A stretch of DNA of 64,000 nt, taken from assembly GCA_900550495.1 (NCBI GenBank), contig URSJ01000003.1, positions 18,227-82,226 of the forward strand. The letters run 5' to 3'. The notes beneath the pieces are model-generated. The model was not told the origin of the DNA. It ran no database searches and was given only the letters and a program-made list of their open reading frames with translations. The translations under genes were made by a program, and so were the position numbers. This DNA comes from an uncultured Rickettsiales bacterium (lineage in GTDB: Bacteria > Pseudomonadota > Alphaproteobacteria > Rs-D84). Positions 1-64,000 of this stretch are shown piece by piece (within the stretch, counting starts at the first letter, position 1; the number at the start of each line of letters is the position of its first letter).

Positions 1-1
1 C

Positions 2-1210
2 GCCGCCCGGATTTATATACGTGAAAATGCAACGCAATTACCGTATAACGAAACAGTTATATCGGGTGATAAATTTGCCGACGTGTTGGAATCATATGGT
101 TTGCCGCTGGGGTTTGTTCCGCGCACCGCGTTAGGCCAGGATATTGCCTTGGTTATAAATCGTGATACAGAATCTGTATCGGCGTATCTGCGTATAACAG
201 GTGGCGATTTATCCGATGTGCAAATGGCGGAAATGGTTCGTCGAATTGGCTTTTATGCAGGCAGTGCTGATGGCGCTTTGCTGGTTGGAATTGCACTGGA
301 CGATGCGTATTCCGATGTTGTGCGCCGTAATGATACAGATTTGGATTCGGGCGCGTTTTTATCAGACTTGGATATGGGGGGGCATAATTTGAATAATGCG
401 TCTGATGTGCATATGCAAACTGGTGAATTTGAAACGGGTGAATTTACATCGCTGAGCCTGTTCGGCGTGGAAAGTGGGCGCAAGGTAAAAAATACAATCA
501 AAGAAATTACGGCCGACCGCGCAATATTCCAGAGCAGTGATGGCGCGTCCGCCCTGTCGGTAACCAAGGGCGAATTAAATCTGGCGTCATTGGATGCAAA
601 AACAATTTCGGCATTTGGTGATACGGGGAATTTTACAGCAACGTCTGGGGCAGTATATGATTTTGCAATGACGGCAGGGCGCACGGGATTTACTGGGCCG
701 GCAAATTGGAACGTTCGTGGCAATGTTGTTACCAGCAAGATAAATTTTTCGGTGGAACGTTTAGAAATAAACTCGTTCTTGAATGCGTCCCGCGGCCAGG
801 ACGTTTATATCAATTCTGATTCATTAGAATATTCTGCAAACAGTGGCATCAGCGTTGCAACCATTTCGGCGTCAAATATAACAATGCGTGACCAGACGTC
901 TGACGCTTTATCGCGTGGCGAAACGGGTGACGTGGTGCTTGATATTCGACCGGCCGGGACATCAATATTACCAGATGTTTTAATTACGGGAATTGATAAC
1001 AGTGCTGTTGACATTATCAGCAATCCCAGTGCTGATGATGGCGATATGGTCGCGTGCAAGAATATTATTGACCGATTAGATGGCGTTTATAACCAGAAGT
1101 CGTTGGCCCAGTATATAATATGCCAGTATTATTTTTGGCAGCGTCTGGAACAGCGTATTGATATAAAACAATGTTTGTTAAACGGTGGGGGTAATTGTGA
1201 ACGGAACTAG
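2..1210 (+). CDS. Giant pilin-like/fibre-like paralogue 1, 5'-partial (continues upstream of window)
   Basis: The frame of ORF 83..1210 has no in-frame stop back to nt 2. The protein is Asn/Thr/Gly/Val-rich. Motif LDMGGHNLNN (nt 368-397) is shared with the next two ORFs. Confidence 0.6.
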   Translation, partial: AARIYIRENATQLPYNETVISGDKFADVLESYGLPLGFVPRTALGQDIALVINRDTESVSAYLRITGGDLSDVQMAEMVRRIGFYAGSADGALLVGIALDDAYSDVVRRNDTDLDSGAFLSDLDMGGHNLNNASDVHMQTGEFETGEFTSLSLFGVESGRKVKNTIKEITADRAIFQSSDGASALSVTKGELNLASLDAKTISAFGDTGNFTATSGAVYDFAMTAGRTGFTGPANWNVRGNVVTSKINFSVERLEINSFLNASRGQDVYINSDSLEYSANSGISVATISASNITMRDQTSDALSRGETGDVVLDIRPAGTSILPDVLITGIDNSAVDIISNPSADDGDMVACKNIIDRLDGVYNQKSLAQYIICQYYFWQRLEQRIDIKQCLLNGGGNCERN

Positions 1211-2396
1211 GATTTTTTCCGACAGCGCACGTGGTACCAGCATGACCGAGGTTATATTGGCCATGGCGATTGTTGCGATTGTGACGCCGTTTCTGTATAC
1301 ACAAATCAACGACGCTACCGACAATGTTCGTGATATGGCCACGGCACGTGATATCATTGCGTTGCGTGGGAACGTGCTGAATTATGTTCGCACGAACCAA
1401 GACAAATGGCCAGATGTTGCGCAAATTAAACTGGCCGATGATGAACTGGCAGAAATATCAGAATCAGCAGCGACAGGATTTATTGATAAATATGCTGTAA
1501 ATGGCGCAACGGTTACAGATGTTTATTTGGCATTTGATACAGATTTAGATATGTTGCGCACAACGCGTATCGCGCGCCACATTGGCATGGATGCGGCTGT
1601 TGTGTCTGATGATGGGGTGGCGTATGGTGCGTCGTGGGCGGTTTCTGCACCGGATTTTCGTTCTGGGCAATTGATTTATCGGGTGACGCGTGATGTCGCC
1701 GGAATTGATACATCAAAATATTTGCACAGGACATCATCAGATGACGAAGGTCTAAATGTTATGCAACGTGATTTGAATATGGGCACAAATGGGCTGTTTA
1801 ACATTGGGGCGGCGATTGCAAAGTCTGCGCGGATAAAAAATGTGGCGGCAATATTTGCCGATGCTCATGAAATATCTGCTAATACAATATATTTTCCAAT
1901 GGGCTCGAATATGGACGCGGCTGATGTGAATATTGGTGCAATGCGTGTCACGGGCGACGTTACCGGATTTCGTAATATCACAGCCGACAATATGAATGGC
2001 ACGTCATATACAACGCGTGGGCGTATTGTAACTGATCGCGCGTCGGTTACAGGCTCGGTCAATGTGGCCAAGGATTTTGTCCTGAAATCAGATTCAACCC
2101 GCACGGTCAGTGGTTTTGCCGGAATATCTGCAAATACTGTTCGGACCCCATACGTATCCGCCACAGAAATGACGTTTTTTGAAAATTTTGGTTTAACGGT
2201 GTCGGGCGAATTGCTGATGTCAACGACCGCGCCACTGAAAATCGGGAATTGGACATTTCCATCAACGGTCCCGCCCCAGTTCAGCACATTGACATTTGAA
2301 CGTGCAATAATTCCTGCCGCCCCGGTGCGCAGTGCGTTTGGTGTGCTGATGCAATCTGGGTGGAAATCGGCCATGCCAAAGGATGTGCAACCATGA
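1185..2396 (+). CDS. Giant pilin-like paralogue 2 (degenerate prepilin-type N-terminus)
   Basis: The N-terminus ..SARG/TSMTEVILAMAIVAIVTPFLY has a Gly, a Glu at +5 and a long hydrophobic helix. It carries motif LNMGTNGLFN. Internal ATG 1242 would remove the leader. The stop overlaps the next start (ATGA at 2393-2396). Confidence 0.6.
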   Translation: MGVIVNGTRIFSDSARGTSMTEVILAMAIVAIVTPFLYTQINDATDNVRDMATARDIIALRGNVLNYVRTNQDKWPDVAQIKLADDELAEISESAATGFIDKYAVNGATVTDVYLAFDTDLDMLRTTRIARHIGMDAAVVSDDGVAYGASWAVSAPDFRSGQLIYRVTRDVAGIDTSKYLHRTSSDDEGLNVMQRDLNMGTNGLFNIGAAIAKSARIKNVAAIFADAHEISANTIYFPMGSNMDAADVNIGAMRVTGDVTGFRNITADNMNGTSYTTRGRIVTDRASVTGSVNVAKDFVLKSDSTRTVSGFAGISANTVRTPYVSATEMTFFENFGLTVSGELLMSTTAPLKIGNWTFPSTVPPQFSTLTFERAIIPAAPVRSAFGVLMQSGWKSAMPKDVQP

Positions 2397-3697
2397 TGAA
2401 ATCAAAACGTATTTTTTTGATTGCGCCCCAGCGTGGCGGCATGCTGATGGAATTATTGCTGACGGTTGCACTGGCCGCGATGATAATCCCGTTCTTGTTC
2501 CGATACCAGGCCCGCGCGACGGCGCGCGCCGAAAATATCGTCATTGCGCGCGAAATGGAAAATATACAGACGGCACTGGAACGTTACATCGTCGCCAAAC
2601 GTGAGGATTTATTACGTCCTGTGGGCAAGAATATCACGCGCGTCGAATTGTCTGATTTATACGATTTTGGTTTGAATACAAATCTGGCCGACACAAAGCG
2701 TCAATATCAATTGCGCATTTTAAAGACCGCGCAACGTGGTGGTAAATCAACGTTACAGGGTGTCATTGTCATGTCTGACGCCGATATGACCCCAATGCGT
2801 ACACGCGAAATTGTGTCAACCGGCGCGGGCCAGATTGGGTTTGTTGATAACGCGCGCACATACGGTGCATTTAATTCGTTCCGTACGGATAATATTGATT
2901 TGGGGATTACTGCATCAAGTGGTATTGTTGCCACGACCCCAGTTAACCGTGATAATGCACTATATTTGTGGCGCGTGCCATCAAATGATGCGCGGGATGC
3001 AACGATGCAGGCGGGATTAAACCTGGGGGGGCACGATGTCAAAAACACGACGTTCTTTGATGCCACAAATGCGACAATGAATTCGGGGCTGACAATCGGG
3101 CGTGCGGTTACAACTAATCTGGTATTTCAAACGCGACCAACAATTGACGGGGTGTTCGATGTCAAAAACGCAACGGTCATGGGCACGATGTCATCTGATG
3201 CGCGGTCAATGCAAGTGTCGGGTGGGCTGAAATTATCTGATGTTGGCAAGTTTTCTTTGTTTACGGTAAACGATCTGTGGGTGACGAATTTGACGTTGTC
3301 AGGTCTGTCTATCGGTGGCAGCAGAAAAGCCGCCGTCTTGCATGTAAATGATTCCGTTGATATGACTGGTGGGCGTATTAATGCGATATACGTAACGGTT
3401 GGATTTGCCGGGTCAATAACGCCGCGCCTGGTGGTCAGCAAACGTATCCAGGATTCGGTAAATTCAGATTATTATTGGGATGCGAGTGGTAACACAGCGC
3501 ATTTTATGGACGCAATACTGAAAAATTTGAACGATATGGCAGGGTATGCTGCGCGTGATACGCGTGGCAGCACGGTTTCATACCAACTGTTTGCACCAAT
3601 TGCGACAAACAAAAATGCAACGGTTTCGGATTACCTTAACGCGTTGCGTGAAATCCAGACGCGCGTCACTGCGAAATATAGCCAGTTGAATTTGTAA
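2393..3697 (+). CDS. Giant pilin-like paralogue 3 (degenerate prepilin-type N-terminus)
   Basis: MMKSKRIFLIAPQRGG/MLMELLLTVALAAMIIPFLF has a basic leader, Gly, Glu at about +5 and a hydrophobic helix. It carries motif LNLGGHDVKN. Start set at ATG 2393 (ATGA overlap) rather than track start 2360. Confidence 0.6.
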   Translation: MMKSKRIFLIAPQRGGMLMELLLTVALAAMIIPFLFRYQARATARAENIVIAREMENIQTALERYIVAKREDLLRPVGKNITRVELSDLYDFGLNTNLADTKRQYQLRILKTAQRGGKSTLQGVIVMSDADMTPMRTREIVSTGAGQIGFVDNARTYGAFNSFRTDNIDLGITASSGIVATTPVNRDNALYLWRVPSNDARDATMQAGLNLGGHDVKNTTFFDATNATMNSGLTIGRAVTTNLVFQTRPTIDGVFDVKNATVMGTMSSDARSMQVSGGLKLSDVGKFSLFTVNDLWVTNLTLSGLSIGGSRKAAVLHVNDSVDMTGGRINAIYVTVGFAGSITPRLVVSKRIQDSVNSDYYWDASGNTAHFMDAILKNLNDMAGYAARDTRGSTVSYQLFAPIATNKNATVSDYLNALREIQTRVTAKYSQLNL

Positions 3698-3719
3698 TAA
3701 TTTGTGGTATAAAAAAATC

Positions 3720-4235
3720 ATGAAAATAAAATGCGAATTTTGCAAGACAGAATATTCCGGGCAATTTCCCGCGGCCGTGCCGGTAAAGTGCGCGGTCTGT
3801 GGACATACGTGGGTGCCGCCACGGGCAAACCGGCGTGGGCCGCTGATGGTGTTGTTGGCGTCGTTGTGTGCACTTTTGTCGGCGATTGTGTTCACTATTG
3901 CCGTTGTCGCACGTCACCAGATTGATGCGGCGTCAACGGGGCCGTTGGTTGCACGCGCGACGGCTGTGCGAACTGTTTTAGACGAGGCAGGTAACACTCG
4001 TTTGACAGTTGATGGTATTGTTGAAAATGTATCTGGTGAAATTTACGGTGTTCCAGATTTGATTGTTGTTGCATATGACGCACATGACAATGTTATCGCA
4101 CAACAGAAATTTATGCCGACGGCAACGCTGTTAGATGCGGGCGGACACAGTCAATTTTCGTATACAATGTCAATATCACCAATGGGTGTGCGACGCGTGT
4201 CGGTGCGTTTGGCCACAGGGGGGACAGTAAAATGA
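3720..4235 (+). CDS. ZitP-like zinc-finger membrane protein (MJ0042-type zinc ribbon + TM + DUF3426-like domain)
   Basis: MKIKCEFCKTEY..VKCAVCGHTW gives CxxC-x15-CxxC. A TM segment follows (LMVLLASLCALLSAIVFTIAVV), then a C-terminal beta-rich domain with the DUF3426-like pattern (LTVDGIVENVSG..PDLIVVAYD..LDAGGHSQF). ATG 3720 preferred over TTG 3702. Confidence 0.7.
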   Translation: MKIKCEFCKTEYSGQFPAAVPVKCAVCGHTWVPPRANRRGPLMVLLASLCALLSAIVFTIAVVARHQIDAASTGPLVARATAVRTVLDEAGNTRLTVDGIVENVSGEIYGVPDLIVVAYDAHDNVIAQQKFMPTATLLDAGGHSQFSYTMSISPMGVRRVSVRLATGGTVK

Positions 4236-4696
4236 AAAAAATAATATCAGCAATATTTGCGATGTTTTTGTCGGCGCAGTGCATTGCCGGTGATGCACCC
4301 GTTGTTAAACGAGTCAGTATTTTTTCAACCAGCACAGATTGGCAGGCGGTAACAGGTTTGGACCTGAATCAATACACAGCGACATTTCGTCCTGATTCAA
4401 GATTGATTGGTCGTCAGGGATTGATTTTATATTACTTGGACGCATTTCCGTGTTATGGCCTGGCGTATGGGGTCCGTGTGTGGTTGGGGCCAAACGGTAA
4501 AAATGATGGCGCGTTACAAATCGCATGTGTTGCCGCACCGACCGAAATTCATTTTGCGTATCGCAATGCCACCCGTGACGCAGACCAGGCAACGACCACA
4601 GGAATATTGACGTGTCCGGTAGCCGGTCGCACGCGTGAACTGACAATTGATTTGTCGCGTTGCACCGTTGGACCCGATTGGCCAGAATATAAATAG
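4232..4696 (+). CDS. Secreted protein of unknown function
   Basis: Signal peptide MKKIISAIFAMFLSAQCIAG. ATGA overlap with the preceding gene (4232-4235). The antisense ORF 4314..4781 has no such features. Confidence 0.6.
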   Translation: MKKIISAIFAMFLSAQCIAGDAPVVKRVSIFSTSTDWQAVTGLDLNQYTATFRPDSRLIGRQGLILYYLDAFPCYGLAYGVRVWLGPNGKNDGALQIACVAAPTEIHFAYRNATRDADQATTTGILTCPVAGRTRELTIDLSRCTVGPDWPEYK

Positions 4697-4704
4697 GTGT
4701 TTTT

Positions 4705-5664
4705 ATGAACGAAATTCGCGAATTTATCACAGATGATGCTGCCGCTGGCGTGCGCCTGGACAAATTTCTAGCGGATAACATGTCCGACTTTTCTCGCAGC
4801 GAGATTCAGCGTTTCCCAATAACCTTGAATGGGACGTCTGCGCGTATGGCAACACGTCTGCGTTCTGGGGACAAAATCACAGTTGAAATTCCTGCACCCA
4901 AGACAGATGTTGCCGCCGAAAACATATCGTCTGATTTTGATTTGGATATTTTATACGAAGATGATGATATTATTGTTATCAATAAACCGCGTGGCGTGGT
5001 GATGTATCCGTCGGCTGGAAACAAGACAAAGACACTGGTTCAGAATATTTTGGCGCACTGTAATTTGTCGCTGTTGGGTGGCGCGACGCGTCCGGGGGTT
5101 GTGCATCGTCTGGACAAGGATACCAGTGGCGTTATGGTCTTTGCCAAATCTGACGCGGCATTTCGTGGGTTGGTAAAAATATTTTCCAGTCACGATTTAA
5201 TTCGTCGCTATGTTGCGTTTGTGTGGGGCGTGCCGAATTGGGACGGCGCAGACATAACGGGAAATATTGCCCGTTCGTCCCGTAATCGCCAGAAAATGAC
5301 CATGGTGAAATCTGGGGGAAAACCGGCCCATACCCAGGTGACTGTTATGTCGGTTTGGCCACGTGCAGGCTGTGCGGCGTTGCGTTGCAATTTGCTGACG
5401 GGGCGCACGCACCAGATACGCGTCCATCTGTCGTCGCATGGATTCCCGGTTTTGTGTGACCCGGTCTATGGTCGCGGGACAAATCGCCTGGCGTCGGTGC
5501 GCGATGGCGAATTGCTGGATTTCTTAAAGGCCCATAATGGTCAAATGTTGCATGCAGAATACCTGGAATTTGCCCATCCGGTAACAGGCATACGTATGCA
5601 TTTTAAATCGCGCCTGCCAAATGACATGAATGAATTGCGGTGTATTTTGGACGAAATTGGATAA
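4705..5664 (+). CDS. rluD: RluA-family 23S rRNA pseudouridine synthase (RluD-like), S4 domain at N-terminus
   Basis: Catalytic motif HRLDKDTSGVMVFAKS, plus ..TGRTHQIRVHL.. and an N-terminal S4-like RLDKFLA. Confidence 0.85.
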   Translation: MNEIREFITDDAAAGVRLDKFLADNMSDFSRSEIQRFPITLNGTSARMATRLRSGDKITVEIPAPKTDVAAENISSDFDLDILYEDDDIIVINKPRGVVMYPSAGNKTKTLVQNILAHCNLSLLGGATRPGVVHRLDKDTSGVMVFAKSDAAFRGLVKIFSSHDLIRRYVAFVWGVPNWDGADITGNIARSSRNRQKMTMVKSGGKPAHTQVTVMSVWPRAGCAALRCNLLTGRTHQIRVHLSSHGFPVLCDPVYGRGTNRLASVRDGELLDFLKAHNGQMLHAEYLEFAHPVTGIRMHFKSRLPNDMNELRCILDEIG

Positions 5665-5669
5665 ATTTT

Positions 5670-5694
5670 GGGGGCGCAGGCCCCCTTTTATTTT
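5670..5694 (+). terminator. Rho-independent terminator after rluD
   Basis: GGGGGC-GCAG-GCCCCC hairpin followed by TTTTATTTT. Confidence 0.8.
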
Positions 5695-5736
5695 GCCCAT
5701 GATTTCACAGATTTTTTCTTTATCAAACATATATTT

Positions 5737-5747
5737 TGTGATATAAT
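5737..5747 (+). promoter_or_regulatory. Extended -10 promoter element TGTGATATAAT
   Basis: TRTGnTATAAT match 27 nt upstream of ATG 5774. GGAG Shine-Dalgarno at 5762-5765. Confidence 0.5.
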
Positions 5748-5773
5748 AAACCATAAATAATGGAGTGGACAGG

Positions 5774-8700
5774 ATGAGTTTTCTGAATAAATCTATCAGT
5801 TTTGTTGCTGTTTTGGCATGCACATCTGCGGCTTTTGCGGTTACCGCACGCCCCAGTGTGATTGGCAATGCAATGCGTCGCATGCCGACGATGACGACAT
5901 CGGCGGGTGTGATTTCTGGCACAACGACGACAACGACATCCAATTTATTGGCAAATGCTGAATGTATTGACGCATACACCTCGTGCCTGAAAGGGGCAGA
6001 TGCGTGTGGCCCGAATTTCGAAGAATGCACAACACGCGTTTTGTTCCACGGCAAAATGCCACAATGTCTGTCCACATTGGCCCAGTGCAACACATCTGGG
6101 ATAAACAGTTTGTTCGGAACGTCCAGCACGACCGCATTGTCCAACGTCGCAACCAAGAATACGTATGGCGAGGTTACAGATTACACATACCCAACCGATG
6201 GCAGTGTCTTGGGCCAGTTGATTATCGGTGCGGCAATCTCTAATAAATATGACACATCGACTTGTGTAAAACGTTACACGTCTTGTTTAAAAAAGGACAA
6301 CGTTTGCGGTGCGGATTTTGAATTGTGCACAACGAACGCCGAATTCAGAAAGCAAATGGTGTATTGCGATTCTACATTGGCGCGGTGCCAATCAGATGGC
6401 AAGATTGAATTATTTGGTTCAACAAACACATCTGTATCGCCCAGCGCGACCAGCCGTATTGGCGAAATGATTTCCGAAGGGGCGTCCTTGGCGGCAATAA
6501 ATGCCGTATCCACTTGCTACAAGGTTGTTGACCAATGTATATTGAATGCATGTGCAGAAAATCCATATAAATGCTATGAAAACGCGTCAACCCAGACTGC
6601 CCAGTTGGTAACTGACATCAATTCCGGTAACGCCGATTCAACTGCGGGCGCGGCAATCACTGTTTCAGACAGTGTCAGCACATCTGCGATTGCGGCATAC
6701 ATCAAGAACTCTTGTATGGATACCATTGGTTCCAACAAATATTGCTATGCAACATTCTTGGGTAATGGCGCAATGCCAACGGCGTCCCAATTAAAGGACG
6801 AAGACAACCAAGAAGAAGTTTATGACGAGGCATATTCGTCCCGAATGAACAGCGCGATGAAGGCCAAAATTGCCGACCTGGTCGATAAATTTGATACCAA
6901 GGCCAAGGCAAAGTGCACCGACACAATCAAAACATGCGCAATGCGTGTTTGCGGTGGCGGTAATGGCGCAGCATGTTATTCCCAGGTATTTGGTGCAACT
7001 GACAAATCAATCAACAACGCGGTCAGCTATCAGGAAATCAAGACTGGATGCGCAGCGGTTGTGAATACTGATTTGTTTTGTAAATATTCGGCAATGAATC
7101 CGAATGCAACAGGGTCATACTCTTATTCATATATAAACAATGATGCATTTGACACATTGTTCCCTGAATACCAGGCTGGTGCCGCCGACCCAATCGGCGT
7201 TATCGCGACATTGAACGCATCATTAGCGAATTCTTACAGTGATGCTGCTATCGCCCAGATGAAAAAACAGTGTCAGGCTGTCGCAACCAGTTGCGTAAAA
7301 TCCATGTGCGGCACCGATTATGTAAATTGTTACCGCAACAGAACAGATATTTATTCCAATCTGACCAGCACGGGCGACAGTTCATTTGATAAATCAATGA
7401 ACAAGGTTGGTGGTGTTCTGGATTACACAATTGTGTTAGGACTGTGTATGGATACGGTTAAAAACGCATCTGTATGCGAACAGCATTTGGCAATTGAACA
7501 AAATAAATTGAAAATCGCAGGTAAATCAAATACAGGTGCGTGGGGCGATGCCACCAGTGTGCGCAGTGGTTGGATTGATGCCGGCGGTGCAACCGCGGTA
7601 ACGGCGGATACTGAAACTGTTCAGGCATACGATGAAAACGGTAATGCGTTGTGTAGTGCCAAAAATGGCGACCAGGGCACATGTAACACTGTTGACGATA
7701 ATGGCAACGTGTTTGATACGCCGGTTATGATTTCTTACACAACATATCTGCAGTCCCAGGCGGCAACATCATTGTTCAAAGATTTAATCTATGACATTGA
7801 AAAAGAAGCCCAGGCGAAATATAACGCCAAGTTGACCAAGGAACAGAATATGTGCATGTCCAGTAATGCTGGCGGTGTATTGGGTAATCGTGATACAGGC
7901 AGCACATATATGTGGGCAAAACTGAAATCAAACAAAGTTCCAAAGAACTATGCGGTCAATGGATTAAAGCCCAGCCAGTTCGCGGCCAGCAATGATTTGT
8001 ATGGTTCGTTCTGCCGTGTGCGTGTGACCTTGCAATCTGATGACAAACGTATCCAGGATACAATTAGAAAAGGCACAGATTGGTCTGTTGCATACTTTGC
8101 CGTCGGTGACAGTTTTACCTGTGGCAGTTGGATACCCCGCGATGCATTGGAAAAGATTGCCAATGCGGTCGCAGATAATGCAACCGCAGACAAGGCCGCA
8201 TCTCAATCCAGAACGCGTGGTTGGTTGACGGCGTTGGGCGTGCTTGGGTTCGGTGCTGGTGGCGCAGTCTTGGGCAGCAATATTCAAAGTGGTAAAGCCT
8301 TGGGTAGTCTGACAGGATTGAACAGTAACAAGGATACAAACACAGAAAGATTTATCAAAATCTGTGAAGACAGAGCCAAAACTGCTATGACTTCGGGCAT
8401 CAGCAAAGATGCACAAATTACTGCGGCTAACGAGGCAATAGTCGCAGCCAGCAGATTGGATTTAGATACCACTGATGCAGCAAGTCGTGTTGACGCACTT
8501 AGTAAAAAAACAAGTAGTTACGATAAAGAATCTTCCGCTTTAAGCACGGCCATGAGAAATCTGTCTTTATCGTGCAGTAAAAAAGACAGCGACGATAACA
8601 ATGATAACGAAAAGAAAAACAATACATTGTTGGGCACATCCATTGGCACAGTTGTGAGCAGTGTTGCCGGTGGTATCTTGATTAATAAATTGGTCGGCGA

Positions 8701-8842
8701 TATCCAGAAAACTAGCCTGGATTCTGCACAAAAGGCTGCATACGAAGAATGGATGAATAACGTCGGTCGTCATATTTCCTGCTATGTCGGTGGTGACGAG
8801 GCCGGTGAATACGGTGACATAATTACCACCAGCATTGAATAA
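5774..8842 (+). CDS. Giant secreted Cys-rich (CX6C-module) protein with two C-terminal Gly-rich hydrophobic segments
   Basis: Signal peptide MSFLNKSISFVAVLACTSAAFA. Many C-x6-C-x3-5-C modules. A ~52-aa module is duplicated exactly 100 aa apart (nt 5963-6418). Hydrophobic segments at ~8219-8285 and ~8628-8699. Confidence 0.75.
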   Translation: MSFLNKSISFVAVLACTSAAFAVTARPSVIGNAMRRMPTMTTSAGVISGTTTTTTSNLLANAECIDAYTSCLKGADACGPNFEECTTRVLFHGKMPQCLSTLAQCNTSGINSLFGTSSTTALSNVATKNTYGEVTDYTYPTDGSVLGQLIIGAAISNKYDTSTCVKRYTSCLKKDNVCGADFELCTTNAEFRKQMVYCDSTLARCQSDGKIELFGSTNTSVSPSATSRIGEMISEGASLAAINAVSTCYKVVDQCILNACAENPYKCYENASTQTAQLVTDINSGNADSTAGAAITVSDSVSTSAIAAYIKNSCMDTIGSNKYCYATFLGNGAMPTASQLKDEDNQEEVYDEAYSSRMNSAMKAKIADLVDKFDTKAKAKCTDTIKTCAMRVCGGGNGAACYSQVFGATDKSINNAVSYQEIKTGCAAVVNTDLFCKYSAMNPNATGSYSYSYINNDAFDTLFPEYQAGAADPIGVIATLNASLANSYSDAAIAQMKKQCQAVATSCVKSMCGTDYVNCYRNRTDIYSNLTSTGDSSFDKSMNKVGGVLDYTIVLGLCMDTVKNASVCEQHLAIEQNKLKIAGKSNTGAWGDATSVRSGWIDAGGATAVTADTETVQAYDENGNALCSAKNGDQGTCNTVDDNGNVFDTPVMISYTTYLQSQAATSLFKDLIYDIEKEAQAKYNAKLTKEQNMCMSSNAGGVLGNRDTGSTYMWAKLKSNKVPKNYAVNGLKPSQFAASNDLYGSFCRVRVTLQSDDKRIQDTIRKGTDWSVAYFAVGDSFTCGSWIPRDALEKIANAVADNATADKAASQSRTRGWLTALGVLGFGAGGAVLGSNIQSGKALGSLTGLNSNKDTNTERFIKICEDRAKTAMTSGISKDAQITAANEAIVAASRLDLDTTDAASRVDALSKKTSSYDKESSALSTAMRNLSLSCSKKDSDDNNDNEKKNNTLLGTSIGTVVSSVAGGILINKLVGDIQKTSLDSAQKAAYEEWMNNVGRHISCYVGGDEAGEYGDIITTSIE

Positions 8843-8867
8843 AAAACGCCCCCCCGGGGCGTTTTTT
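8841..8867. terminator. Bidirectional rho-independent terminator
   Basis: AAAAAACGCCCC-CCC-GGGGCGTTTTTT. Confidence 0.8.
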
Positions 8868-8868
8868 A

Positions 8869-8950
8869 AGTGAGAGAGTGAGAGAGTGAGAAAGTGATAG
8901 AGTGATTCAGTGATTTAGTGATAGAGTGATAAAGTGACAGAGTGATATAG
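8869..8950 (+). repeat. Tandem octamer array (AGTGAnnn) x10
   Basis: Strict 8-bp period: agtgagag agtgagag agtgagaa agtgatag agtgattc agtgattt agtgatag agtgataa agtgacag agtgatat. Confidence 0.9.
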
Positions 8951-8964
8951 TTTTAGAATAAAAA

Positions 8965-9005
8965 ACTTAAAAACTTGTCATTCCTGCGCAGGCAGGAATA
9001 GGGTC
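8965..9005 (+). repeat. Left terminal inverted repeat of GIY-YIG cassette
   Basis: acttaaaaacttgtcattcctgcgcaggcaggaatagggtc is the reverse complement of 9419-9459 except for about one position. Confidence 0.85.
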
Positions 9006-9049
9006 TTTAAAACCTTGTGTTGTGGTGCACGTTTTTATATACTGACCTT

Positions 9050-9370
9050 ATGCCAGGACATAACTATTGGGTATATATACTGTTTGACAAACCGGCCGGT
9101 GCAACATACATTGGTGTGACCAATGACCTGAAACGTCGTGTCTTTGAACACAAGATGGAATTGATACCCGGTTTTACCCAAGATAAACATATCCATAACC
9201 TGGGCTACTTTGAAGAATACAAATACATAGACAAAGCGATTGCGCGTGAAAAGGCGTTAAAGAAATGGAAACGTGCATGGAAGTATAAACTGATAGAAAC
9301 GATGAATCCCCATTGGCACGATTTGGCGTCTGACATAGACGAATATATCGCACGTATACAGCACGACTAA
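9050..9370 (+). CDS. GIY-YIG nuclease superfamily protein (small stand-alone type)
   Basis: YWVYILFDKPAGATYIGVTNDLKRRVFEH provides the GIY..YIG..R..EH motifs, with ..REKALKKW.. downstream. Start set at ATG 9050. Confidence 0.8.
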   Translation: MPGHNYWVYILFDKPAGATYIGVTNDLKRRVFEHKMELIPGFTQDKHIHNLGYFEEYKYIDKAIAREKALKKWKRAWKYKLIETMNPHWHDLASDIDEYIARIQHD

Positions 9371-9418
9371 GGACGCCGCGATTGTGTGGGTATGGCTCGC
9401 GTTCGCTCGCACTGCACG

Positions 9419-9459
9419 GTCCCTATTCCTGCCTGCGCAGGAATGACAAGTTTTTAAGT
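9419..9459 (-). repeat. Right terminal inverted repeat of GIY-YIG cassette
   Basis: gtccctattcctgcctgcgcaggaatgacaagtttttaagt. Confidence 0.85.
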
Positions 9460-9475
9460 TTTCTGTTCTTAAACT

Positions 9476-9539
9476 AAATCACTATATCACTTTGTCACTT
9501 TCTCACTATATCACTCTCTCACTCTATCACTTTGTCACT
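9476..9539 (-). repeat. Tandem octamer array (nnnTCACT) x8, inverted copy of the AGTGAnnn array
   Basis: aaatcact atatcact ttgtcact ttctcact atatcact ctctcact ctatcact ttgtcact. Confidence 0.9.
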
Positions 9540-9563
9540 AAAAAAAACCGCCCTGGGCGGTTT
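9540..9563 (-). terminator. Rho-independent terminator of the 9564..10793 gene
   Basis: AAAAAAACCGCCC-T-GGGCGGTTTTT directly abuts the stop codon. Confidence 0.75.
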
Positions 9564-10793
9564 TTATGGACATTGAGCCAATTGATACATTACATTTTGG
9601 ACGTCGTTGTTTACTGATACCGTAATCTCGCGCCCCAGGCCGTCGGTGTATGTATAATTAAACTTGGCATCTTTGAATTCTGGGACGGCCGCGTATGCGT
9701 CATTAAACGGTGCCAGCATTGCATTAAACCACTGGCGTCCACGACACAGACAACCGTTGCGAACATCGGCCGCCACCGCCGCTGTTGATGTGTTTGGATA
9801 TTTCGTATCCAATTCATTGTCGGTCATCATCAGGCAACGTGTGCCAAATCCGTAAAAGTTTGCGTCATCTGCCATAAATTTATAGACCAGACCATCAGAC
9901 GCCCCTGCACGGCGCAATGAATACGCCATGCCATCAGTGCAACACGCACGTGCCGAATTCAGCAACATTTTATACCGGGCCAGCAACGGTGCCGCCGCCG
10001 GATTTGATGCGTCAATATTTGCGTCGCAACGCGCCGCGTCAACGAATTCCGCCATACGGACATCTTGTATTTTACGACTGCGTGGGGCAACAGCCTCGCG
10101 CATGATGGGTTTGCGGCGCCAAATATCGCATTCGGCATCAGTATCAAACGGGCAACCGTCACTGCGCCCAAATACAGTTTGAACTGTTTCAGTCATATCC
10201 TGGGCAGTGTATGTGGCGCGTGGTGCAACCGTGTTATTCGTCCACAGATTATCCTGGGGCCTTTGTGGCGTCAATAATTCTTCTATACGTGCGCGTGTTG
10301 CGATTGCGTCGTTCATATTCTGATTATACATCTGGACAGCAATATCGGGCGTGGCCTGGATATCTTGTTCATAAATTTCTGGTAACGGTTCCAAGAACCA
10401 GTCTGAAAAATCCTTGTCCCGATACGAAACAATGGAATCGTCCCAGATTGGCACGCCATCACGCCAATCCACGGTTTTATCATATCCGCGTGATTGGTAT
10501 TTTTCGTGTGTTCCGTCCCATAACGGTGCGCGATTATCCGGCGCAACCGGTTTCACAGATAACATCTTGACCTGGCGCATAGGAATTTGGTCGGCATAGA
10601 AGTATTCCACAGGCTGACTGTATTCAGCGATTGGCGTTTGGATTATTCCCAATTGGCGCGGTTCAGATACAGTAACCTGGCGCGTATCCATTTGTTCAAT
10701 ATCACAGCCAGTGCCGATGCAGTCTGACGCACGCGCTACATTTGTCCCGAATAAACATACCAGGGACGATAAAATTGCAATCTTGGTATTCAT
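9564..10793 (-). CDS. Secreted Cys-rich protein of unknown function
   Basis: Signal peptide MNTKIAILSSLVCLFGTNVARA, then SDCIGTGCD. Multiple Cys pairs (ACCTDG, CLCRG, terminal QCP). Start set at ATG 10793. Confidence 0.65.
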   Translation of the reverse strand: MNTKIAILSSLVCLFGTNVARASDCIGTGCDIEQMDTRQVTVSEPRQLGIIQTPIAEYSQPVEYFYADQIPMRQVKMLSVKPVAPDNRAPLWDGTHEKYQSRGYDKTVDWRDGVPIWDDSIVSYRDKDFSDWFLEPLPEIYEQDIQATPDIAVQMYNQNMNDAIATRARIEELLTPQRPQDNLWTNNTVAPRATYTAQDMTETVQTVFGRSDGCPFDTDAECDIWRRKPIMREAVAPRSRKIQDVRMAEFVDAARCDANIDASNPAAAPLLARYKMLLNSARACCTDGMAYSLRRAGASDGLVYKFMADDANFYGFGTRCLMMTDNELDTKYPNTSTAAVAADVRNGCLCRGRQWFNAMLAPFNDAYAAVPEFKDAKFNYTYTDGLGREITVSVNNDVQNVMYQLAQCP

Positions 10794-10800
10794 ACTCTGA

Positions 10801-10811
10801 ATAATATCACA
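10801..10811 (-). promoter_or_regulatory. Extended -10 element TGTGATATTAT, 7 nt upstream of ATG (leaderless candidate)
   Basis: Reverse complement of ataatatcaca. The -10 hexamer ends 7 nt before ATG 10793 and there is no Shine-Dalgarno. Confidence 0.45.
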
Positions 10812-10922
10812 AAAATGCACATGTTTGAACAGGTTTTTGCGGAAAAACGTTTTTTACTTGTTGTCGCGTTGTTGTTCCGCTAGTATTAGGAATGTAGTCA
10901 ATATATAACCCCAGGAGAAAAA

Positions 10923-11783
10923 ATGAAAAAATACACAATCAGTATGTTCGGTGCGGTTGCCATGATGGCGGTGTCGCCGTGCGCATTTGCAGATGACGCG
11001 CCTGCAACAAATACAAAGACAAAGTTTCCCCATGGCGTCCAGATTGGAATGGGGGTGTCTGCAACCAGTGGATTAAACGGTTTTGTTGGCTATGTGAACA
11101 AAGACTTTGATTCTTTCTGGGCCAAGCGTTTTGGTGTTCGTCTGGATTTTGCTAGTACACGTCCAATAAAATCAGCAATAGATTCTGGAATCGATTCGTT
11201 TATGGGCGACGATGGAATTGATATCGGTGATAATCTGACGGTCAAAGATGGTGAAATAAAGTCATATCACGCAGCCGCATTGGTGGACTTTTACCCATTT
11301 GGTGATACATGGTTCTTGGGCGGCATGCGTCTGACCGGTGGTTATTATCTGGGAAAGACAGATATAGATGCGAATTTGGCAGGTCATATTGATGGTATGC
11401 CAAACGAATCGTATGAATTCAAATTGATGGACGAAATGTATCGTTATACTGGCAATTCTGTCCAGGGGACGGCTCACGCAGACTGGAAATATTCGGGGCC
11501 ATATATTGGGACAGGTTTTGATTTAGGGCTGTTTGCCGGGTTCAAGATTTATATGGACGCAGGTGTCGTATTTACTAACAAGGCCGCTCAGCTGGATTTA
11601 GATGTCCCGTTTGAAGGGCTGCAACATTGGAACGGTACTGGCTGGGATACTGTCGCCGACGACAGCGCATTACAGGACCAAGTTGACGCCGTTACGCGTG
11701 AAGCGTTGGCCGACGCCCAGCACGAATTGAACGATAACAAGTTTTATCCGATGGTCAAAATGGGCTTTATGTACCGATTCTGA
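10923..11783 (+). CDS. Outer-membrane beta-barrel protein
   Basis: Signal peptide MKKYTISMFGAVAMMAVSPCAFA, alternating Gly/aromatic strands, C-terminal ..KMGFMYRF (terminal Phe). AGGAG Shine-Dalgarno. Confidence 0.7.
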   Translation: MKKYTISMFGAVAMMAVSPCAFADDAPATNTKTKFPHGVQIGMGVSATSGLNGFVGYVNKDFDSFWAKRFGVRLDFASTRPIKSAIDSGIDSFMGDDGIDIGDNLTVKDGEIKSYHAAALVDFYPFGDTWFLGGMRLTGGYYLGKTDIDANLAGHIDGMPNESYEFKLMDEMYRYTGNSVQGTAHADWKYSGPYIGTGFDLGLFAGFKIYMDAGVVFTNKAAQLDLDVPFEGLQHWNGTGWDTVADDSALQDQVDAVTREALADAQHELNDNKFYPMVKMGFMYRF

Positions 11784-11808
11784 TGACGCGATTCGTTAAA
11801 TAAAATAT

Positions 11809-11838
11809 AAAACGCCCGCTTTTTGGGCGTTTTTTTTA
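11809..11838 (+). terminator. Rho-independent terminator
   Basis: CGCCC-GCTTTTT-GGGCG followed by a T8 tract. Confidence 0.75.
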
Positions 11839-12006
11839 TAAAACCGAATCAGATTTTGCCGAAAAACCGAATCGTGGCGTGGGCGGTCTGATAAAAAAAT
11901 CAAAAAAACTAAAAAAAATTTCAATTAAAAAAATGCCGAATTTTCAGGACGTTGACGATTTTTTGCGGTCGGTAAATAAATTTTCGTAAAATTATTTTCT
12001 AAAAAT

Positions 12007-12040
12007 CGCTTGACTTTTTTCGGGATAGGGCACATACTAT
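12007..12040 (+). promoter_or_regulatory. Candidate rRNA promoter (-35 TTGACT inside the 13-mer CGCTTGACTTTTT)
   Basis: TTGACT at 12010-12015, with CATACT/TACTAT 17-19 nt downstream. The identical 13-mer recurs upstream of rplU (27255-27267). Confidence 0.45.
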
Positions 12041-12204
12041 GCGGGCTTTCAAGTTGGGAACAAAACAAAAAAGACTCTCAACCCCTGAAATTCTGCGGTT
12101 ATCGGAACGACCGAATGAATAGGGTTCCTGATAAACTCGCAAACATTGTGAATAAAAGCAGCTCATCAAAAGATTTTTGATGCAAATCAAAAGTCTGTTC
12201 AAGA

Positions 12205-12221
12205 AGAGATATGCAGACAGT
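12205..12221 (+). other. 5' half of the 16S processing stem
   Basis: agagatatgcagacagt is complementary to 13942-13958 (actgtctgaatatctct) with one mismatch. The two halves bracket the 16S. Confidence 0.6.
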
Positions 12222-12395
12222 TGAATTTGGAAATATCCAAACTTTGACTAAGTCAATGTGCATATCCTAGACAGGTAGTAGGTTTACATATTAAACCTCG
12301 TTAAAAAACTTGTCTTGCGAATTATATATATGTAAAGACGAACTGATATTATGTCAGTGTTGTTTTATGCACAGGGCTTAAACCCAAGTTTTTTT

Positions 12396-13898
<1,503 letters not shown>

Positions 13899-13941
13899 AT
13901 AGAGAATACCGTTTACACGAAAACGGTCAAATCCAAACGCG

Positions 13942-13958
13942 ACTGTCTGAATATCTCT
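13942..13958 (+). other. 3' half of the 16S processing stem
   Basis: Complementary to 12205-12221. Confidence 0.6.
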
Positions 13959-13982
13959 TTTTGATGTGGGAATCTTTCTGCT

Positions 13983-14059
13983 GGGTCAGTAGTTCAGTTG
14001 GTTAGAATGCCGCTCTGATACAGCGGAGGTCGAAGATTCGAGTTCTTCCTGACCCACCA
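13983..14059 (+). tRNA. tRNA-Ile (anticodon GAU) in the 16S-23S spacer
   Basis: Cloverleaf GGGTCAG..CTGACCC-A-CCA. Anticodon arm CCGCT-CTGATAC-AGCGG. T-loop TTCGAGT. Confidence 0.95.
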
Positions 14060-14364
14060 CTTAAATTTGATGAGGTTGGAATCAGAAATGATTTAATCAT
14101 TTTTGATTCCAGATGTTCCATGATGAATATCGTCGGAATCTGCTTTTATAGCAATACATTGTGAATCGGTTTTTATGTCGCAAATCATAAAGTTTATAGA
14201 AATATGAATTTCTTGATTTGTTGAACATCGTAATAATCTCAAAAATCTTTCTATAAGAGTAATCACGAAAGTGATAATTCAATTAGAGAACAAGAATCAA
14301 CTTAAATGCTTAAAAAACTCATTAAGTTATTTTACTGTGCATGAAGACTTTCTCTTCAAGCATA

Positions 14365-17118
<2,754 letters not shown>

Positions 17119-17208
17119 TTTTGTCTTGACTTGATAACAAGTCAAGCGTATGCTTGAAGAGAACGTTGAAGTGATTCTGATACAGAATTACGATGTTCGC
17201 TGGATTTA

Positions 17209-17324
17209 TTCTGGTGATTATTGAGCGGGAGTCACCCTCTGTTCCATTCCGAACCAGACAGGGAAACCTCGTATCGCCGATGGTACTTTGGCTTAAGCCA
17301 CGGAAGAGTAGGTCGTCGCCAGAA
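17209..17324 (+). rRNA. rrf: 5S ribosomal RNA
   Basis: ..CCATTCCGAACCAGA..GCCGATGGTACT..AGAGTAGG.. The terminal helix pairs TCTGGTGA with TCGCCAGA. Confidence 0.9.
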
Positions 17325-17412
17325 TAAATCCAGTCTTGTTCCACATAGCCTTGGCGAAGTGGAATAGATGTAAAAACCGAATTTTAACCGCCCACGTGGC
17401 GGTTTTTTGTTT
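17316..17412 (+). repeat. 97-bp direct repeat, copy 1 (last 9 nt of 5S plus the rrn terminator)
   Basis: 94/97 identical to 19217-19313 by manual alignment. Confidence 0.95.
17386..17412 (+). terminator. rrn operon terminator
   Basis: CCGCC-CACGT-GGCGG followed by TTTTTTGTTT. Confidence 0.8.
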
Positions 17413-19216
17413 TTTAAGAAAAACTTTACAAAATGAACAAAAGTTTACAAAAAACATTGCAAAATGATTTTGTAAAGATTATGATATGAAAAAGGGTTGG
17501 CGTATGGAAGTGTCTTATGAATATTTGAGAGAAATGATTGGTTCAAAAGAAACGTTGTTTGTTGAATGGAAGTCAGACGATAACAACACCTTTAATGATT
17601 CTGTCTTGGTAAATTCATGTGTAGCATTGGCAAATGCAGAGGGGGGACAGCTGTTTATAGGTATAAGAGATTGTACTGGAGAAATAATAGGAAGTAAAAA
17701 AGCTCAGTTAAATAATGCTAATGAAAGAGCTTTGGAAGGATTGATTCGTTCTAGAACGATGCCAAATTTAAATGTTGATGTCATGTTTTTAAATTTACCT
17801 GACGGAAAAATAATCGTGAGAGTTGTTGTCCCTAAGGCCATTACAGTGATCGGAACAACAGATGGCAGATATTTAAAACGAGAAATTCTGCCAAGTGGTG
17901 AACCCAGTAACAAGCCAATGACACCAGATGAAATTTTTAGAAATACTACGAGTATTGGTTTTGTTGATCTATCTGCAAATATCATGTCAGGATTACATAT
18001 GGATGATATTGATATTGAATTAGTAGAAAATAGCATACGAGATGTTTTGAAAAAAGATTTGAAAGAGGAAGAAATCGCTATTTTTTCACAAGAACCGATA
18101 AATGTTTTAAAAACTTTGGGATTGGTGAATTCTGACAATATACCAAATATAGCCGCGGTGTTGTTGTTTGGAAAAGAGGAATCTTTGAAGGAAAAATTTC
18201 CAAATCATTTTGTCCAATATCAGGTCTTTGGATCGCAAGGAGAAGTGTTAAAAAATGAAAAATATTCGTTACCTATCATCAAGTTGTTGCCAAAGTTATT
18301 GGTAATGCCGGAGTTATTGAAAAATACAGATGAGTTTTTAGTAAATGCTCAAAGTCTGGTTGTACCTGAATATGCTCCTGATGCGATAAGAGAAGCCTTT
18401 GCAAACGCTATAGTCCACAGAGATTATAGTTTGTATTCAGGAATTCAGATACAAGTATTTAACGATGAATTAAACATTACAAGTGCAGGAGGTTTTGTGA
18501 AGGGGGTTTCTTTACAAAATTTGTTACGTACGCCTCCTATACCACGGAATCGCCGTTTGGCAGATGCCATGAAAGCGTTAAAGCTGGTCGAAACATCAGG
18601 TAGGGGAATAGATAAAATATATTACTTTCAAGCAAAGTATGGACGCCCCGCGCCAGACTATTCCGCATCAACTGAGAACCATGTTATTGTCAATATCTGT
18701 GGAGGAAAGGCAAATTTAGATTTTTGTAAATTTGTCTTTAGCATTAGTGACGAAATACATTTGTTTGATATGTTAATTTTAAATTACTTGTTTTATCAGC
18801 GTAGTGCAACAATGGCGCAACTGGCGTCTCTTGTCCAGTCATCAGAAATGGAGGTTCGTAGAATAACTCGAAGGTTGCTAGAAAAGAATTTGATAGAAGT
18901 GGTAGATGAAGGTAATCCTTTGTTTTTTTTAAAGGGTATGGCACCAAAGAATAAAATACGTTTAAGGGATAGTAATATTTCTGAGTATGAAAATAGTATC
19001 CAAAATTTATTGAAAGAGCATGATAAATTAAGTAGAAATGATATTGCAAAGTATATAGGTTTGTCTCCTGCTCAAACATATAGAGTATTGCTAAAAATGC
19101 AAGCGAGTGGCAAGGTTGTTATGACCGGGTATCGTTGGAAAGCGCAACAAATCTTTTTATAATCTTTTTAATATGATTTTTATAAAGATTTCTTAGAAAA
19201 ATAAAGATGCGCATCT
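17413..19216. mobile_element. More AT-rich insertion between the 97-bp direct repeats (no recognisable mobility gene)
   Basis: The segment is bounded by the duplicated 5S-3'end/terminator sequence, looks more AT-rich than its flanks, and carries a single ORF. Confidence 0.5.
17504..19162 (+). CDS. Schlafen/AlbA_2 (divergent AAA) + HATPase_c_4-type putative DNA-binding ATPase/regulator (RecG-C-terminal-like family)
   Basis: ETLFVEWKS..VALANAEGGQLFIGIRD..GEIIG (AlbA_2 pattern). IREAFANAIVHRDYS..ITSAGGF..PRNRRLADAM..ETSGRGIDKIY (HATPase_c_4 pattern). C-terminal wHTH-like region. Start ATG 17504 has AAGGG upstream; track start 17486 is also possible. Confidence 0.75.
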   Translation: MEVSYEYLREMIGSKETLFVEWKSDDNNTFNDSVLVNSCVALANAEGGQLFIGIRDCTGEIIGSKKAQLNNANERALEGLIRSRTMPNLNVDVMFLNLPDGKIIVRVVVPKAITVIGTTDGRYLKREILPSGEPSNKPMTPDEIFRNTTSIGFVDLSANIMSGLHMDDIDIELVENSIRDVLKKDLKEEEIAIFSQEPINVLKTLGLVNSDNIPNIAAVLLFGKEESLKEKFPNHFVQYQVFGSQGEVLKNEKYSLPIIKLLPKLLVMPELLKNTDEFLVNAQSLVVPEYAPDAIREAFANAIVHRDYSLYSGIQIQVFNDELNITSAGGFVKGVSLQNLLRTPPIPRNRRLADAMKALKLVETSGRGIDKIYYFQAKYGRPAPDYSASTENHVIVNICGGKANLDFCKFVFSISDEIHLFDMLILNYLFYQRSATMAQLASLVQSSEMEVRRITRRLLEKNLIEVVDEGNPLFFLKGMAPKNKIRLRDSNISEYENSIQNLLKEHDKLSRNDIAKYIGLSPAQTYRVLLKMQASGKVVMTGYRWKAQQIFL

Positions 19217-19313
19217 TCGCCAGAATAAATCCAGTCTTGTTCCACATAGCCTTGGCGAAGTGGAATAGATATAAAAACCGAAATTTGACCGCCCACGTGG
19301 CGGTTTTTTGTTT
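19217..19313 (+). repeat. 97-bp direct repeat, copy 2
   Basis: See 17316-17412. Preceded by the 14-bp palindrome aagatgcgcatctt (19204-19217). Confidence 0.95.
19287..19313 (+). terminator. Duplicate copy of the rrn terminator
   Basis: Same hairpin and T-tract as 17386-17412. Confidence 0.75.
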
Positions 19314-19345
19314 GCCATTTGCGTGGTGCATGGTAAAATGTCAGT

Positions 19346-20185
19346 ATGAAAAAAATGGATGATAATTTTCGTGGCACGCGGGGCAGTTTGCCACCACAAC
19401 TGTTTAAATATATTGATATGTCAAGAATATCTCAGACGACGACAAAGTTTGTAGAGTATATGAATAAATTGGCAGATACGTTTCATCAAAATGTTAATCA
19501 TGATGATGCGTTTGCTAGCATTAGAAATACAAAATTGAATGCCCCCGACTTGTTTGGTCAATGTGTCAAATTGCGCTATATTGACAGTGGTATAAGTGGC
19601 AGCGTATATGAAATGCGCATCGGAGACCAATGTTTTGCGTTCAAGATAAACCGTTCATCGTATTCGGACATCAGTGAATTGGAAACAATGCATTTCCAGA
19701 AAAAGGCGCGAAATTTATTAAATAAAATTTATATCGGTTCTACATTTGAATATGAAGGCAAAGTGTATTCGTGGTTATTGATGGATTATGTAGCCGCATC
19801 TAGTCAAGACACGTTTGATTTAGTGCGAGAGCGACTGTATTATGCAAATTTGACCAAGGGTTTGGTCTATGAAGACGTGTCCGAAGATAACCTGAGAAAT
19901 GGCAAGATTATTGACCGTGGCAATATGTGGCAACGTAAAATTCCTCTGGGGCGGACCGAAATAGACTTGGTCAAGAAACTGGTTTATGCCATGCGCACAG
20001 ATGATATGGTCGCGTTCGAGATATTGACATCACATGCGTTAACGTCATATCCGAAGGTTATAAATTACCTTACGATGTCGATGATGAATTTGCTGGGTGA
20101 AACGCCGGCCCGATTTAAAAAGTTCCGCGTCGTAATTTTTGATAAATCTAATATTATCAAGCAGGCAAAACACGCCGGCCGTTAA
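19346..20185 (+). CDS. Minimal protein-kinase-like fold protein
   Basis: Gly-loop IDSGISGSVY, Lys in CFAFKI, hinge LLMDYV, catalytic-loop-like YEDVSEDN (D-x4-N), DFG-like IIDRG. Confidence 0.55.
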   Translation: MKKMDDNFRGTRGSLPPQLFKYIDMSRISQTTTKFVEYMNKLADTFHQNVNHDDAFASIRNTKLNAPDLFGQCVKLRYIDSGISGSVYEMRIGDQCFAFKINRSSYSDISELETMHFQKKARNLLNKIYIGSTFEYEGKVYSWLLMDYVAASSQDTFDLVRERLYYANLTKGLVYEDVSEDNLRNGKIIDRGNMWQRKIPLGRTEIDLVKKLVYAMRTDDMVAFEILTSHALTSYPKVINYLTMSMMNLLGETPARFKKFRVVIFDKSNIIKQAKHAGR

Positions 20186-20670
20186 ATCCCCAGAAAATAT
20201 TCTGCCGCGCGTCCAATTATAAACGCAGCGCCAGATATTGTGGCACACACCAAAAACATTTCTATTGCGTTACGCCACCATGATTTGCGTTGAATGTTGC
20301 CGACAATAAAATTAAATGCAAATATAATAATAATTGCAATTGCAAAAGTTGCGCACAGTGCCAGTCCTCGATTTGAGGTCACACAAAATGGCAATATCAA
20401 AAATATGCATGTTATCATATACGCAGCACCTGTTAGTGCGCCTGTGCGCAATGCACAGGAAACATTTCCTGCGCGTGCGGCCAGATAATTTGATGCTGCC
20501 ATAGACAGAGCCGCCGTGATTGACGCGATGATTGCAGTTACTATTATATCGCGCCGGTGCGGAATTGTAAATGCAATCCCGGCAATCAATCCGGTCAGCG
20601 ATACCAGGGCATCATGCATGCCTAAAACAGTTGCGCCAATTGGATTAAAATCATTGTTTTGGTGTCTCAT
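20182..20670 (-). CDS. VIT1/CCC1-family (iron/manganese transporter-like) membrane protein
   Basis: Five hydrophobic segments. Motifs GMHDALVSLTGLIAG.. and ..AALSMAASNYLAARA resemble VIT family signatures. Confidence 0.55.
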   Translation of the reverse strand: MRHQNNDFNPIGATVLGMHDALVSLTGLIAGIAFTIPHRRDIIVTAIIASITAALSMAASNYLAARAGNVSCALRTGALTGAAYMITCIFLILPFCVTSNRGLALCATFAIAIIIIFAFNFIVGNIQRKSWWRNAIEMFLVCATISGAAFIIGRAAEYFLGI

Positions 20671-20770
20671 TTTGTTTGCAAATCAGCCTAGCCCAAACAG
20701 AATATTTTTGCCCCAGGAATCAATTGATAATATAGCCGTAAAAAAATACAAAGTTTACAAAGATTTTTTC

Positions 20771-20799
20771 TTGCAATTGCGGGCTTTTTTGCTCAAAAT
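20771..20799 (+). promoter_or_regulatory. Candidate ppdK promoter TTGCAA-N17-CAAAAT
   Basis: -35 at 20771-76, -10 at 20794-99. AAGGAG Shine-Dalgarno at 20820-25. Confidence 0.4.
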
Positions 20800-20830
20800 C
20801 ACAAGGTTTTTTAATTCAAAAGGAGAAACC

Positions 20831-23488
20831 ATGAGCAATAAATGGGTATATACTTTCGGCAATGGTGCTGCTGAAGGTCGCGCAGATATGCGTAATCTGT
20901 TGGGTGGCAAGGGCGCAAATTTGGCCGAAATGAATTTGGTCGGATTGCCGGTTCCTGCGGGTTTTACTGTGACAACCGACGTCTGCACGTATTACTATAA
21001 CAACAATGAAACATATCCAACCGATTTGATGGACCAGGTGCACGCAGGTATTGCACATATTGAATCTATTATGGGTAAAAAATTCGCAGATATGAATAAC
21101 CCTTTGCTGGTTTCTGTGCGATCTGGTGCGCGCGTTTCTATGCCTGGTATGATGGATACTGTTTTGAACCTGGGGTTGAACGATGAAACAGTCAAGGCAT
21201 TGGCGCGTCATTCGGGCAACGAACGTTTTGCATACGATTCATATCGCCGTTTTATCATGATGTTTTCTGATGTTGTGTTGGGGGCCGATATCAATCTGTT
21301 TGAACACAAACTGGAAGAAATGAAGGAATCCAAAGGTTACAAGGTTGACACCGAACTGACCGCGGAAGATTTGAAAGAATTGGTTGAACAGTTCAAACAA
21401 ATCGGTGTTCAAATTGGCAAAGTTTTTCCCCAAGACCCATGGGAACAGTTGCAACTGGGTATCGGTGCAGTGTTTGGCAGTTGGATGAGCAAAAAGGCCA
21501 TCACATATCGCAAACTGAACAATATTCCGGGCGATTGGGGAACCGCAGTCAACGTCCAGGCGATGGTGTTCGGTAATTCGGGCGAAGACAGCGCAACCGG
21601 TGTATGTTTCAGCCGTGACCCAGCCACCGGGGAAAACAAATATTATGGTGAATATTTAATTAATGCCCAGGGTGAAGACGTTGTCGCGGGTATCCGCACC
21701 CCACAACCGATGAGCAAAGATGATTCTGGTCGTCTGTCATTGGAAGAAGCAATGCCGGCTGTCTATAAAGAATTGTGCGATGTTCGTGAAAGACTGGAAC
21801 AGCATTACAAAGATATGCAGGATATGGAATTCACAATTGAACATGGCAAACTGTGGATGTTGCAATGCCGTAATGGTAAACGCACTGCGGCGGCCGCAGT
21901 TCGTATGGCGGTTGAAATGGTGAACGAAGGTCTGTTGACCAAAGAAGAAGCAATTTTGCGCGTTGGTGCAGACCAGTTAAATCATTTGTTACACCCGATG
22001 CTGGACCCTAAAGCCACACGTGATGTAATTGCGATTGGGTTGCCAGCGTCCCCTGGGGCCGCTGTTGGCCAGGCCGTATTTAATGCCGAAGATGCTGAAA
22101 AGTGGGCGTCCGAAGGTAAAAAGGTTATGCTGATTCGCGTTGAAACGTCGCCTGAAGATATCGCGGGTATGAACGCCGCCCAGGGGGTTATCACGGCGCG
22201 TGGTGGAATGACATCGCACGCGGCTGTGGTTGCACGTGGTATGGGGACACCATGCGTGTCGGGGTCACCGGACATAAAAATTGATTATACAACAAAAACA
22301 TTGACCACAACCGCCGGTGTTGTTATCCACGAAGGCGATTGGGTATCCATTGATGGCGCCCAGGGGCAGATTATTCGTGGCGCAGTTCCAACTGTATCTG
22401 TGGAATTGACCGGTAATTTCGGCACATTGATGCAGTGGGTTGATGAAATCAAAACACTGACGGTCAAGGCAAATGCTGAAACACCAAAGGATGCAAAACA
22501 GGCGCGTGATTTCGGTGCCGAAGGTATTGGTCTGGCACGAACAGAACATATGTTCTTTGACCCGTCCCGTATTCAAGATATGCGCGAAATGATTCTGGCC
22601 GATGACGAGGCAGGTCGTCGTGCAGCGTTGGCAAAATTGTTGCCATATCAGAAAGCGGACTTCATTGAATTGTTCAAGATTATGGACGGCCTGCCGGTCA
22701 CAGTTCGTCTGATTGATCCACCACTCCATGAATTCTTGCCACACACCGATGCAGAAGTCGCAGAATTGGCGGCGCATATTGGTAAAACTGTTGAGTTCGT
22801 AAAATCACGTCGCGAAGCATTGCGCGAAACTAATCCAATGTTGGGGCATCGTGGTTGCAGACTTGCGATTACATACCCAGAAATCTGTGAAATGCAGACA
22901 CGTGCGATTTTGTCGGCTGCATTGGAATGTCAGGCGGCAGGTGTTTCTGTTCGTCCAGAAATCGAAGTACCATTGGTTGGTTCGAAAAAAGAAGTAGATA
23001 TCGTCAAAGCCGTTATTGACGCGACTGCCCAAGAATTGTTTGCCGAAACGGGCAAGTCAATCGCATACACTGTTGGTTCAATGATTGAATTGCCGCGTGC
23101 GACAATATTGGCTGACGAAATCGCCGAAAGTTGCGAATTCTTTGAATTCGGAACAAACGATTTGACCCAGACGACATTAGGCATGTCCCGTGATGATACT
23201 GGTAAAATTTTGGACGAATATCGTGCACGCGGCGTGTATGTCGCAGACCCATTCGCATCTGTTGACCAGTTGGGCGTTGGACTGTTGATAAAGGACGCTG
23301 TTGCCAAGGCGCGTGCGACCAAGGGCGATAAAATCCACTTGGGCGTTTGCGGCGAACACGGTGGCGATCCAGATTCTATTGAATTCTTTCATAAAATTGG
23401 ATTTAATTCAGTATCGTGCAGTCCGTTCCGCGTGCCAATCGCACGTTTGGCGGCCGCACAAGCAGCGGTTAAATTCCCACGTAAATAA
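20831..23488 (+). CDS. ppdK: Pyruvate, phosphate dikinase
   Basis: MSNKWVYTFG..GGKGANLAEM.., phospho-His motif GGMTSHAAVVARGMG, C-terminal ..LGVCGEHGGDP... Start ATG 20831 follows the Shine-Dalgarno; the track extension from 20516 is rejected. Confidence 0.95.
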   Translation: MSNKWVYTFGNGAAEGRADMRNLLGGKGANLAEMNLVGLPVPAGFTVTTDVCTYYYNNNETYPTDLMDQVHAGIAHIESIMGKKFADMNNPLLVSVRSGARVSMPGMMDTVLNLGLNDETVKALARHSGNERFAYDSYRRFIMMFSDVVLGADINLFEHKLEEMKESKGYKVDTELTAEDLKELVEQFKQIGVQIGKVFPQDPWEQLQLGIGAVFGSWMSKKAITYRKLNNIPGDWGTAVNVQAMVFGNSGEDSATGVCFSRDPATGENKYYGEYLINAQGEDVVAGIRTPQPMSKDDSGRLSLEEAMPAVYKELCDVRERLEQHYKDMQDMEFTIEHGKLWMLQCRNGKRTAAAAVRMAVEMVNEGLLTKEEAILRVGADQLNHLLHPMLDPKATRDVIAIGLPASPGAAVGQAVFNAEDAEKWASEGKKVMLIRVETSPEDIAGMNAAQGVITARGGMTSHAAVVARGMGTPCVSGSPDIKIDYTTKTLTTTAGVVIHEGDWVSIDGAQGQIIRGAVPTVSVELTGNFGTLMQWVDEIKTLTVKANAETPKDAKQARDFGAEGIGLARTEHMFFDPSRIQDMREMILADDEAGRRAALAKLLPYQKADFIELFKIMDGLPVTVRLIDPPLHEFLPHTDAEVAELAAHIGKTVEFVKSRREALRETNPMLGHRGCRLAITYPEICEMQTRAILSAALECQAAGVSVRPEIEVPLVGSKKEVDIVKAVIDATAQELFAETGKSIAYTVGSMIELPRATILADEIAESCEFFEFGTNDLTQTTLGMSRDDTGKILDEYRARGVYVADPFASVDQLGVGLLIKDAVAKARATKGDKIHLGVCGEHGGDPDSIEFFHKIGFNSVSCSPFRVPIARLAAAQAAVKFPRK

Positions 23489-23515
23489 AAAATGCCCCAC
23501 CCGGGGCATTTTTTA
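23487..23515 (+). terminator. Rho-independent terminator after ppdK
   Basis: ATGCCCC-ACC-CGGGGCAT followed by a T6 tract. Confidence 0.8.
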
Positions 23516-23516
23516 A

Positions 23517-23544
23517 CAGAGAGCAGAGTACAGAGAGCAGAGAG
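23517..23544 (+). repeat. Tandem heptamer array (CAGAGnn) x4
   Basis: cagagag cagagta cagagag cagagag. Shorter versions follow the terminators at 27059 and 27938. Confidence 0.8.
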
Positions 23545-23596
23545 CAATGTTTGTGCTCGCGCGTCCGCTCGCGGCACCATACGTCTGGATCCTATG

Positions 23597-23700
23597 GTCA
23601 AGCCCCAGAATGACAAAGGCTGAATTATGTTTTTTATTTTACGGACATTGTTCAAATTTATGTCGCGGAATTTTTCTTAGGTGTCATTCTGGGGCTTGAC
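23597..23700. repeat. MITE-like unit: 19-bp perfect inverted repeats flanking a ~66-bp AT-rich core
   Basis: gtcaagccccagaatgaca (23597-23615) is the exact reverse complement of tgtcattctggggcttgac (23682-23700). Confidence 0.8.
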
Positions 23701-23761
23701 CCCAGAATCCAGGTGAAAAAAAGTGCGCCGGTGGCGCATTCAAAATTGTCATTCTAAAACT

Positions 23762-23793
23762 ATATCACTCTATCACTTTATCACTTACTCACT
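23762..23793 (-). repeat. Tandem octamer array (nnnTCACT) x4
   Basis: atatcact ctatcact ttatcact tactcact. Confidence 0.85.
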
Positions 23794-23794
23794 T

Positions 23795-23977
23795 TTAAAG
23801 TGCCAGGCTGTGGCGTGTTGCACTGATAAAACTAATCAATTGAAATGTATTTAAAGAATATCGCCCGATGGCCAGGCGTTCGTATTCGCCGGGTGTTAAA
23901 TCCATTGCATTGCACATAAATACAATGGACAATCCCATTTTTTGCCGAATTTGCTCAATCTGAACACCGATTTTCAT
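23795..23977 (-). CDS. Small XRE-type helix-turn-helix protein (tentative)
   Basis: MKIGVQIEQIRQKMGLS..MDLTPGEYERLAIGRYSLN fits an HTH_XRE pattern. Start set at the internal ATG (23977). Confidence 0.45.
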   Translation of the reverse strand: MKIGVQIEQIRQKMGLSIVFMCNAMDLTPGEYERLAIGRYSLNTFQLISFISATRHSLAL

Positions 23978-24266
23978 ATGCGCCCCCAAAAAGAAAACCA
24001 CCAGAAAATCAGGTGGTTGGAGGTTCATAACTATTCAAACGAGATAGTGTGCTTATTCAATATATTCGCACTCCTCCAACCAAGGGGCTGGAGTACTTTT
24101 CGCCGGTCAACACTCGGCGCGTTTGAGAGGTTATGAATTCCCCACAATGGCAACCCGCCATTGCACTGCGATTATACAATGTTTGTGCATGAAAAACAAG
24201 GAAACATTATTTTTTTTCTAAACTTTGGACTTTTATTCTGGGGTGGCTGGGTGTATAATTTTCGGT

Positions 24267-24824
24267 ATGAAAAAAATTGCAATTTTATCGTTGTTATGCG
24301 TGTTGCCAATCGCGGCGGTTGCTACGGAAAACCCAATGTTTGGGCGTGACGCACAAAATTCGCTGGGGCTGTATGTGGCGCAATCCACCGGCGATGGCAC
24401 ATTGTTCAAATTGGTTGAACCGTGGCTGTGGGAATTTTCGCCCCAGACGTTATTTATGTTCCAATATGCTCAACCGGTGGAAATTTTTCGCCTGCCAGCG
24501 CGAATAAATTTTGGGTTGACGCAAAATATCGGCCATCATGGTGGCCATGGTCTGTCGTTCTTTGCTGCTGGTGTGTCGTGGGACGTTGCATTGTTGCAGT
24601 GGCGCGGTTTCTATGCCGGTGTTGGGGTTGGGCCGTATATGCGTGATTCACGCGACCGGTGGGTGTCTTCGCGGTTGGTGTTTGGGGAACGCTTTTTCAT
24701 CGGATATAAAATTGCCGACAATATGACGGTTGAATATTTCACCCAACATTTTTCAAACGGTAATTTCACAGATCCAAATCGTGGATTTAATTTTACTGGG
24801 TTGTCATTTAATTACAGCTTTTAA
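24267..24824 (+). CDS. PagL-like lipid A deacylase / acyloxyacyl hydrolase family outer-membrane protein
   Basis: Signal peptide MKKIAILSLLCVLPIAAVA, 8-strand-sized barrel, H-x-S-N motif (QHFSNGN), C-terminal ..LSFNYSF. Confidence 0.6.
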   Translation: MKKIAILSLLCVLPIAAVATENPMFGRDAQNSLGLYVAQSTGDGTLFKLVEPWLWEFSPQTLFMFQYAQPVEIFRLPARINFGLTQNIGHHGGHGLSFFAAGVSWDVALLQWRGFYAGVGVGPYMRDSRDRWVSSRLVFGERFFIGYKIADNMTVEYFTQHFSNGNFTDPNRGFNFTGLSFNYSF

Positions 24825-24841
24825 TTGCACTCATTTCTTTA

Positions 24842-24870
24842 TTTACAGCACTTGGCAAAAATGTTATAAT
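24842..24870 (+). promoter_or_regulatory. Near-consensus promoter TTTACA-N17-TATAAT (with TGt extension)
   Basis: -35 at 24842-47, -10 at 24865-70. It leaves a structured 5'UTR of roughly 80 nt (depending on the start site) before ATG 24960. Confidence 0.6.
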
Positions 24871-24959
24871 TATGGGTAATAAAGGCGGAGCCTGTTTGGT
24901 GTCTGCCCCGTCAAATAACGGGTTTTCCGGGCGTTTTCCCGGATAACAGGAGAGTATTT

Positions 24960-27029
24960 ATGAAAAGCCGTAACATTGCAGATTGCTGCAAAAATGCTGT
25001 CGGAACAGTTTTCTTGTTGGCTGGCGCATTTTTTGTTTGTTCGACATTGTTATCAATACGCGCGGTATTTGCTGACCCAATTGCGCCGACTGCGGGTGCA
25101 ACGGTGACGGCACAATCGCCACGCACAATCGCCGCATCGCGTCGCGCAACATCGAACGTTGTGTCGCGTGGCACGACCGCAACACCGTCGGCAAACGTCG
25201 GGCGCAATGTTTCGTCGCGTACCATGGTGACCAGTCCGCGCACAACCACTGCCGCGACATCTCGTGGCGTTGTGTCCCGTGCAACTGGTACGTCGCGCAC
25301 AACCACAACATCGCGTAACGTTCGTGCCCGCACCGCAACATCAAGCCAGGCACGCATATCTTTGCAGGGCAGTGCAATTCGTGGCAGCAAGAAATCATCG
25401 CCCACGACATACACATACCTGGCGAATAAACTGTATACCGGCAACTATTCAAACATCATTGATTCAACAACTGGTCTAATTTCAGCCGATGCATACAACA
25501 ACTGTATGGAATCCTATTACACATGTATGGATGAAATCTGCACCGCGCGTAACACGGCGCAGCGTCGTTGTGCATGTGCAGGTCGTGTCAAGGCCTTTGC
25601 CGAAGCGGAAACAGCATTGGAATCAGCAAACGAAGAATTGATAAAAGTGTCTGGTGAATTGGCACTGTTGATTGCGAACAAGGGCAAGGATGTATCTGAT
25701 GCATTCCAGTTGACCGATGCAGAAAAGGTTATGAACTGTGTTTCGTGGCAGGAAGTGACCCAGAAATACGGAACTAATTCTGAACAAGCTATTGCGTGGT
25801 GCAATAACCACTCTATTTATGGCGAAAATGGGAATAAATTGTCCACGTGTGCAAAGCCGTCATATTGCACTGTATCGGGTAATAACTTTGGGTTCGATAT
25901 TGCTAATATTGATGGTTCTTCCAGTGATATTTTGGCGTCACTGCAATCATGGGCAGACGCCAAGGAAAATACATTGACAATTTTGACCGATGATACGGAC
26001 AATTTGACCAGTGCGTTTGACAATCTGTCAAATGTTGTTTCTGGGTTGGCTGGGATTGACGGCGCATTGAGTGACAGTAATAGTTTAAAAGATTCGTTGG
26101 CCCAAACATGGGGATATGAATTGTTTGAATACGCGCACAATAATGTTTGTAACCGCGTATTGGATTCCTGCTTTAATGGCATATACGAGGCGTGCGGAAC
26201 TCCGCCGTCGTCTGGTCGTAAATGTGGTAACGGTGCGTCCCAGTGTCCGTATAATTACAACAGTTATATCAGCGTATCCAATACCGGCACGTATGAACTG
26301 AATTTTATTACGGCAAATTCTGGATATACTGCGTCAAACAGCGCGACTTGTTTTGGATACACTTCATCGTCGGGCGATCCTTATTCAACGTTGCGTGGAC
26401 CTGTGGCTGATGCGCGTCGCAGTATTATGCAAAAGTATGCGCTGGACGCAAACGCAGATTGTGATTCATACGGCGAACAGTTGCGCAAAACAGCCCAGAA
26501 TATAGGCTATCAAAAGGTTGCCGCGCAACAGGCTTTGCAACAAAAACGTTTAGAATTTGTAACCGAAGAAAAGACATCGGTGTTGAATGCCGCGGTTGCA
26601 GCAGGAACGAATTTCAACGAATGTATCAGCGAAATTTACGACTGTTATGAAACCCAGGCAAAGTCAAATGCATCATGGACAACTGCGCGTATCAGAACAT
26701 ATTGCGCCCAGATTGCGAATGTTCCGCATTGCTATGAAGAAATGATTTGCAATCCGTCGAATTCGCCATTCAAGGCCGTTATAGACAAGGCTGATAATGC
26801 CCAGTGCAAGAATACCGTGGATTATACAACCAATACGTGCCGCAATGTTGTTACATTGAACGATATTTTGAATGGCACAGGTGCGACCGAGGCTGTTGAA
26901 TGCAAATTTGGCGATGGCCAGACGTGTGATTCTGCGGCAATGCGCCAGAAATGTTTGTTGGACGCAATCGGAACCGATGGCACCAATACAAATAAAAATG
27001 TTTTACAGACTTGGAAAAAGTCAGAGTAA
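24960..27029 (+). CDS. Secreted protein: Arg/Ser/Thr-rich low-complexity region + CX6C modules + coiled-coil-like segments
   Basis: Signal-anchor/signal peptide ..LLSIRAVFA. R/S/T-rich region at nt 25116-25385 with repeated VVSR-like motifs. Module CMESYYTCMDEIC..RRCAC from nt 25503 is homologous to the 28051 gene. Confidence 0.75.
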   Translation: MKSRNIADCCKNAVGTVFLLAGAFFVCSTLLSIRAVFADPIAPTAGATVTAQSPRTIAASRRATSNVVSRGTTATPSANVGRNVSSRTMVTSPRTTTAATSRGVVSRATGTSRTTTTSRNVRARTATSSQARISLQGSAIRGSKKSSPTTYTYLANKLYTGNYSNIIDSTTGLISADAYNNCMESYYTCMDEICTARNTAQRRCACAGRVKAFAEAETALESANEELIKVSGELALLIANKGKDVSDAFQLTDAEKVMNCVSWQEVTQKYGTNSEQAIAWCNNHSIYGENGNKLSTCAKPSYCTVSGNNFGFDIANIDGSSSDILASLQSWADAKENTLTILTDDTDNLTSAFDNLSNVVSGLAGIDGALSDSNSLKDSLAQTWGYELFEYAHNNVCNRVLDSCFNGIYEACGTPPSSGRKCGNGASQCPYNYNSYISVSNTGTYELNFITANSGYTASNSATCFGYTSSSGDPYSTLRGPVADARRSIMQKYALDANADCDSYGEQLRKTAQNIGYQKVAAQQALQQKRLEFVTEEKTSVLNAAVAAGTNFNECISEIYDCYETQAKSNASWTTARIRTYCAQIANVPHCYEEMICNPSNSPFKAVIDKADNAQCKNTVDYTTNTCRNVVTLNDILNGTGATEAVECKFGDGQTCDSAAMRQKCLLDAIGTDGTNTNKNVLQTWKKSE

Positions 27030-27030
27030 T

Positions 27031-27058
27031 AAAAAACGGGGCACGGCCCCGTTTTTTA
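27031..27058 (+). terminator. Rho-independent terminator
   Basis: ACGGGGC-AC-GGCCCCGT followed by a T6 tract. Confidence 0.8.
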
Positions 27059-27165
27059 TTAGAGAGCAGAGTGCGATGTATTTGCTCGCGCCACTCACAG
27101 CGTCATAGACCTGGATTTTGGGGACGTGGGCTTTTTCGTATGCGTCATCGGCGCACTGTTACTTT

Positions 27166-27197
27166 CTTGTCATTCCTGCCTGCGCAGGAATGACAAG
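27166..27197. repeat. 32-bp palindrome CTTGTCATTCCTGC-ctgc-GCAGGAATGACAAG (same core as the GIY-YIG cassette ends)
   Basis: 14-bp perfect arms with a 4-nt loop. Confidence 0.9.
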
Positions 27198-27254
27198 AAT
27201 AGAAAAAGTGACTTTGCACTATAAATGTCGTCTTGTTGTGGTTTTTCGTCAAAA

Positions 27255-27267
27255 CGCTTGACTTTTT
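27255..27267 (+). promoter_or_regulatory. -35 region of candidate rplU-rpmA promoter (CGCTTGACTTTTT)
   Basis: 13-mer identical to the one upstream of the rRNA operon (12007-12019). The -10 is unclear. Confidence 0.4.
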
Positions 27268-27340
27268 GTAAAAAAATGTTACTTTTGTAGCAAGTTTTAT
27301 ACAAAACGTAGAACAAGAACAATATACAAGAGAAAGAAAT

Positions 27341-27640
27341 ATGAGCAATTTCGCAATCTTTCAAACCGGTGGCAAACAGTATCGTGTCCAAGCGGGCGAT
27401 ATTATCAAGGTTGAAAAACTGGATGCCGAAGGTTCGGTCGAATTTGACCAGGTTTTGATGATTGGTGACAAGGTTGGGACACCGTTTGTTGACGGGGCCA
27501 AGGTTATTGCCACTGTCGTTGAACAGAAACGCGCTGACAAGGTTTTGGTGTTCAAGAAAAAACGCCGCCAGAACTATCGCCGCACACGTGGCCATCGTCA
27601 GTATATCACTGTTGTAAAAATCGCAGAGATTAAAGGCTAA
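27341..27640 (+). CDS. rplU: 50S ribosomal protein L21
   Basis: [27 protein letters not shown]... Confidence 0.95.
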
Positions 27641-27651
27641 GGAGTTTAATT

Positions 27652-27912
27652 ATGGCACACAAGAAAGCAGGTTCGGCGACCACTAATGGACGCGACTCGG
27701 CCGGACGCCGTTTAGGTGTTAAAAAATCCGGTGGCAGCCGTGTTATCCCAGGTAATATCATCATTCGCCAGCGTGGCACATCTGTGCACCCGGGCTTGAA
27801 TGTTGGCATGGGCAAGGATCACACATTGTTCGCAAAAATTGCGGGCATTGTGAAGTTCAAAAAAGGTTTTGGTGACCGCAAGACTGTTTCCGTTGAACCT
27901 GAATCCAAATAA
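27652..27912 (+). CDS. rpmA: 50S ribosomal protein L27
   Basis: [42 protein letters not shown]. Confidence 0.95.
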
Positions 27913-27937
27913 AAAACGCGCCATCGGCGCGTTTTTT
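27911..27937 (+). terminator. Rho-independent terminator after rpmA
   Basis: ACGCGCC-ATC-GGCGCGT followed by a T6 tract. Confidence 0.8.
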
Positions 27938-27948
27938 ATTAGAGCGCA

Positions 27949-27994
27949 GATAGTAATGAATATGTCCGCAACTGCGGACATATTCATTACTATC
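27949..27994. repeat. 46-bp perfect palindrome (22-bp arms)
   Basis: gatagtaatgaatatgtccgca-ac-tgcggacatattcattactatc. Confidence 0.95.
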
Positions 27995-28029
27995 TTATGT
28001 TAACTTTGAACTTTTATGTAGCGGGGACT

Positions 28030-28040
28030 TGTGATATAAT
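28030..28040 (+). promoter_or_regulatory. Extended -10 element TGTGATATAAT
   Basis: The hexamer ends 10 nt before ATG 28051, so the leader is very short or absent. Confidence 0.5.
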
Positions 28041-28050
28041 TAGACAGAGA

Positions 28051-30363
28051 ATGAAAAGGTTTCTGACATGTTTTGTTGCGTTGGCGTGCTTTTCGCCGGC
28101 GGCGTTTGCCACCGACGGTGCTGTAACGCCATCGCGTTTAATTCCGGGAACAAATGAAAAATCATCGTCGCCTGTGGCAATGTCTAACGGTGTAGATGGG
28201 GTGGGGGGCGTCACGGCAACTGCGACCATGTCTGAGGGCGCATCTCCATCGGTTGTGTCACGTTCCGCGACCAGAACATCAACAAATACCACCACCGCGG
28301 TACGCAGTGGCGCGCGCAGCGTAAATATCCCAGATGCCACCAAAACAACAAGCGGCGCGCGCAGCACGGGCGTTGTGTCGTCGCGTGGTAATGCGGCGTC
28401 GCGCGTTTCGGCCGGCACAGATACCAGTGGAAATAATCGCACGGGGTTGGATGCCGGGGTGAATACCGTCGGGCGCAGTGCCCGCACCGATGCGGCCAGT
28501 ATAAATAATAATCCGGCGGTCCGTCGTGCCGGCGTTGTTTTGCGTCCCACCACGGCCGAGGTTGGCGGTCGCGCCCATATCGCAGGCACTGATGTTCAAA
28601 CCGGTTCAAATATTTCGTTTGGCGCACGCAGTGTGACATCACGCGCGGCGTCCAAGACCGCAACCGCCGAAACAGTCAAAGAGGCCAAAGAACGCCTGGA
28701 ACAAACGGCCAGTCTGAACAAATCGTGCCAAGAACAATATAACGACTGTATGGACCAGTTTTGTGCGGTCATTGATTCTAATCAAAAGCGATGCAGTTGC
28801 AGTGCGAACCTGTCCAAATATACCAAGGTTGAAACCGCGGTCAAAGATGCTAATACCCAGTTGAACGAGGTGGCCCAGCGTATTCGTTATGTTGGTCTGT
28901 CGGCCGACGAAATTCGCGCAATTATGACCGCGACCGAGGCCGAAGATGCACTTAGTGGCACAACAGACACAACCGAAACGCGCAATATGCTGACGGAAAT
29001 AGAAAAGTTGATAAAGGACCCGAAAAGTTCAACGTCATATTCTGACACCTATACTGGGCTGGATATGGACCTGGATTTCACGTCTGATAGTTCGGATTTA
29101 TTTAATCTGGATTTCTTGAATATGAATACGTCCAGTTTTTCAAATCTGCGTGGAACAGAATTATACAGTGCGGCAAAAAAACGTTGCAACACGATATTGA
29201 CTCAGTGTAAAGAAGTTGGGGCAACATCGCAACAAATTACGGGTAACTATGACTTGGCAATTGACAAGGATTGTATCGCGTATGAACAGGGCTTGACCAA
29301 GATGAATGAAACATTGGTGTCCAATGTGCGCAGTGCAAATCGTATGTTGCAAAAGGCGCGTCTGGCTGTGTTGCAAAATAAGAATCAATATGATGCCAAG
29401 GGTTGTATTAGTGCACTGGATACATGTATGACCGATGATATGGTGTGTGGTGAGGATTATTCAAAATGTTTAGATCCGACCAAGACATATATTGATGAAA
29501 ATGGCAAGGTTGTCTTGGGGCAGAATATTACTAATATAACCGCGTTTATGCAAAATTATAATAATGCAAATATAAATACGGAATTTCTAGAAACTGCATC
29601 CGGCGTCAGTATAAATACGGATACGTGCAAGTCATCGCAATATTCCGATGGAACATGCATTGTTAAGTATTTATTAAAGAAAATCGGAACAAAGCAAAAG
29701 GTCACAGACGAGGGGTTATGTCGTGCCGTCTTGGATAAATGCCAGGCATATACATACGATTCCAACGGCAAATACAAGCCATACAATGATGTTGTCGTGA
29801 ATTATGTCCAACGTGCCATGGTCAATGTCAAGGCTGCCCAGCAACAGATTATATCCGATTATGCGTCATCATGTATGGTTGACATCGCATCATGCTATAA
29901 CCAACAGGTAACCCAGGTGAATGCATGGTCATCAACGGCCAGTGTCGCCAGTGTGTATAACGTCATGCGTGGTGCGTGCCGTAACGTTGCATTGACGTGT
30001 GCATATGCTGTATTCGCCAAAGATACGACCAGTTGTCCATCTGGTAATGATGAAATGTGTATCAACAGCATATCGGAAATGTTCTATCAGTCATTGTTAT
30101 GCCCGACAAATTCAATATATCAAGCAACCGAGGGAAGCGTTGGCACAAACGGCTATGTGAACAGCAGATGCAAATGTAATGTTGGCTATGAACCATACAG
30201 TGGTCAGTGTTTGCCAGCGTGCGGTTCAAATGAAACGCGTAATTCATACGGAACATGTGCATGTATTTCTGGCTATTCCAAGGTAAATGGTGTATGTGTC
30301 CAGAATGCATCAGGTGGTTCAACAGGCGAAAGCACATCGGGTGGTTCAACCAGTGGCAGTTAA
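28051..30363 (+). CDS. Secreted protein: Arg/Ser/Thr-rich region + CX6C modules + C-terminal EGF-like Cys module and Gly/Ser tail
   Basis: Signal peptide MKRFLTCFVALACFSPAAFA. R/S/T-rich region at nt 28243-28662. CQEQYNDCMDQFC..KRCSC from nt 28726. C-terminal CKCNVGYEPYSGQC..CACISGYSKVNGVC (~30099-30360). Confidence 0.75.
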   Translation: MKRFLTCFVALACFSPAAFATDGAVTPSRLIPGTNEKSSSPVAMSNGVDGVGGVTATATMSEGASPSVVSRSATRTSTNTTTAVRSGARSVNIPDATKTTSGARSTGVVSSRGNAASRVSAGTDTSGNNRTGLDAGVNTVGRSARTDAASINNNPAVRRAGVVLRPTTAEVGGRAHIAGTDVQTGSNISFGARSVTSRAASKTATAETVKEAKERLEQTASLNKSCQEQYNDCMDQFCAVIDSNQKRCSCSANLSKYTKVETAVKDANTQLNEVAQRIRYVGLSADEIRAIMTATEAEDALSGTTDTTETRNMLTEIEKLIKDPKSSTSYSDTYTGLDMDLDFTSDSSDLFNLDFLNMNTSSFSNLRGTELYSAAKKRCNTILTQCKEVGATSQQITGNYDLAIDKDCIAYEQGLTKMNETLVSNVRSANRMLQKARLAVLQNKNQYDAKGCISALDTCMTDDMVCGEDYSKCLDPTKTYIDENGKVVLGQNITNITAFMQNYNNANINTEFLETASGVSINTDTCKSSQYSDGTCIVKYLLKKIGTKQKVTDEGLCRAVLDKCQAYTYDSNGKYKPYNDVVVNYVQRAMVNVKAAQQQIISDYASSCMVDIASCYNQQVTQVNAWSSTASVASVYNVMRGACRNVALTCAYAVFAKDTTSCPSGNDEMCINSISEMFYQSLLCPTNSIYQATEGSVGTNGYVNSRCKCNVGYEPYSGQCLPACGSNETRNSYGTCACISGYSKVNGVCVQNASGGSTGESTSGGSTSGS

Positions 30364-30365
30364 AT

Positions 30366-30391
30366 AAAAAACGCCCGTTTGGGCGTTTTTT
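30366..30391. terminator. Bidirectional terminator between convergent genes
   Basis: AAAAAACGCCC-GTTT-GGGCGTTTTTT. Confidence 0.8.
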
Positions 30392-31067
30392 ATTTGGTTA
30401 TTTCTTCCATAAATTTATTATGATTTTCCAATTCATCAGCGTGTGCTGGGAATGTGCGACGTGGAAAATCCGCGCCGATTTTCGGGTGCTTTAAAAACGC
30501 GTTGTGTTGTTCTGCGATGACGTCATTTATATCGGGTGCAGGTGCGGTGTTTTCCAATTCCTTGTAGACCTTGGCCAAAATTTCAGCGTCAATCAGTGCA
30601 CCATGTGCGTCGGCACGTGCAGTCAGTGATATGCCATACCATTTTGCCAACGCGTCCAGTGAATAACTTTTGGGGCCAAATACGCGGTTGCGTGCGATGA
30701 CAATAGAGTCCAGTTGTCGGCTGCGCGGAATCTGGGGCAGGTTTAACATTTCCAATTCATGATTTATAAATGGAAAGTCAAAGTCAATTCCATTATGTGC
30801 GACCAGTGGTGCATCGCCAATGAATTCCAAAAATTTTGGCGCAACGACGGACATTTTCGGTTTATCTTCCAAAAACGCATTAGAAATTTTGTGAACCATA
30901 TATGTTTCTGGGGGAATAATCTTACCTTCTGGATTTATATATTCGTGGAAAGTATTATCGGTAATTTGCCCATCAATCATTTCAACTGCGCCAATTTCAA
31001 TACAGCGATCGCCACGCAAATATTCAAAACCTGTTGTTTCAATGTCAAAGCAAATAACGCGCCCCAT
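30390..31067 (-). CDS. dnaQ: DNA polymerase III epsilon subunit (3'-5' exonuclease)
   Basis: Exo I FDIETTG, Exo II VAHNGIDFDFPF, Exo III HGALIDAEILAKVY. Confidence 0.9.
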   Translation of the reverse strand: MGRVICFDIETTGFEYLRGDRCIEIGAVEMIDGQITDNTFHEYINPEGKIIPPETYMVHKISNAFLEDKPKMSVVAPKFLEFIGDAPLVAHNGIDFDFPFINHELEMLNLPQIPRSRQLDSIVIARNRVFGPKSYSLDALAKWYGISLTARADAHGALIDAEILAKVYKELENTAPAPDINDVIAEQHNAFLKHPKIGADFPRRTFPAHADELENHNKFMEEITK

Positions 31068-31101
31068 AATTTTCGTCCCATGGTTAAAATATATTTTTGA
31101 T

Positions 31102-33234
31102 ATGTGTTCGGTGGTGTATTATAATGAATACGTGAATTCAAATCTAGAAAATCTTAATCCTGAACAGAAATTGGCCGTCACCACAACTGATGGGCCGTTG
31201 TTGGTGCTGTCGGGCGCAGGCACGGGCAAGACGCGTGTGTTGACCACGCGTGTGGCGTATATTTTAAACGCGGGGCTGGCTATGCCGTGGCAGGTATTGG
31301 CCCTGACATTTACAAATCGTGCGGCAAACGAAATGAAAACGCGTATTGCCGAGTTTGCAGATAACAATACCACGTGGATTCCGTCAGACCTGTGGTGCGG
31401 GACGTTTCATTCAATTTGTCTGCGTATATTGCGTGCAAATGCGGCGATGGTTGGGTTGCGTCGTGATTTTTTAATATATGGTGAAGATGACCAGAAATCG
31501 TCGATTAAAAGTGCGCTGGTAACACTTGGACTGGACGCGGCGGATTACAAGCCTGCCGATTGGATTGAACGCATATCATCAATAAAGGACAGGGGCTTGC
31601 CTCGCCCTGGGGATATGACTGTTGGTGCGGTTGCACAAAAAATACTGGACGCATATAATGCGGAATTATCACGCCTGGGGGCGGTTGATTTTGGTGACAT
31701 AATATTACACGTATTGCACCTGTTTGATAAAAATCCAGATATTCTGGCGCGATATGCGCGGCAATTTAAATACATTATGGTAGACGAGTTCCAGGATACC
31801 AATCGCGCCCAAATGCAATTTCTGGAAATGCTGACGCGCGACAATGATAATCCGAATATCTGTTGCGTTGGCGATGATGACCAATCAATATACTCGTGGC
31901 GCGGGGCAGAAATAAAAAACATTCTGGGGTTTGAACAAAAATTTAAAAACGCCCAAATAATCCGTCTGGAAACAAACTATCGCAGCACGCCGAATATTCT
32001 GGGCGCGGCAAATTCATTGATACGTCATAATCGCGGTCGCCTGGGCAAGGATTTACGAACTGCCGCCGGCGCAACATCGGGCGAGCCAGTTTATGTTTTA
32101 ACATTGCCGTCTGATTGGGACGAGGTTCGTATTATATCAGACACAATCATGAACAGTGCCGATGGCGCATATTCTGATTTTGCGGTGCTGATTCGCGCAG
32201 GCAGTTTGTCACGTCTGTTCGAAGAAGAATTTACATCGCGCGGTATTCCATACAAATTGGTTGGTGCAACCAAGTTTTATGACCGTGCAGAAATCCGCGA
32301 CGCGATTGCATATTTGCGTTTGTTGGTTTATCCATTTGATGACATGTCATTTATGCGCATAATTGGCAAGCCGCGACGTGGATTTGGGCCGTCTGCATTA
32401 CAGAAATTACGCGACGCAGGTGATAGCCTGATGGCAGGCTTGCGCAATGCGCGTCTGACTGGGAAAATGGACGCATCGCGCGGGGAATTCTTGTCTGCAT
32501 TTGATTTTGATTGGGCGGCCATGCGACCGGCGGACGCGGCCCAGAAATTATTAAACGATGCGGGTTATATTCGATTCTGGCATGAAGCAAAGGACAGCGA
32601 TAAAAACGACCGTCTGGACAATATTCGCGAATTGATAACTAACGTTATTGCAAAGTATGACACGTTGCCAGAATTTTTGGAACACGCGGCACTGATGACG
32701 GCGGACGATAATGATGCCGATGCAACTGTTACTAATGCGGTGTCAATTATGACGATACACGCGGCCAAGGGATTGGAATTTAATACTGTATTTTTGCCCG
32801 CCTGGGAAGAGGGGATATTCCCGAACGACATGTCGGTAACCGATGGCGGATTAGAAGAAGAACGCCGTCTGGCGTACGTTGCAATTACGCGCGCGCGTCG
32901 TCGTGCAATTATTTCAAATGCAATGTCGCGTATGGTGTTTGGCACGCGTCAATATAATTCGCCCAGTCGTTTTATCACCGAAATGGATAATCGCTTTTTG
33001 GATTTCCAGGGTGGCGGTCCGCGCACATTGCGCAGTGCGCCTGCGCCAACGCAAACATATGCGCCCCGTCGCGCACCGATAATTAAAAATAAAAACGCCG
33101 TTGGGCGTTTGGTTGAACACAGTGAAATGGGCCGCGGCGTCGTTATCGAAGATGCGGGTGATATTTTAACCGTTGCATTTCGTCGCACCGGTATAAAAAA
33201 GGTCGCGTCAGGCTATTTGAAATTCGTAGATTAA
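31102..33234 (+). CDS. uvrD: UvrD/PcrA/Rep-family DNA helicase
   Basis: LNPEQKLAV, Walker A GAGTGKT, DEFQDTN, YRST, TIHAAKGLEF, VAITRAR. The start is uncertain: ATG 31102, or in-frame GTG 31132 lying 6 nt after a TATAAT at 31120-25. Confidence 0.9.
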   Translation: MCSVVYYNEYVNSNLENLNPEQKLAVTTTDGPLLVLSGAGTGKTRVLTTRVAYILNAGLAMPWQVLALTFTNRAANEMKTRIAEFADNNTTWIPSDLWCGTFHSICLRILRANAAMVGLRRDFLIYGEDDQKSSIKSALVTLGLDAADYKPADWIERISSIKDRGLPRPGDMTVGAVAQKILDAYNAELSRLGAVDFGDIILHVLHLFDKNPDILARYARQFKYIMVDEFQDTNRAQMQFLEMLTRDNDNPNICCVGDDDQSIYSWRGAEIKNILGFEQKFKNAQIIRLETNYRSTPNILGAANSLIRHNRGRLGKDLRTAAGATSGEPVYVLTLPSDWDEVRIISDTIMNSADGAYSDFAVLIRAGSLSRLFEEEFTSRGIPYKLVGATKFYDRAEIRDAIAYLRLLVYPFDDMSFMRIIGKPRRGFGPSALQKLRDAGDSLMAGLRNARLTGKMDASRGEFLSAFDFDWAAMRPADAAQKLLNDAGYIRFWHEAKDSDKNDRLDNIRELITNVIAKYDTLPEFLEHAALMTADDNDADATVTNAVSIMTIHAAKGLEFNTVFLPAWEEGIFPNDMSVTDGGLEEERRLAYVAITRARRRAIISNAMSRMVFGTRQYNSPSRFITEMDNRFLDFQGGGPRTLRSAPAPTQTYAPRRAPIIKNKNAVGRLVEHSEMGRGVVIEDAGDILTVAFRRTGIKKVASGYLKFVD

Positions 33235-33237
33235 TTG

Positions 33238-34527
33238 TTATTTTTTGTCCCCGCCTTTGCGGATAATTTTATACCACTTGGTGGCGGTATCGGTCACGTT
33301 ATTCAGTAATTTTTTGCCATCTTGTTTAATCTTGTCGCCCATGCTGGCGTCAATACTGCCCCCGATTTTTTTAGCAATTTCGTCGGCTCGATTGGCCAGG
33401 TATGCAACCAACATTGCCGTCAACAGCGTGACAAAGAAATCGCTGTTGTTTATGCTGGGCACATGCGTTGCCAAATCTGCGTCCACAGCGCCCGCCAGCA
33501 GTGCGCCACATACTGCAATCACGATGGATAGCGATACAAAGTAAATTGCTGCGTTTATAAAACGCATTATCTGTGATTGTAATGATTCAACTTTGAACAG
33601 TCCCAGAAAACCATTGTATATTGTGCCAGCAATTCCCTTGTATGAAGTTTTGCCGACTGTTTCGACAACTGCGGTAAATGGCAACATAAACACAGCCAAG
33701 AACAAATCGGCAATAACCCCCAGTGCCATAAATGCAAACTTGAATCCCAAGTACACAAACAATACAACGAATGTCAGGCCTACGACAAATGTGAACATAC
33801 TGTGTCCAATTCCGGCCAGCATCCATTTAAAACCGGCCACCACCGCAGTATAGAAAAATCCAGACAACCGTGTCGGCACACACAGCATATCGGCTGCGGC
33901 ATTTGCGTCAATTGTCATACGCGCTGATGTATGTGCGGTGGCGTATTCACGAATCGCGCCACATGTATCGGGCAGCGATGCACCAGATGCGGCGGCCACC
34001 GCGTTTAATATCAAATCAGACATATACGTGCCAACGGTTACAATTGGCCCCATAACCCACATAAATATCTGACCCGGGCCAAATCGCAATACTATAATCC
34101 ATATCGCAATCAGTGCGCCTTTCTTGACAATTTTTTCGGCCAATTCGCGCACATTTGATTTGGTGGTCATCATCTGGTATGCCTCGAACATAATCCAGAA
34201 CATGTATGCTAAAACAATAAATATAATCATAAAACGCACCAGTGATGTATCCAGTATTTCGCCCACCATGGACAGTGCGTTCATAAATGCCAGACCGGCT
34301 TTAGCCTCAACCGGGACATAATTATCAACTAATTGCACCTTGTGAAATCCGTTTAAATCGCGGGTCAGTTGCCCTGTCAGTATATCTTTGTTATGGTCTG
34401 TTGCCCACGTTCCGTAATCACCAATATCACCAGTTGTTGTAGTATTTGTTGCACTAAATGCAGGCATGACAAACATCAGGGCGCCACACATTATGATTTT
34501 TGTAAAAAATCGCATCAATTTTTTCAT
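33238..34527 (-). CDS. TrbL/VirB6-like polytopic membrane protein, paralogue A
   Basis: Signal peptide ..MFVMPAFSA, at least 6 hydrophobic segments, Cys pair in the central loop (TCGAIREY..MLCVPTR), core motif LAVFMLPFTAVVETVGKT, Lys-rich tail ..RKGGDKK. Confidence 0.6.
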   Translation of the reverse strand: MKKLMRFFTKIIMCGALMFVMPAFSATNTTTTGDIGDYGTWATDHNKDILTGQLTRDLNGFHKVQLVDNYVPVEAKAGLAFMNALSMVGEILDTSLVRFMIIFIVLAYMFWIMFEAYQMMTTKSNVRELAEKIVKKGALIAIWIIVLRFGPGQIFMWVMGPIVTVGTYMSDLILNAVAAASGASLPDTCGAIREYATAHTSARMTIDANAAADMLCVPTRLSGFFYTAVVAGFKWMLAGIGHSMFTFVVGLTFVVLFVYLGFKFAFMALGVIADLFLAVFMLPFTAVVETVGKTSYKGIAGTIYNGFLGLFKVESLQSQIMRFINAAIYFVSLSIVIAVCGALLAGAVDADLATHVPSINNSDFFVTLLTAMLVAYLANRADEIAKKIGGSIDASMGDKIKQDGKKLLNNVTDTATKWYKIIRKGGDKK

Positions 34528-35963
34528 CAGTCTTTCTTTGCCATTGCCTTTGATATTGCGTCAAAAATTTGTTGTGGGGCAGACCAAATTTTTTTACCTA
34601 ACTCTTTGGTCCATGTGCCAAAGTCGAACAATTCGCGCCCATCCTTGCCCAGCATTGCGTCAATTCGTGGCGATACCGCATAGAAATACAACAGGAACAT
34701 AAAGAACATTATCAGCAAGAAATCCCACCCATCGGCCAGAAAATCAAACGCACCCGGATATTGACGTTCAACCATCGCACGCTGTGCGGTAAAGCAATCT
34801 TTGAATTTGTCGGCATCCATTTCGCCGTCGGCCAATCCAACCCGTTCACAGGTTGAAAACACGTTCATCACAGACAGTGTTTGCGCATCTGGGTTTTGGA
34901 CGGTCTGGCCCATAAATGGTGGCATAATCACGCTGTATCCATCGTGGGGACCGGGGAAAAATTCATCGGCGGCAAATGAAACCGTTGCATAGATAATCAA
35001 AACTTTCAGTGAAATCGCAACAATTCGAACCGCCGATTTTACCAGCATATTTATCGCACCACCGACAACGTTACTGGCCAGTTTCCATGTCCCATCAAAC
35101 GCGTATGCCGCGACCAACAGTGGCAAGAATATAATCAGAAATACCAGTTTAAATACAACCGACAAAACCTGGAAAAACAAATCAAATCCGATTATCAAAA
35201 ACATTATGACCAGTGCCAATCCTGCAACCCATGTAAATGCGCCACCGCCCATCCCCAGCCATGCGTAATTCATCATTGCAAATCCGCCCGCCGCCCCGGC
35301 CAGCATAACACTGTTTAAATTTCCCATAACGCACATGAACGGTTGCAATACCGGGTTTAATATATCGCCCGTCGCGGCCGCGTCCATTGCGCCACATTGC
35401 GTTGCGTCGGTCACCCCGGTCGCTGCCATTGATAATTCTGCACCGACATACATCACGGGGGTAATTGTTATGTTTGTTATCGCGCGCAGTGCGGTTGTTC
35501 CGCCCATACCTAAAACACCCAGTACCGCGCCAACCAACATCACGCGCACGCCCTGACGCCATACCTTGTCAAACCAGGCAGAAAATTCCAGCTTTTTGTC
35601 CCCACCGTCCAGCGTGGTCGTTTGCTTTGCCGCGTCAAAAATGTATTGCGCGGTATAAACAAACAGGAAAATTCCAAACCCAATTACCAGCAATATCCAA
35701 ATGTTGTCCAGCATTGCCGTCCAGAACATTTCGGCGGCGTCACTGATTACTGTAAATAATTCGGCAATGTATCCACACATAAAGCAGCCGTTTGCCGCCG
35801 CAATATCGTCAGACGCGCCGATTGCCGACATAAAGTTATCCATGCTGGTATACGTCAATGCCGCCCCGCCAATTGACGATGACAAATACCATATCCCCAA
35901 CCCCAGGGCAATTGCCCACATAACAACACGGATGGCGATAGAAATCAGTTTTGCCTTCATCAT
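34527..35963 (-). CDS. TrbL/VirB6-like polytopic membrane protein, paralogue B
   Basis: N-terminal C-F-M-C motif, loop Cys pair (QCGAM..FMCVMG), core FLIIFLPLLVAAYAFDGTWK that closely resembles my recollection of the VirB6 core (..GPLILVGYIFDRT..), tail ..AMAKKD. The stop overlaps the next start by 1 nt. Confidence 0.65.
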   Translation of the reverse strand: MMKAKLISIAIRVVMWAIALGLGIWYLSSSIGGAALTYTSMDNFMSAIGASDDIAAANGCFMCGYIAELFTVISDAAEMFWTAMLDNIWILLVIGFGIFLFVYTAQYIFDAAKQTTTLDGGDKKLEFSAWFDKVWRQGVRVMLVGAVLGVLGMGGTTALRAITNITITPVMYVGAELSMAATGVTDATQCGAMDAAATGDILNPVLQPFMCVMGNLNSVMLAGAAGGFAMMNYAWLGMGGGAFTWVAGLALVIMFLIIGFDLFFQVLSVVFKLVFLIIFLPLLVAAYAFDGTWKLASNVVGGAINMLVKSAVRIVAISLKVLIIYATVSFAADEFFPGPHDGYSVIMPPFMGQTVQNPDAQTLSVMNVFSTCERVGLADGEMDADKFKDCFTAQRAMVERQYPGAFDFLADGWDFLLIMFFMFLLYFYAVSPRIDAMLGKDGRELFDFGTWTKELGKKIWSAPQQIFDAISKAMAKKD

Positions 35964-37141
35964 TTTTCGTCACCACCCTTGACAATTGTTTTTACGGTCT
36001 TGGCCGCGGTTTCAACAACGCGCCGCGTCAGTGTTTCGGCGTCATTTGCCAATTGGTCGCCCAATTTGTGATCTTCGCCAACGCCAAATGTATCCAGAAC
36101 CATACTTGTAACCTTGGGTATTTGTGCCTGGATAAAATTCAGAACGTAAATCAACACAACACTGCTGGCGATACCCAATTCGGCCAGGTTGTCATCTGAT
36201 AAATCCGCGTCAAAGACATCGCCCGATAATATTACCTGCATTAAATCTGCGCTGGTGGTGCCGTGTGCGGCAAAAAACGTCGCAATCAACACCATAATAA
36301 CAGTGTATGTCAGCACCGCCGACGCCAATGCGATAATTGCATTCATCAGGTTTTTAAATTGTCCTACACCCAAACTGGATCCAATTTTAGACATCCATGA
36401 TGGAACGTCGGACGCGCCCTTGAACGATACCAGCATCAGGGACAATGGGAAAAAGAACGCAAAAAACGTCATAGCGATAATAATGTCGGCAAAGTAAAAA
36501 CAGAAACGACAAAATAATTTGAAAAATCCATACGCCAAATACAGACCCACAAAGAATATGATAATGTGCTTTATCAATGCGCCGATACCCAGTAATGCCT
36601 TCCAGGTGAACGCACTGTCCATCACGGCAATGCCCAGTTTAATAAAGGTCTGGAACTGGGTAATCGTTGTCTTCATCAACAATATAATTTTGTCGCGCAT
36701 TTCTGGACGATAGAATCCCGTGTCGTCCATTTTCATGGGTTGGTATGTAACCTTTTCGTTCACGGTTTCGGTGTCGGTCTGCAACATTGTTTGGGTGTAT
36801 CCGATTGCGATTTCGGTTGCCGGTTCAAACGTGATTTGCGTCATAAATCGCGGCACCATCACGCCCAGGCTCAACAGTGACAACGCCACCAATGAATTTA
36901 TAATAACAGGGCGCACCGACTTTGAATACCATGGGTCGCGCATTCCGCCACGGATATTTTGCCACACGGCATTGATGATAAAGAACGCAAAGAATACACA
37001 AAATAATATGACGCAAAAAATGGTAAATTGTTTATATACCGCACCTGCCGCATATGACACAACTTGAAACAGGCGGTCAAATACCGCGCAGCCCCAACAT
37101 TGGACTGATGTATCCACCAAAGAATTCATCCAGCCGTTCAT
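35960..37141 (-). CDS. TrbL/VirB6-like polytopic membrane protein, paralogue C
   Basis: N-terminus ..CWGCAVFDRLF.. followed by ..NIRGG.., core FFAFFFPLSLMLVSFKG, tail ..VKGGDEK. 4-nt overlaps with both neighbours. Confidence 0.6.
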   Translation of the reverse strand: MNGWMNSLVDTSVQCWGCAVFDRLFQVVSYAAGAVYKQFTIFCVILFCVFFAFFIINAVWQNIRGGMRDPWYSKSVRPVIINSLVALSLLSLGVMVPRFMTQITFEPATEIAIGYTQTMLQTDTETVNEKVTYQPMKMDDTGFYRPEMRDKIILLMKTTITQFQTFIKLGIAVMDSAFTWKALLGIGALIKHIIIFFVGLYLAYGFFKLFCRFCFYFADIIIAMTFFAFFFPLSLMLVSFKGASDVPSWMSKIGSSLGVGQFKNLMNAIIALASAVLTYTVIMVLIATFFAAHGTTSADLMQVILSGDVFDADLSDDNLAELGIASSVVLIYVLNFIQAQIPKVTSMVLDTFGVGEDHKLGDQLANDAETLTRRVVETAAKTVKTIVKGGDEK

Positions 37142-38445
37142 TTCTTTTTAGCCCAGCCTGCTGCGTTAAATATCTTTTTGCCCCAATCCTTGGTTCCATT
37201 CCACAGTGTTTTGCGGTCACTGTTGACCTGTTTATACAGGTTATCCATACCAGAACCTACGTATTTATCCAGTTGCTTGCGCGTCAATTCAAATATGCGC
37301 AACATTACATAGAACGTCAGAATTGATGACAGCCACAGCACAGAATGATTGCCAAATCCCATCGCACTGTGTGCCATCTGAGGCATATTTGTTGATGTCG
37401 CGCTGCCCGCTGCAACGACAAAGACAGAACTAGACCATTGGAACAGAGATTTTATAATTGCCAGATTTATGCACAGGATAAATGCACATGCAATCATCGT
37501 AATAATCAGCTGTTGCAGTGATTTCGTTATCCCAGAAAATGCCGGCCATATGTCAAATATCTTGTCCGGATTTTTCGGCTTTGCGACCCAAATCAATACC
37601 TGGAACGGATACAGAATCAACGCCATGCCGAAATTGAATATCCCCTGAATAATCAACAGTGCCATAAATATATTACTGGACACAAACGTTGTTACCAATA
37701 AAATTCCTGTAATCAAATTAAGAAAATCTTCGCCACCGTGGGGCACCAGTGTAGTCAGCCCGCGCAGGCCCTGTATAATAAAATCGAACCCGCGTTTGAT
37801 AATTTGATTATTTGCGTGCGACAGGTCGGCAACCGGTTGAACCAAGAATTCACACGATTCGCGACTAATCCACTCTTTCTGGACAATCGATTCGGGACAT
37901 TCAACCTTGTCTGTGGTGGCACCGCCGGTGTTGTCATTTATCGTTTCGGTTATCGCGTGTGTGTATAATGACCCAAATTGCAAGAACGGGTTTATCAACC
38001 ATTGTGTTACATACACGGGTCTGATTTGCAACAGAACAACGGCGGCAATCAATGCGCGAAATCCTGGTTGCATAACATTTTTTATAATTGTTTCACCGGT
38101 GACGCCTGACGCCATATTACCGCCACCAGAAAATCCGAAAAAAGAAACCCATACTTTTGGTAAATATAATTTTATTAGATACAGCGCAATCGATACCGCC
38201 AAAAATCCCCAGACCAAAACATATATAATGCCGGTCCCGTTACCGACAAAGAAATCATATCCGCCGGTTGCAATTTGCATCATCGCGTCCAGCACCATTG
38301 GCACCATCGGCGACAGATCCAATGCGTCAACAATTCCGTATTCGGCGTGCGCTGGGAATGGCAATGCAAACAACGCCAGCCCAACCAACATTGGGCATAT
38401 CGCGCGCGACGCGCGAAACAAAAACTGGCGCAGTGACAAATACAT
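37138..38445 (-). CDS. TrbL/VirB6-like polytopic membrane protein, paralogue D (first gene of the minus-strand operon)
   Basis: Signal peptide ..LALFALPFPAHA, loop Cys pair (ECPES..ESCEF), core MALILYPFQVLIWVAKP, tail ..GWAKKK. Confidence 0.55.
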   Translation of the reverse strand: MYLSLRQFLFRASRAICPMLVGLALFALPFPAHAEYGIVDALDLSPMVPMVLDAMMQIATGGYDFFVGNGTGIIYVLVWGFLAVSIALYLIKLYLPKVWVSFFGFSGGGNMASGVTGETIIKNVMQPGFRALIAAVVLLQIRPVYVTQWLINPFLQFGSLYTHAITETINDNTGGATTDKVECPESIVQKEWISRESCEFLVQPVADLSHANNQIIKRGFDFIIQGLRGLTTLVPHGGEDFLNLITGILLVTTFVSSNIFMALLIIQGIFNFGMALILYPFQVLIWVAKPKNPDKIFDIWPAFSGITKSLQQLIITMIACAFILCINLAIIKSLFQWSSSVFVVAAGSATSTNMPQMAHSAMGFGNHSVLWLSSILTFYVMLRIFELTRKQLDKYVGSGMDNLYKQVNSDRKTLWNGTKDWGKKIFNAAGWAKKK

Positions 38446-38476
38446 TACTCTAATTTTATTATAATTTATCTGTTCA

Positions 38477-38510
38477 ATTATATCACATTTGGGACAAAAT
38501 GTGATATACT
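38477..38510. promoter_or_regulatory. Back-to-back divergent extended -10 promoters forming a 12-bp-arm palindrome
   Basis: TATATCACATTT-gggaca-AAATGTGATATA (38479-38508). Minus strand reads TGTGATATAAT (38477-87); plus strand reads TGTGATATACT (38500-10), ending 7 nt before ATG 38518. Confidence 0.55.
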
Positions 38511-38517
38511 TTAAACG

Positions 38518-39807
38518 ATGAACAGACTAAAAAAGTTTTGGATTCTTTTTGTTTCGTTCCTGCCATTGACGGCAGGGGCAGTTGCGCCACTGGTTATAGG
38601 TGGTATTGCGGGTCTGGGGGTAATCGTCGGTTTTTCAATATTTCGCACAGCGTCGCCGGTCAATATGGCGGACGCAATGAATTTCTTTTCGTCGTGTTGG
38701 TCGTGCCAGATGTTTTCAGATGTTATGGCGGCAATGTCTAATTTGTTGCCGCGGGCATACAGCGCAATTGGCACGGTTGTAATTCCGGTGGCGGCGGGTC
38801 TGTCAGCAGTGTGGTTCGCGTGGAAATTATTCGGTGGATTTTTTAATGCCAAGATAGAACAACCCTGGGCCATCGCGGGAAATTTCGGCACACACCTGGT
38901 CAAGCTGGTCACGCTGTGTGCGTTGCTGTTGGTGCCACTGCCACGTATGATATCAGAAATTGCGATAACGCCGATATTCAACATCGGATTGTCACTGAAT
39001 AGGGCGGTGTCGGGCAACGATGCTTTTTCTGAATGTGTTGTTGCCACTGCGGTGGCTGATCCTGTGTCGGTTGATGCCGCGGCGGCGTCTGCGGGGGCAT
39101 ATTCGCCGCGTTTGCGTCATAATCTGGCGTGCGAATTGGCAAATGTGCATCAAATGACCGGCCTGGGAATGACGGTCGGGTGGACAATGCTGAACATGGC
39201 GTTCAATTCCAAATATATGCACAAGATTATGTGGGATATCCCAATTTTTCCAAATGTCCCGATTTTCTTTGCAGGGTTGTTGGTATTGGTTTTATTCTTG
39301 TGTGCATTGTTGCCCGTGCCAATGTATTTTTTAGAGGTATTTATAAAACTGTCCATGGATTTGATAATGTTGCCACTGATGTTGCTGGCGTGGCTGTTCA
39401 AGGGTTGGCCAATATTCCCAAATGGTGGCGGAAACATTCGTTCCATTATTGATGATGTCGTCCGGGCAACCGCTGGAATCGCGATGGTTGGTGTATTTGT
39501 AACATTTTCTATAATGTTTTTAAATGCGGTATTTGGCCAATGGACAGGGGCGTCACGTTTGGCTGTGGCATTGGCGCAAAACGATTCGACTTTATTGATT
39601 GATGGATTGATGATGCGCAACGACAGTTTGATAACAATCATACTGATGGGAATCTTTATCGCGATGTTCATGACGTCGATTCCCGCCCTGGTCAAGGCAT
39701 TGTTCGCAAACGTGAATATTCCTACGTCTTTCTATGAAACAACAAAAAAGAACATAAATATTATGTGGGGAAACCTGAAAAAGTGGTATGCCGCAATAAA
39801 AAAATAA
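38518..39807 (+). CDS. TrbL/VirB6-like polytopic membrane protein, paralogue E (divergent)
   Basis: N-terminal hydrophobic leader, CWSCQMF motif, loop Cys pair (ECVVAT..LACELA), core DLIMLPLMLLAWLFKGW, tail ..YAAIKK. Confidence 0.6.
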   Translation: MNRLKKFWILFVSFLPLTAGAVAPLVIGGIAGLGVIVGFSIFRTASPVNMADAMNFFSSCWSCQMFSDVMAAMSNLLPRAYSAIGTVVIPVAAGLSAVWFAWKLFGGFFNAKIEQPWAIAGNFGTHLVKLVTLCALLLVPLPRMISEIAITPIFNIGLSLNRAVSGNDAFSECVVATAVADPVSVDAAAASAGAYSPRLRHNLACELANVHQMTGLGMTVGWTMLNMAFNSKYMHKIMWDIPIFPNVPIFFAGLLVLVLFLCALLPVPMYFLEVFIKLSMDLIMLPLMLLAWLFKGWPIFPNGGGNIRSIIDDVVRATAGIAMVGVFVTFSIMFLNAVFGQWTGASRLAVALAQNDSTLLIDGLMMRNDSLITIILMGIFIAMFMTSIPALVKALFANVNIPTSFYETTKKNINIMWGNLKKWYAAIKK

Positions 39808-39858
39808 AAAATCAAGCCCTTTATTTAACATAGCCCCCTTTTTTGTGCAATCCGAATC

Positions 39859-39867
39859 TGATATAAT
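39859..39867 (+). promoter_or_regulatory. Extended -10 element TGaTATAAT, 8 nt upstream of ATG 39876
   Basis: There is no Shine-Dalgarno between the -10 and the ATG, so the mRNA is near-leaderless. Confidence 0.45.
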
Positions 39868-39875
39868 TCATAGCA

Positions 39876-40394
39876 ATGAAGCAGTTTCCGATTCTTTATT
39901 GGCCACCCCGGGCAAACGGCGATAATGATTACCGCCTGGCACGCAAGGTTATAAATACAACCGTCGGCATAATGCCAGATGTTTTAACCGATGACATTGA
40001 CGTTGTGGCGTTTTTGCGCGACAATCCAGATGCAACGGTGTTTTATCCTGTTTTCTGTGAATCAACCGGGTGGTGGGGCGAATTGTTGGGGTCGGACGCT
40101 ATTGTAACCGACAAACTGATTATATCCCCAGAATGTCAACTGATGGTTATCCGCGCGGCTACTTCGACGCCTGCACCGCGGCGTACTGGTCAGAACCAGT
40201 TGCTGGCGGCAGAAATTTATCCGACCAGCGGATTCTTTAAAAAGATGAATTCCAGCGTTGCCACAGTCGCAGATATGCTGGCCACGGACGCGGGGACGAT
40301 ATTGGCATTATTTTCTGGAAAAAATCAGTCCCAGTTTATAAATATCCTGGAATCGACGGGAAATTCGTATCTGGGTTGCATTGGTCGATACTAA
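39876..40394 (+). CDS. Hypothetical cytoplasmic protein
   Basis: 172-aa ORF with no signal peptide or TM segment and no motif I recognise. Confidence 0.5.
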   Translation: MKQFPILYWPPRANGDNDYRLARKVINTTVGIMPDVLTDDIDVVAFLRDNPDATVFYPVFCESTGWWGELLGSDAIVTDKLIISPECQLMVIRAATSTPAPRRTGQNQLLAAEIYPTSGFFKKMNSSVATVADMLATDAGTILALFSGKNQSQFINILESTGNSYLGCIGRY

Positions 40395-40400
40395 TAATCC

Positions 40401-40428
40401 TTGCAATATGCAAAAATCCTTGTATAAT
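40401..40428 (+). promoter_or_regulatory. Promoter TTGCAA-N16-TATAAT upstream of rpmE
   Basis: -35 at 40401-06, -10 at 40423-28. Confidence 0.6.
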
Positions 40429-40463
40429 CTGCACGCTAAATTTAAAATAAAAAGGGTAATAAG

Positions 40464-40676
40464 ATGAAAAAAGGAATTCATCCTGAATATCACGAAATCA
40501 ACGTCACACGCACAGATGGCAAGACGGTGAAAATGTATTCTTCTGTTAAAAAAGACTTGGTTTTGTCCACAGATAACTTGAACCACAGTGCCTGGACCGG
40601 CCAGCGTTCTAACGCCGGTGACAAGGGTCAGCGTGCCGAAAAATTCAAGGGCAAATTTGCTGGATTCAAATTCTAA
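40464..40676 (+). CDS. rpmE: 50S ribosomal protein L31 (no CxxC zinc motif)
   Basis: MKKGIHPEYHEINV..HSAWTGQ..KFKGKFAGF. Confidence 0.9.
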   Translation: MKKGIHPEYHEINVTRTDGKTVKMYSSVKKDLVLSTDNLNHSAWTGQRSNAGDKGQRAEKFKGKFAGFKF

Positions 40677-40704
40677 ATATCGCAAACCTGTGGGGTGGGA
40701 CACA

Positions 40705-41409
40705 ATGGAACTGTTGATAAAGGGTTCAACCGAATTAAACAAAATGTTCATGGCGTTGCAACGGACGGCGTCCGGTCTGCGTCGTGACTTTGGAGAGGTT
40801 GAAAACCTGCAACAGTCGTTGCACGGTGCGCACGATTTTGTGCAAAAGGCATCTGCCCGCATCGAAGAAAGCATTTTGTCCGATTTGCTGTTGGTGCGCC
40901 CATCGGCGGGATTACTGACGCCAAACGTATCACGTGATGGCGACGGTCGTGATGAATTTGTTTTGTCACTGTCGGGCGCAGCAAATTTTGTCCGTGCGAA
41001 TCCGTATTTTGCTATTTCACTGGCATTGCGGACAAATGACGAAACAAAAATCGCGTTGGTGTATTCGCCAATTGATGAACGTCTGTATTATGCAGAATCT
41101 GGTCGTGGCGCGTATGCGTTTTCGGCATTTCATTCTGCCCGCGTTCGGGTTTCTAATATTACCGATTTGCCCCAGGCGACAATCGCATTTAATACAAACG
41201 ACGCACGCACGGTATCGGCGGATATTCGTCGCACAGGGTGCCCGGCATTGGATTTGGCGTGGGTTGCGTCGGGTAAATTTGACGGTTTTGTATCCGAACC
41301 ATTGGATTTTGCAGAAATTGCGGCCGGCGACCTGTTAGTGCGCGAGGCCGGCGGACAAATATCCATGGGGGCAGATTTAATCGCCACCAACGGCAAGATT
41401 GAATTATAA
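40705..41409 (+). CDS. SuhB/inositol-monophosphatase-family protein with substituted metal-binding motifs
   Basis: The C-terminal half aligns with SuhB (RRTGCPALDLAWVASGKFDGF..AAGDLLVREAGG). However WVIDPLDGTTNF is replaced by FVLSLSGAANF, and the EE motif is replaced by LLTPN. Start ATG 40705. Confidence 0.7.
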   Translation: MELLIKGSTELNKMFMALQRTASGLRRDFGEVENLQQSLHGAHDFVQKASARIEESILSDLLLVRPSAGLLTPNVSRDGDGRDEFVLSLSGAANFVRANPYFAISLALRTNDETKIALVYSPIDERLYYAESGRGAYAFSAFHSARVRVSNITDLPQATIAFNTNDARTVSADIRRTGCPALDLAWVASGKFDGFVSEPLDFAEIAAGDLLVREAGGQISMGADLIATNGKIEL

Positions 41410-41436
41410 AATCACGCGCCACTGGCGCGTTTTTTA
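41408..41436 (+). terminator. Rho-independent terminator
   Basis: ACGCGCC-ACT-GGCGCGT followed by a T5 tract. Confidence 0.8.
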
Positions 41437-41497
41437 TACGAATTTTATGAATTATGGACACTTGCAAAGTTTGAATAAATATCTTAAACTTTGTGCT

Positions 41498-43546
41498 ATG
41501 AAATTCAAAAAAATCTTACGTATTTTGTTAAATGTTGTGTTCTGGTGCTTTACAGCGGCAATTGCGGCGTTGGCGGCATTGGTTTTGATTTATGGTAACG
41601 ATTTGCCAGACTATAAAAAATTAGCGACATATGCGCCACCGGTTGCGACACGACTGTATGCGTCGGACGGGTCGTTGTTAATTGAGTATGCCGAAGAACG
41701 CCGTGTCTTTATTGATTTTGCCGATATGCCACCAATGTTGGTAAATGCGTTTGTCGCCGCCGAAGACCAGAATTTCTGGACGCATCCTGGTATTGATGTC
41801 CAGGGTATAATCCGCGCCACGGCAAACAATACGCTGGGGGCATTGGGGTTCCATACCAATTTTTCCGGCGCATCAACCATCACGCAACAGGTTGCCAAGA
41901 ATTTCTTTTTGACATCTGAACGCACAATTTCGCGCAAGATTAAAGAAGCGATATTAGCCCTGCGACTGGAACGTACGTTTTCCAAACAACATATCATGAC
42001 CTTGTATTTGAACCAGATATTTTTGGGTGCGCGCGCATATGGCGTTGGGTCGGCAGCATTAATGTATTTCAACAAACCTGTGTCAGAATTAACGTTGTCA
42101 GAATGTGCATTTTTGGCTTCCTTGCCCAAGGCTCCAAATAATCGTGACCGCGCGGTTGAACGTCGTAACTACGTTCTGCGCCGTATGGTCGAAGAAAAAT
42201 ACATCACGCGCGAACAGGCGGCCGCCGCTGCAGACGAGCCACTAAATATCAACAGTGGGTTTACCGCACAGATGGCACCCGATTTTCAATATTTCGCCGA
42301 AGATGTTCGTCGTCAATTGCTGAACACAATCGGGCGCGAACGTTTGTATAACGACGGTCTGTATATCAAAACAACAATTGTCCCAGAATACCAGCAGGCG
42401 GCATCAGCAGCGTTAAACAAGGAATTGGACAGATATAATTCTGTGCGTGACGCAAACGAACCGAAGTTACAGGGTGCGATTATTGCAATGAATCCGCATA
42501 CGGGACGCATTGTTGCGATGGCGGGTGGTCGTTCGTTTGTTGACAGTTCGTTTAACCGCGCAACCCAAGCAATGCGCCAGGTTGGTTCTACGATTAAACC
42601 ATTTGTATATCTGGCGGCACTGGAACGTGGAATGTCACCCGAAGAATTGATTTTGGACGCACCAATCGTCGGTTGGCGCGAGGATAATACGCTGTGGAAA
42701 CCTGAAAATTACGACAAAAAATTCTTGGGCGACGTGCCGTTGCGTCTGGCATTGGAAACGTCGCGCAATGTTCCGGCCGTCCGTTTGGTTGAAAAAATCG
42801 GCGTTACCTCCGCCATAGAGGTCGCCCAGCGTTTCGGTGTGTATCCTGAAAATCTAAGAAATGTGAATTTATCCTTGGCGTTGGGCTCGGGTGAAACAAC
42901 ACTGGAAAATTTGGTGCTGGGATATTCGGCATTTGTAAACGGTGGACGCAAGATTCAACCGAAATTGGTTGATTATATTGAAGACAGATATGGTCGTGTT
43001 CTTGATGGCAACGCCATACAGATTGTTAAATGGGACGATGACATGTTGCCACCTGAACGCGTGGACGTCGCAGAGCCCTTGTCAGACCCCCAGAGTTTGT
43101 ATCAGTTAGTATCCATATTACAGGGCGCGGTTGAACGCGGGACAGGAAAACAGGCACGCGTTGCCGGTCATACAATTGCGGGTAAAACCGGCACAACTAA
43201 TGATGTCAAGGATGTGTGGTTTGTCGGGTTTTCCAAGAATTTGATTGCAGGCGTTTATTTAGGGTATGATACACCACGTGCCTTGGGGCGGGGCAGTGGC
43301 AGTCACATGGCTGCGCGTGTGTTTTCTGAATTTATGACAGCGGCATTAGCTGGTCAAAAGAACCAGCCATTTGCCGTGCCAGATGGTTTGACTTTTATGC
43401 GTGTGAACCGCCGCAATGGCGTATCCGCCGCCGCTGATTCCGATGGGGTCATTATTACCGAGGCGTTTAAGCCGGGACAAAAACCGAATGTTCCCAAGAC
43501 GACAGCACAAAATGATAATAATGCGGTTGTTGGGGGTGTTTTTTAA
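41498..43546 (+). CDS. mrcA: Class A penicillin-binding protein (PBP1A; glycosyltransferase + transpeptidase)
   Basis: GT motifs EDQNFWTHPGID and RKIKEAILALRLE. TP motifs STIKP, SRN, KTGTTND. N-terminal TM segment. Start ATG 41498. Confidence 0.9.
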   Translation: MKFKKILRILLNVVFWCFTAAIAALAALVLIYGNDLPDYKKLATYAPPVATRLYASDGSLLIEYAEERRVFIDFADMPPMLVNAFVAAEDQNFWTHPGIDVQGIIRATANNTLGALGFHTNFSGASTITQQVAKNFFLTSERTISRKIKEAILALRLERTFSKQHIMTLYLNQIFLGARAYGVGSAALMYFNKPVSELTLSECAFLASLPKAPNNRDRAVERRNYVLRRMVEEKYITREQAAAAADEPLNINSGFTAQMAPDFQYFAEDVRRQLLNTIGRERLYNDGLYIKTTIVPEYQQAASAALNKELDRYNSVRDANEPKLQGAIIAMNPHTGRIVAMAGGRSFVDSSFNRATQAMRQVGSTIKPFVYLAALERGMSPEELILDAPIVGWREDNTLWKPENYDKKFLGDVPLRLALETSRNVPAVRLVEKIGVTSAIEVAQRFGVYPENLRNVNLSLALGSGETTLENLVLGYSAFVNGGRKIQPKLVDYIEDRYGRVLDGNAIQIVKWDDDMLPPERVDVAEPLSDPQSLYQLVSILQGAVERGTGKQARVAGHTIAGKTGTTNDVKDVWFVGFSKNLIAGVYLGYDTPRALGRGSGSHMAARVFSEFMTAALAGQKNQPFAVPDGLTFMRVNRRNGVSAAADSDGVIITEAFKPGQKPNVPKTTAQNDNNAVVGGVF

Positions 43547-43566
43547 TTTTACAATTTGGCACGTTA

Positions 43567-43575
43567 TGGTATAAT
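43567..43575 (+). promoter_or_regulatory. Extended -10 element TGgTATAAT
   Basis: Upstream of mliC. GGGG Shine-Dalgarno before ATG 43607. Confidence 0.45.
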
Positions 43576-43606
43576 CTCGTGTGTAAACCAACAAAGGGGC
43601 AATGAT

Positions 43607-43921
43607 ATGAAAAAAATCATGTTTTATGGTGTTGCGGCATTAGCATTAGCGGCATGTGATAAAAAAACAGACGAAAATGTTATCGCACAAACATGTGGTG
43701 ATTATGCTGTGGAAATCAAACTGTCTGAAAATGCAGATACATTGACAGCGGTAATCAACGGGGACGAAACAATACTGACACATGCGGTGTCGGCATCTGG
43801 TGCGCGATTCGTTGGGACATTGAACGATACAATGGTTACATTGTGGAACAAGGGCGAGGCATGGACCATGTTCTTGGGTGACGATGATAACGCCGTTGCA
43901 ATTGAATGTGTGGCGAAATAA
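43607..43921 (+). CDS. mliC: MliC-family lipoprotein (inhibitor of C-type lysozyme)
   Basis: Lipobox LALAAC. SASGARF..LWNKGEAWTM matches the MliC signature (SxSGAxY..WxKGDEA). Confidence 0.8.
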   Translation: MKKIMFYGVAALALAACDKKTDENVIAQTCGDYAVEIKLSENADTLTAVINGDETILTHAVSASGARFVGTLNDTMVTLWNKGEAWTMFLGDDDNAVAIECVAK

Positions 43922-43941
43922 GATTTATTTTACCGTATCTT

Positions 43942-43952
43942 TGTGATAAAAT
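43942..43952 (+). promoter_or_regulatory. Extended -10 element TGTGATAAAAT
   Basis: Upstream of mraY. AAGGAG Shine-Dalgarno before ATG 43977. Confidence 0.45.
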
Positions 43953-43976
43953 GGTCAGCATAAGAAGGAGTTTTTT

Positions 43977-45065
43977 ATGCTGACTAATTTTTTTCTGGCG
44001 CGTGGTTATTCATTTTTTGCCAGTGGTTGGACCCAATTCGCAATGGCGTTTGGTGTCGCTTTTTTTATAATGTTGGTGTTTGGGCGTTCGTTTATTGCCG
44101 CCATGCATGCGTGGCAGAAAAAAGGGCAACCAATCAGTGAAAATGTTCCAGAATCCCACCGCCAAAAAGCGGGCACACCAACAATGGGCGGAATGTTACT
44201 GGTTTTGGCGATATTGATTCCGTCGGTGCTGTTTATGCCCAGTGACAGTGCACCTGCGTGGATTGCGCTGATGTCGTTGGTTATGTTTGGTTTGATTGGA
44301 TTTGTTGACGATTATAAAAAGGTTACATCGCAATCTAAAAAGGCATCAAATGGTCTGTCGCCGAAAACACGCCTGATTGTCGAAGGAATTTGTGTTATCG
44401 TGTTGGCGTATTTGATAAACAAAACAATGCCACCATATATCCCAGAATATTCGCTGGCACTGGGCGCGGGAATAATATTACCGTTGGGGTTGTTGTATTA
44501 TGTGTTCGCATACTTTGTGATTTGTGGTTCGGCGAATGCCACAAATATCACAGATGGTCTGGACGGTATGCTCGCTAAATTATATCTGCCGGTGTTAGTT
44601 GTTCTGGTCGTGGCATTGTATGGGGCTACACGTATTGGTTTTATGGATACGGTCATGTTCCTGCCGGGGGCATCTGGGTTGTATGCGCCATTGGGTGCGG
44701 CGTTTGGTGCAGTGCTGGGATTCTTGTGGTATAATGCAAAACCTGCGGCGATATTTATGGGTGACGTTGGGTCACTGGCGTTGGGCGGATTTATGGGCGC
44801 AGTTGCGATGCTGTTGAAATCAGAAATCATTATGGGCATTGCAGCGGGTATGATGGTTATCATATTGTTGTCGTCATTTGCCCAAACAATGTGCTTTAAA
44901 ATCACGCGTCGAATTACCGGCACGGGTCGTCGTATATTCTTGCGTGCGCCGTTGCATCATCATTTTGAAGAACGTGGTTGGGCAGAAACAAAAATCGTTG
45001 ACCGCTTCTTTATAATATCAGTGCTATTTTCTGGGCTGGCATTGGTGCTGTTGAAATTTGCATAG
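43977..45065 (+). CDS. mraY: Phospho-N-acetylmuramoyl-pentapeptide transferase
   Basis: ..KAGTPTMGG.., NATNITDGLDGM, ..APLHHHFE.. Confidence 0.95.
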   Translation: MLTNFFLARGYSFFASGWTQFAMAFGVAFFIMLVFGRSFIAAMHAWQKKGQPISENVPESHRQKAGTPTMGGMLLVLAILIPSVLFMPSDSAPAWIALMSLVMFGLIGFVDDYKKVTSQSKKASNGLSPKTRLIVEGICVIVLAYLINKTMPPYIPEYSLALGAGIILPLGLLYYVFAYFVICGSANATNITDGLDGMLAKLYLPVLVVLVVALYGATRIGFMDTVMFLPGASGLYAPLGAAFGAVLGFLWYNAKPAAIFMGDVGSLALGGFMGAVAMLLKSEIIMGIAAGMMVIILLSSFAQTMCFKITRRITGTGRRIFLRAPLHHHFEERGWAETKIVDRFFIISVLFSGLALVLLKFA

Positions 45066-45068
45066 ATT

Positions 45069-45098
45069 AAAAATTCCCCAAAGACGGGGGATTTTTTT
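45069..45098 (+). terminator. Rho-independent terminator between mraY and ftsW
   Basis: TCCCC-AAAGAC-GGGGGA followed by a T7 tract. Confidence 0.7.
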
Positions 45099-45123
45099 AA
45101 TCAGTATATTTTCATAAAAATCG

Positions 45124-45132
45124 TGGTATAAT
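45124..45132 (+). promoter_or_regulatory. Extended -10 element TGgTATAAT, 6 nt upstream of ftsW ATG (leaderless candidate)
   Basis: TATAAT at 45127-32, ATG at 45139, no Shine-Dalgarno. Confidence 0.5.
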
Positions 45133-45138
45133 GAAACC

Positions 45139-46278
45139 ATGGTTGCAAGAACAGAAGATAGTAAATTCACTAATTGGCATTTTGAAATTGATCGGCGTTT
45201 GCTGGCGGCGGTTTTGTTGCTGATTGCGATTGGCGTTATGTATGTTATTTCCGCAGGCAGTGTGGCGGCTGAACGCATTGGGCAACCGTGGTATTTCTTT
45301 TTCAAAAAGGCGGTGCCGTTTTATTTTATTGGCATTACAACCCTGGTTGGGGTCAGTATGCTGAATAGAAAGTGGATTATGGGAATATCAGCGTTTAATG
45401 TGGCAGTTGGTTTGCTGTTGCTGTTGGTAACGTTTGCAATGCCACACGTGATAAAAGGGTCGGCCCGATTCGTTTCAATTGGCCCGTTTAACATTATGCC
45501 GTCTGATATTATGAAACCTGGATTTATCATAATGACTGCGTGGTTTTTGTCACGTATGAAATCTGAATACGGCGCAGATATATTTTTCAACAAGGCAGCG
45601 TGGCAGTTTAAAAAACTTAGTTGGTGGACATATCTGGCGGTATTTTTGCCGGCGTTGTTTATTATATTCAGACACCCTGACGTTGGAACATCGGCGTTGT
45701 ATTGTGGGGTGCTGGCCATGATGATGTTTATGGCGGGGTTGCCTGGTATTTTGGTTGGCGGATTTATTGGTGTTGGTGCGCTGGGGTTTATCACGGCGTT
45801 TTTGACAATGTCGCACGTGCACGGACGCGTCATTTCGTTCGTGACGGGGACTGGTAATACATACCAGGTGCGCCAGTCTGTTCAGTCAATTCAGCATGGT
45901 GGTCTGTTGGGCAGTGGCGATGACGCGTTTGTAAAGCAATCGTTGCCAGACGCGCATACTGATTTTATATTTGCCGCCGTTGCCGAAGATTTGGGCGCAA
46001 TTATGGCATGCTTGTTATTGTGCCTGTTGCTATATGTATTAAAGCGTTTAACGACTGATGCGATTGGTGCACGCAGTCCGTTTGTATTCTATGCAGCAGG
46101 TGGCGCGGTGGCATTGTTTGGAATCCAGGTTTGCATAAACCTGGCGTCGACATTGCATCTGATGCCACCCAAGGGTATGACGTTGCCATTTATTTCATAC
46201 GGAGGCAGTTCGTTTGTTGCGTTCTGTTTGTTGTTCGGTATGGTGTTGGCGTTGGTGCGCGAAGATAAATGGAAATAA
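45139..46278 (+). CDS. ftsW: SEDS-family peptidoglycan polymerase / cell division protein FtsW
   Basis: ..LPDAHTDFIFA.., ..PPKGMTLPFISYGGSS.., about 10 TM segments. Confidence 0.9.
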   Translation: MVARTEDSKFTNWHFEIDRRLLAAVLLLIAIGVMYVISAGSVAAERIGQPWYFFFKKAVPFYFIGITTLVGVSMLNRKWIMGISAFNVAVGLLLLLVTFAMPHVIKGSARFVSIGPFNIMPSDIMKPGFIIMTAWFLSRMKSEYGADIFFNKAAWQFKKLSWWTYLAVFLPALFIIFRHPDVGTSALYCGVLAMMMFMAGLPGILVGGFIGVGALGFITAFLTMSHVHGRVISFVTGTGNTYQVRQSVQSIQHGGLLGSGDDAFVKQSLPDAHTDFIFAAVAEDLGAIMACLLLCLLLYVLKRLTTDAIGARSPFVFYAAGGAVALFGIQVCINLASTLHLMPPKGMTLPFISYGGSSFVAFCLLFGMVLALVREDKWK

Positions 46279-46296
46279 ATCAAGGGGGAAATAAAT

Positions 46297-47343
46297 ATGA
46301 AAATTTGGATTGCAACAGGTGGCACGGGTGGACATGTTTTCCCGGCGTTGAGTGTTGCCGAAGAATTGGTCGCACGTGGTCATCGCATTACGATTTCATG
46401 TGATGGTCGCGTTCGCAAAATGGTGCGTGACGGTGCCCCGCGCGGCGCGCGTATATCGCATATCTGGGCGTCGGGTGTTGGCGCGAAAAGTAGACTGCAC
46501 CAGATGATTGCACTGTTTAAAATTGGTGTGTCGGCGTGCGCATTGATATTGCGTTTTATGGTTGCACGCCCCGACCGCGTTGTGGCATTTGGTGGATATG
46601 CATCGGTGCCGGCGGTTTTTGCAGCGCACATTTGGCACGTGCCAACATTTTTGCACGAACAAAATGGTGCAATTGGTCGCGCGAATAAATTTGCAATGCG
46701 CTGGGTCAAAACACTGATGACCAGTTTCCCAAATGTGTCCGGAATTCCATCTGGCACGGCAACAAATGTTGTTTATACCGGCCTGCCTGTGCGCAAGGAT
46801 TTCTTGGCGCATGCCGGCGCACCAATTACTGGTAAATCAAAACTATTGGTGACGGGTGGTTCGTTGGGGGCCCAGATTCTGGACGAAGTTGTCCCCGCAG
46901 CGATTGCGGCGATGAAAAATAAAAAGATTTTCGTCACACATCAAACGCGCCCGGAAAATGTTGCGCACTTGCAAAAGTTTTATGCCGATAATAAAATCCG
47001 CGCAAACGTGTTATCATTTATTCACGATATGGCGGCCCAGATTGTTGATGCTGATTTGATTATCGGACGCAGTGGGGCCAGCACCGTCATAGAATTGGAA
47101 ACAATCGGACGTGCGGCAATATTGGTGCCACTGAATATCAACCCAGACCAGGCCGCCAATGCGGAAAACTTTGCGCGTTTGGGTGGTGGTTTTGCCATAG
47201 AACAATCAAAATTCACACCACGATGGTTGGCGGCAACATTGTCAGAACTGTTTGATAACCCGTCACGTCTGGCGAAAATGGCAAAAAAGTCCTGTGTTCC
47301 AAATAATGCGGTCAAAATGATTGCCGACACAGTAACAAAATGA
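46297..47343 (+). CDS. murG: UDP-GlcNAc:lipid I N-acetylglucosaminyltransferase
   Basis: GGTGGHVFPALSVAEEL, ..GRSGASTVIELE.. Confidence 0.95.
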   Translation: MKIWIATGGTGGHVFPALSVAEELVARGHRITISCDGRVRKMVRDGAPRGARISHIWASGVGAKSRLHQMIALFKIGVSACALILRFMVARPDRVVAFGGYASVPAVFAAHIWHVPTFLHEQNGAIGRANKFAMRWVKTLMTSFPNVSGIPSGTATNVVYTGLPVRKDFLAHAGAPITGKSKLLVTGGSLGAQILDEVVPAAIAAMKNKKIFVTHQTRPENVAHLQKFYADNKIRANVLSFIHDMAAQIVDADLIIGRSGASTVIELETIGRAAILVPLNINPDQAANAENFARLGGGFAIEQSKFTPRWLAATLSELFDNPSRLAKMAKKSCVPNNAVKMIADTVTK

Positions 47344-47413
47344 TATCAGATGTATTTTCCGCTTGCGCCTGATTCGTCATTTGTTCTATGATTGAATCAG
47401 GAAGGAAAGGAAA

Positions 47414-48691
47414 ATGCGTCAAATCGCCGTTTCTGTATTTACGATATTTGTTGTTTTGCCCGCGTGGGCCAGTGCGCGTCTGCCGGTGGTCAATATTGCT
47501 GCGGGTGGTGTTTCCGCGCGTAGTGCATTTGGTGACACGATAACGAACGTGACGCCTGCTGCGCCGGTTCCTGCCGTCGCCACGCCCTCGATAGAGAAAA
47601 AGGTTATCGCCCGCGCATCGTCGAAAAAAAATGCTACGCCACGCGCTACTGCGGATATTACCGCTGGGGCCCAGATTGCAAAAAACGTTGATGTTTTATC
47701 CCCACGTCGCCCCAGTGGTGATCTGTGGGCACGTGCAACAGATGTGCCCCTGCGTATGCCAGATGCGTCTGAATTCGCGGTTTTTCGCAATGACAGCGCG
47801 TTGCCCGAAGAAAGTCTGGACGCATCGCCACGCGGAAATGTTGTCGCCAACGCCAGTACGCAATCAGATGTTATGCCATTGTCCGAATTTGATGCCCAGA
47901 TTGCACGTTTGAACGAGTTGCAAAAACGTGCTGACAACAGCGTAAATTCACGCGATTTTGCTGCCACAAAGCCAGCTGACATCACGGTGCACAGTATGCG
48001 TCCTGTCGTCGATGCGGCGGCGGTAACCGTGCCAGCACCCGTGAAATTATCGCGTATGGTTGTGCCTATGGCAGATGACGTTGTCGTTCGTGCGGTTGAA
48101 AAATCTGAATCTCCACGCATTATCGCGGTGCGCGATGATATGACAAAAATGTCGCCGACCGAATTGCGTCGCGCGTTTCGTAAAACATTTTTATCCGAAA
48201 ATAAACATTTATCAACATACCAAATTGATGACAGATTTGATGTGGCCAGTGATATGACAGCCAGTAGCGAGGGGTTCACCGCACGTCGTGATTTGTCCGA
48301 GGTTGGCGGTATCCGCCCATTGGAAATTAAAATAAAGTTCCGGGACGAAGATTCGGCCTTGTCACGTGATAATTATAACCTGTTGTCTGAATACGCAGGG
48401 ATTGTTTTGGCAAACCCTACGCGTGCGGTCCAGGTTGGTATTCCGCAAAACGTCGCAAACAATGCAGATGCGCGTAAATTGGCGGCGCGTCGCTTGGCCA
48501 TTGTGGAACAGGTCTTGCGCGACAGTGGTGTGTCTGAACAGCGTATTATGCCTGTCCTGTCCCAGCGTAATGACGAAGGTTTTGTTTTGCGTATGATTTC
48601 AAATGACCAGTATGAAACGCTGACCCAGAAGCGTCGTGATATCTTTGGTGACACGGTCAGTAAAAAAACATACAAAAGTATGAGTTGGTAA
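47414..48691 (+). CDS. Secreted protein with Arg-rich N-terminal region and weak OmpA/MotB-like C-terminal domain
   Basis: Signal peptide ..VVLPAWASA. The C-terminus IKFRDEDSALSRDNYNLLSEYAG..AVQVG..ARKLAARRLAIVEQVLRDSGVSEQRI follows the OmpA_C pattern loosely. The antisense ORF 47419..48279 is rejected. Confidence 0.55.
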   Translation: MRQIAVSVFTIFVVLPAWASARLPVVNIAAGGVSARSAFGDTITNVTPAAPVPAVATPSIEKKVIARASSKKNATPRATADITAGAQIAKNVDVLSPRRPSGDLWARATDVPLRMPDASEFAVFRNDSALPEESLDASPRGNVVANASTQSDVMPLSEFDAQIARLNELQKRADNSVNSRDFAATKPADITVHSMRPVVDAAAVTVPAPVKLSRMVVPMADDVVVRAVEKSESPRIIAVRDDMTKMSPTELRRAFRKTFLSENKHLSTYQIDDRFDVASDMTASSEGFTARRDLSEVGGIRPLEIKIKFRDEDSALSRDNYNLLSEYAGIVLANPTRAVQVGIPQNVANNADARKLAARRLAIVEQVLRDSGVSEQRIMPVLSQRNDEGFVLRMISNDQYETLTQKRRDIFGDTVSKKTYKSMSW

Positions 48692-48706
48692 TCCAACAAA
48701 TATAAA

Positions 48707-49447
48707 ATGCGTATCTCTGGAATTATTAAAAAATATTTTTCAGGTTTTATTGATTTTTTGTTCCCGCCGTCGTGCCCGTTATGTTCGGCGGCGGTGTCTA
48801 ATCATGGGCAGCTGTGTGCAGATTGTTGGACGGCATTTAATTGGATTGACGGCCTGCGTTGTGCCCAGTGTGGATATCCGTTCCCGATGCATCTTGATTT
48901 GCCGGACGGGGCGTTGTGTCCAGTATGTGCGTCTGGTGCGTGTGAATTGGATTCGATACGCAGTGCCTGTGTTTATGACGAGGCGTCGCGTGCAGCTATG
49001 TTGCCGTTCAAGCATTGTGGGCGCACGAAATATGCGCGTTTTATGTCGCACGCGTGTATTTGGGCGTTACGTGATACTGATATTGCCCCAGATATTGTAA
49101 TGCCGGTGCCACTGGCGTATCGACGGTTGGTTCATCGCACGTATAACCAGGCAACATTGTTGGCACGCCCGATTGCGCGTGCATACAATGCGTATCTGGA
49201 CGTGGCTAGTGTGCGTCGTGCGTATCGTCCAGATATGGGACATAAAAATGCACGCCAGCGTGCTGAAAATATCCGCGGTGCATTCCACGTTGTCCGTCCT
49301 GATAAAATTCGTGGACGGCGAATATTGTTGGTCGATGATGTTATGACATCTGGTGCAACTTTTTCAGAATTGCGACGTGTCCTGGTGCGGGCGGGTGCGG
49401 TTGCAGTATATGGCGTGACGTTTTGTCGCGTTGTTCGTGCGCATTAA
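48707..49447 (+). CDS. comF: ComF-family phosphoribosyltransferase-like protein
   Basis: N-terminal Cys clusters (CPLC..CADC..CAQC..CPVC), PRT motif ILLVDDVMTSGAT. Confidence 0.85.
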   Translation: MRISGIIKKYFSGFIDFLFPPSCPLCSAAVSNHGQLCADCWTAFNWIDGLRCAQCGYPFPMHLDLPDGALCPVCASGACELDSIRSACVYDEASRAAMLPFKHCGRTKYARFMSHACIWALRDTDIAPDIVMPVPLAYRRLVHRTYNQATLLARPIARAYNAYLDVASVRRAYRPDMGHKNARQRAENIRGAFHVVRPDKIRGRRILLVDDVMTSGATFSELRRVLVRAGAVAVYGVTFCRVVRAH

Positions 49448-49454
49448 AGTTGTA

Positions 49455-49482
49455 TAAAAAAATCCCGCCAACGGCGGGGTTA
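49455..49482. terminator. Hairpin terminator shared by convergent genes
   Basis: CCCGCC-AAC-GGCGGG. The T-tract is good on the minus strand. Confidence 0.65.
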
Positions 49483-49483
49483 C

Positions 49484-49885
49484 TTATTTTACGTTTTGCA
49501 ATGACTTCAAGAACATCAATGCTGCTTTATCTTTTTCATTCATCAGCGCGGCGTTTTCTTGAATCTGTTTTTCTTTTTCTTGGTCACGCATTTTGTTCGC
49601 GCATGCGTCAATGATATTGAATACAGACTCCTGCTCATCGGTCTTTTTGGCCAATGGATTTACATACCATTCAATTTTGGCGATACTTTGACCGTTCACA
49701 CTGACATCATACATACCGTAATCCCAGCCGTCTGACACAGAAATGATTTCTTTGCCAGCATTGTTCAATACACTATAGATGTCAATCCCCCAATTTGCGC
49801 GGCGCACAACACGGTTAGATTTGATTGTGTTAATAATTTCTTTTTCCAGAATTTTGTTCATGCCATATCCTTTTTTATTTCGCAT
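49484..49885 (-). CDS. Hypothetical protein
   Basis: 133-aa ORF followed by a terminator. No recognisable motif. Internal start MNKILEKE (49861) is possible. Confidence 0.45.
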   Translation of the reverse strand: MRNKKGYGMNKILEKEIINTIKSNRVVRRANWGIDIYSVLNNAGKEIISVSDGWDYGMYDVSVNGQSIAKIEWYVNPLAKKTDEQESVFNIIDACANKMRDQEKEKQIQENAALMNEKDKAALMFLKSLQNVK

Positions 49886-50014
49886 CTAGTGTATAATACG
49901 TAAAATAAATTTGTCAAGTGTTTTTACGTTGGTGTTTGATATGCGTGCTTGAATTTTCAAATTATTCTGATACGATTTGCAAGATAGTTTAAAAACAACC
50001 AAGAAGCACATAAA

Positions 50015-52417
50015 ATGAACATAGAATTGGGCAAAAATATAAACGCACGTGAAATTGAAACAAAAATCCAGGAATTTTGGGATAAAAATCAGTTTTGGAA
50101 CAATGATGTAAAATCGGACAAGCCGGCATTTTGCATTATGATGCCACCGCCAAACGTGACAGGCAGCTTGCATATGGGGCATGCGCTGGATAACGTTTTG
50201 ACTGATATTGTTTGTCGTTATAAACGTATGTGCGGTTATGATGTTTTATGGCAACCGGGAACCGATCACGCGTCAATCGCGACCCAGTTACTGGTGGAAC
50301 GTGATTTGTCCAAGCGCGGAATCAATCCACGCACAAAAACCAAGCAAGAATTGCTGGATATTGCTTGGGCGTGGAAGGCGGACAAAGGCGGTCAGATTAT
50401 GAACCAGTTGCACATATTGGGCGTGACGCCGGTATGGGCACGTGAACGCTTTACAATGGACGCTGGGCTGTCTGCGGCGGTGAATAAATTATTTGTTCAA
50501 ATGTATAACCAGGGGCTGATTTATCGTGCGCGTCGGTTGGTCAACTGGTGTCCAAAGCAACAGACGTCTATTTCTGATTTAGAGGTAGAAGTTCGCGAAG
50601 AACACGGTAAATTCTATTATTTCAAATATCCGTTGCGCGATGGTGGTTTTATTGAAATTGCGACAACGCGTCCCGAAACACTGTTCGGCGACCAGGCGAT
50701 TGCGATTCACCCAGATAATGAAAAATTAAAACACTTGATTGGCAAAACGGCAATTATTCCGCTGACGAATATCGAAATCCCGGTTATTGCCGATGTGCAC
50801 GCCGACCCAGACAAGGGAACCGGTGCGGTGAAAATCACACCTGCGCACGACAAAGATGACTGGGCGGTTGGTATGCGTCATAATTTGCCGGTTGTATGTG
50901 TTTTGACCAATGACGCCAAAATGGCAGACATTGATGTCGTGCCAGAAAAATATCGTGGTATGGACCGCTTTGCCGCACGTGCCGAAATAATCAAAGATTT
51001 AGATGCCGCCGGATTGATGATAAAAATTGACGACAAGGTTATTCCGACGCCGTATTCTGAACGTGGCAATGTTGTTATTGAATACATGGTTCGTGACGAG
51101 TGGTTTGTTGATGCCAAGAAATTGGCCGCGCCGGCAATTCGCGCCGTAGAAGAGGGCAAGGTTAAATTCATGCCTGAACATCGTTATAACCTGTTTATGG
51201 CATGGATGCGCGATATTCACGAGTGGTCTATTTCGCGTCAACTGTGGTGGGGACACCAGATTCCGGCCTGGTATGACGCAGACGGTAATATCTATGTCGC
51301 CGAAACCGAGGCAGACGCCATCGCGCAATCAGGTGGACGTGAATTGACGCGTGACACATCGTGTTTGGATACGTGGTTCTCGTCTGGGTTGTGGCCGTTT
51401 TCTACGCTGGGGTGGCCAGAACAGACACCAGAACTGAAAAAATATTATCCAACAGATTTGTTATACACGGCCGCAGATATTATATTCTTTTGGGTTGCGC
51501 GTATGCTGATGATGGGTATATACGTGATGGGCGACGTTCCGTTCCACACGGTGAATTTCCACGGCCTGGTTCGCGATGCCAAGGGACAGAAAATGTCCAA
51601 GACCAAGGGCAACGGCACAGACCCATTGGCGGTGGTTGAAAAGTTTGGTGTTGATGCGCTACGCTATTGGGTTGCAACGGCACCTATTGGAACAGACATC
51701 AGATACAGCGATGACGAGGTTAAACGTGGTTCTAAATTACTGACCAAGTTGTGGAACGCGTCAAAATACACATTGATGAATCTGACAGATTTTGACCCGA
51801 AAACGGCGACGCCGGTGGCGGTCAAAGACCGTTATATAGAAGACCGCTGGGTCATGGCGGAATTGAACAAAACAATCGCAGATGTTCGTCGCAATTTGGA
51901 TAAATACGATAATTATAATTCCCGTGCGGCGATTGACACGTTCTTTTACGATGTGTTCTGTGACCAGTATTTGGAATTCATCAAGGATCGTTTTTGGTCG
52001 CCGGAAAAATACGACGCGAATTCTAAATTGTCGGCCCAGTGGACATTGTTCCAGGTCTTGCGTGCGATTATCGGATTGTATGCGCCGTTTATCCCGTTCC
52101 TGACCGAAGAATTGTGGCAGAAAATTTATCAGGATTCCGAAGGGGGCGAAACCCTGCACCTGACGGCATATCCAGCAGTGGACGATGCGCACGATACCGA
52201 TGTTCGTGACATGCAAATTGCGCTGGATATATTGCGGACGGTTCGTGGTCTGCGCACAGAGCGCAAGGTTGGCAATGGTGCAAAACTGGAAACACTGACG
52301 ATTCCGGCGACGACGCCTGTGGCGTTACATGGGGTTATAAAGTCTGCTGCACGTGCAAATCAAATCGTGTTGGGCGATAACGTTGATTTTGTCGTTGCCC
52401 AGAATATCCAAGGGTAA
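50015..52417 (+). CDS. valS: Valyl-tRNA synthetase (short form, apparently lacking the C-terminal coiled-coil)
   Basis: PPPNVTGSLHMGHAL (HIGH) and KMSKTKGN (KMSKS). 800 aa, ending soon after the anticodon-binding region. Confidence 0.95.
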   Translation: MNIELGKNINAREIETKIQEFWDKNQFWNNDVKSDKPAFCIMMPPPNVTGSLHMGHALDNVLTDIVCRYKRMCGYDVLWQPGTDHASIATQLLVERDLSKRGINPRTKTKQELLDIAWAWKADKGGQIMNQLHILGVTPVWARERFTMDAGLSAAVNKLFVQMYNQGLIYRARRLVNWCPKQQTSISDLEVEVREEHGKFYYFKYPLRDGGFIEIATTRPETLFGDQAIAIHPDNEKLKHLIGKTAIIPLTNIEIPVIADVHADPDKGTGAVKITPAHDKDDWAVGMRHNLPVVCVLTNDAKMADIDVVPEKYRGMDRFAARAEIIKDLDAAGLMIKIDDKVIPTPYSERGNVVIEYMVRDEWFVDAKKLAAPAIRAVEEGKVKFMPEHRYNLFMAWMRDIHEWSISRQLWWGHQIPAWYDADGNIYVAETEADAIAQSGGRELTRDTSCLDTWFSSGLWPFSTLGWPEQTPELKKYYPTDLLYTAADIIFFWVARMLMMGIYVMGDVPFHTVNFHGLVRDAKGQKMSKTKGNGTDPLAVVEKFGVDALRYWVATAPIGTDIRYSDDEVKRGSKLLTKLWNASKYTLMNLTDFDPKTATPVAVKDRYIEDRWVMAELNKTIADVRRNLDKYDNYNSRAAIDTFFYDVFCDQYLEFIKDRFWSPEKYDANSKLSAQWTLFQVLRAIIGLYAPFIPFLTEELWQKIYQDSEGGETLHLTAYPAVDDAHDTDVRDMQIALDILRTVRGLRTERKVGNGAKLETLTIPATTPVALHGVIKSAARANQIVLGDNVDFVVAQNIQG

Positions 52418-52422
52418 TTGTG

Positions 52423-53148
52423 ATGTCTGATAAACTGGTTGTGAAACGTGTTTTACAGGCATACCAATGTGACCGATATGGTTACGTGCGCCCGTTGATT
52501 CTGATGAACGAATTACAGGGGTGCGCCGACACGCATGCCGAAATGTTGGGCTGTGGTCGCACGTTCTTGACCGAACAGAATATGGCGTGGGTGGTGACGC
52601 ATTACCTGGTTGATATCCTGGAATTGCCACGCGAAGGCGAAGAATTAACATTTTCAACATGGCCCTCGATGAAAGAATTATTGCGTGCCACGCGTGATTT
52701 TGAAATTCGTGGCGCAGACGGTCGTCTGATGGTGCGTGCAACGTCCCAGTGGGTCTTGATTGATATGGCAACGCGTCGCCCGGTGCGATTAGATGCCGCG
52801 GTGCCAGCGTTGGTGCAAAGTGGCGCACGTGCCTGGGACAGAATATTTTGTAAGTTCCCGGATTTTGTGGCAGAGAAAACGCACGTATTCAAATGCCGGT
52901 TTGACGATATTGATGTGAACCAGCATATAAATAATGCGGTCTATGCCGTATGGGCAACAGAAAGTGTTGGATATGTATTTCGCAATGCGCACAAATTACG
53001 TTGCATTGAGTTGAGCTTTAAAAAAGAAATTAATCCTGACACGCCCCAGGTTGAAATTGACGTTGCGATTGACGGCGATGTTTCGCGTCATCGTATTCGC
53101 ACAGGTGACACAGAACATGCATCGGTCATATGCACCTGGTCAGAATAA
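52423..53148 (+). CDS. Acyl-ACP thioesterase-family protein (double hotdog)
   Basis: ..QCDRYGYVRPLILMNELQ..MAWVVTHY.. and a second half ..FDDIDVNQHINNAVY.. typical of the family. Confidence 0.6.
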   Translation: MSDKLVVKRVLQAYQCDRYGYVRPLILMNELQGCADTHAEMLGCGRTFLTEQNMAWVVTHYLVDILELPREGEELTFSTWPSMKELLRATRDFEIRGADGRLMVRATSQWVLIDMATRRPVRLDAAVPALVQSGARAWDRIFCKFPDFVAEKTHVFKCRFDDIDVNQHINNAVYAVWATESVGYVFRNAHKLRCIELSFKKEINPDTPQVEIDVAIDGDVSRHRIRTGDTEHASVICTWSE

Positions 53149-53175
53149 AAAACCGCCCCACCGGGCGGTTTTTTT
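53147..53175 (+). terminator. Rho-independent terminator
   Basis: CCGCCC-CAC-CGGGCGG followed by a T7 tract. Confidence 0.8.
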
Positions 53176-53263
53176 AGTGACAAAGTGAGAAAGTGACAGA
53201 GTGAGAAAGTGACAGAGTGAGAGAGTGACAAAGTGAGAGAGTGACAAAGTGACAGAGTGATAA
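53176..53263 (+). repeat. Tandem octamer array (AGTGAnnn) x11
   Basis: agtgacaa agtgagaa agtgacag agtgagaa agtgacag agtgagag agtgacaa agtgagag agtgacaa agtgacag agtgataa. Confidence 0.9.
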
Positions 53264-53281
53264 ATTTTTTATTCTAAAACT

Positions 53282-53321
53282 AAATCACTAAATCACTATA
53301 TCACTGTATCACTTCATCACT
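53282..53321 (-). repeat. Tandem octamer array (nnnTCACT) x5, inverted partner of 53176-53263
   Basis: aaatcact aaatcact atatcact gtatcact tcatcact. Separated from the left array by only 18 bp (attttttattctaaaact). Confidence 0.9.
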
Positions 53322-53347
53322 AAAAACCACCCCGTTGGGGTGGTTTT
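53322..53347 (-). terminator. Rho-independent terminator of the minus-strand two-gene operon
   Basis: AAAAACCACCCC-GTT-GGGGTGGTTTT. Confidence 0.75.
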
Positions 53348-54134
53348 ATTGTTGTTTTTGGGGTTGTTGCTGTTTTGATGTCAGATTACTGGTCGCGTTT
53401 CGTATTGATATGTTCAATTTATTCAAGCATTGCTGAAATATCGTGCGATTGTTGATTTGCTTGACTTGGGTGCAGTCAACTGTTTTGCCATCAATTTTGA
53501 CCTGTTGCAAATCGCCTTTGTTTATTGTTGCCCCAGCTGCATTATCAACCACGACCTGGACATCGTTTGCCAATTGTTTGCGTAATTCGGCCGAAATATT
53601 CGTGCCACCATTTGACATGTTGTAAATCAGATTATAATTACTGCGCAGGCATGTAAATACTTCGGATGTGGTGCTCATATTGTTGCAATTTTGGGTTCCT
53701 GCCAGGTAATTGTTTTTATCGCCACTGATATTCCCCATGCCGCGCACGCTAGATGATGTGCCACTATTGGACGAATCGGCACCTGCTGCTTGGAGTTTTG
53801 TGGTCAAAACGGCCTTTTCCAGTTGGGTTTTAAAACGGCGAAGTGTTGCGTCCAGATAGTCATACTGTTTTTTCATCTGTTGCGTCATGACCGTCGTTTT
53901 TAATGCGACAACATCGCGCATTAACTGTTTGTCAGATTCATTTGTTGGGTTTGATACGTCGCCAATGTTATAGACGTGCGTGCTGCACAATGCCAGTTCC
54001 GCGACAATGCGATCGTTTTTTTCGTCGTCGCAACCATCAGATGCAGCAAACGCCGGCACCACAAAAGCGGCGATAACGGTTGTCACGCATAGAAAATTTT
54101 TTATCCTGTCAAAACTAGTTTGTTTTGTTTGCAT
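53346..54134 (-). CDS. Secreted protein of unknown function (second gene of the Cys-rich operon)
   Basis: Signal peptide ..VIAAFVVPAFA, then ASDGCDD. Central coiled-coil-like KKQYDYLDATLRRFKTQLEK. Gln-rich tail. Start ATG 54134 overlaps the upstream gene end by 20 nt. Confidence 0.6.
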   Translation of the reverse strand: MQTKQTSFDRIKNFLCVTTVIAAFVVPAFAASDGCDDEKNDRIVAELALCSTHVYNIGDVSNPTNESDKQLMRDVVALKTTVMTQQMKKQYDYLDATLRRFKTQLEKAVLTTKLQAAGADSSNSGTSSSVRGMGNISGDKNNYLAGTQNCNNMSTTSEVFTCLRSNYNLIYNMSNGGTNISAELRKQLANDVQVVVDNAAGATINKGDLQQVKIDGKTVDCTQVKQINNRTIFQQCLNKLNISIRNATSNLTSKQQQPQKQQ

Positions 54135-55893
54135 CTGATAAACTCCAAGTGCACCCTTTTTTAGGGTCAAATGTCAAATAACGGCAGTTGCATTGTGACA
54201 TAATACCCGCAGAGAGCCACGTTCCGCCGGTTCTTTTACACAGAGCGCATGTTTCATTACCGGCACAATTAAACATTATTTGCATGTTTTGTGTCGAAAA
54301 GTCATACAGGCTAGTTGCGTCAATACGCCCCACGCCTTGGGCAGAGATGCCACCTTTGTTTTTCCATTTGGTCAACAAATCTGTGTCAGTTGTGCATATT
54401 TTCGAAGGTAATTTTTTCAAACTGGCATATTTTTGTAAATCACTCAATGTCGTTTCGTTCACTGCACAATATTTTACACCGTCTGGATTAGGTTGCATGT
54501 TGCCACGCAGTTTACTTGAACCATACACAGATGGGGCGTCCTGTTCAATAATGCGTTGCAGTGTGTCAATATCAATTGATGCCTGTTTTTTGCGGTTGCG
54601 GAACAGGGCGGATGTGTCCAGTGCCTCGGACGCACAGCCGACGCGAACCTGGGCATTTTCAAAACCTTCGTCTGGATATAACCAATTATACTGGACTTCG
54701 TCATTGCTGGTCAGCATTTGAATCAATTGACAGCCGCCGTCGGATGTGGGCACAACCTGGCCAACCTTGCATTTTGCGCCGCCCAGAACAGTCGCTTTAT
54801 CCCCGTTTTCGGATATTGAAATGCCATTTACGCAATTTTTGCTGGTATAATGCATAACCTGACCGTCGGCGCACAGATATTTTGCCCATGCGTTACATGT
54901 TCCATTCAACATCATATAAATATCGGTGATGTCAACGCCGACCGATTGCGCCATTATCAATGCATCATATAATTCGTCCAGCACGGCGTTATATGGGTCA
55001 AAAAATTCCATTGCACGTTGTTTAAATGTCTTGACCCGTTTTGGGCCGGCACAATTGTTGCCCGATGTGTCGCACCCGGCATATTCAAACGTGCGTTCCA
55101 TTGCAGATTTTAATGTTTTTAATTTGTTTTGGGCATTTTCAATTTTTGACATAATTTGTCCCGCGATTTGTTCGCGTGCCAATATATCGGCCGATACGCC
55201 TGATTCTGCCGCTGTCGTTTGTGCCACTGTCAAATTATTATCTGATGTTATTGTAGAATTGTCCGACTGTGTGATACTGGTCGTCGCGCTGTTCGCGGGT
55301 GTCGGATTTGCTGACGCAACAGCAGACGCGATTGCGGCGGCGGTGGCCTCTTGCTGTTGGGTCAGGGCATCGCGCAGCGCACTGGCGGTTTCGGCATTTT
55401 GTTGCTGTAATTCCTGCATCTGGGCCTGCATGGCCTGTAATTGCTCGCTACTCTGCTGTGCGGCGGCCTGTGCGGCGGCGGTTTGTGCGGCCGCAGCCTG
55501 GGCATTGGCGCGCGCGGTTGACGTTGCAACCAGTTGCGCCGAAATATATTCAACCAGTTCGTTACCATATTGCTTGCACGTGGCGTTTGATTGCACGCAA
55601 CCCGATACAATCGGCGTGGCAATTTCCATTGTGGTGCAACCGCCCGATGCGCACTTTGGCTGGGCACAGCGCAATATCAGCGCGTTACAATTACCAAAAT
55701 CTGCACGCGGGGCATTCGCAACATTCTGGCCGCGCGGATTCATCATTGTGTTCCATGTGTTGTTATTAATTGCGCCCGCCGCACCGTTATATGCTGTTAA
55801 ATTGCTGCCCGCAGTGGTTGCAACAGCGGCCATCGCTGGTGTCACAGACACTAGCGCCAATGCCGAAACTAAAAATTTTGATATAGATTTCAT
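54115..55893 (-). CDS. Secreted Cys-rich (CX6C-module) protein with Ala/Gln coiled-coil segment
   Basis: Signal peptide MKSISKFLVSALALVSVTPAMA. CNALILRCAQPKCASGGC.. module. AQAAAAQTAAAQ..QAMQAQMQELQQQ segment. The long antisense ORF 54926..55912 is rejected. Confidence 0.7.
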   Translation of the reverse strand: MKSISKFLVSALALVSVTPAMAAVATTAGSNLTAYNGAAGAINNNTWNTMMNPRGQNVANAPRADFGNCNALILRCAQPKCASGGCTTMEIATPIVSGCVQSNATCKQYGNELVEYISAQLVATSTARANAQAAAAQTAAAQAAAQQSSEQLQAMQAQMQELQQQNAETASALRDALTQQQEATAAAIASAVASANPTPANSATTSITQSDNSTITSDNNLTVAQTTAAESGVSADILAREQIAGQIMSKIENAQNKLKTLKSAMERTFEYAGCDTSGNNCAGPKRVKTFKQRAMEFFDPYNAVLDELYDALIMAQSVGVDITDIYMMLNGTCNAWAKYLCADGQVMHYTSKNCVNGISISENGDKATVLGGAKCKVGQVVPTSDGGCQLIQMLTSNDEVQYNWLYPDEGFENAQVRVGCASEALDTSALFRNRKKQASIDIDTLQRIIEQDAPSVYGSSKLRGNMQPNPDGVKYCAVNETTLSDLQKYASLKKLPSKICTTDTDLLTKWKNKGGISAQGVGRIDATSLYDFSTQNMQIMFNCAGNETCALCKRTGGTWLSAGIMSQCNCRYLTFDPKKGCTWSLSDANKTN

Positions 55894-55911
55894 ATTCTCT
55901 CTGTTGCGGTA

Positions 55912-55922
55912 ATTTTATCACA
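55912..55922 (-). promoter_or_regulatory. Extended -10 element TGTGATAAAAT (minus strand)
   Basis: Reverse complement of attttatcaca, 18 nt upstream of ATG 55893. Confidence 0.45.
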
Positions 55923-55974
55923 AAACCGCACACACTGCAAAAAAAAAATACCCTATGTGGGTCGATTGCTGGTA

Positions 55975-56003
55975 TAAAAAAACCGCCAAACGGCGGATTT
56001 TTT
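55975..56003 (-). terminator. Rho-independent terminator after rpmH
   Basis: CCGCC-AAAC-GGCGG flanked by A7 and T6 tracts. Overlaps the rpmH stop. Confidence 0.75.
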
Positions 56004-56154
56004 AATTAGCGGCAGTCACGGCCAAGCGTTTGCGCCCCGCCGCGCGACGACGATTCAATACATCGCGACCGCCCTTGGTTGCCATTCTTTCACGAAAGCC
56101 GTGCGTGCGCACGCGACGTGTTTTTGACGGTTGATAAGTTCTTTTTGTTGCCAT
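56002..56154 (-). CDS. rpmH: 50S ribosomal protein L34 (below the ORF-track size cut-off)
   Basis: Manual translation: [50 protein letters not shown]. Confidence 0.9.
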
Positions 56155-56330
56155 AACTAAATCCTTTTGCGCGTCTATTTAACCACAGGTTTTTATAAAA
56201 CGCAACCTTTTTATTTAGATTTTACTAAACCCAGCTTTTTTAACCCCTCTAGGATTAAATAGTAACTGAACAGCAGGGTAAATAAACGCCAAAATGGTAA
56301 AAACATTGTCTTGTCCGTTGGTTAGGTTGA

Positions 56331-56549
56331 TTATTTTGTTTTTTGAAATCTGTCACAGAATTGTTGGCGCACCTGGCATAACCGCTTGCGTGCACGGTCA
56401 GCGGCATGAATTACGCTTAATGCGAATTTTATATTGGTGCAAATCCCACGCAACTGCATGCGGATAATACGATCATCAGTTCCATATGCATCCAACATTC
56501 TGGCCGCTTCGTCTTGTGCTGCGTGAAGCACTTTTTCTAGTTCTGTCAT
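56331..56549 (-). CDS. Small hypothetical protein
   Basis: 72-aa ORF between rpmH and gyrA. No motif recognised. Confidence 0.35.
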   Translation of the reverse strand: MTELEKVLHAAQDEAARMLDAYGTDDRIIRMQLRGICTNIKFALSVIHAADRARKRLCQVRQQFCDRFQKTK

Positions 56550-56669
56550 AGTGCTATTTATGTTATTACGAAAAAGTCTTTTGTCAATATGTTTTTTAGT
56601 CGTTATGTCTTGACCGTTTGCCTAAAAATTTGCTATTGTTGCAGTATTAAATATAGGGGAAAATGAAGT

Positions 56670-59411
56670 ATGTCTGAAATTGCTAATAATGCCGATGATA
56701 TGGCGGTAAAAATTCCACAGTCGTCGATTGAACACGAAATGCGGACCAGTTTCTTGGATTACGCAATGTCTGTTATCGTTGACCGTGCGTTGCCTGATGT
56801 TCGTGATGGGTGCAAGCCTGTGCATCGTCGTATTTTATACGTTATGAACGATGTTGCGCCGGCAACAAAGCCAACGGTTAAATCTGCGCGTATCGTGGGC
56901 GAGGTTATGGGTAAATATCACCCCCATGGCGACAGTTCTATTTATGACGCGATGGCCCGTATGGCCCAGGATTTTTCTATGGGCGAAACATTGGTTCAGG
57001 GCCAAGGTAACTTTGGGTCGCGCGACGGGGATAAACCTGCGGCTATGCGTTATACCGAGGCACGCCTGTCCAAACTGGGCGCGTCCCTGATGGACGATAT
57101 GGACAAAGATACCGTTGATTGGCAGCCGAACTTTGACGGCACATTGCAAGAGCCGGTTGTCTTGCCAACCAAGTTTCCAAATTTCTTGGTAAATGGTGGT
57201 TCGGGTATTGCGGTTGGTATGGCGACAAATGTTCCGACATATAACCTGGGTGAAATTTGTAATGGTATTTTGGCAATCTTGGACAACAAGGATTTGTCAG
57301 ATGATGAATTGTTCGGCATTATCCCTGGGCCTGATTTCCCAACAGGGGCGATAATAATGGGACGTGCCGGCGCATACAAGGCGCATACGACCGGGCGCGG
57401 GTCTATTATCGTTCGTGCAAAAACACACATGGAAAAATTTCACGACCATGATGCAATCGTTGTTGATGAAATCCCTTACCAGGTCAACAAGGCCCAGATG
57501 ATTATCAAAATCGCCGAATTGATAAAAGATAAACGCATAGAAGGTATTTCTGAAATTCGCGATGAATCGTCCAAAGAAGGTCTGCGTATCGTTATTGAAT
57601 TAAAGCGCGACGCGATTTCTGATGTGGTGTTAAATCACCTGTTCCAATATACGGAAATGCAGACGAATTTCCCGGTCAATATGATGGCGTTAAATCGTGG
57701 TCGCCCAATGTTGTTCAATATTCGTGGCGTGCTGGACGCGTTCATTGATTTCCGGTGCGAGGTTATACGTCGTCGCACGATTTTCGATTTGAACAAGGCG
57801 CGTGCGCGTGCGCACACATTGTTGGGCCTGTCGGTGGCGGTTGGAAATCTGGACGAAGTTATTGAACTGATTAAATCCAGTCCGAACCCGGACGCCGCGC
57901 GCGATGCATTGATTTCACGCGGTTGGCGTGCGTCGGACATTGAATCATATATTCAACTGATTGATGACCCGAATACAGAATACAAAGACGGTATGTTCTA
58001 TATGTCCGAAGATCAGGCACGTGCAATTCTGGAATTGCAATTGCATCGTCTGACGGGGTTGGAACGCGACAAGATTCACGATGATTTAACAACGTTGGGC
58101 GCGTTGATAAAAGACCTGTTGGATATTCTGGGCAGTCACGAACGTATTATTCAAATTATTCGTGATGAAACTACGGCAGTTCGTGATAACTGGGCATCGC
58201 CACGTCGCACAGAAATATCTGATGCAGAAATAGATATTGATATAGAAGATTTGATTGCACGCGAAGATATGGTTATCACGGTGTCTAATACCGGTTATAT
58301 CAAGCGCGTATCACTGGATACATATCGTGCGCAAAAACGTGGTGGCAAGGGTCGTAATGCAATGACCACCAAAGACGACGACTATGTGGTCCAGGTGTTT
58401 GTTGCAAACACGCATACGCCGTTGTTGTTCTTCAGTTCCAAGGGATTGTGCTATAAACTAAAAACCTACAAATTGCCCGAAGCAGCCGCCGCCGCCAAGG
58501 GACGGCCATTGGTCAATCTGTTGCCGTTGGAAAATGGCGAAACGATTACCGCAATATTGCCGGTGCCCGAAGAAGAAGTCGCGCGCGTTCGCGCATCTGG
58601 CCAGGAACATTTCCTGATGTTTGCAACTGCGTCCGGCACGGTGCGTCGCAATCGTATGTCTGATTTTGATTCAATCCGCGCAAACGGTAAAATTGCAATG
58701 AAATTGGACGACGGGGACAGTTTGATTTCTGTTCTGCCGTGCAACGAAGACCAAGATGTGTTCTTGGCAACATATCGCGGTCGTTGTATACGTTTCCCAG
58801 TCAACGAAATTCGCGTCTTTGCAGGCCGCAATTCAACCGGGGTTCGTGGTATGAATCTGGGTGCAGATGATAAAATCATCGGTATGGCAATGTTGACGCA
58901 TGGCGAATCTGATGCGACGGTGCGTGCGGCGTATATTAAACAGTCGCGTGCATTGCGTCGTGCGGCAACTGGCGTTGACGAAGAAGCGTCTGATGACGAA
59001 GAAACAACAACACTGACGCTGACTGATGAACAAATGGCGCGTATGGCGGCCGATGAACAGTTTATATTGACCATATCTGAAAATGGATTTGGTAAACGCA
59101 CCAGTGCATATGAATATCGCACAACACACCGTGGCGGTAATGGATTTACCAATATTAAACTGGGGGGTAAAAACACAGCGGTCGCAGGTTCGTTCCCAGT
59201 TGAAAATGGGCACGACGTTATGATGGTGACCGATGGCGGTAAAATTATTCGCACACCGGTTGATGACGTTCGTATTGCTGGACGCAGTACGGCCGGTGTG
59301 ACGCTGTTCCGCACAGGTGAAAATGAACGCGTTGTGTCGGCAATTTCAATAGTCAGTGACGAAGAAGAAGCGGCCGAGGTTGAAGCCGACGCTGCCGCAA
59401 TCGCAGAATAA
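56670..59411 (+). CDS. gyrA: DNA gyrase subunit A
   Basis: ..FLDYAMSVIVDRALPDVRDGCKPVHRRILY.., YHPHGD, C-terminal beta-pinwheel repeats and an acidic tail. Confidence 0.95.
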   Translation: MSEIANNADDMAVKIPQSSIEHEMRTSFLDYAMSVIVDRALPDVRDGCKPVHRRILYVMNDVAPATKPTVKSARIVGEVMGKYHPHGDSSIYDAMARMAQDFSMGETLVQGQGNFGSRDGDKPAAMRYTEARLSKLGASLMDDMDKDTVDWQPNFDGTLQEPVVLPTKFPNFLVNGGSGIAVGMATNVPTYNLGEICNGILAILDNKDLSDDELFGIIPGPDFPTGAIIMGRAGAYKAHTTGRGSIIVRAKTHMEKFHDHDAIVVDEIPYQVNKAQMIIKIAELIKDKRIEGISEIRDESSKEGLRIVIELKRDAISDVVLNHLFQYTEMQTNFPVNMMALNRGRPMLFNIRGVLDAFIDFRCEVIRRRTIFDLNKARARAHTLLGLSVAVGNLDEVIELIKSSPNPDAARDALISRGWRASDIESYIQLIDDPNTEYKDGMFYMSEDQARAILELQLHRLTGLERDKIHDDLTTLGALIKDLLDILGSHERIIQIIRDETTAVRDNWASPRRTEISDAEIDIDIEDLIAREDMVITVSNTGYIKRVSLDTYRAQKRGGKGRNAMTTKDDDYVVQVFVANTHTPLLFFSSKGLCYKLKTYKLPEAAAAAKGRPLVNLLPLENGETITAILPVPEEEVARVRASGQEHFLMFATASGTVRRNRMSDFDSIRANGKIAMKLDDGDSLISVLPCNEDQDVFLATYRGRCIRFPVNEIRVFAGRNSTGVRGMNLGADDKIIGMAMLTHGESDATVRAAYIKQSRALRRAATGVDEEASDDEETTTLTLTDEQMARMAADEQFILTISENGFGKRTSAYEYRTTHRGGNGFTNIKLGGKNTAVAGSFPVENGHDVMMVTDGGKIIRTPVDDVRIAGRSTAGVTLFRTGENERVVSAISIVSDEEEAAEVEADAAAIAE

Positions 59412-59426
59412 AAACGGGGTGCCGAA

Positions 59427-59807
59427 ATGGAAAACAATGAATACTTTTCATCAATAAATGATGTATCCAAACGTTTGGACATTCCGGCACACACCCTGCG
59501 TTATTGGGAAAAACAATTCCCTGTCGCGATAAAGCCGACAACGGGTGCCGGTGGTCGTCGCTATTATCGCGTTGAGACGGTAAATCGCCTGGTCGTTATC
59601 AAGGATTTGTTGTATAACCGCGGTATGACGATTGCAGGTGTAAAAAAAATGCTGCGTGATGGCACATTCCCAGATACGCCTGGTGATGTGGTTATTGGTG
59701 CAACGTCGGCTGCGGTGCCTGGGGCACACAATGCGGCACACGCCGATGATATTTCTGCGGCGATAACATTGCTGGACGCGGCAAAGCAGATTTTGACGGC
59801 GGTGTAA
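59427..59807 (+). CDS. MerR-family transcriptional regulator
   Basis: SINDVSKRLDIPAHTLRYWEKQF..GGRRYY is the MerR HTH signature. Confidence 0.8.
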   Translation: MENNEYFSSINDVSKRLDIPAHTLRYWEKQFPVAIKPTTGAGGRRYYRVETVNRLVVIKDLLYNRGMTIAGVKKMLRDGTFPDTPGDVVIGATSAAVPGAHNAAHADDISAAITLLDAAKQILTAV

Positions 59808-60551
59808 ATGCTGTTCACATCTGTTCCACATTTTCTTAGTAATATTATTTGCGGTCTGATTCCGGACAAGGCGCGTCGCAAAAAGGCGCGTGTGATGATG
59901 AATTCGCCTATGGCAATCCAGGTGCAATTTATTCGTCGCAATATTGATGAGCCAATTCGGCGTCTGAAAACATTTGTTGGATATCAGGCACGCAGTCTGA
60001 TTATCGGCGTGAACGATAAATGGATTTTCAAGTTTCCGTTGCGTCGCGATAACAGTGACGAATTGGCCCAGCGCGAGGCGCGAATTGTCAACGCGTTGTC
60101 GCCACTGTCGCCGATTTATATTCCGCCGGTCCAGATTTTAAAATTGCGTGGACGTTTGGTTCGTAAATATGAATTTGTGCGTGGCAAAACTCTGCGCCAG
60201 ACATCGCCCGATTTAATACTGAAACATAAAACAAAGTTGGCGCGCCAGATTGCAAATTTCTTGTATGTTGTTGGCACATCAGACCCGGCCCAGATTCGTG
60301 ATTTGAAACCATCTGTGTCTGCGCGTCCTGGGTTCTTGTTCGGCTGGTCCCAGGGGGACGTTTGCGACAATTTTATGATAGATACGGAAACAATGAACGT
60401 GATTGCGATTATTGACTGGGAAGATGCACATTTCGGCGATATTTTGCCCCAGTTGGTAAATGACCGACGTTCGCCCCAGCGCGAACTGATGGCCGCGGTC
60501 AAAGACGAATATGAAAAAATCTGGCACGCACACAATAAACAGAAAAAATAA
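59808..60551 (+). CDS. Phosphotransferase (APH/choline-kinase-like) family protein
   Basis: ..WIFKFP.. (Lys), ..GDVCDNFMID.. (D-x4-N-like), IIDWEDAHFGD motif. The ATG directly follows the MerR stop. Confidence 0.65.
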   Translation: MLFTSVPHFLSNIICGLIPDKARRKKARVMMNSPMAIQVQFIRRNIDEPIRRLKTFVGYQARSLIIGVNDKWIFKFPLRRDNSDELAQREARIVNALSPLSPIYIPPVQILKLRGRLVRKYEFVRGKTLRQTSPDLILKHKTKLARQIANFLYVVGTSDPAQIRDLKPSVSARPGFLFGWSQGDVCDNFMIDTETMNVIAIIDWEDAHFGDILPQLVNDRRSPQRELMAAVKDEYEKIWHAHNKQKK

Positions 60552-60581
60552 AATTCGCCGAACACGTCGGCGATTTTATTT
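60549..60581. terminator. Bidirectional terminator (after the phosphotransferase gene and after tRNA-Glu)
   Basis: TCGCCGA-ACACG-TCGGCGA flanked by A- and T-tracts. Confidence 0.75.
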
Positions 60582-60656
60582 TGGCAGTCCCAAGGGGAAT
60601 TGAACCCCTGTTCCCAGAATGAGAATCTGGTGTCCTGACCGCTAGACGATGGGACC
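60582..60656 (-). tRNA. tRNA-Glu (anticodon read as CUC)
   Basis: Reverse complement GGTCCCATCGTCTAGCGGTCAGGACACCAGATTCTCATTCTGGGAACAGGGGTTCAATTCCCCTTGGGACTGCCA folds as a cloverleaf. Anticodon loop is TTCTCAT. Confidence 0.85.
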
Positions 60657-60666
60657 AAACGGCACA

Positions 60667-60695
60667 ATCATATCAGGATTTTTTATGTTTTGCAA
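60667..60695 (-). promoter_or_regulatory. Promoter TTGCAA-N17-TATGAT for tRNA-Glu
   Basis: On the minus strand, -35 at 60695-60690 and -10 at 60672-60667. The tRNA 5' end lies 10 nt downstream. Confidence 0.55.
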
Positions 60696-60747
60696 ATAAA
60701 TCAATGTATTTATGTTATTGCTCATTCAATTCACGTTGCACGTTTGT

Positions 60748-60871
60748 GCCTGCGGGGCAACCGTGACGATTTGATTATGCACGGCTTATCAAATCTACTT
60801 GTTGTCGAACCGGCAACTGCGTTGCAGGTATCGCGCCGTGGCTGCGAACCAAAAATAAAACCGGCACAAGG
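60748..60871. repeat. ~124-bp direct repeat, copy 1 (structured spacer element)
   Basis: About 90 percent identical to 60947-61070 (roughly 13 mismatches by hand). Contains hairpin GATTTGAT..ATCAAATC. Confidence 0.9.
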
Positions 60872-60946
60872 CATAGCTAATTTGTATAATCCTTGCTGTG
60901 TGTGGGGGCGCACGGGGTTCCCTCGGCTGTGGCACAGATGCGCCAC

Positions 60947-61070
60947 GCCTGCGGGGCAACCGTAACGATTTGATTGCGCATGGCTTATCAAATCTACTTG
61001 TTGTCGAACCGGCAACTGTGTTGCGGGTGTCGATCCGTGGTCGCCAACCAAAAATAAAACCGGCACAGGG
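60947..61070. repeat. ~124-bp direct repeat, copy 2
   Basis: Period 199 bp relative to copy 1. Its 3' part includes the tRNA-Gln terminator hairpin. Confidence 0.9.
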
Positions 61071-61083
61071 CCGGTTTGATTTT
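61047..61083 (-). terminator. Rho-independent terminator after tRNA-Gln
   Basis: AACCGGC-CCTGT-GCCGGTT followed by TTTATTTTT on the minus strand. Confidence 0.75.
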
Positions 61084-61157
61084 TGGTTGGGGCGCACGGA
61101 TTCGAACCATGATAAAGAGAACCAAAATCTCTTGTCCTACCATTAGACGACACCCCA
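61084..61157 (-). tRNA. tRNA-Gln (anticodon UUG)
   Basis: Reverse complement TGGGGTGTCGTCTAATGGTAGGACAAGAGATTTTGGTTCTCTTTATCATGGTTCGAATCCGTGCGCCCCAACCA. Anticodon loop is TTTTGGT. Confidence 0.9.
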
Positions 61158-61169
61158 AAAGTGATTATG

Positions 61170-61197
61170 ATTATAAGTATCTTTTGAATTTTTGCAA
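61170..61197 (-). promoter_or_regulatory. Promoter TTGCAA-N16-TATAAT for tRNA-Gln
   Basis: On the minus strand, -35 at 61197-61192 and -10 at 61175-61170. The tRNA 5' end lies 12 nt downstream. Confidence 0.6.
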
Positions 61198-61368
61198 TAA
61201 TAAAAATTTAATATTTTGAATATGCAATTAAAAAAATCAGATTTTTTTACTATTTTGTCCTTGCATTAAACTGTTTAGAATATATAATTATTCAGTTTTT
61301 TAATGATTAAAAGTCTTTTAATTATTAAACGCTTACCGTTACATTTTGCCACAAAAGGGGCGCGAGAT

Positions 61369-61818
61369 ATGGCACGTAAAGAATTTATTCGTTTGTTGGA
61401 ATCAAATATTTTGACTTTGGACCGGTTGGCTGAACGGTTGCGCAAGGAACCGTTGGATGCGGGATTGTATCCCAAGAATCAGATGACGGTCTTGGTGCGG
61501 CTGCATATGGGTGGACGTGCGCGACTGAAAGAAATTGCGCGTCGTGAATTGGTTCCAGCACCAAATTTATGTGCGACGTTTCGCAAACTGGAACGTGACG
61601 GATTGGTAGCGCGGACGATTGATGAAAATGATCGTCGTAACACATGGTATGAATGCACGCCAGCTGGCGAAAAATTAGCAGACAAGGCGATGGAGATGTT
61701 TCGTTGCGCAATATCGCGTCTGTTTGAGAATATCGCCCCAGCGGACGAGACTGCATTGACGGGGGCACTGAAAATAATGAATGAAATACTGACAAAGATG
61801 GAGATAAAGCATGTTTAA
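61369..61818 (+). CDS. MarR-family transcriptional regulator
   Basis: ..MTVLVRLHMGGRARLKEIARRELVPAPNLCATFRKLERDGLVARTIDENDRRN.. is a winged HTH. Start ATG 61369 follows AAGGGG. Confidence 0.8.
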   Translation: MARKEFIRLLESNILTLDRLAERLRKEPLDAGLYPKNQMTVLVRLHMGGRARLKEIARRELVPAPNLCATFRKLERDGLVARTIDENDRRNTWYECTPAGEKLADKAMEMFRCAISRLFENIAPADETALTGALKIMNEILTKMEIKHV

Positions 61819-63139
61819 AATTGGACGTTTGACCGCGATTTTTTGTGGCGTGATTGTGGGGACGACAAATGCAAATGCAATGGACTTGTCGTTGAGCACA
61901 GCGGTAGACAAGATTGTTACTGAATCCCAGGATTTAAAAAAGGCCGATGCAAATGTTAAAAAGGCCCAGGCGTCCTTGGATGCGGCAAACGCCAATCGTT
62001 GGTTCACGGTTGATGGCACGGTATCATATATGAATCTGATAAATGTTAAAAAGCCGTTTGAATCATATGGCGTAGATTTGACACCGGAAATGGGCGGTGT
62101 GTTGGCGCGTGTTTTAGACACAGATATTAATCATATTGAGGTTCCAGATAATATCTTTACAGCAGGTGTCCAGGTGACTCAGCCAATTTATACATTTGGT
62201 AAAATAGGCAATGCTGTTGATGGTGTACGCAGTGCGATAAAGATGGCCGATGCCAGTCGTGAAATGACGCTGCGTGCGGTGAAATATAGTGCGGCAGATA
62301 TTTATTGGACTGCGAAAATGACTGATGAAATTGTTAAAATTGCACAACAAGATTTGAATTCTGCGCGCAATGCACAAAAGAGTTTGACGTCGGCTGGTCG
62401 TGCAAATCGCAGCAATTTGGTTAAAATTGAATCTGATATTGCCACCAAAGAAATCAATTTATCTGACGCAGAATTCAATCGTGATACTGCGCACAGAATG
62501 CTAAAAATCTTGGCTGGAATCGACATGAGTGAAACGTTAAATTTGACTGATGATTTCCCAGCAACATTTTCTGATTTGAACGCAGGCGAATTAAAATCAA
62601 CCCCCCAGTGGCGTGTCCTGGACGAGCAGGTTATGATGTATGAAAAACAGGCTCGGGCCCAGCGTGCAGGCGGATACCCGACATTGGCAGCGGTTGGTTC
62701 GTACAGTTATCTGGCAATGGATCAGGATTTTAACAACATGTTTAATCGCACGAATTCCCAGTCTGCATATTGGGGACTGGCGTTACAGGTGCCAATTTTC
62801 AGTGGTGGTTTGCATCGTGCAAATGCCACGGCCCAGGCCATGAATGCCGAGGCTGCTCGCCAAGACCTGGACAAGGCGAAAAAGATGACCAGCGAAGAAT
62901 ATTCGCGTGCAATTGATAAATACAATCATCTGCGCGGGAATCTGAAAACGTTAGAAAATGCTCGTAATCTGGCGGCCAAAGCATACGGTATTTCCAGTGA
63001 TCGTTTCGCCGCTGGGCAAACATCTGCCGTTGAATTAGCCGAGGTGTCAGCTGGTCTGTATCAGTTAGATATGGCGTTGTTAAATGCGAAATACAATATA
63101 CTTATGTCTGCGGAATCGGTGAAAAAGTTGGGTGAATAA
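61811..63139 (+). CDS. TolC-like outer-membrane efflux protein
   Basis: Signal peptide, then two repeats of coiled-coil/beta segments typical of the OEP family (..VTQPIYTFGK.., ..LQVPIFSGG..). 8-nt overlap with the MarR gene. Confidence 0.8.
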   Translation: MFKIGRLTAIFCGVIVGTTNANAMDLSLSTAVDKIVTESQDLKKADANVKKAQASLDAANANRWFTVDGTVSYMNLINVKKPFESYGVDLTPEMGGVLARVLDTDINHIEVPDNIFTAGVQVTQPIYTFGKIGNAVDGVRSAIKMADASREMTLRAVKYSAADIYWTAKMTDEIVKIAQQDLNSARNAQKSLTSAGRANRSNLVKIESDIATKEINLSDAEFNRDTAHRMLKILAGIDMSETLNLTDDFPATFSDLNAGELKSTPQWRVLDEQVMMYEKQARAQRAGGYPTLAAVGSYSYLAMDQDFNNMFNRTNSQSAYWGLALQVPIFSGGLHRANATAQAMNAEAARQDLDKAKKMTSEEYSRAIDKYNHLRGNLKTLENARNLAAKAYGISSDRFAAGQTSAVELAEVSAGLYQLDMALLNAKYNILMSAESVKKLGE

Positions 63140-63140
63140 T

Positions 63141-63773
63141 ATGAAAAATACTGTGAATAAACTGATGTCAAAAATCGAAAGTGCGATTGCATTTATGAAA
63201 ACACCACGCGGTCGTAAGTGTGCATCAATTGGCATGCTAGGGATTGTTGTTTTATGGTGTGTGTTCCGTTTTACAATGATTGGAATTGAACACGCGCGTG
63301 TTGTGTTTAATGCGTCACGTGATGCCGCACAAAACGGCGTTCCTGTTGTTGCAATCACACTATCGCGCACATCTGGCGATTTGCGCGAACCAATCGCAGT
63401 CAAGGATAATCGTGCATACGTTTCTTCGGGGCGTATAAACAAGTTTGGTGTCGGCCAGCATGTTGGCAGTGGCGTAATCGTATCTGTTTCTGGGGGAATT
63501 GATTTGGATTCGGGTATGCATATTATTCGGACGCGTGGTGTGGCTGATGGCCTGCAATATGCCGAATACCGTGCAACGGGATATTTTGTGCCGGTATATG
63601 CCATAAACAATGGTGTCGTTATGGTTGCAGATGGTAATATTGCGCGGACGCGTAATGTGCGGGTTGGGCGTCAGGACGCCGAAAATGCTTTGGTTGAATC
63701 GGGCTTGCGCGATGGCGATATTGTCATTTTGACACGTGTGTCTGATGGTGACAAGATTCAAATTAAACAGTAA
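63141..63773 (+). CDS. Short membrane-fusion (periplasmic adaptor)-like protein
   Basis: N-terminal TM segment. C-terminal ..VRVGRQDAENALVESGLRDGDIVIL.. is typical of MFP barrel/MP domains. At only 210 aa there is no obvious alpha-hairpin. Confidence 0.5.
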   Translation: MKNTVNKLMSKIESAIAFMKTPRGRKCASIGMLGIVVLWCVFRFTMIGIEHARVVFNASRDAAQNGVPVVAITLSRTSGDLREPIAVKDNRAYVSSGRINKFGVGQHVGSGVIVSVSGGIDLDSGMHIIRTRGVADGLQYAEYRATGYFVPVYAINNGVVMVADGNIARTRNVRVGRQDAENALVESGLRDGDIVILTRVSDGDKIQIKQ

Positions 63774-63794
63774 AATATTGGGGAGATTTCAGTC

Positions 63795-64000
63795 ATGTTA
63801 AAATTTTTCGTTCGCAGACCTGTTACAACAGTTATGTTTGTTTTGTTATGGGTTGCGTTGGGTTTGGTTTCATTTCCAAAGATGAACGTTGAACGCACGC
63901 CGTCATTGGATTTTCCAATGGTTACGGCAACATTTATATATCCTGGTGCGTCGCCTGCGGAAATTGAATCCCAGGTTATTAAAAAGGCTGAAGACGCCAT
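63795..64000 (+). CDS. RND (AcrB-like) efflux permease, 3'-partial
   Basis: Manual translation MLKFFVRRPVTTVMFVLLWVALGLVSFPKMNVERTPSLDFPMVTATFIYPGASPAEIESQVIKKAEDA. GGGGAG Shine-Dalgarno. The frame runs off the window. Confidence 0.85.
   Translation, partial: MLKFFVRRPVTTVMFVLLWVALGLVSFPKMNVERTPSLDFPMVTATFIYPGASPAEIESQVIKKAEDA

Follow-up and report, generated by a model that had tools for sequence, protein, structure and literature searches.

Among described proteins, OmcB of Chlamydia, a reduced-genome and host-dependent bacterium, offers an analogy of build for the two proteins analyzed here: Sec-type export, a basic N-terminal segment and then a large Cys-rich body, which in OmcB is disulfide-bonded in the envelope. 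Helices joined by disulfides are seen in the twin CX9C (CHCH) and twin CX3C proteins of the mitochondrial intermembrane space, in which two disulfides staple an antiparallel helix hairpin. TolA, TonB and Lpp resemble the proteins reported here in having an N-terminus located at the inner membrane or peptidoglycan, or close to them, followed by a low-complexity spacer and a structured domain. The Rs-D84 / Enterousia bacteria are widespread inhabitants of human, bird, ruminant and termite guts, with genomes of <1 Mb and almost no biosynthetic capacity (PMC12306168). Candidatus Enterousia has been proposed to depend on partner cells, and for Rs-D84 bacteria an obligately symbiotic or parasitic life, sustained by metabolites drawn from other cells, has been proposed (PMC12306168).

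Two large Cys-rich genes were identified on the + strand of the 64-kb window, the whole stretch of DNA that was analyzed, which derives from Candidatus Enterousia (order Rs-D84), a gut alphaproteobacterium; all features given below lie on this strand. Gene A (24960..27029) encodes a 689-aa exported Cys-rich protein with 29 Cys overall and 26 past the signal, and gene B (28051..30363) encodes a 770-aa exported Cys-rich protein with 32 Cys overall and 30 past the signal. Both open reading frames (ORFs) were confirmed at exactly the coordinates given by a first-pass annotation of this DNA, and the start of A is common to its orthologues. A longer B start at 27997 was rejected, as the orthologues begin with MKRF or MKKF, which corresponds to 28051, and the 27997 start also overlaps a perfect 20-bp hairpin with a weak T tail (27949..27994) located between rpmA and B. 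A promoter-like site, TTTACA-17-TGnTATAAT (24842..24870), lies about 90 nt 5' of A and was assigned by consensus match alone (11/12), and an AGGAGAG ribosome-binding site for A is present at 24948-24954. A strong terminator-like hairpin with a T tract (30358..30399) is located 3' of B. The genes rplU (27341-27640) and rpmA (27652-27912), assigned by Pfam Ribosomal_L21p and Pfam L27 at the orthologous locus, are positioned between A and B. This flanking arrangement, to which the annotation had drawn attention, holds in this genome but is incidental, as A directly adjoins B in several genomes. Ribosomal genes are absent between A and B at loci L022, L062, L070, L055 and L075, and a functional link to rplU-rpmA was rejected on this basis.

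The two proteins share a five-Cys module, C-x6-C-M-D-x2-C-x9-C-x-C, together with the helix that follows it (A residues 182-260, 25503..25739; B residues 226-300, 28726..28950). The block originally quoted as homologous aligns as written, A182-227 against B226-271, with 17/46 positions identical as counted by eye. A BLASTP comparison of A with B returned an E-value of 4e-10, and profile-profile comparison of the two orthologue families returned 6e-12 with a probability of 97.5%. A module hidden Markov model (HMM) constructed with the A family left out recovered A (1e-20) and B (6e-36) and no other protein of the 64-kb window, and the A-family profile matched a profile of distant members with an E-value of 5e-23 over 82 columns. 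The homology of A and B is backed by profile comparison across the 55-82-residue module only, and the BLASTP alignment runs on at 23% identity as far as A437/B481. A chance or low-complexity artefact was rejected because the significant alignment falls in the Cys module, outside the biased region. With a significant alignment and no characterized family matched, the proposed paralogy of A and B stands by way of the common module.

Mean identity of the A module among orthologues was 94%, with a dN/dS of 0-0.01, and the dN/dS of the B module was 0-0.05. Across 124 non-redundant superfamily members, no variation was seen at the five module cysteines of B (226, 233, 238, 248 and 250). Both A and B carry the ordered set of export signal, cationic Arg-rich segment, C-x6-C-[ML]-[DN]-x2-C-x9-C-x-C motif and helix. 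B additionally carries a ladder of cysteines at 379, 386, 408, 452, 466, 473, 564, 608, 615, 643, 650 and 684, which are invariant or 98% conserved in the 124 non-redundant members. This B-type ladder is absent from A, and because A aligns with the superfamily only over the module, A is a divergent branch with nothing but the module in common.

A search among 1.84 billion proteins yielded 107 clusters at 50% identity that match the family, and all named members are Rs-D84 / Enterousia-type gut Alphaproteobacteria, in agreement with the earlier suggestion that the family is lineage-specific. To judge from their sequences, A and B represent separate paralogue types within a superfamily restricted to gut Alphaproteobacteria of the Rs-D84 / Candidatus Enterousia lineage. 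Each genome has at least three such types, namely A-type, B-type and a roughly 1000-aa type, the last of which adjoins pth-polA in one human-gut and one termite-gut genome. The family is thus expanded insofar as each genome holds more than one type, but the expansion is modest, with three types and only two copies in the 64-kb window. More than 1000 homologues of A were found, every one unnamed or hypothetical, and none of the 240 close homologues has a precomputed Pfam assignment. A Pfam-A scan left A without a family and gave FapA as the best match to B, at 14 bits against a cut-off of 31, while the best NCBIfam matches reached 13.7 and 9.5 bits, where the cut-offs are 160 and 131. No match to A or B was obtained with PADLOC, nor with tblastn of B against 50,697 phage records or of A against 72,556 plasmid records. 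Given these results and the housekeeping context in conserved synteny (PagL-A-(L21-L27)-B-dnaQ-uvrD among orthologous loci), a prophage, plasmid or defence origin was rejected.

The proteins at 5774 and 47414, which had been noted for a similar Arg-rich N-terminal stretch, are not members of the family, and the module HMM matches neither. The 5774 protein (protein C) gave a BLASTP E-value of 0.04, and its profile comparison covered a 37-column twin-CX6C hairpin only (E-value 0.0025, probability 12%). Protein C belongs to a different Cys-rich family, with a building style in common with A and B rather than demonstrated homology. The 47414 protein (protein D) lacks cysteine altogether and is OmpA-like at its C-terminus, though below threshold, and a Cys-rich protein at 54115-55893 was likewise set aside, having no module HMM match.

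Sec-type export signals were read from the sequences of both proteins, as the annotation had claimed. Residues 1-38 of A (24960..25073) form an export signal or possibly an uncleaved signal anchor, based on orthologue alignment and the AlphaFold2 model. Read by eye, this signal opens with a basic n-region and continues through 19 aa of hydrophobic core to a VFA sequence, followed by DP at the predicted cleavage site. Mean pairwise identity among orthologues over residues 1-38 is 83%, versus 50% in the next segment; G15-P43 is invariant in orthologues that are about 70% identical overall, and residues 7-35 are modelled as a helix by AlphaFold2. For B, residues 1-20 (28051..28110) form a cleavable-type signal peptide with AFA preceding TDG, supported by sequence and orthologue alignment; read by eye, the N-terminus is MKRFLTCFVALACFSPAAFA followed by TDG. 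A conserved lipobox ([LVI][ASTVI][GAS]C) was not found in A, B or their orthologues. B contains VALAC FS, the Cys of which is missing from many orthologues (for example P0176 and P0227), and C27 of A sits within the hydrophobic core, with 11 further signal residues after it.

Each signal is followed by a basic tail. In A, residues 40-145 (25077..25394) form a disordered Arg/Ser/Thr/Ala-rich cationic tail with VVSR/SRT-type motifs, containing 15 Arg, 2 Lys and 0 Asp/Glu (net +17, pI 12). Its pLDDT is <50, the AlphaFold2 model being disordered over residues 30-155, and its length in orthologues is 100-151 aa with a dN/dS of 0.24-0.32. In B, residues 21-130 (28111..28440) form a variable disordered Ser/Thr/Ala/Arg-rich tail with 37% mean identity, a length of 70-137 aa among orthologues and a dN/dS of 0.25-0.41; its pLDDT is also <50, with disorder modelled over residues 13-207. 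Residues 131-200 of B (28441..28650) form a conserved basic linear segment, LDAxVNTVGRxAR...RRAGxxLRPxTAEVGGRA...QTGSN, that has 74.5% identity, fixed length among orthologues, a dN/dS of 0.07-0.13 and no confident fold, and that is kept in P0291, which is 56% identical overall. Over residues 22-215, B has 18 Arg and 5 Lys against 13 acidic residues (pI 11.5). Outside the tails both A and B are acidic (pI 4.7-4.85). The low-complexity ranges claimed previously translate to residues 53-142 of A and 65-204 of B, and their Arg-rich, basic composition was confirmed. The same polarity holds across the family: the pre-module segment is net positive in 428/428 members (median +16), with Arg making up 84% of its basic residues versus 38% elsewhere, and the remainder of the protein is acidic (median -22). 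Size variation of the tails by strand slippage was rejected, as there is no tandem repeat at the DNA level in those segments.

The structures of A and B were predicted with AlphaFold2, with low overall confidence (pTM 0.42-0.46, mean pLDDT about 65). Residues 261-689 of A (25740..27026) are predicted to form an acidic, mostly alpha-helical Cys-rich body that contains one 91-residue helix (479-569) and has a dN/dS of 0.04-0.08. Residues 362-683 of B (29134..30099) are predicted to form an all-alpha Cys-stapled core with a pLDDT of 80-95, rising to >90 over residues 440-620; its superfamily-invariant cysteines are those of the ladder from 379 to 650 (386 at 98%), and residues 452-473 form the hairpin motif C-x6-C-x6-C-x6-C. 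Beyond the core, residues 684-751 of B (30100..30303) are modelled as strands, consistent with small beta-hairpin EGF/furin-like Cys repeats, and have a dN/dS of at least 0.24. The copy number of these repeats differs among orthologues, with variable extensions in P0229 and P0291. The B C-terminus gave weak Foldseek matches to RSPO2 Fu1-Fu2 and EGF domains (E-values of 4-8), no Pfam EGF family reaches an E-value of 1 against B, and superfamily member P0401 carries a precomputed PF12662 (cEGF) match. Foldseek against the PDB found nothing at an E-value of <=0.001 for either model (mean pLDDT about 65), a profile search of PDB sequences gave a best E-value of 0.8, and Foldseek against BFVD found no relative for B. 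A C-terminal outer-membrane beta-barrel of the autotransporter/type V kind is absent; the models are helical with short hairpins at the end of B, and no Pfam barrel was matched.

The further CX6C pairs that had been remarked upon exceed random placement in both proteins, with 8 observed in B versus 1.1 expected (p<5e-5) and 4 observed in A versus 1.0 expected (p=0.012). Cys counts are even in 89-92% of family members. Cysteines B459 and B557 are gained or lost jointly in 25/25 members, an inserted CX6C pair is gained or lost as a pair in 85/85 members, and the cysteines at B662 and B670 behave likewise. This heptad CX6C spacing, the even counts and the pairwise gain and loss point, indirectly, to disulfide staples in preference to free thiols or metal sites. 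No Dsb-like gene was found among the ORFs scanned within the 64-kb window.

Whole-gene dN/dS was 0.06-0.10 for A and 0.10-0.15 for B, compared with 0.05-0.13 for uvrD and similar values for PagL. A and B are therefore under strong purifying selection, with a module dN/dS near 0. Together with the conserved synteny among housekeeping genes, this selection marks A and B as core components and not rapidly varying antigens. Arguments point both ways on the surface or host-interaction roles that the annotation had suggested. A fast-evolving interaction role is disfavoured because their dN/dS matches that of the housekeeping neighbours. The variable parts of the proteins are the ends, namely the N-terminal tail and the C-terminal repeats. 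In comparison with a close strain (L005), the DNA of A and B is 70-86% identical while flanking genes are 92-100% identical, and dS is 0.8-1.05 at A and B versus 0.2 in flanking genes. A and B are thus local divergence hot spots between close strains. Some outward exposure is favoured because the N-terminal tail and C-terminal EGF-like end are relaxed and length-variable and because the genes are such hot spots.

The reading that we favour, plausible though short of probable, is that A and B have a structural role as rods of the envelope or surface, with the cationic tail as their tether, a function that we infer. In each protein the Sec-type export signal is followed by a disordered tail of 100-200 residues, strongly cationic and almost wholly arginine-based, and then by the invariant module, a helix-loop-helix that contains five cysteines. 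The remaining 450-500 residues form an acidic body predicted to be all-alpha, with its helices probably pinned by disulfides at heptad CX6C spacing, and the body of B closes in variable EGF-like hairpins. Such proteins could act in the cell envelope or at the cell surface as rods that are rigid and resist proteases. Electrostatic attraction to the arginine tail may hold the rods to the anionic envelope (peptidoglycan, phospholipid, or the phosphates of lipid A or core) or, alternatively, to a neighbouring subunit through its acidic body. The common module may serve as a docking or oligomerization element, and the variable C-terminal end would be directed away from the cell. The architecture, the homology, the restriction to one lineage and the purifying selection are established by the analysis, as is the indirect evidence of disulfides, whereas localization beyond the inner membrane, tethering by the tail and any assembly are what we infer. 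Because the host genome is <1 Mb and lacks biosynthetic pathways, retention of several proteins of 700-1000 aa implies an important role. The surface form of this reading is weakened by the strong sequence conservation, which is unusual for surface-exposed gut-bacterial proteins, and the disulfide model is weakened insofar as 13-15 disulfides per protein are hard to square with a strict fermenter reported to be without respiratory chains. Periplasmic retention may also occur, because no outer-membrane route is evident (no beta-barrel, lipobox or recognizable secretion-system signal).

Rods of this kind might instead be adhesins that bind a partner cell (bacterium, protist, host epithelium or mucus), with contact made either by the arginine tail or by the EGF-like repeats at the distal end, which is possible but rather doubtful. 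Arg-rich segments bind anionic cell surfaces, which fits this reading. The C-terminal EGF-like Cys repeats with their variable copy number and the cEGF match of P0401 also fit an adhesin, and the divergence of A and B from strain L005 is the pattern expected where exposed loci exchange alleles. Uncharacterized membrane and secreted proteins of Rs-D84 have been suspected of mediating contact (PMC12306168). However, dN/dS is low throughout and conservation peaks in the N-proximal module rather than at a distal tip, no known adhesin domain or outer-membrane export route is present, and A in this genome has no EGF-like end. An unlikely reading is that A and B are periplasmic scaffolds or tethers, likened to Lpp, TolA and periplasmic coiled-coil filaments such as CrvA, with the N-terminus on peptidoglycan or, for A, in the inner membrane, and with the helical rods setting envelope spacing or stiffness. 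Constraint at the level of housekeeping genes, a Sec signal with no outer-membrane targeting feature, the presence of peptidoglycan synthesis genes, and the invariant, helix-like hydrophobic N-terminus of A, which fits a retained anchor, are in line with this role. Ala-Asp or Asp is found at the predicted cleavage site of A and many B orthologues, and outer-membrane proteins of Brucella and Agrobacterium are cross-linked to peptidoglycan through an N-terminal Ala-Asp (PMC10787603). By eye, some B orthologues have a predicted mature end of ADT or ADG, and P0291 has ADV, but the match is partial, since this B begins with TDG and mature A would start with the Asp of DP. Unlike A and B, the proteins known to be linked to peptidoglycan are beta-barrels, and the variable EGF-like repeats and mosaic divergence are hard to fit to a purely internal role.

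It is quite improbable that A and B are secreted effectors or toxins whose helical bodies act on the membranes of partners or competitors, the arginine tail being a targeting or cell-penetrating segment and the conserved acidic-hydrophobic loop at B 326-361 (DLDF..DLFNLDFL) a membrane-active element. An Asp/Phe/Leu-rich loop is conserved in B-type and third-type proteins, and the least insignificant Foldseek matches include helical domains of colicin Ia, pyocin S5 and Tc-toxin, but these matches are insignificant (E-value of at least 0.6, TM-score <=0.15). No immunity-like small gene adjoins A or B, no PADLOC, phage or plasmid link was found, and an effector is also disfavoured because the chromosomal synteny is conserved, the orthologues are single-copy and purifying selection is strong. 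A metal-binding or redox function, in which the cysteines would ligate metals or buffer thiols with no structural disulfides, has very little probability. The high Cys content (4.2%) and conserved motifs such as C-x-C and C-x4-C would suit it, but A and B are exported, the cysteines lie at i/i+7 on predicted helices with even counts and strictly pairwise gain and loss, no conserved His or Asp partners lie beside them, and no metalloprotein family was matched.

As large conserved exported proteins without outside relatives, A and B are prime candidates for the basis of the Enterousia lifestyle, with candidate roles in envelope architecture, attachment and exchange with a partner. It is also possible, though unlikely, that A, B and the ~1000-aa paralogue are subunits of a new surface assembly, a disulfide-stapled helical coat or spike docked by the module and arginine tails, with which the bacterium attaches to another gut cell and takes up its metabolites. 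If true, the fold would be novel, and so would this type of apparatus for episymbiotic attachment outside Patescibacteria; if A and B are ordinary periplasmic scaffolds, they are merely a new domain of unknown function. Stapling of long helices by heptad-spaced cysteines, if true, would be an unusual route to stability in the protease-rich gut. The analysis defines a searchable family by module motif and cysteine ladder and provides domain boundaries for expression constructs, and A and B are now clear targets for antibodies, metaproteomics and cryo-electron tomography.

The gamma-retroviral CX6CC motif differs from the module, which is C-x6-C-x4-C with no CC. The last ~70 residues of B, modelled as beta-hairpins with C-x-C...G-Y/F...C patterns, recall EGF/furin/ephrin-receptor-like repeats, but in B these are an appendage outside the family-defining part with no Pfam match above threshold. 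The structured domain of TolA, TonB or Lpp is not found in A or B, and the tail is Arg/Ser/Thr-rich, not Pro/Lys/Glu- or Ala/Lys-rich. The elongated surface coat proteins and receptors represented by trypanosome VSG and haptoglobin-haemoglobin receptor and by clusterin are, like A as predicted, long helical bundles with disulfides, and appear among the top Foldseek matches of A, although insignificantly (E-values of 1.4-8, TM-score <=0.22), which demonstrates no relationship of fold. These proteins are eukaryotic and anchored differently, and the fast evolution of VSGs contrasts with the strong purifying selection on A and B. B 452-473 and several sites in protein C resemble a CHCH-type stapled hairpin, the pairing being predicted, but Cys spacing in A and B peaks at 7 (CX6C), with 2 CX9C in A, 2 in B and no Pfam CHCH match. 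A and B thus differ from CHCH proteins in their heptad x6 spacing instead of x9/x3 and in their many staples over 700-1000 aa, and have no homology to them. OmcB has no sequence similarity to A or B by Pfam scan and is beta-rich, in contrast to the all-alpha models of A and B, and Enterousia, in a further difference from the OmcB system, retains its peptidoglycan synthesis genes.

Two exported, cysteine-rich proteins, A (689 residues, window positions 24960-27029) and B (770 residues, 28051-30363), were compared by BLASTP (E = 4e-10) and by profile-profile alignment of their orthologue families (55 columns, E = 6e-12). An HMM of their shared five-cysteine block, hereafter called the module, was built from other family members and recovered A (1e-20) and B (6e-36); of the six-frame ORFs of the window, all of which were covered, no other matched. 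The module has the pattern C-x6-C-M-D-x2-C-x9-C-x-C and is followed by a helix. These results bear out the first-pass annotation, which had described a paralogous pair with a conserved cysteine module. At the sequence level homology is secure for the module only; elsewhere no profile-detectable similarity was found, and the two proteins share a common style of helices and CX6C pairs.

A and B are both genuine ORFs. A has a good ribosome-binding site and an upstream promoter-like site on the + strand (11 of 12 consensus matches). The start of B is best placed at 28051, where its orthologues also start, whereas the ATG further upstream (27997) overlaps with a hairpin of 20 bp; a strong terminator-like hairpin lies 3' of B. 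The perfect 20-bp inverted repeat between rpmA and B (27949-27994, + strand, weak T tail) could set B apart from the ribosomal genes as an attenuator, a processing site or a site of protein binding. Sec-type signals were read from the sequence at both N-termini. In A, the 19-residue hydrophobic core and the following VFADPIAP are invariant in orthologues that are about 70% identical overall, which is odd for a discarded signal, so an uncleaved anchor is possible.

Close homologues number more than 1000 each for A and B and are unnamed or titled "hypothetical protein [Alphaproteobacteria bacterium]". When one genome of each prokaryotic species was scanned, 534 B-type stretches were confirmed, in records titled Candidatus Enterousia or uncultured Rickettsiales or Alphaproteobacteria, from guts of humans, chickens, ruminants and others. 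When 1.84 billion cluster representatives were searched exhaustively with HMMER, only 107 clusters matched, which, with the Enterousia-type gut records, upholds the earlier proposal of a lineage-specific family. About 38 of the 107 are A-type along their full length. Most others match over the module alone and are proteins of 700-1100 residues with a signal, a basic "SRAA"-type tail and the module at residues 110-320. A third type of about 1000 residues was recovered from gut and termite-gut MAGs with a profile of distant members; its gene adjoins pth and polA in a human-gut and a termite-gut genome, and one such gene apparently shares a 781-kb contig with a B-type gene, as the two contigs have the same length. 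The distant-member profile aligned with that of the A family over 82 columns (E = 5e-23), and a ladder of invariant cysteines over about 450 residues joins B to the broad group; A is a divergent branch of the superfamily. No relatives were found in phage and plasmid collections. Enterousia / Rs-D84 are described as gut bacteria with genomes below 1 Mb and no respiratory chains; they lack pathways for making amino acids, nucleotides and lipids and are probably reliant on other cells (PMC12306168). A bin titled "Bacteroides fragilis ... cleanbin" (CAVGNU010000001.1) carries PagL-A-L21-L27-B-dnaQ-uvrD, at 72-96% protein identity; given this Enterousia gene order, the bin has probably been mislabelled or is contaminated. 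P0398, labelled "Muribaculaceae", is likely a similar case.

Neither A nor B matched Pfam, NCBIfam or PADLOC at or near threshold, and a sequence-profile search of the PDB gave no match. The first-pass annotation had named an insignificant A/B alignment or a characterised family as grounds for rejection; the alignment is significant, and these searches returned no such family. AlphaFold2 models, built on 53 and 36 aligned family sequences and of modest overall confidence (pTM 0.42-0.46), placed disordered tails ahead of the module (A 30-155, B 13-207) and all-alpha bodies after it, including a single 91-residue helix in A and a region of B (440-620) with pLDDT above 90; B also has small beta-hairpins at 688-751. 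No PDB or BFVD entry reached an E of 0.001 or lower in Foldseek, the best matches being generic long-helix proteins. A and B may thus lack a known fold, provisionally in view of the pTM values.

Cysteine spacing in both proteins peaks at one heptad, with eight CX6C pairs in B (1.1 expected, p < 5e-5) and four in A (1.0 expected, p = 0.012), which would place both cysteines of a pair on one helix face. Mature A has 26 cysteines and mature B 30, and 89-92% of members have an even number when counting starts at the module. Among 124 non-redundant members variable cysteines are gained or lost pairwise: B459 and B557 occur together in 25 of 25 members, both cysteines of an inserted CX6C pair do so in 85 of 85, and B662 varies together with B670, figures inflated by shared ancestry. 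All three observations are indirect and point the same way; the pairing and parity suggest disulfides rather than free thiols or metal sites. So many disulfides would need a source of oxidising power in a fermenter without respiratory chains.

The low-complexity cationic region noted earlier is present in both proteins. A 40-145 contains 15 Arg and 2 Lys but neither Asp nor Glu (pI 12), and B 22-215 contains 18 Arg, 5 Lys and 13 acidic residues (pI 11.5), whereas both proteins are acidic in their remaining parts (pI 4.7-4.85). No DNA tandem repeats underlie these segments. The tail is net positive in all 428 family members (median +16), with Arg accounting for 84% of the basic residues there, while the body has an acidic character (median net charge -22).

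The order PagL-A-rplU-rpmA-B-dnaQ-uvrD is retained in many species. A directly adjoins B in five loci, so what persists is the association between the A and B genes; the flanking of rplU-rpmA, to which attention had been drawn, is incidental. In comparisons with four relatives, dN/dS was 0.06-0.10 for A and 0.10-0.15 for B, against 0.05-0.13 for uvrD and 0.07-0.16 for PagL. Within the genes it was 0-0.05 for the module, 0.24-0.41 for the cationic tails and at least 0.24 for the EGF-like end of B. The module is the best conserved segment within each orthologue group (94% identity in A, 90% in B), and the tails, variable in length, are the least conserved (50% and 37%), except for the basic segment B 131-200, which is fixed in length and 74% identical. 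One comparison runs the other way: against the closest strain, DNA identity is 92-100% in the flanks (dnaQ, uvrD and ORFs downstream) and only 70-86% in distal A (25600-27100) and distal B (29500-30400); dS there is 0.8-1.05 versus about 0.2 in the flanks, four to five times higher, with dN/dS still low. Such a mosaic may have arisen through recombination or the exchange of alleles at the two loci.

Other exported proteins are encoded in the window. The product of 5765-8842 (+), previously noted for an Arg-rich N-terminal stretch like that of A and B, has 1025 residues, 39 cysteines, 13 CX6C pairs (1.4 expected), two C-x6-C-x6-C-x6-C hairpin motifs and several C-x6-C-x4-C motifs. Though cysteine-rich and exported, it is not a member of the A/B family: it is not matched by the module HMM and resembles A and B weakly, at hairpin level (E = 0.0025). 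It seems to represent a distinct family of Cys-stapled proteins. Signal-peptide ORFs lie at 54115-55893 (-; 592 residues, 22 Cys, a Gln/Ala coiled-coil-like stretch), 53346-54170 (-; 274 residues, 7 Cys) and 9564-10820 (-; 418 residues, 13 Cys), all without a Pfam match; the first is not a member of the A/B family and was not matched by the module HMM. With A, B and 5765-8842, at least six Cys-rich exported proteins are thus encoded in 64 kb of a genome below 1 Mb. The product of 47414-48691 (+), also noted before for its Arg-rich start, contains no cysteine. It has an Ala/Ser/Arg-rich tail and a sub-threshold OmpA-family match at its C-terminus (E = 0.0075), and its gene follows murG immediately, within a cluster of cell-wall genes; spacers rich in Arg, Ala and Ser may be something that envelope proteins of this organism have in common. 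A small lipoprotein-like ORF at 43556-43921 (+) matches Pfam MliC, a membrane-bound inhibitor of c-type lysozyme (E = 7e-7), and would fit direct contact with animal lysozyme. Three consecutive ORFs at 83-3697 (+), two with pseudopilin-like hydrophobic N-termini, and five at 33238-39807 (both strands, about 390-480 residues) have no Pfam match; in the latter group both ORFs whose sequences were read look like multi-pass membrane proteins, and the first ORFs are kept in relatives. The rRNA operon at 12397-17324 (+) is complete (16S, tRNA-Ile, 23S, 5S), and a tRNA scan of its 16S-23S spacer found tRNA-Ile only, without tRNA-Ala. Directly after it, 17486-20185 (+) has a GC content of 0.36 against about 0.46 elsewhere and may be acquired DNA; it encodes a Schlafen/AlbA_2, HATPase_c_4 and HTH protein and a 279-residue ORF with no significant Pfam match.

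A and B are core, vertically inherited and strongly constrained exported proteins, and are neither rapidly diversifying antigens nor mobile cargo. Based upon the cationic disordered tail, the invariant docking-like module, the rigid, disulfide-stapled acidic helical body and the variable ends, we tentatively propose structural rods in the envelope or at the cell surface, in which the tail would act as an electrostatic tether, the module could dock and the body would form the rod. Attachment to a partner or host is a possible but rather doubtful role, and that the family forms the attachment apparatus of an episymbiotic alphaproteobacterium is unlikely. A purely periplasmic scaffold or tether, for which there is a partial Ala-Asp likeness to the peptidoglycan-linked proteins of other Alphaproteobacteria (PMC10787603), is similarly unlikely. 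Secreted effectors are quite improbable, and metal or redox proteins, given the cysteine pairing and parity, are the most improbable. Any location at the cell surface would call for a route across the outer membrane. The family and its predicted fold are unannotated and without detectable relatives. The general kind is familiar, that of exported envelope proteins which are confined to one lineage, rich in disulfides and basic in a segment at the N-terminus.
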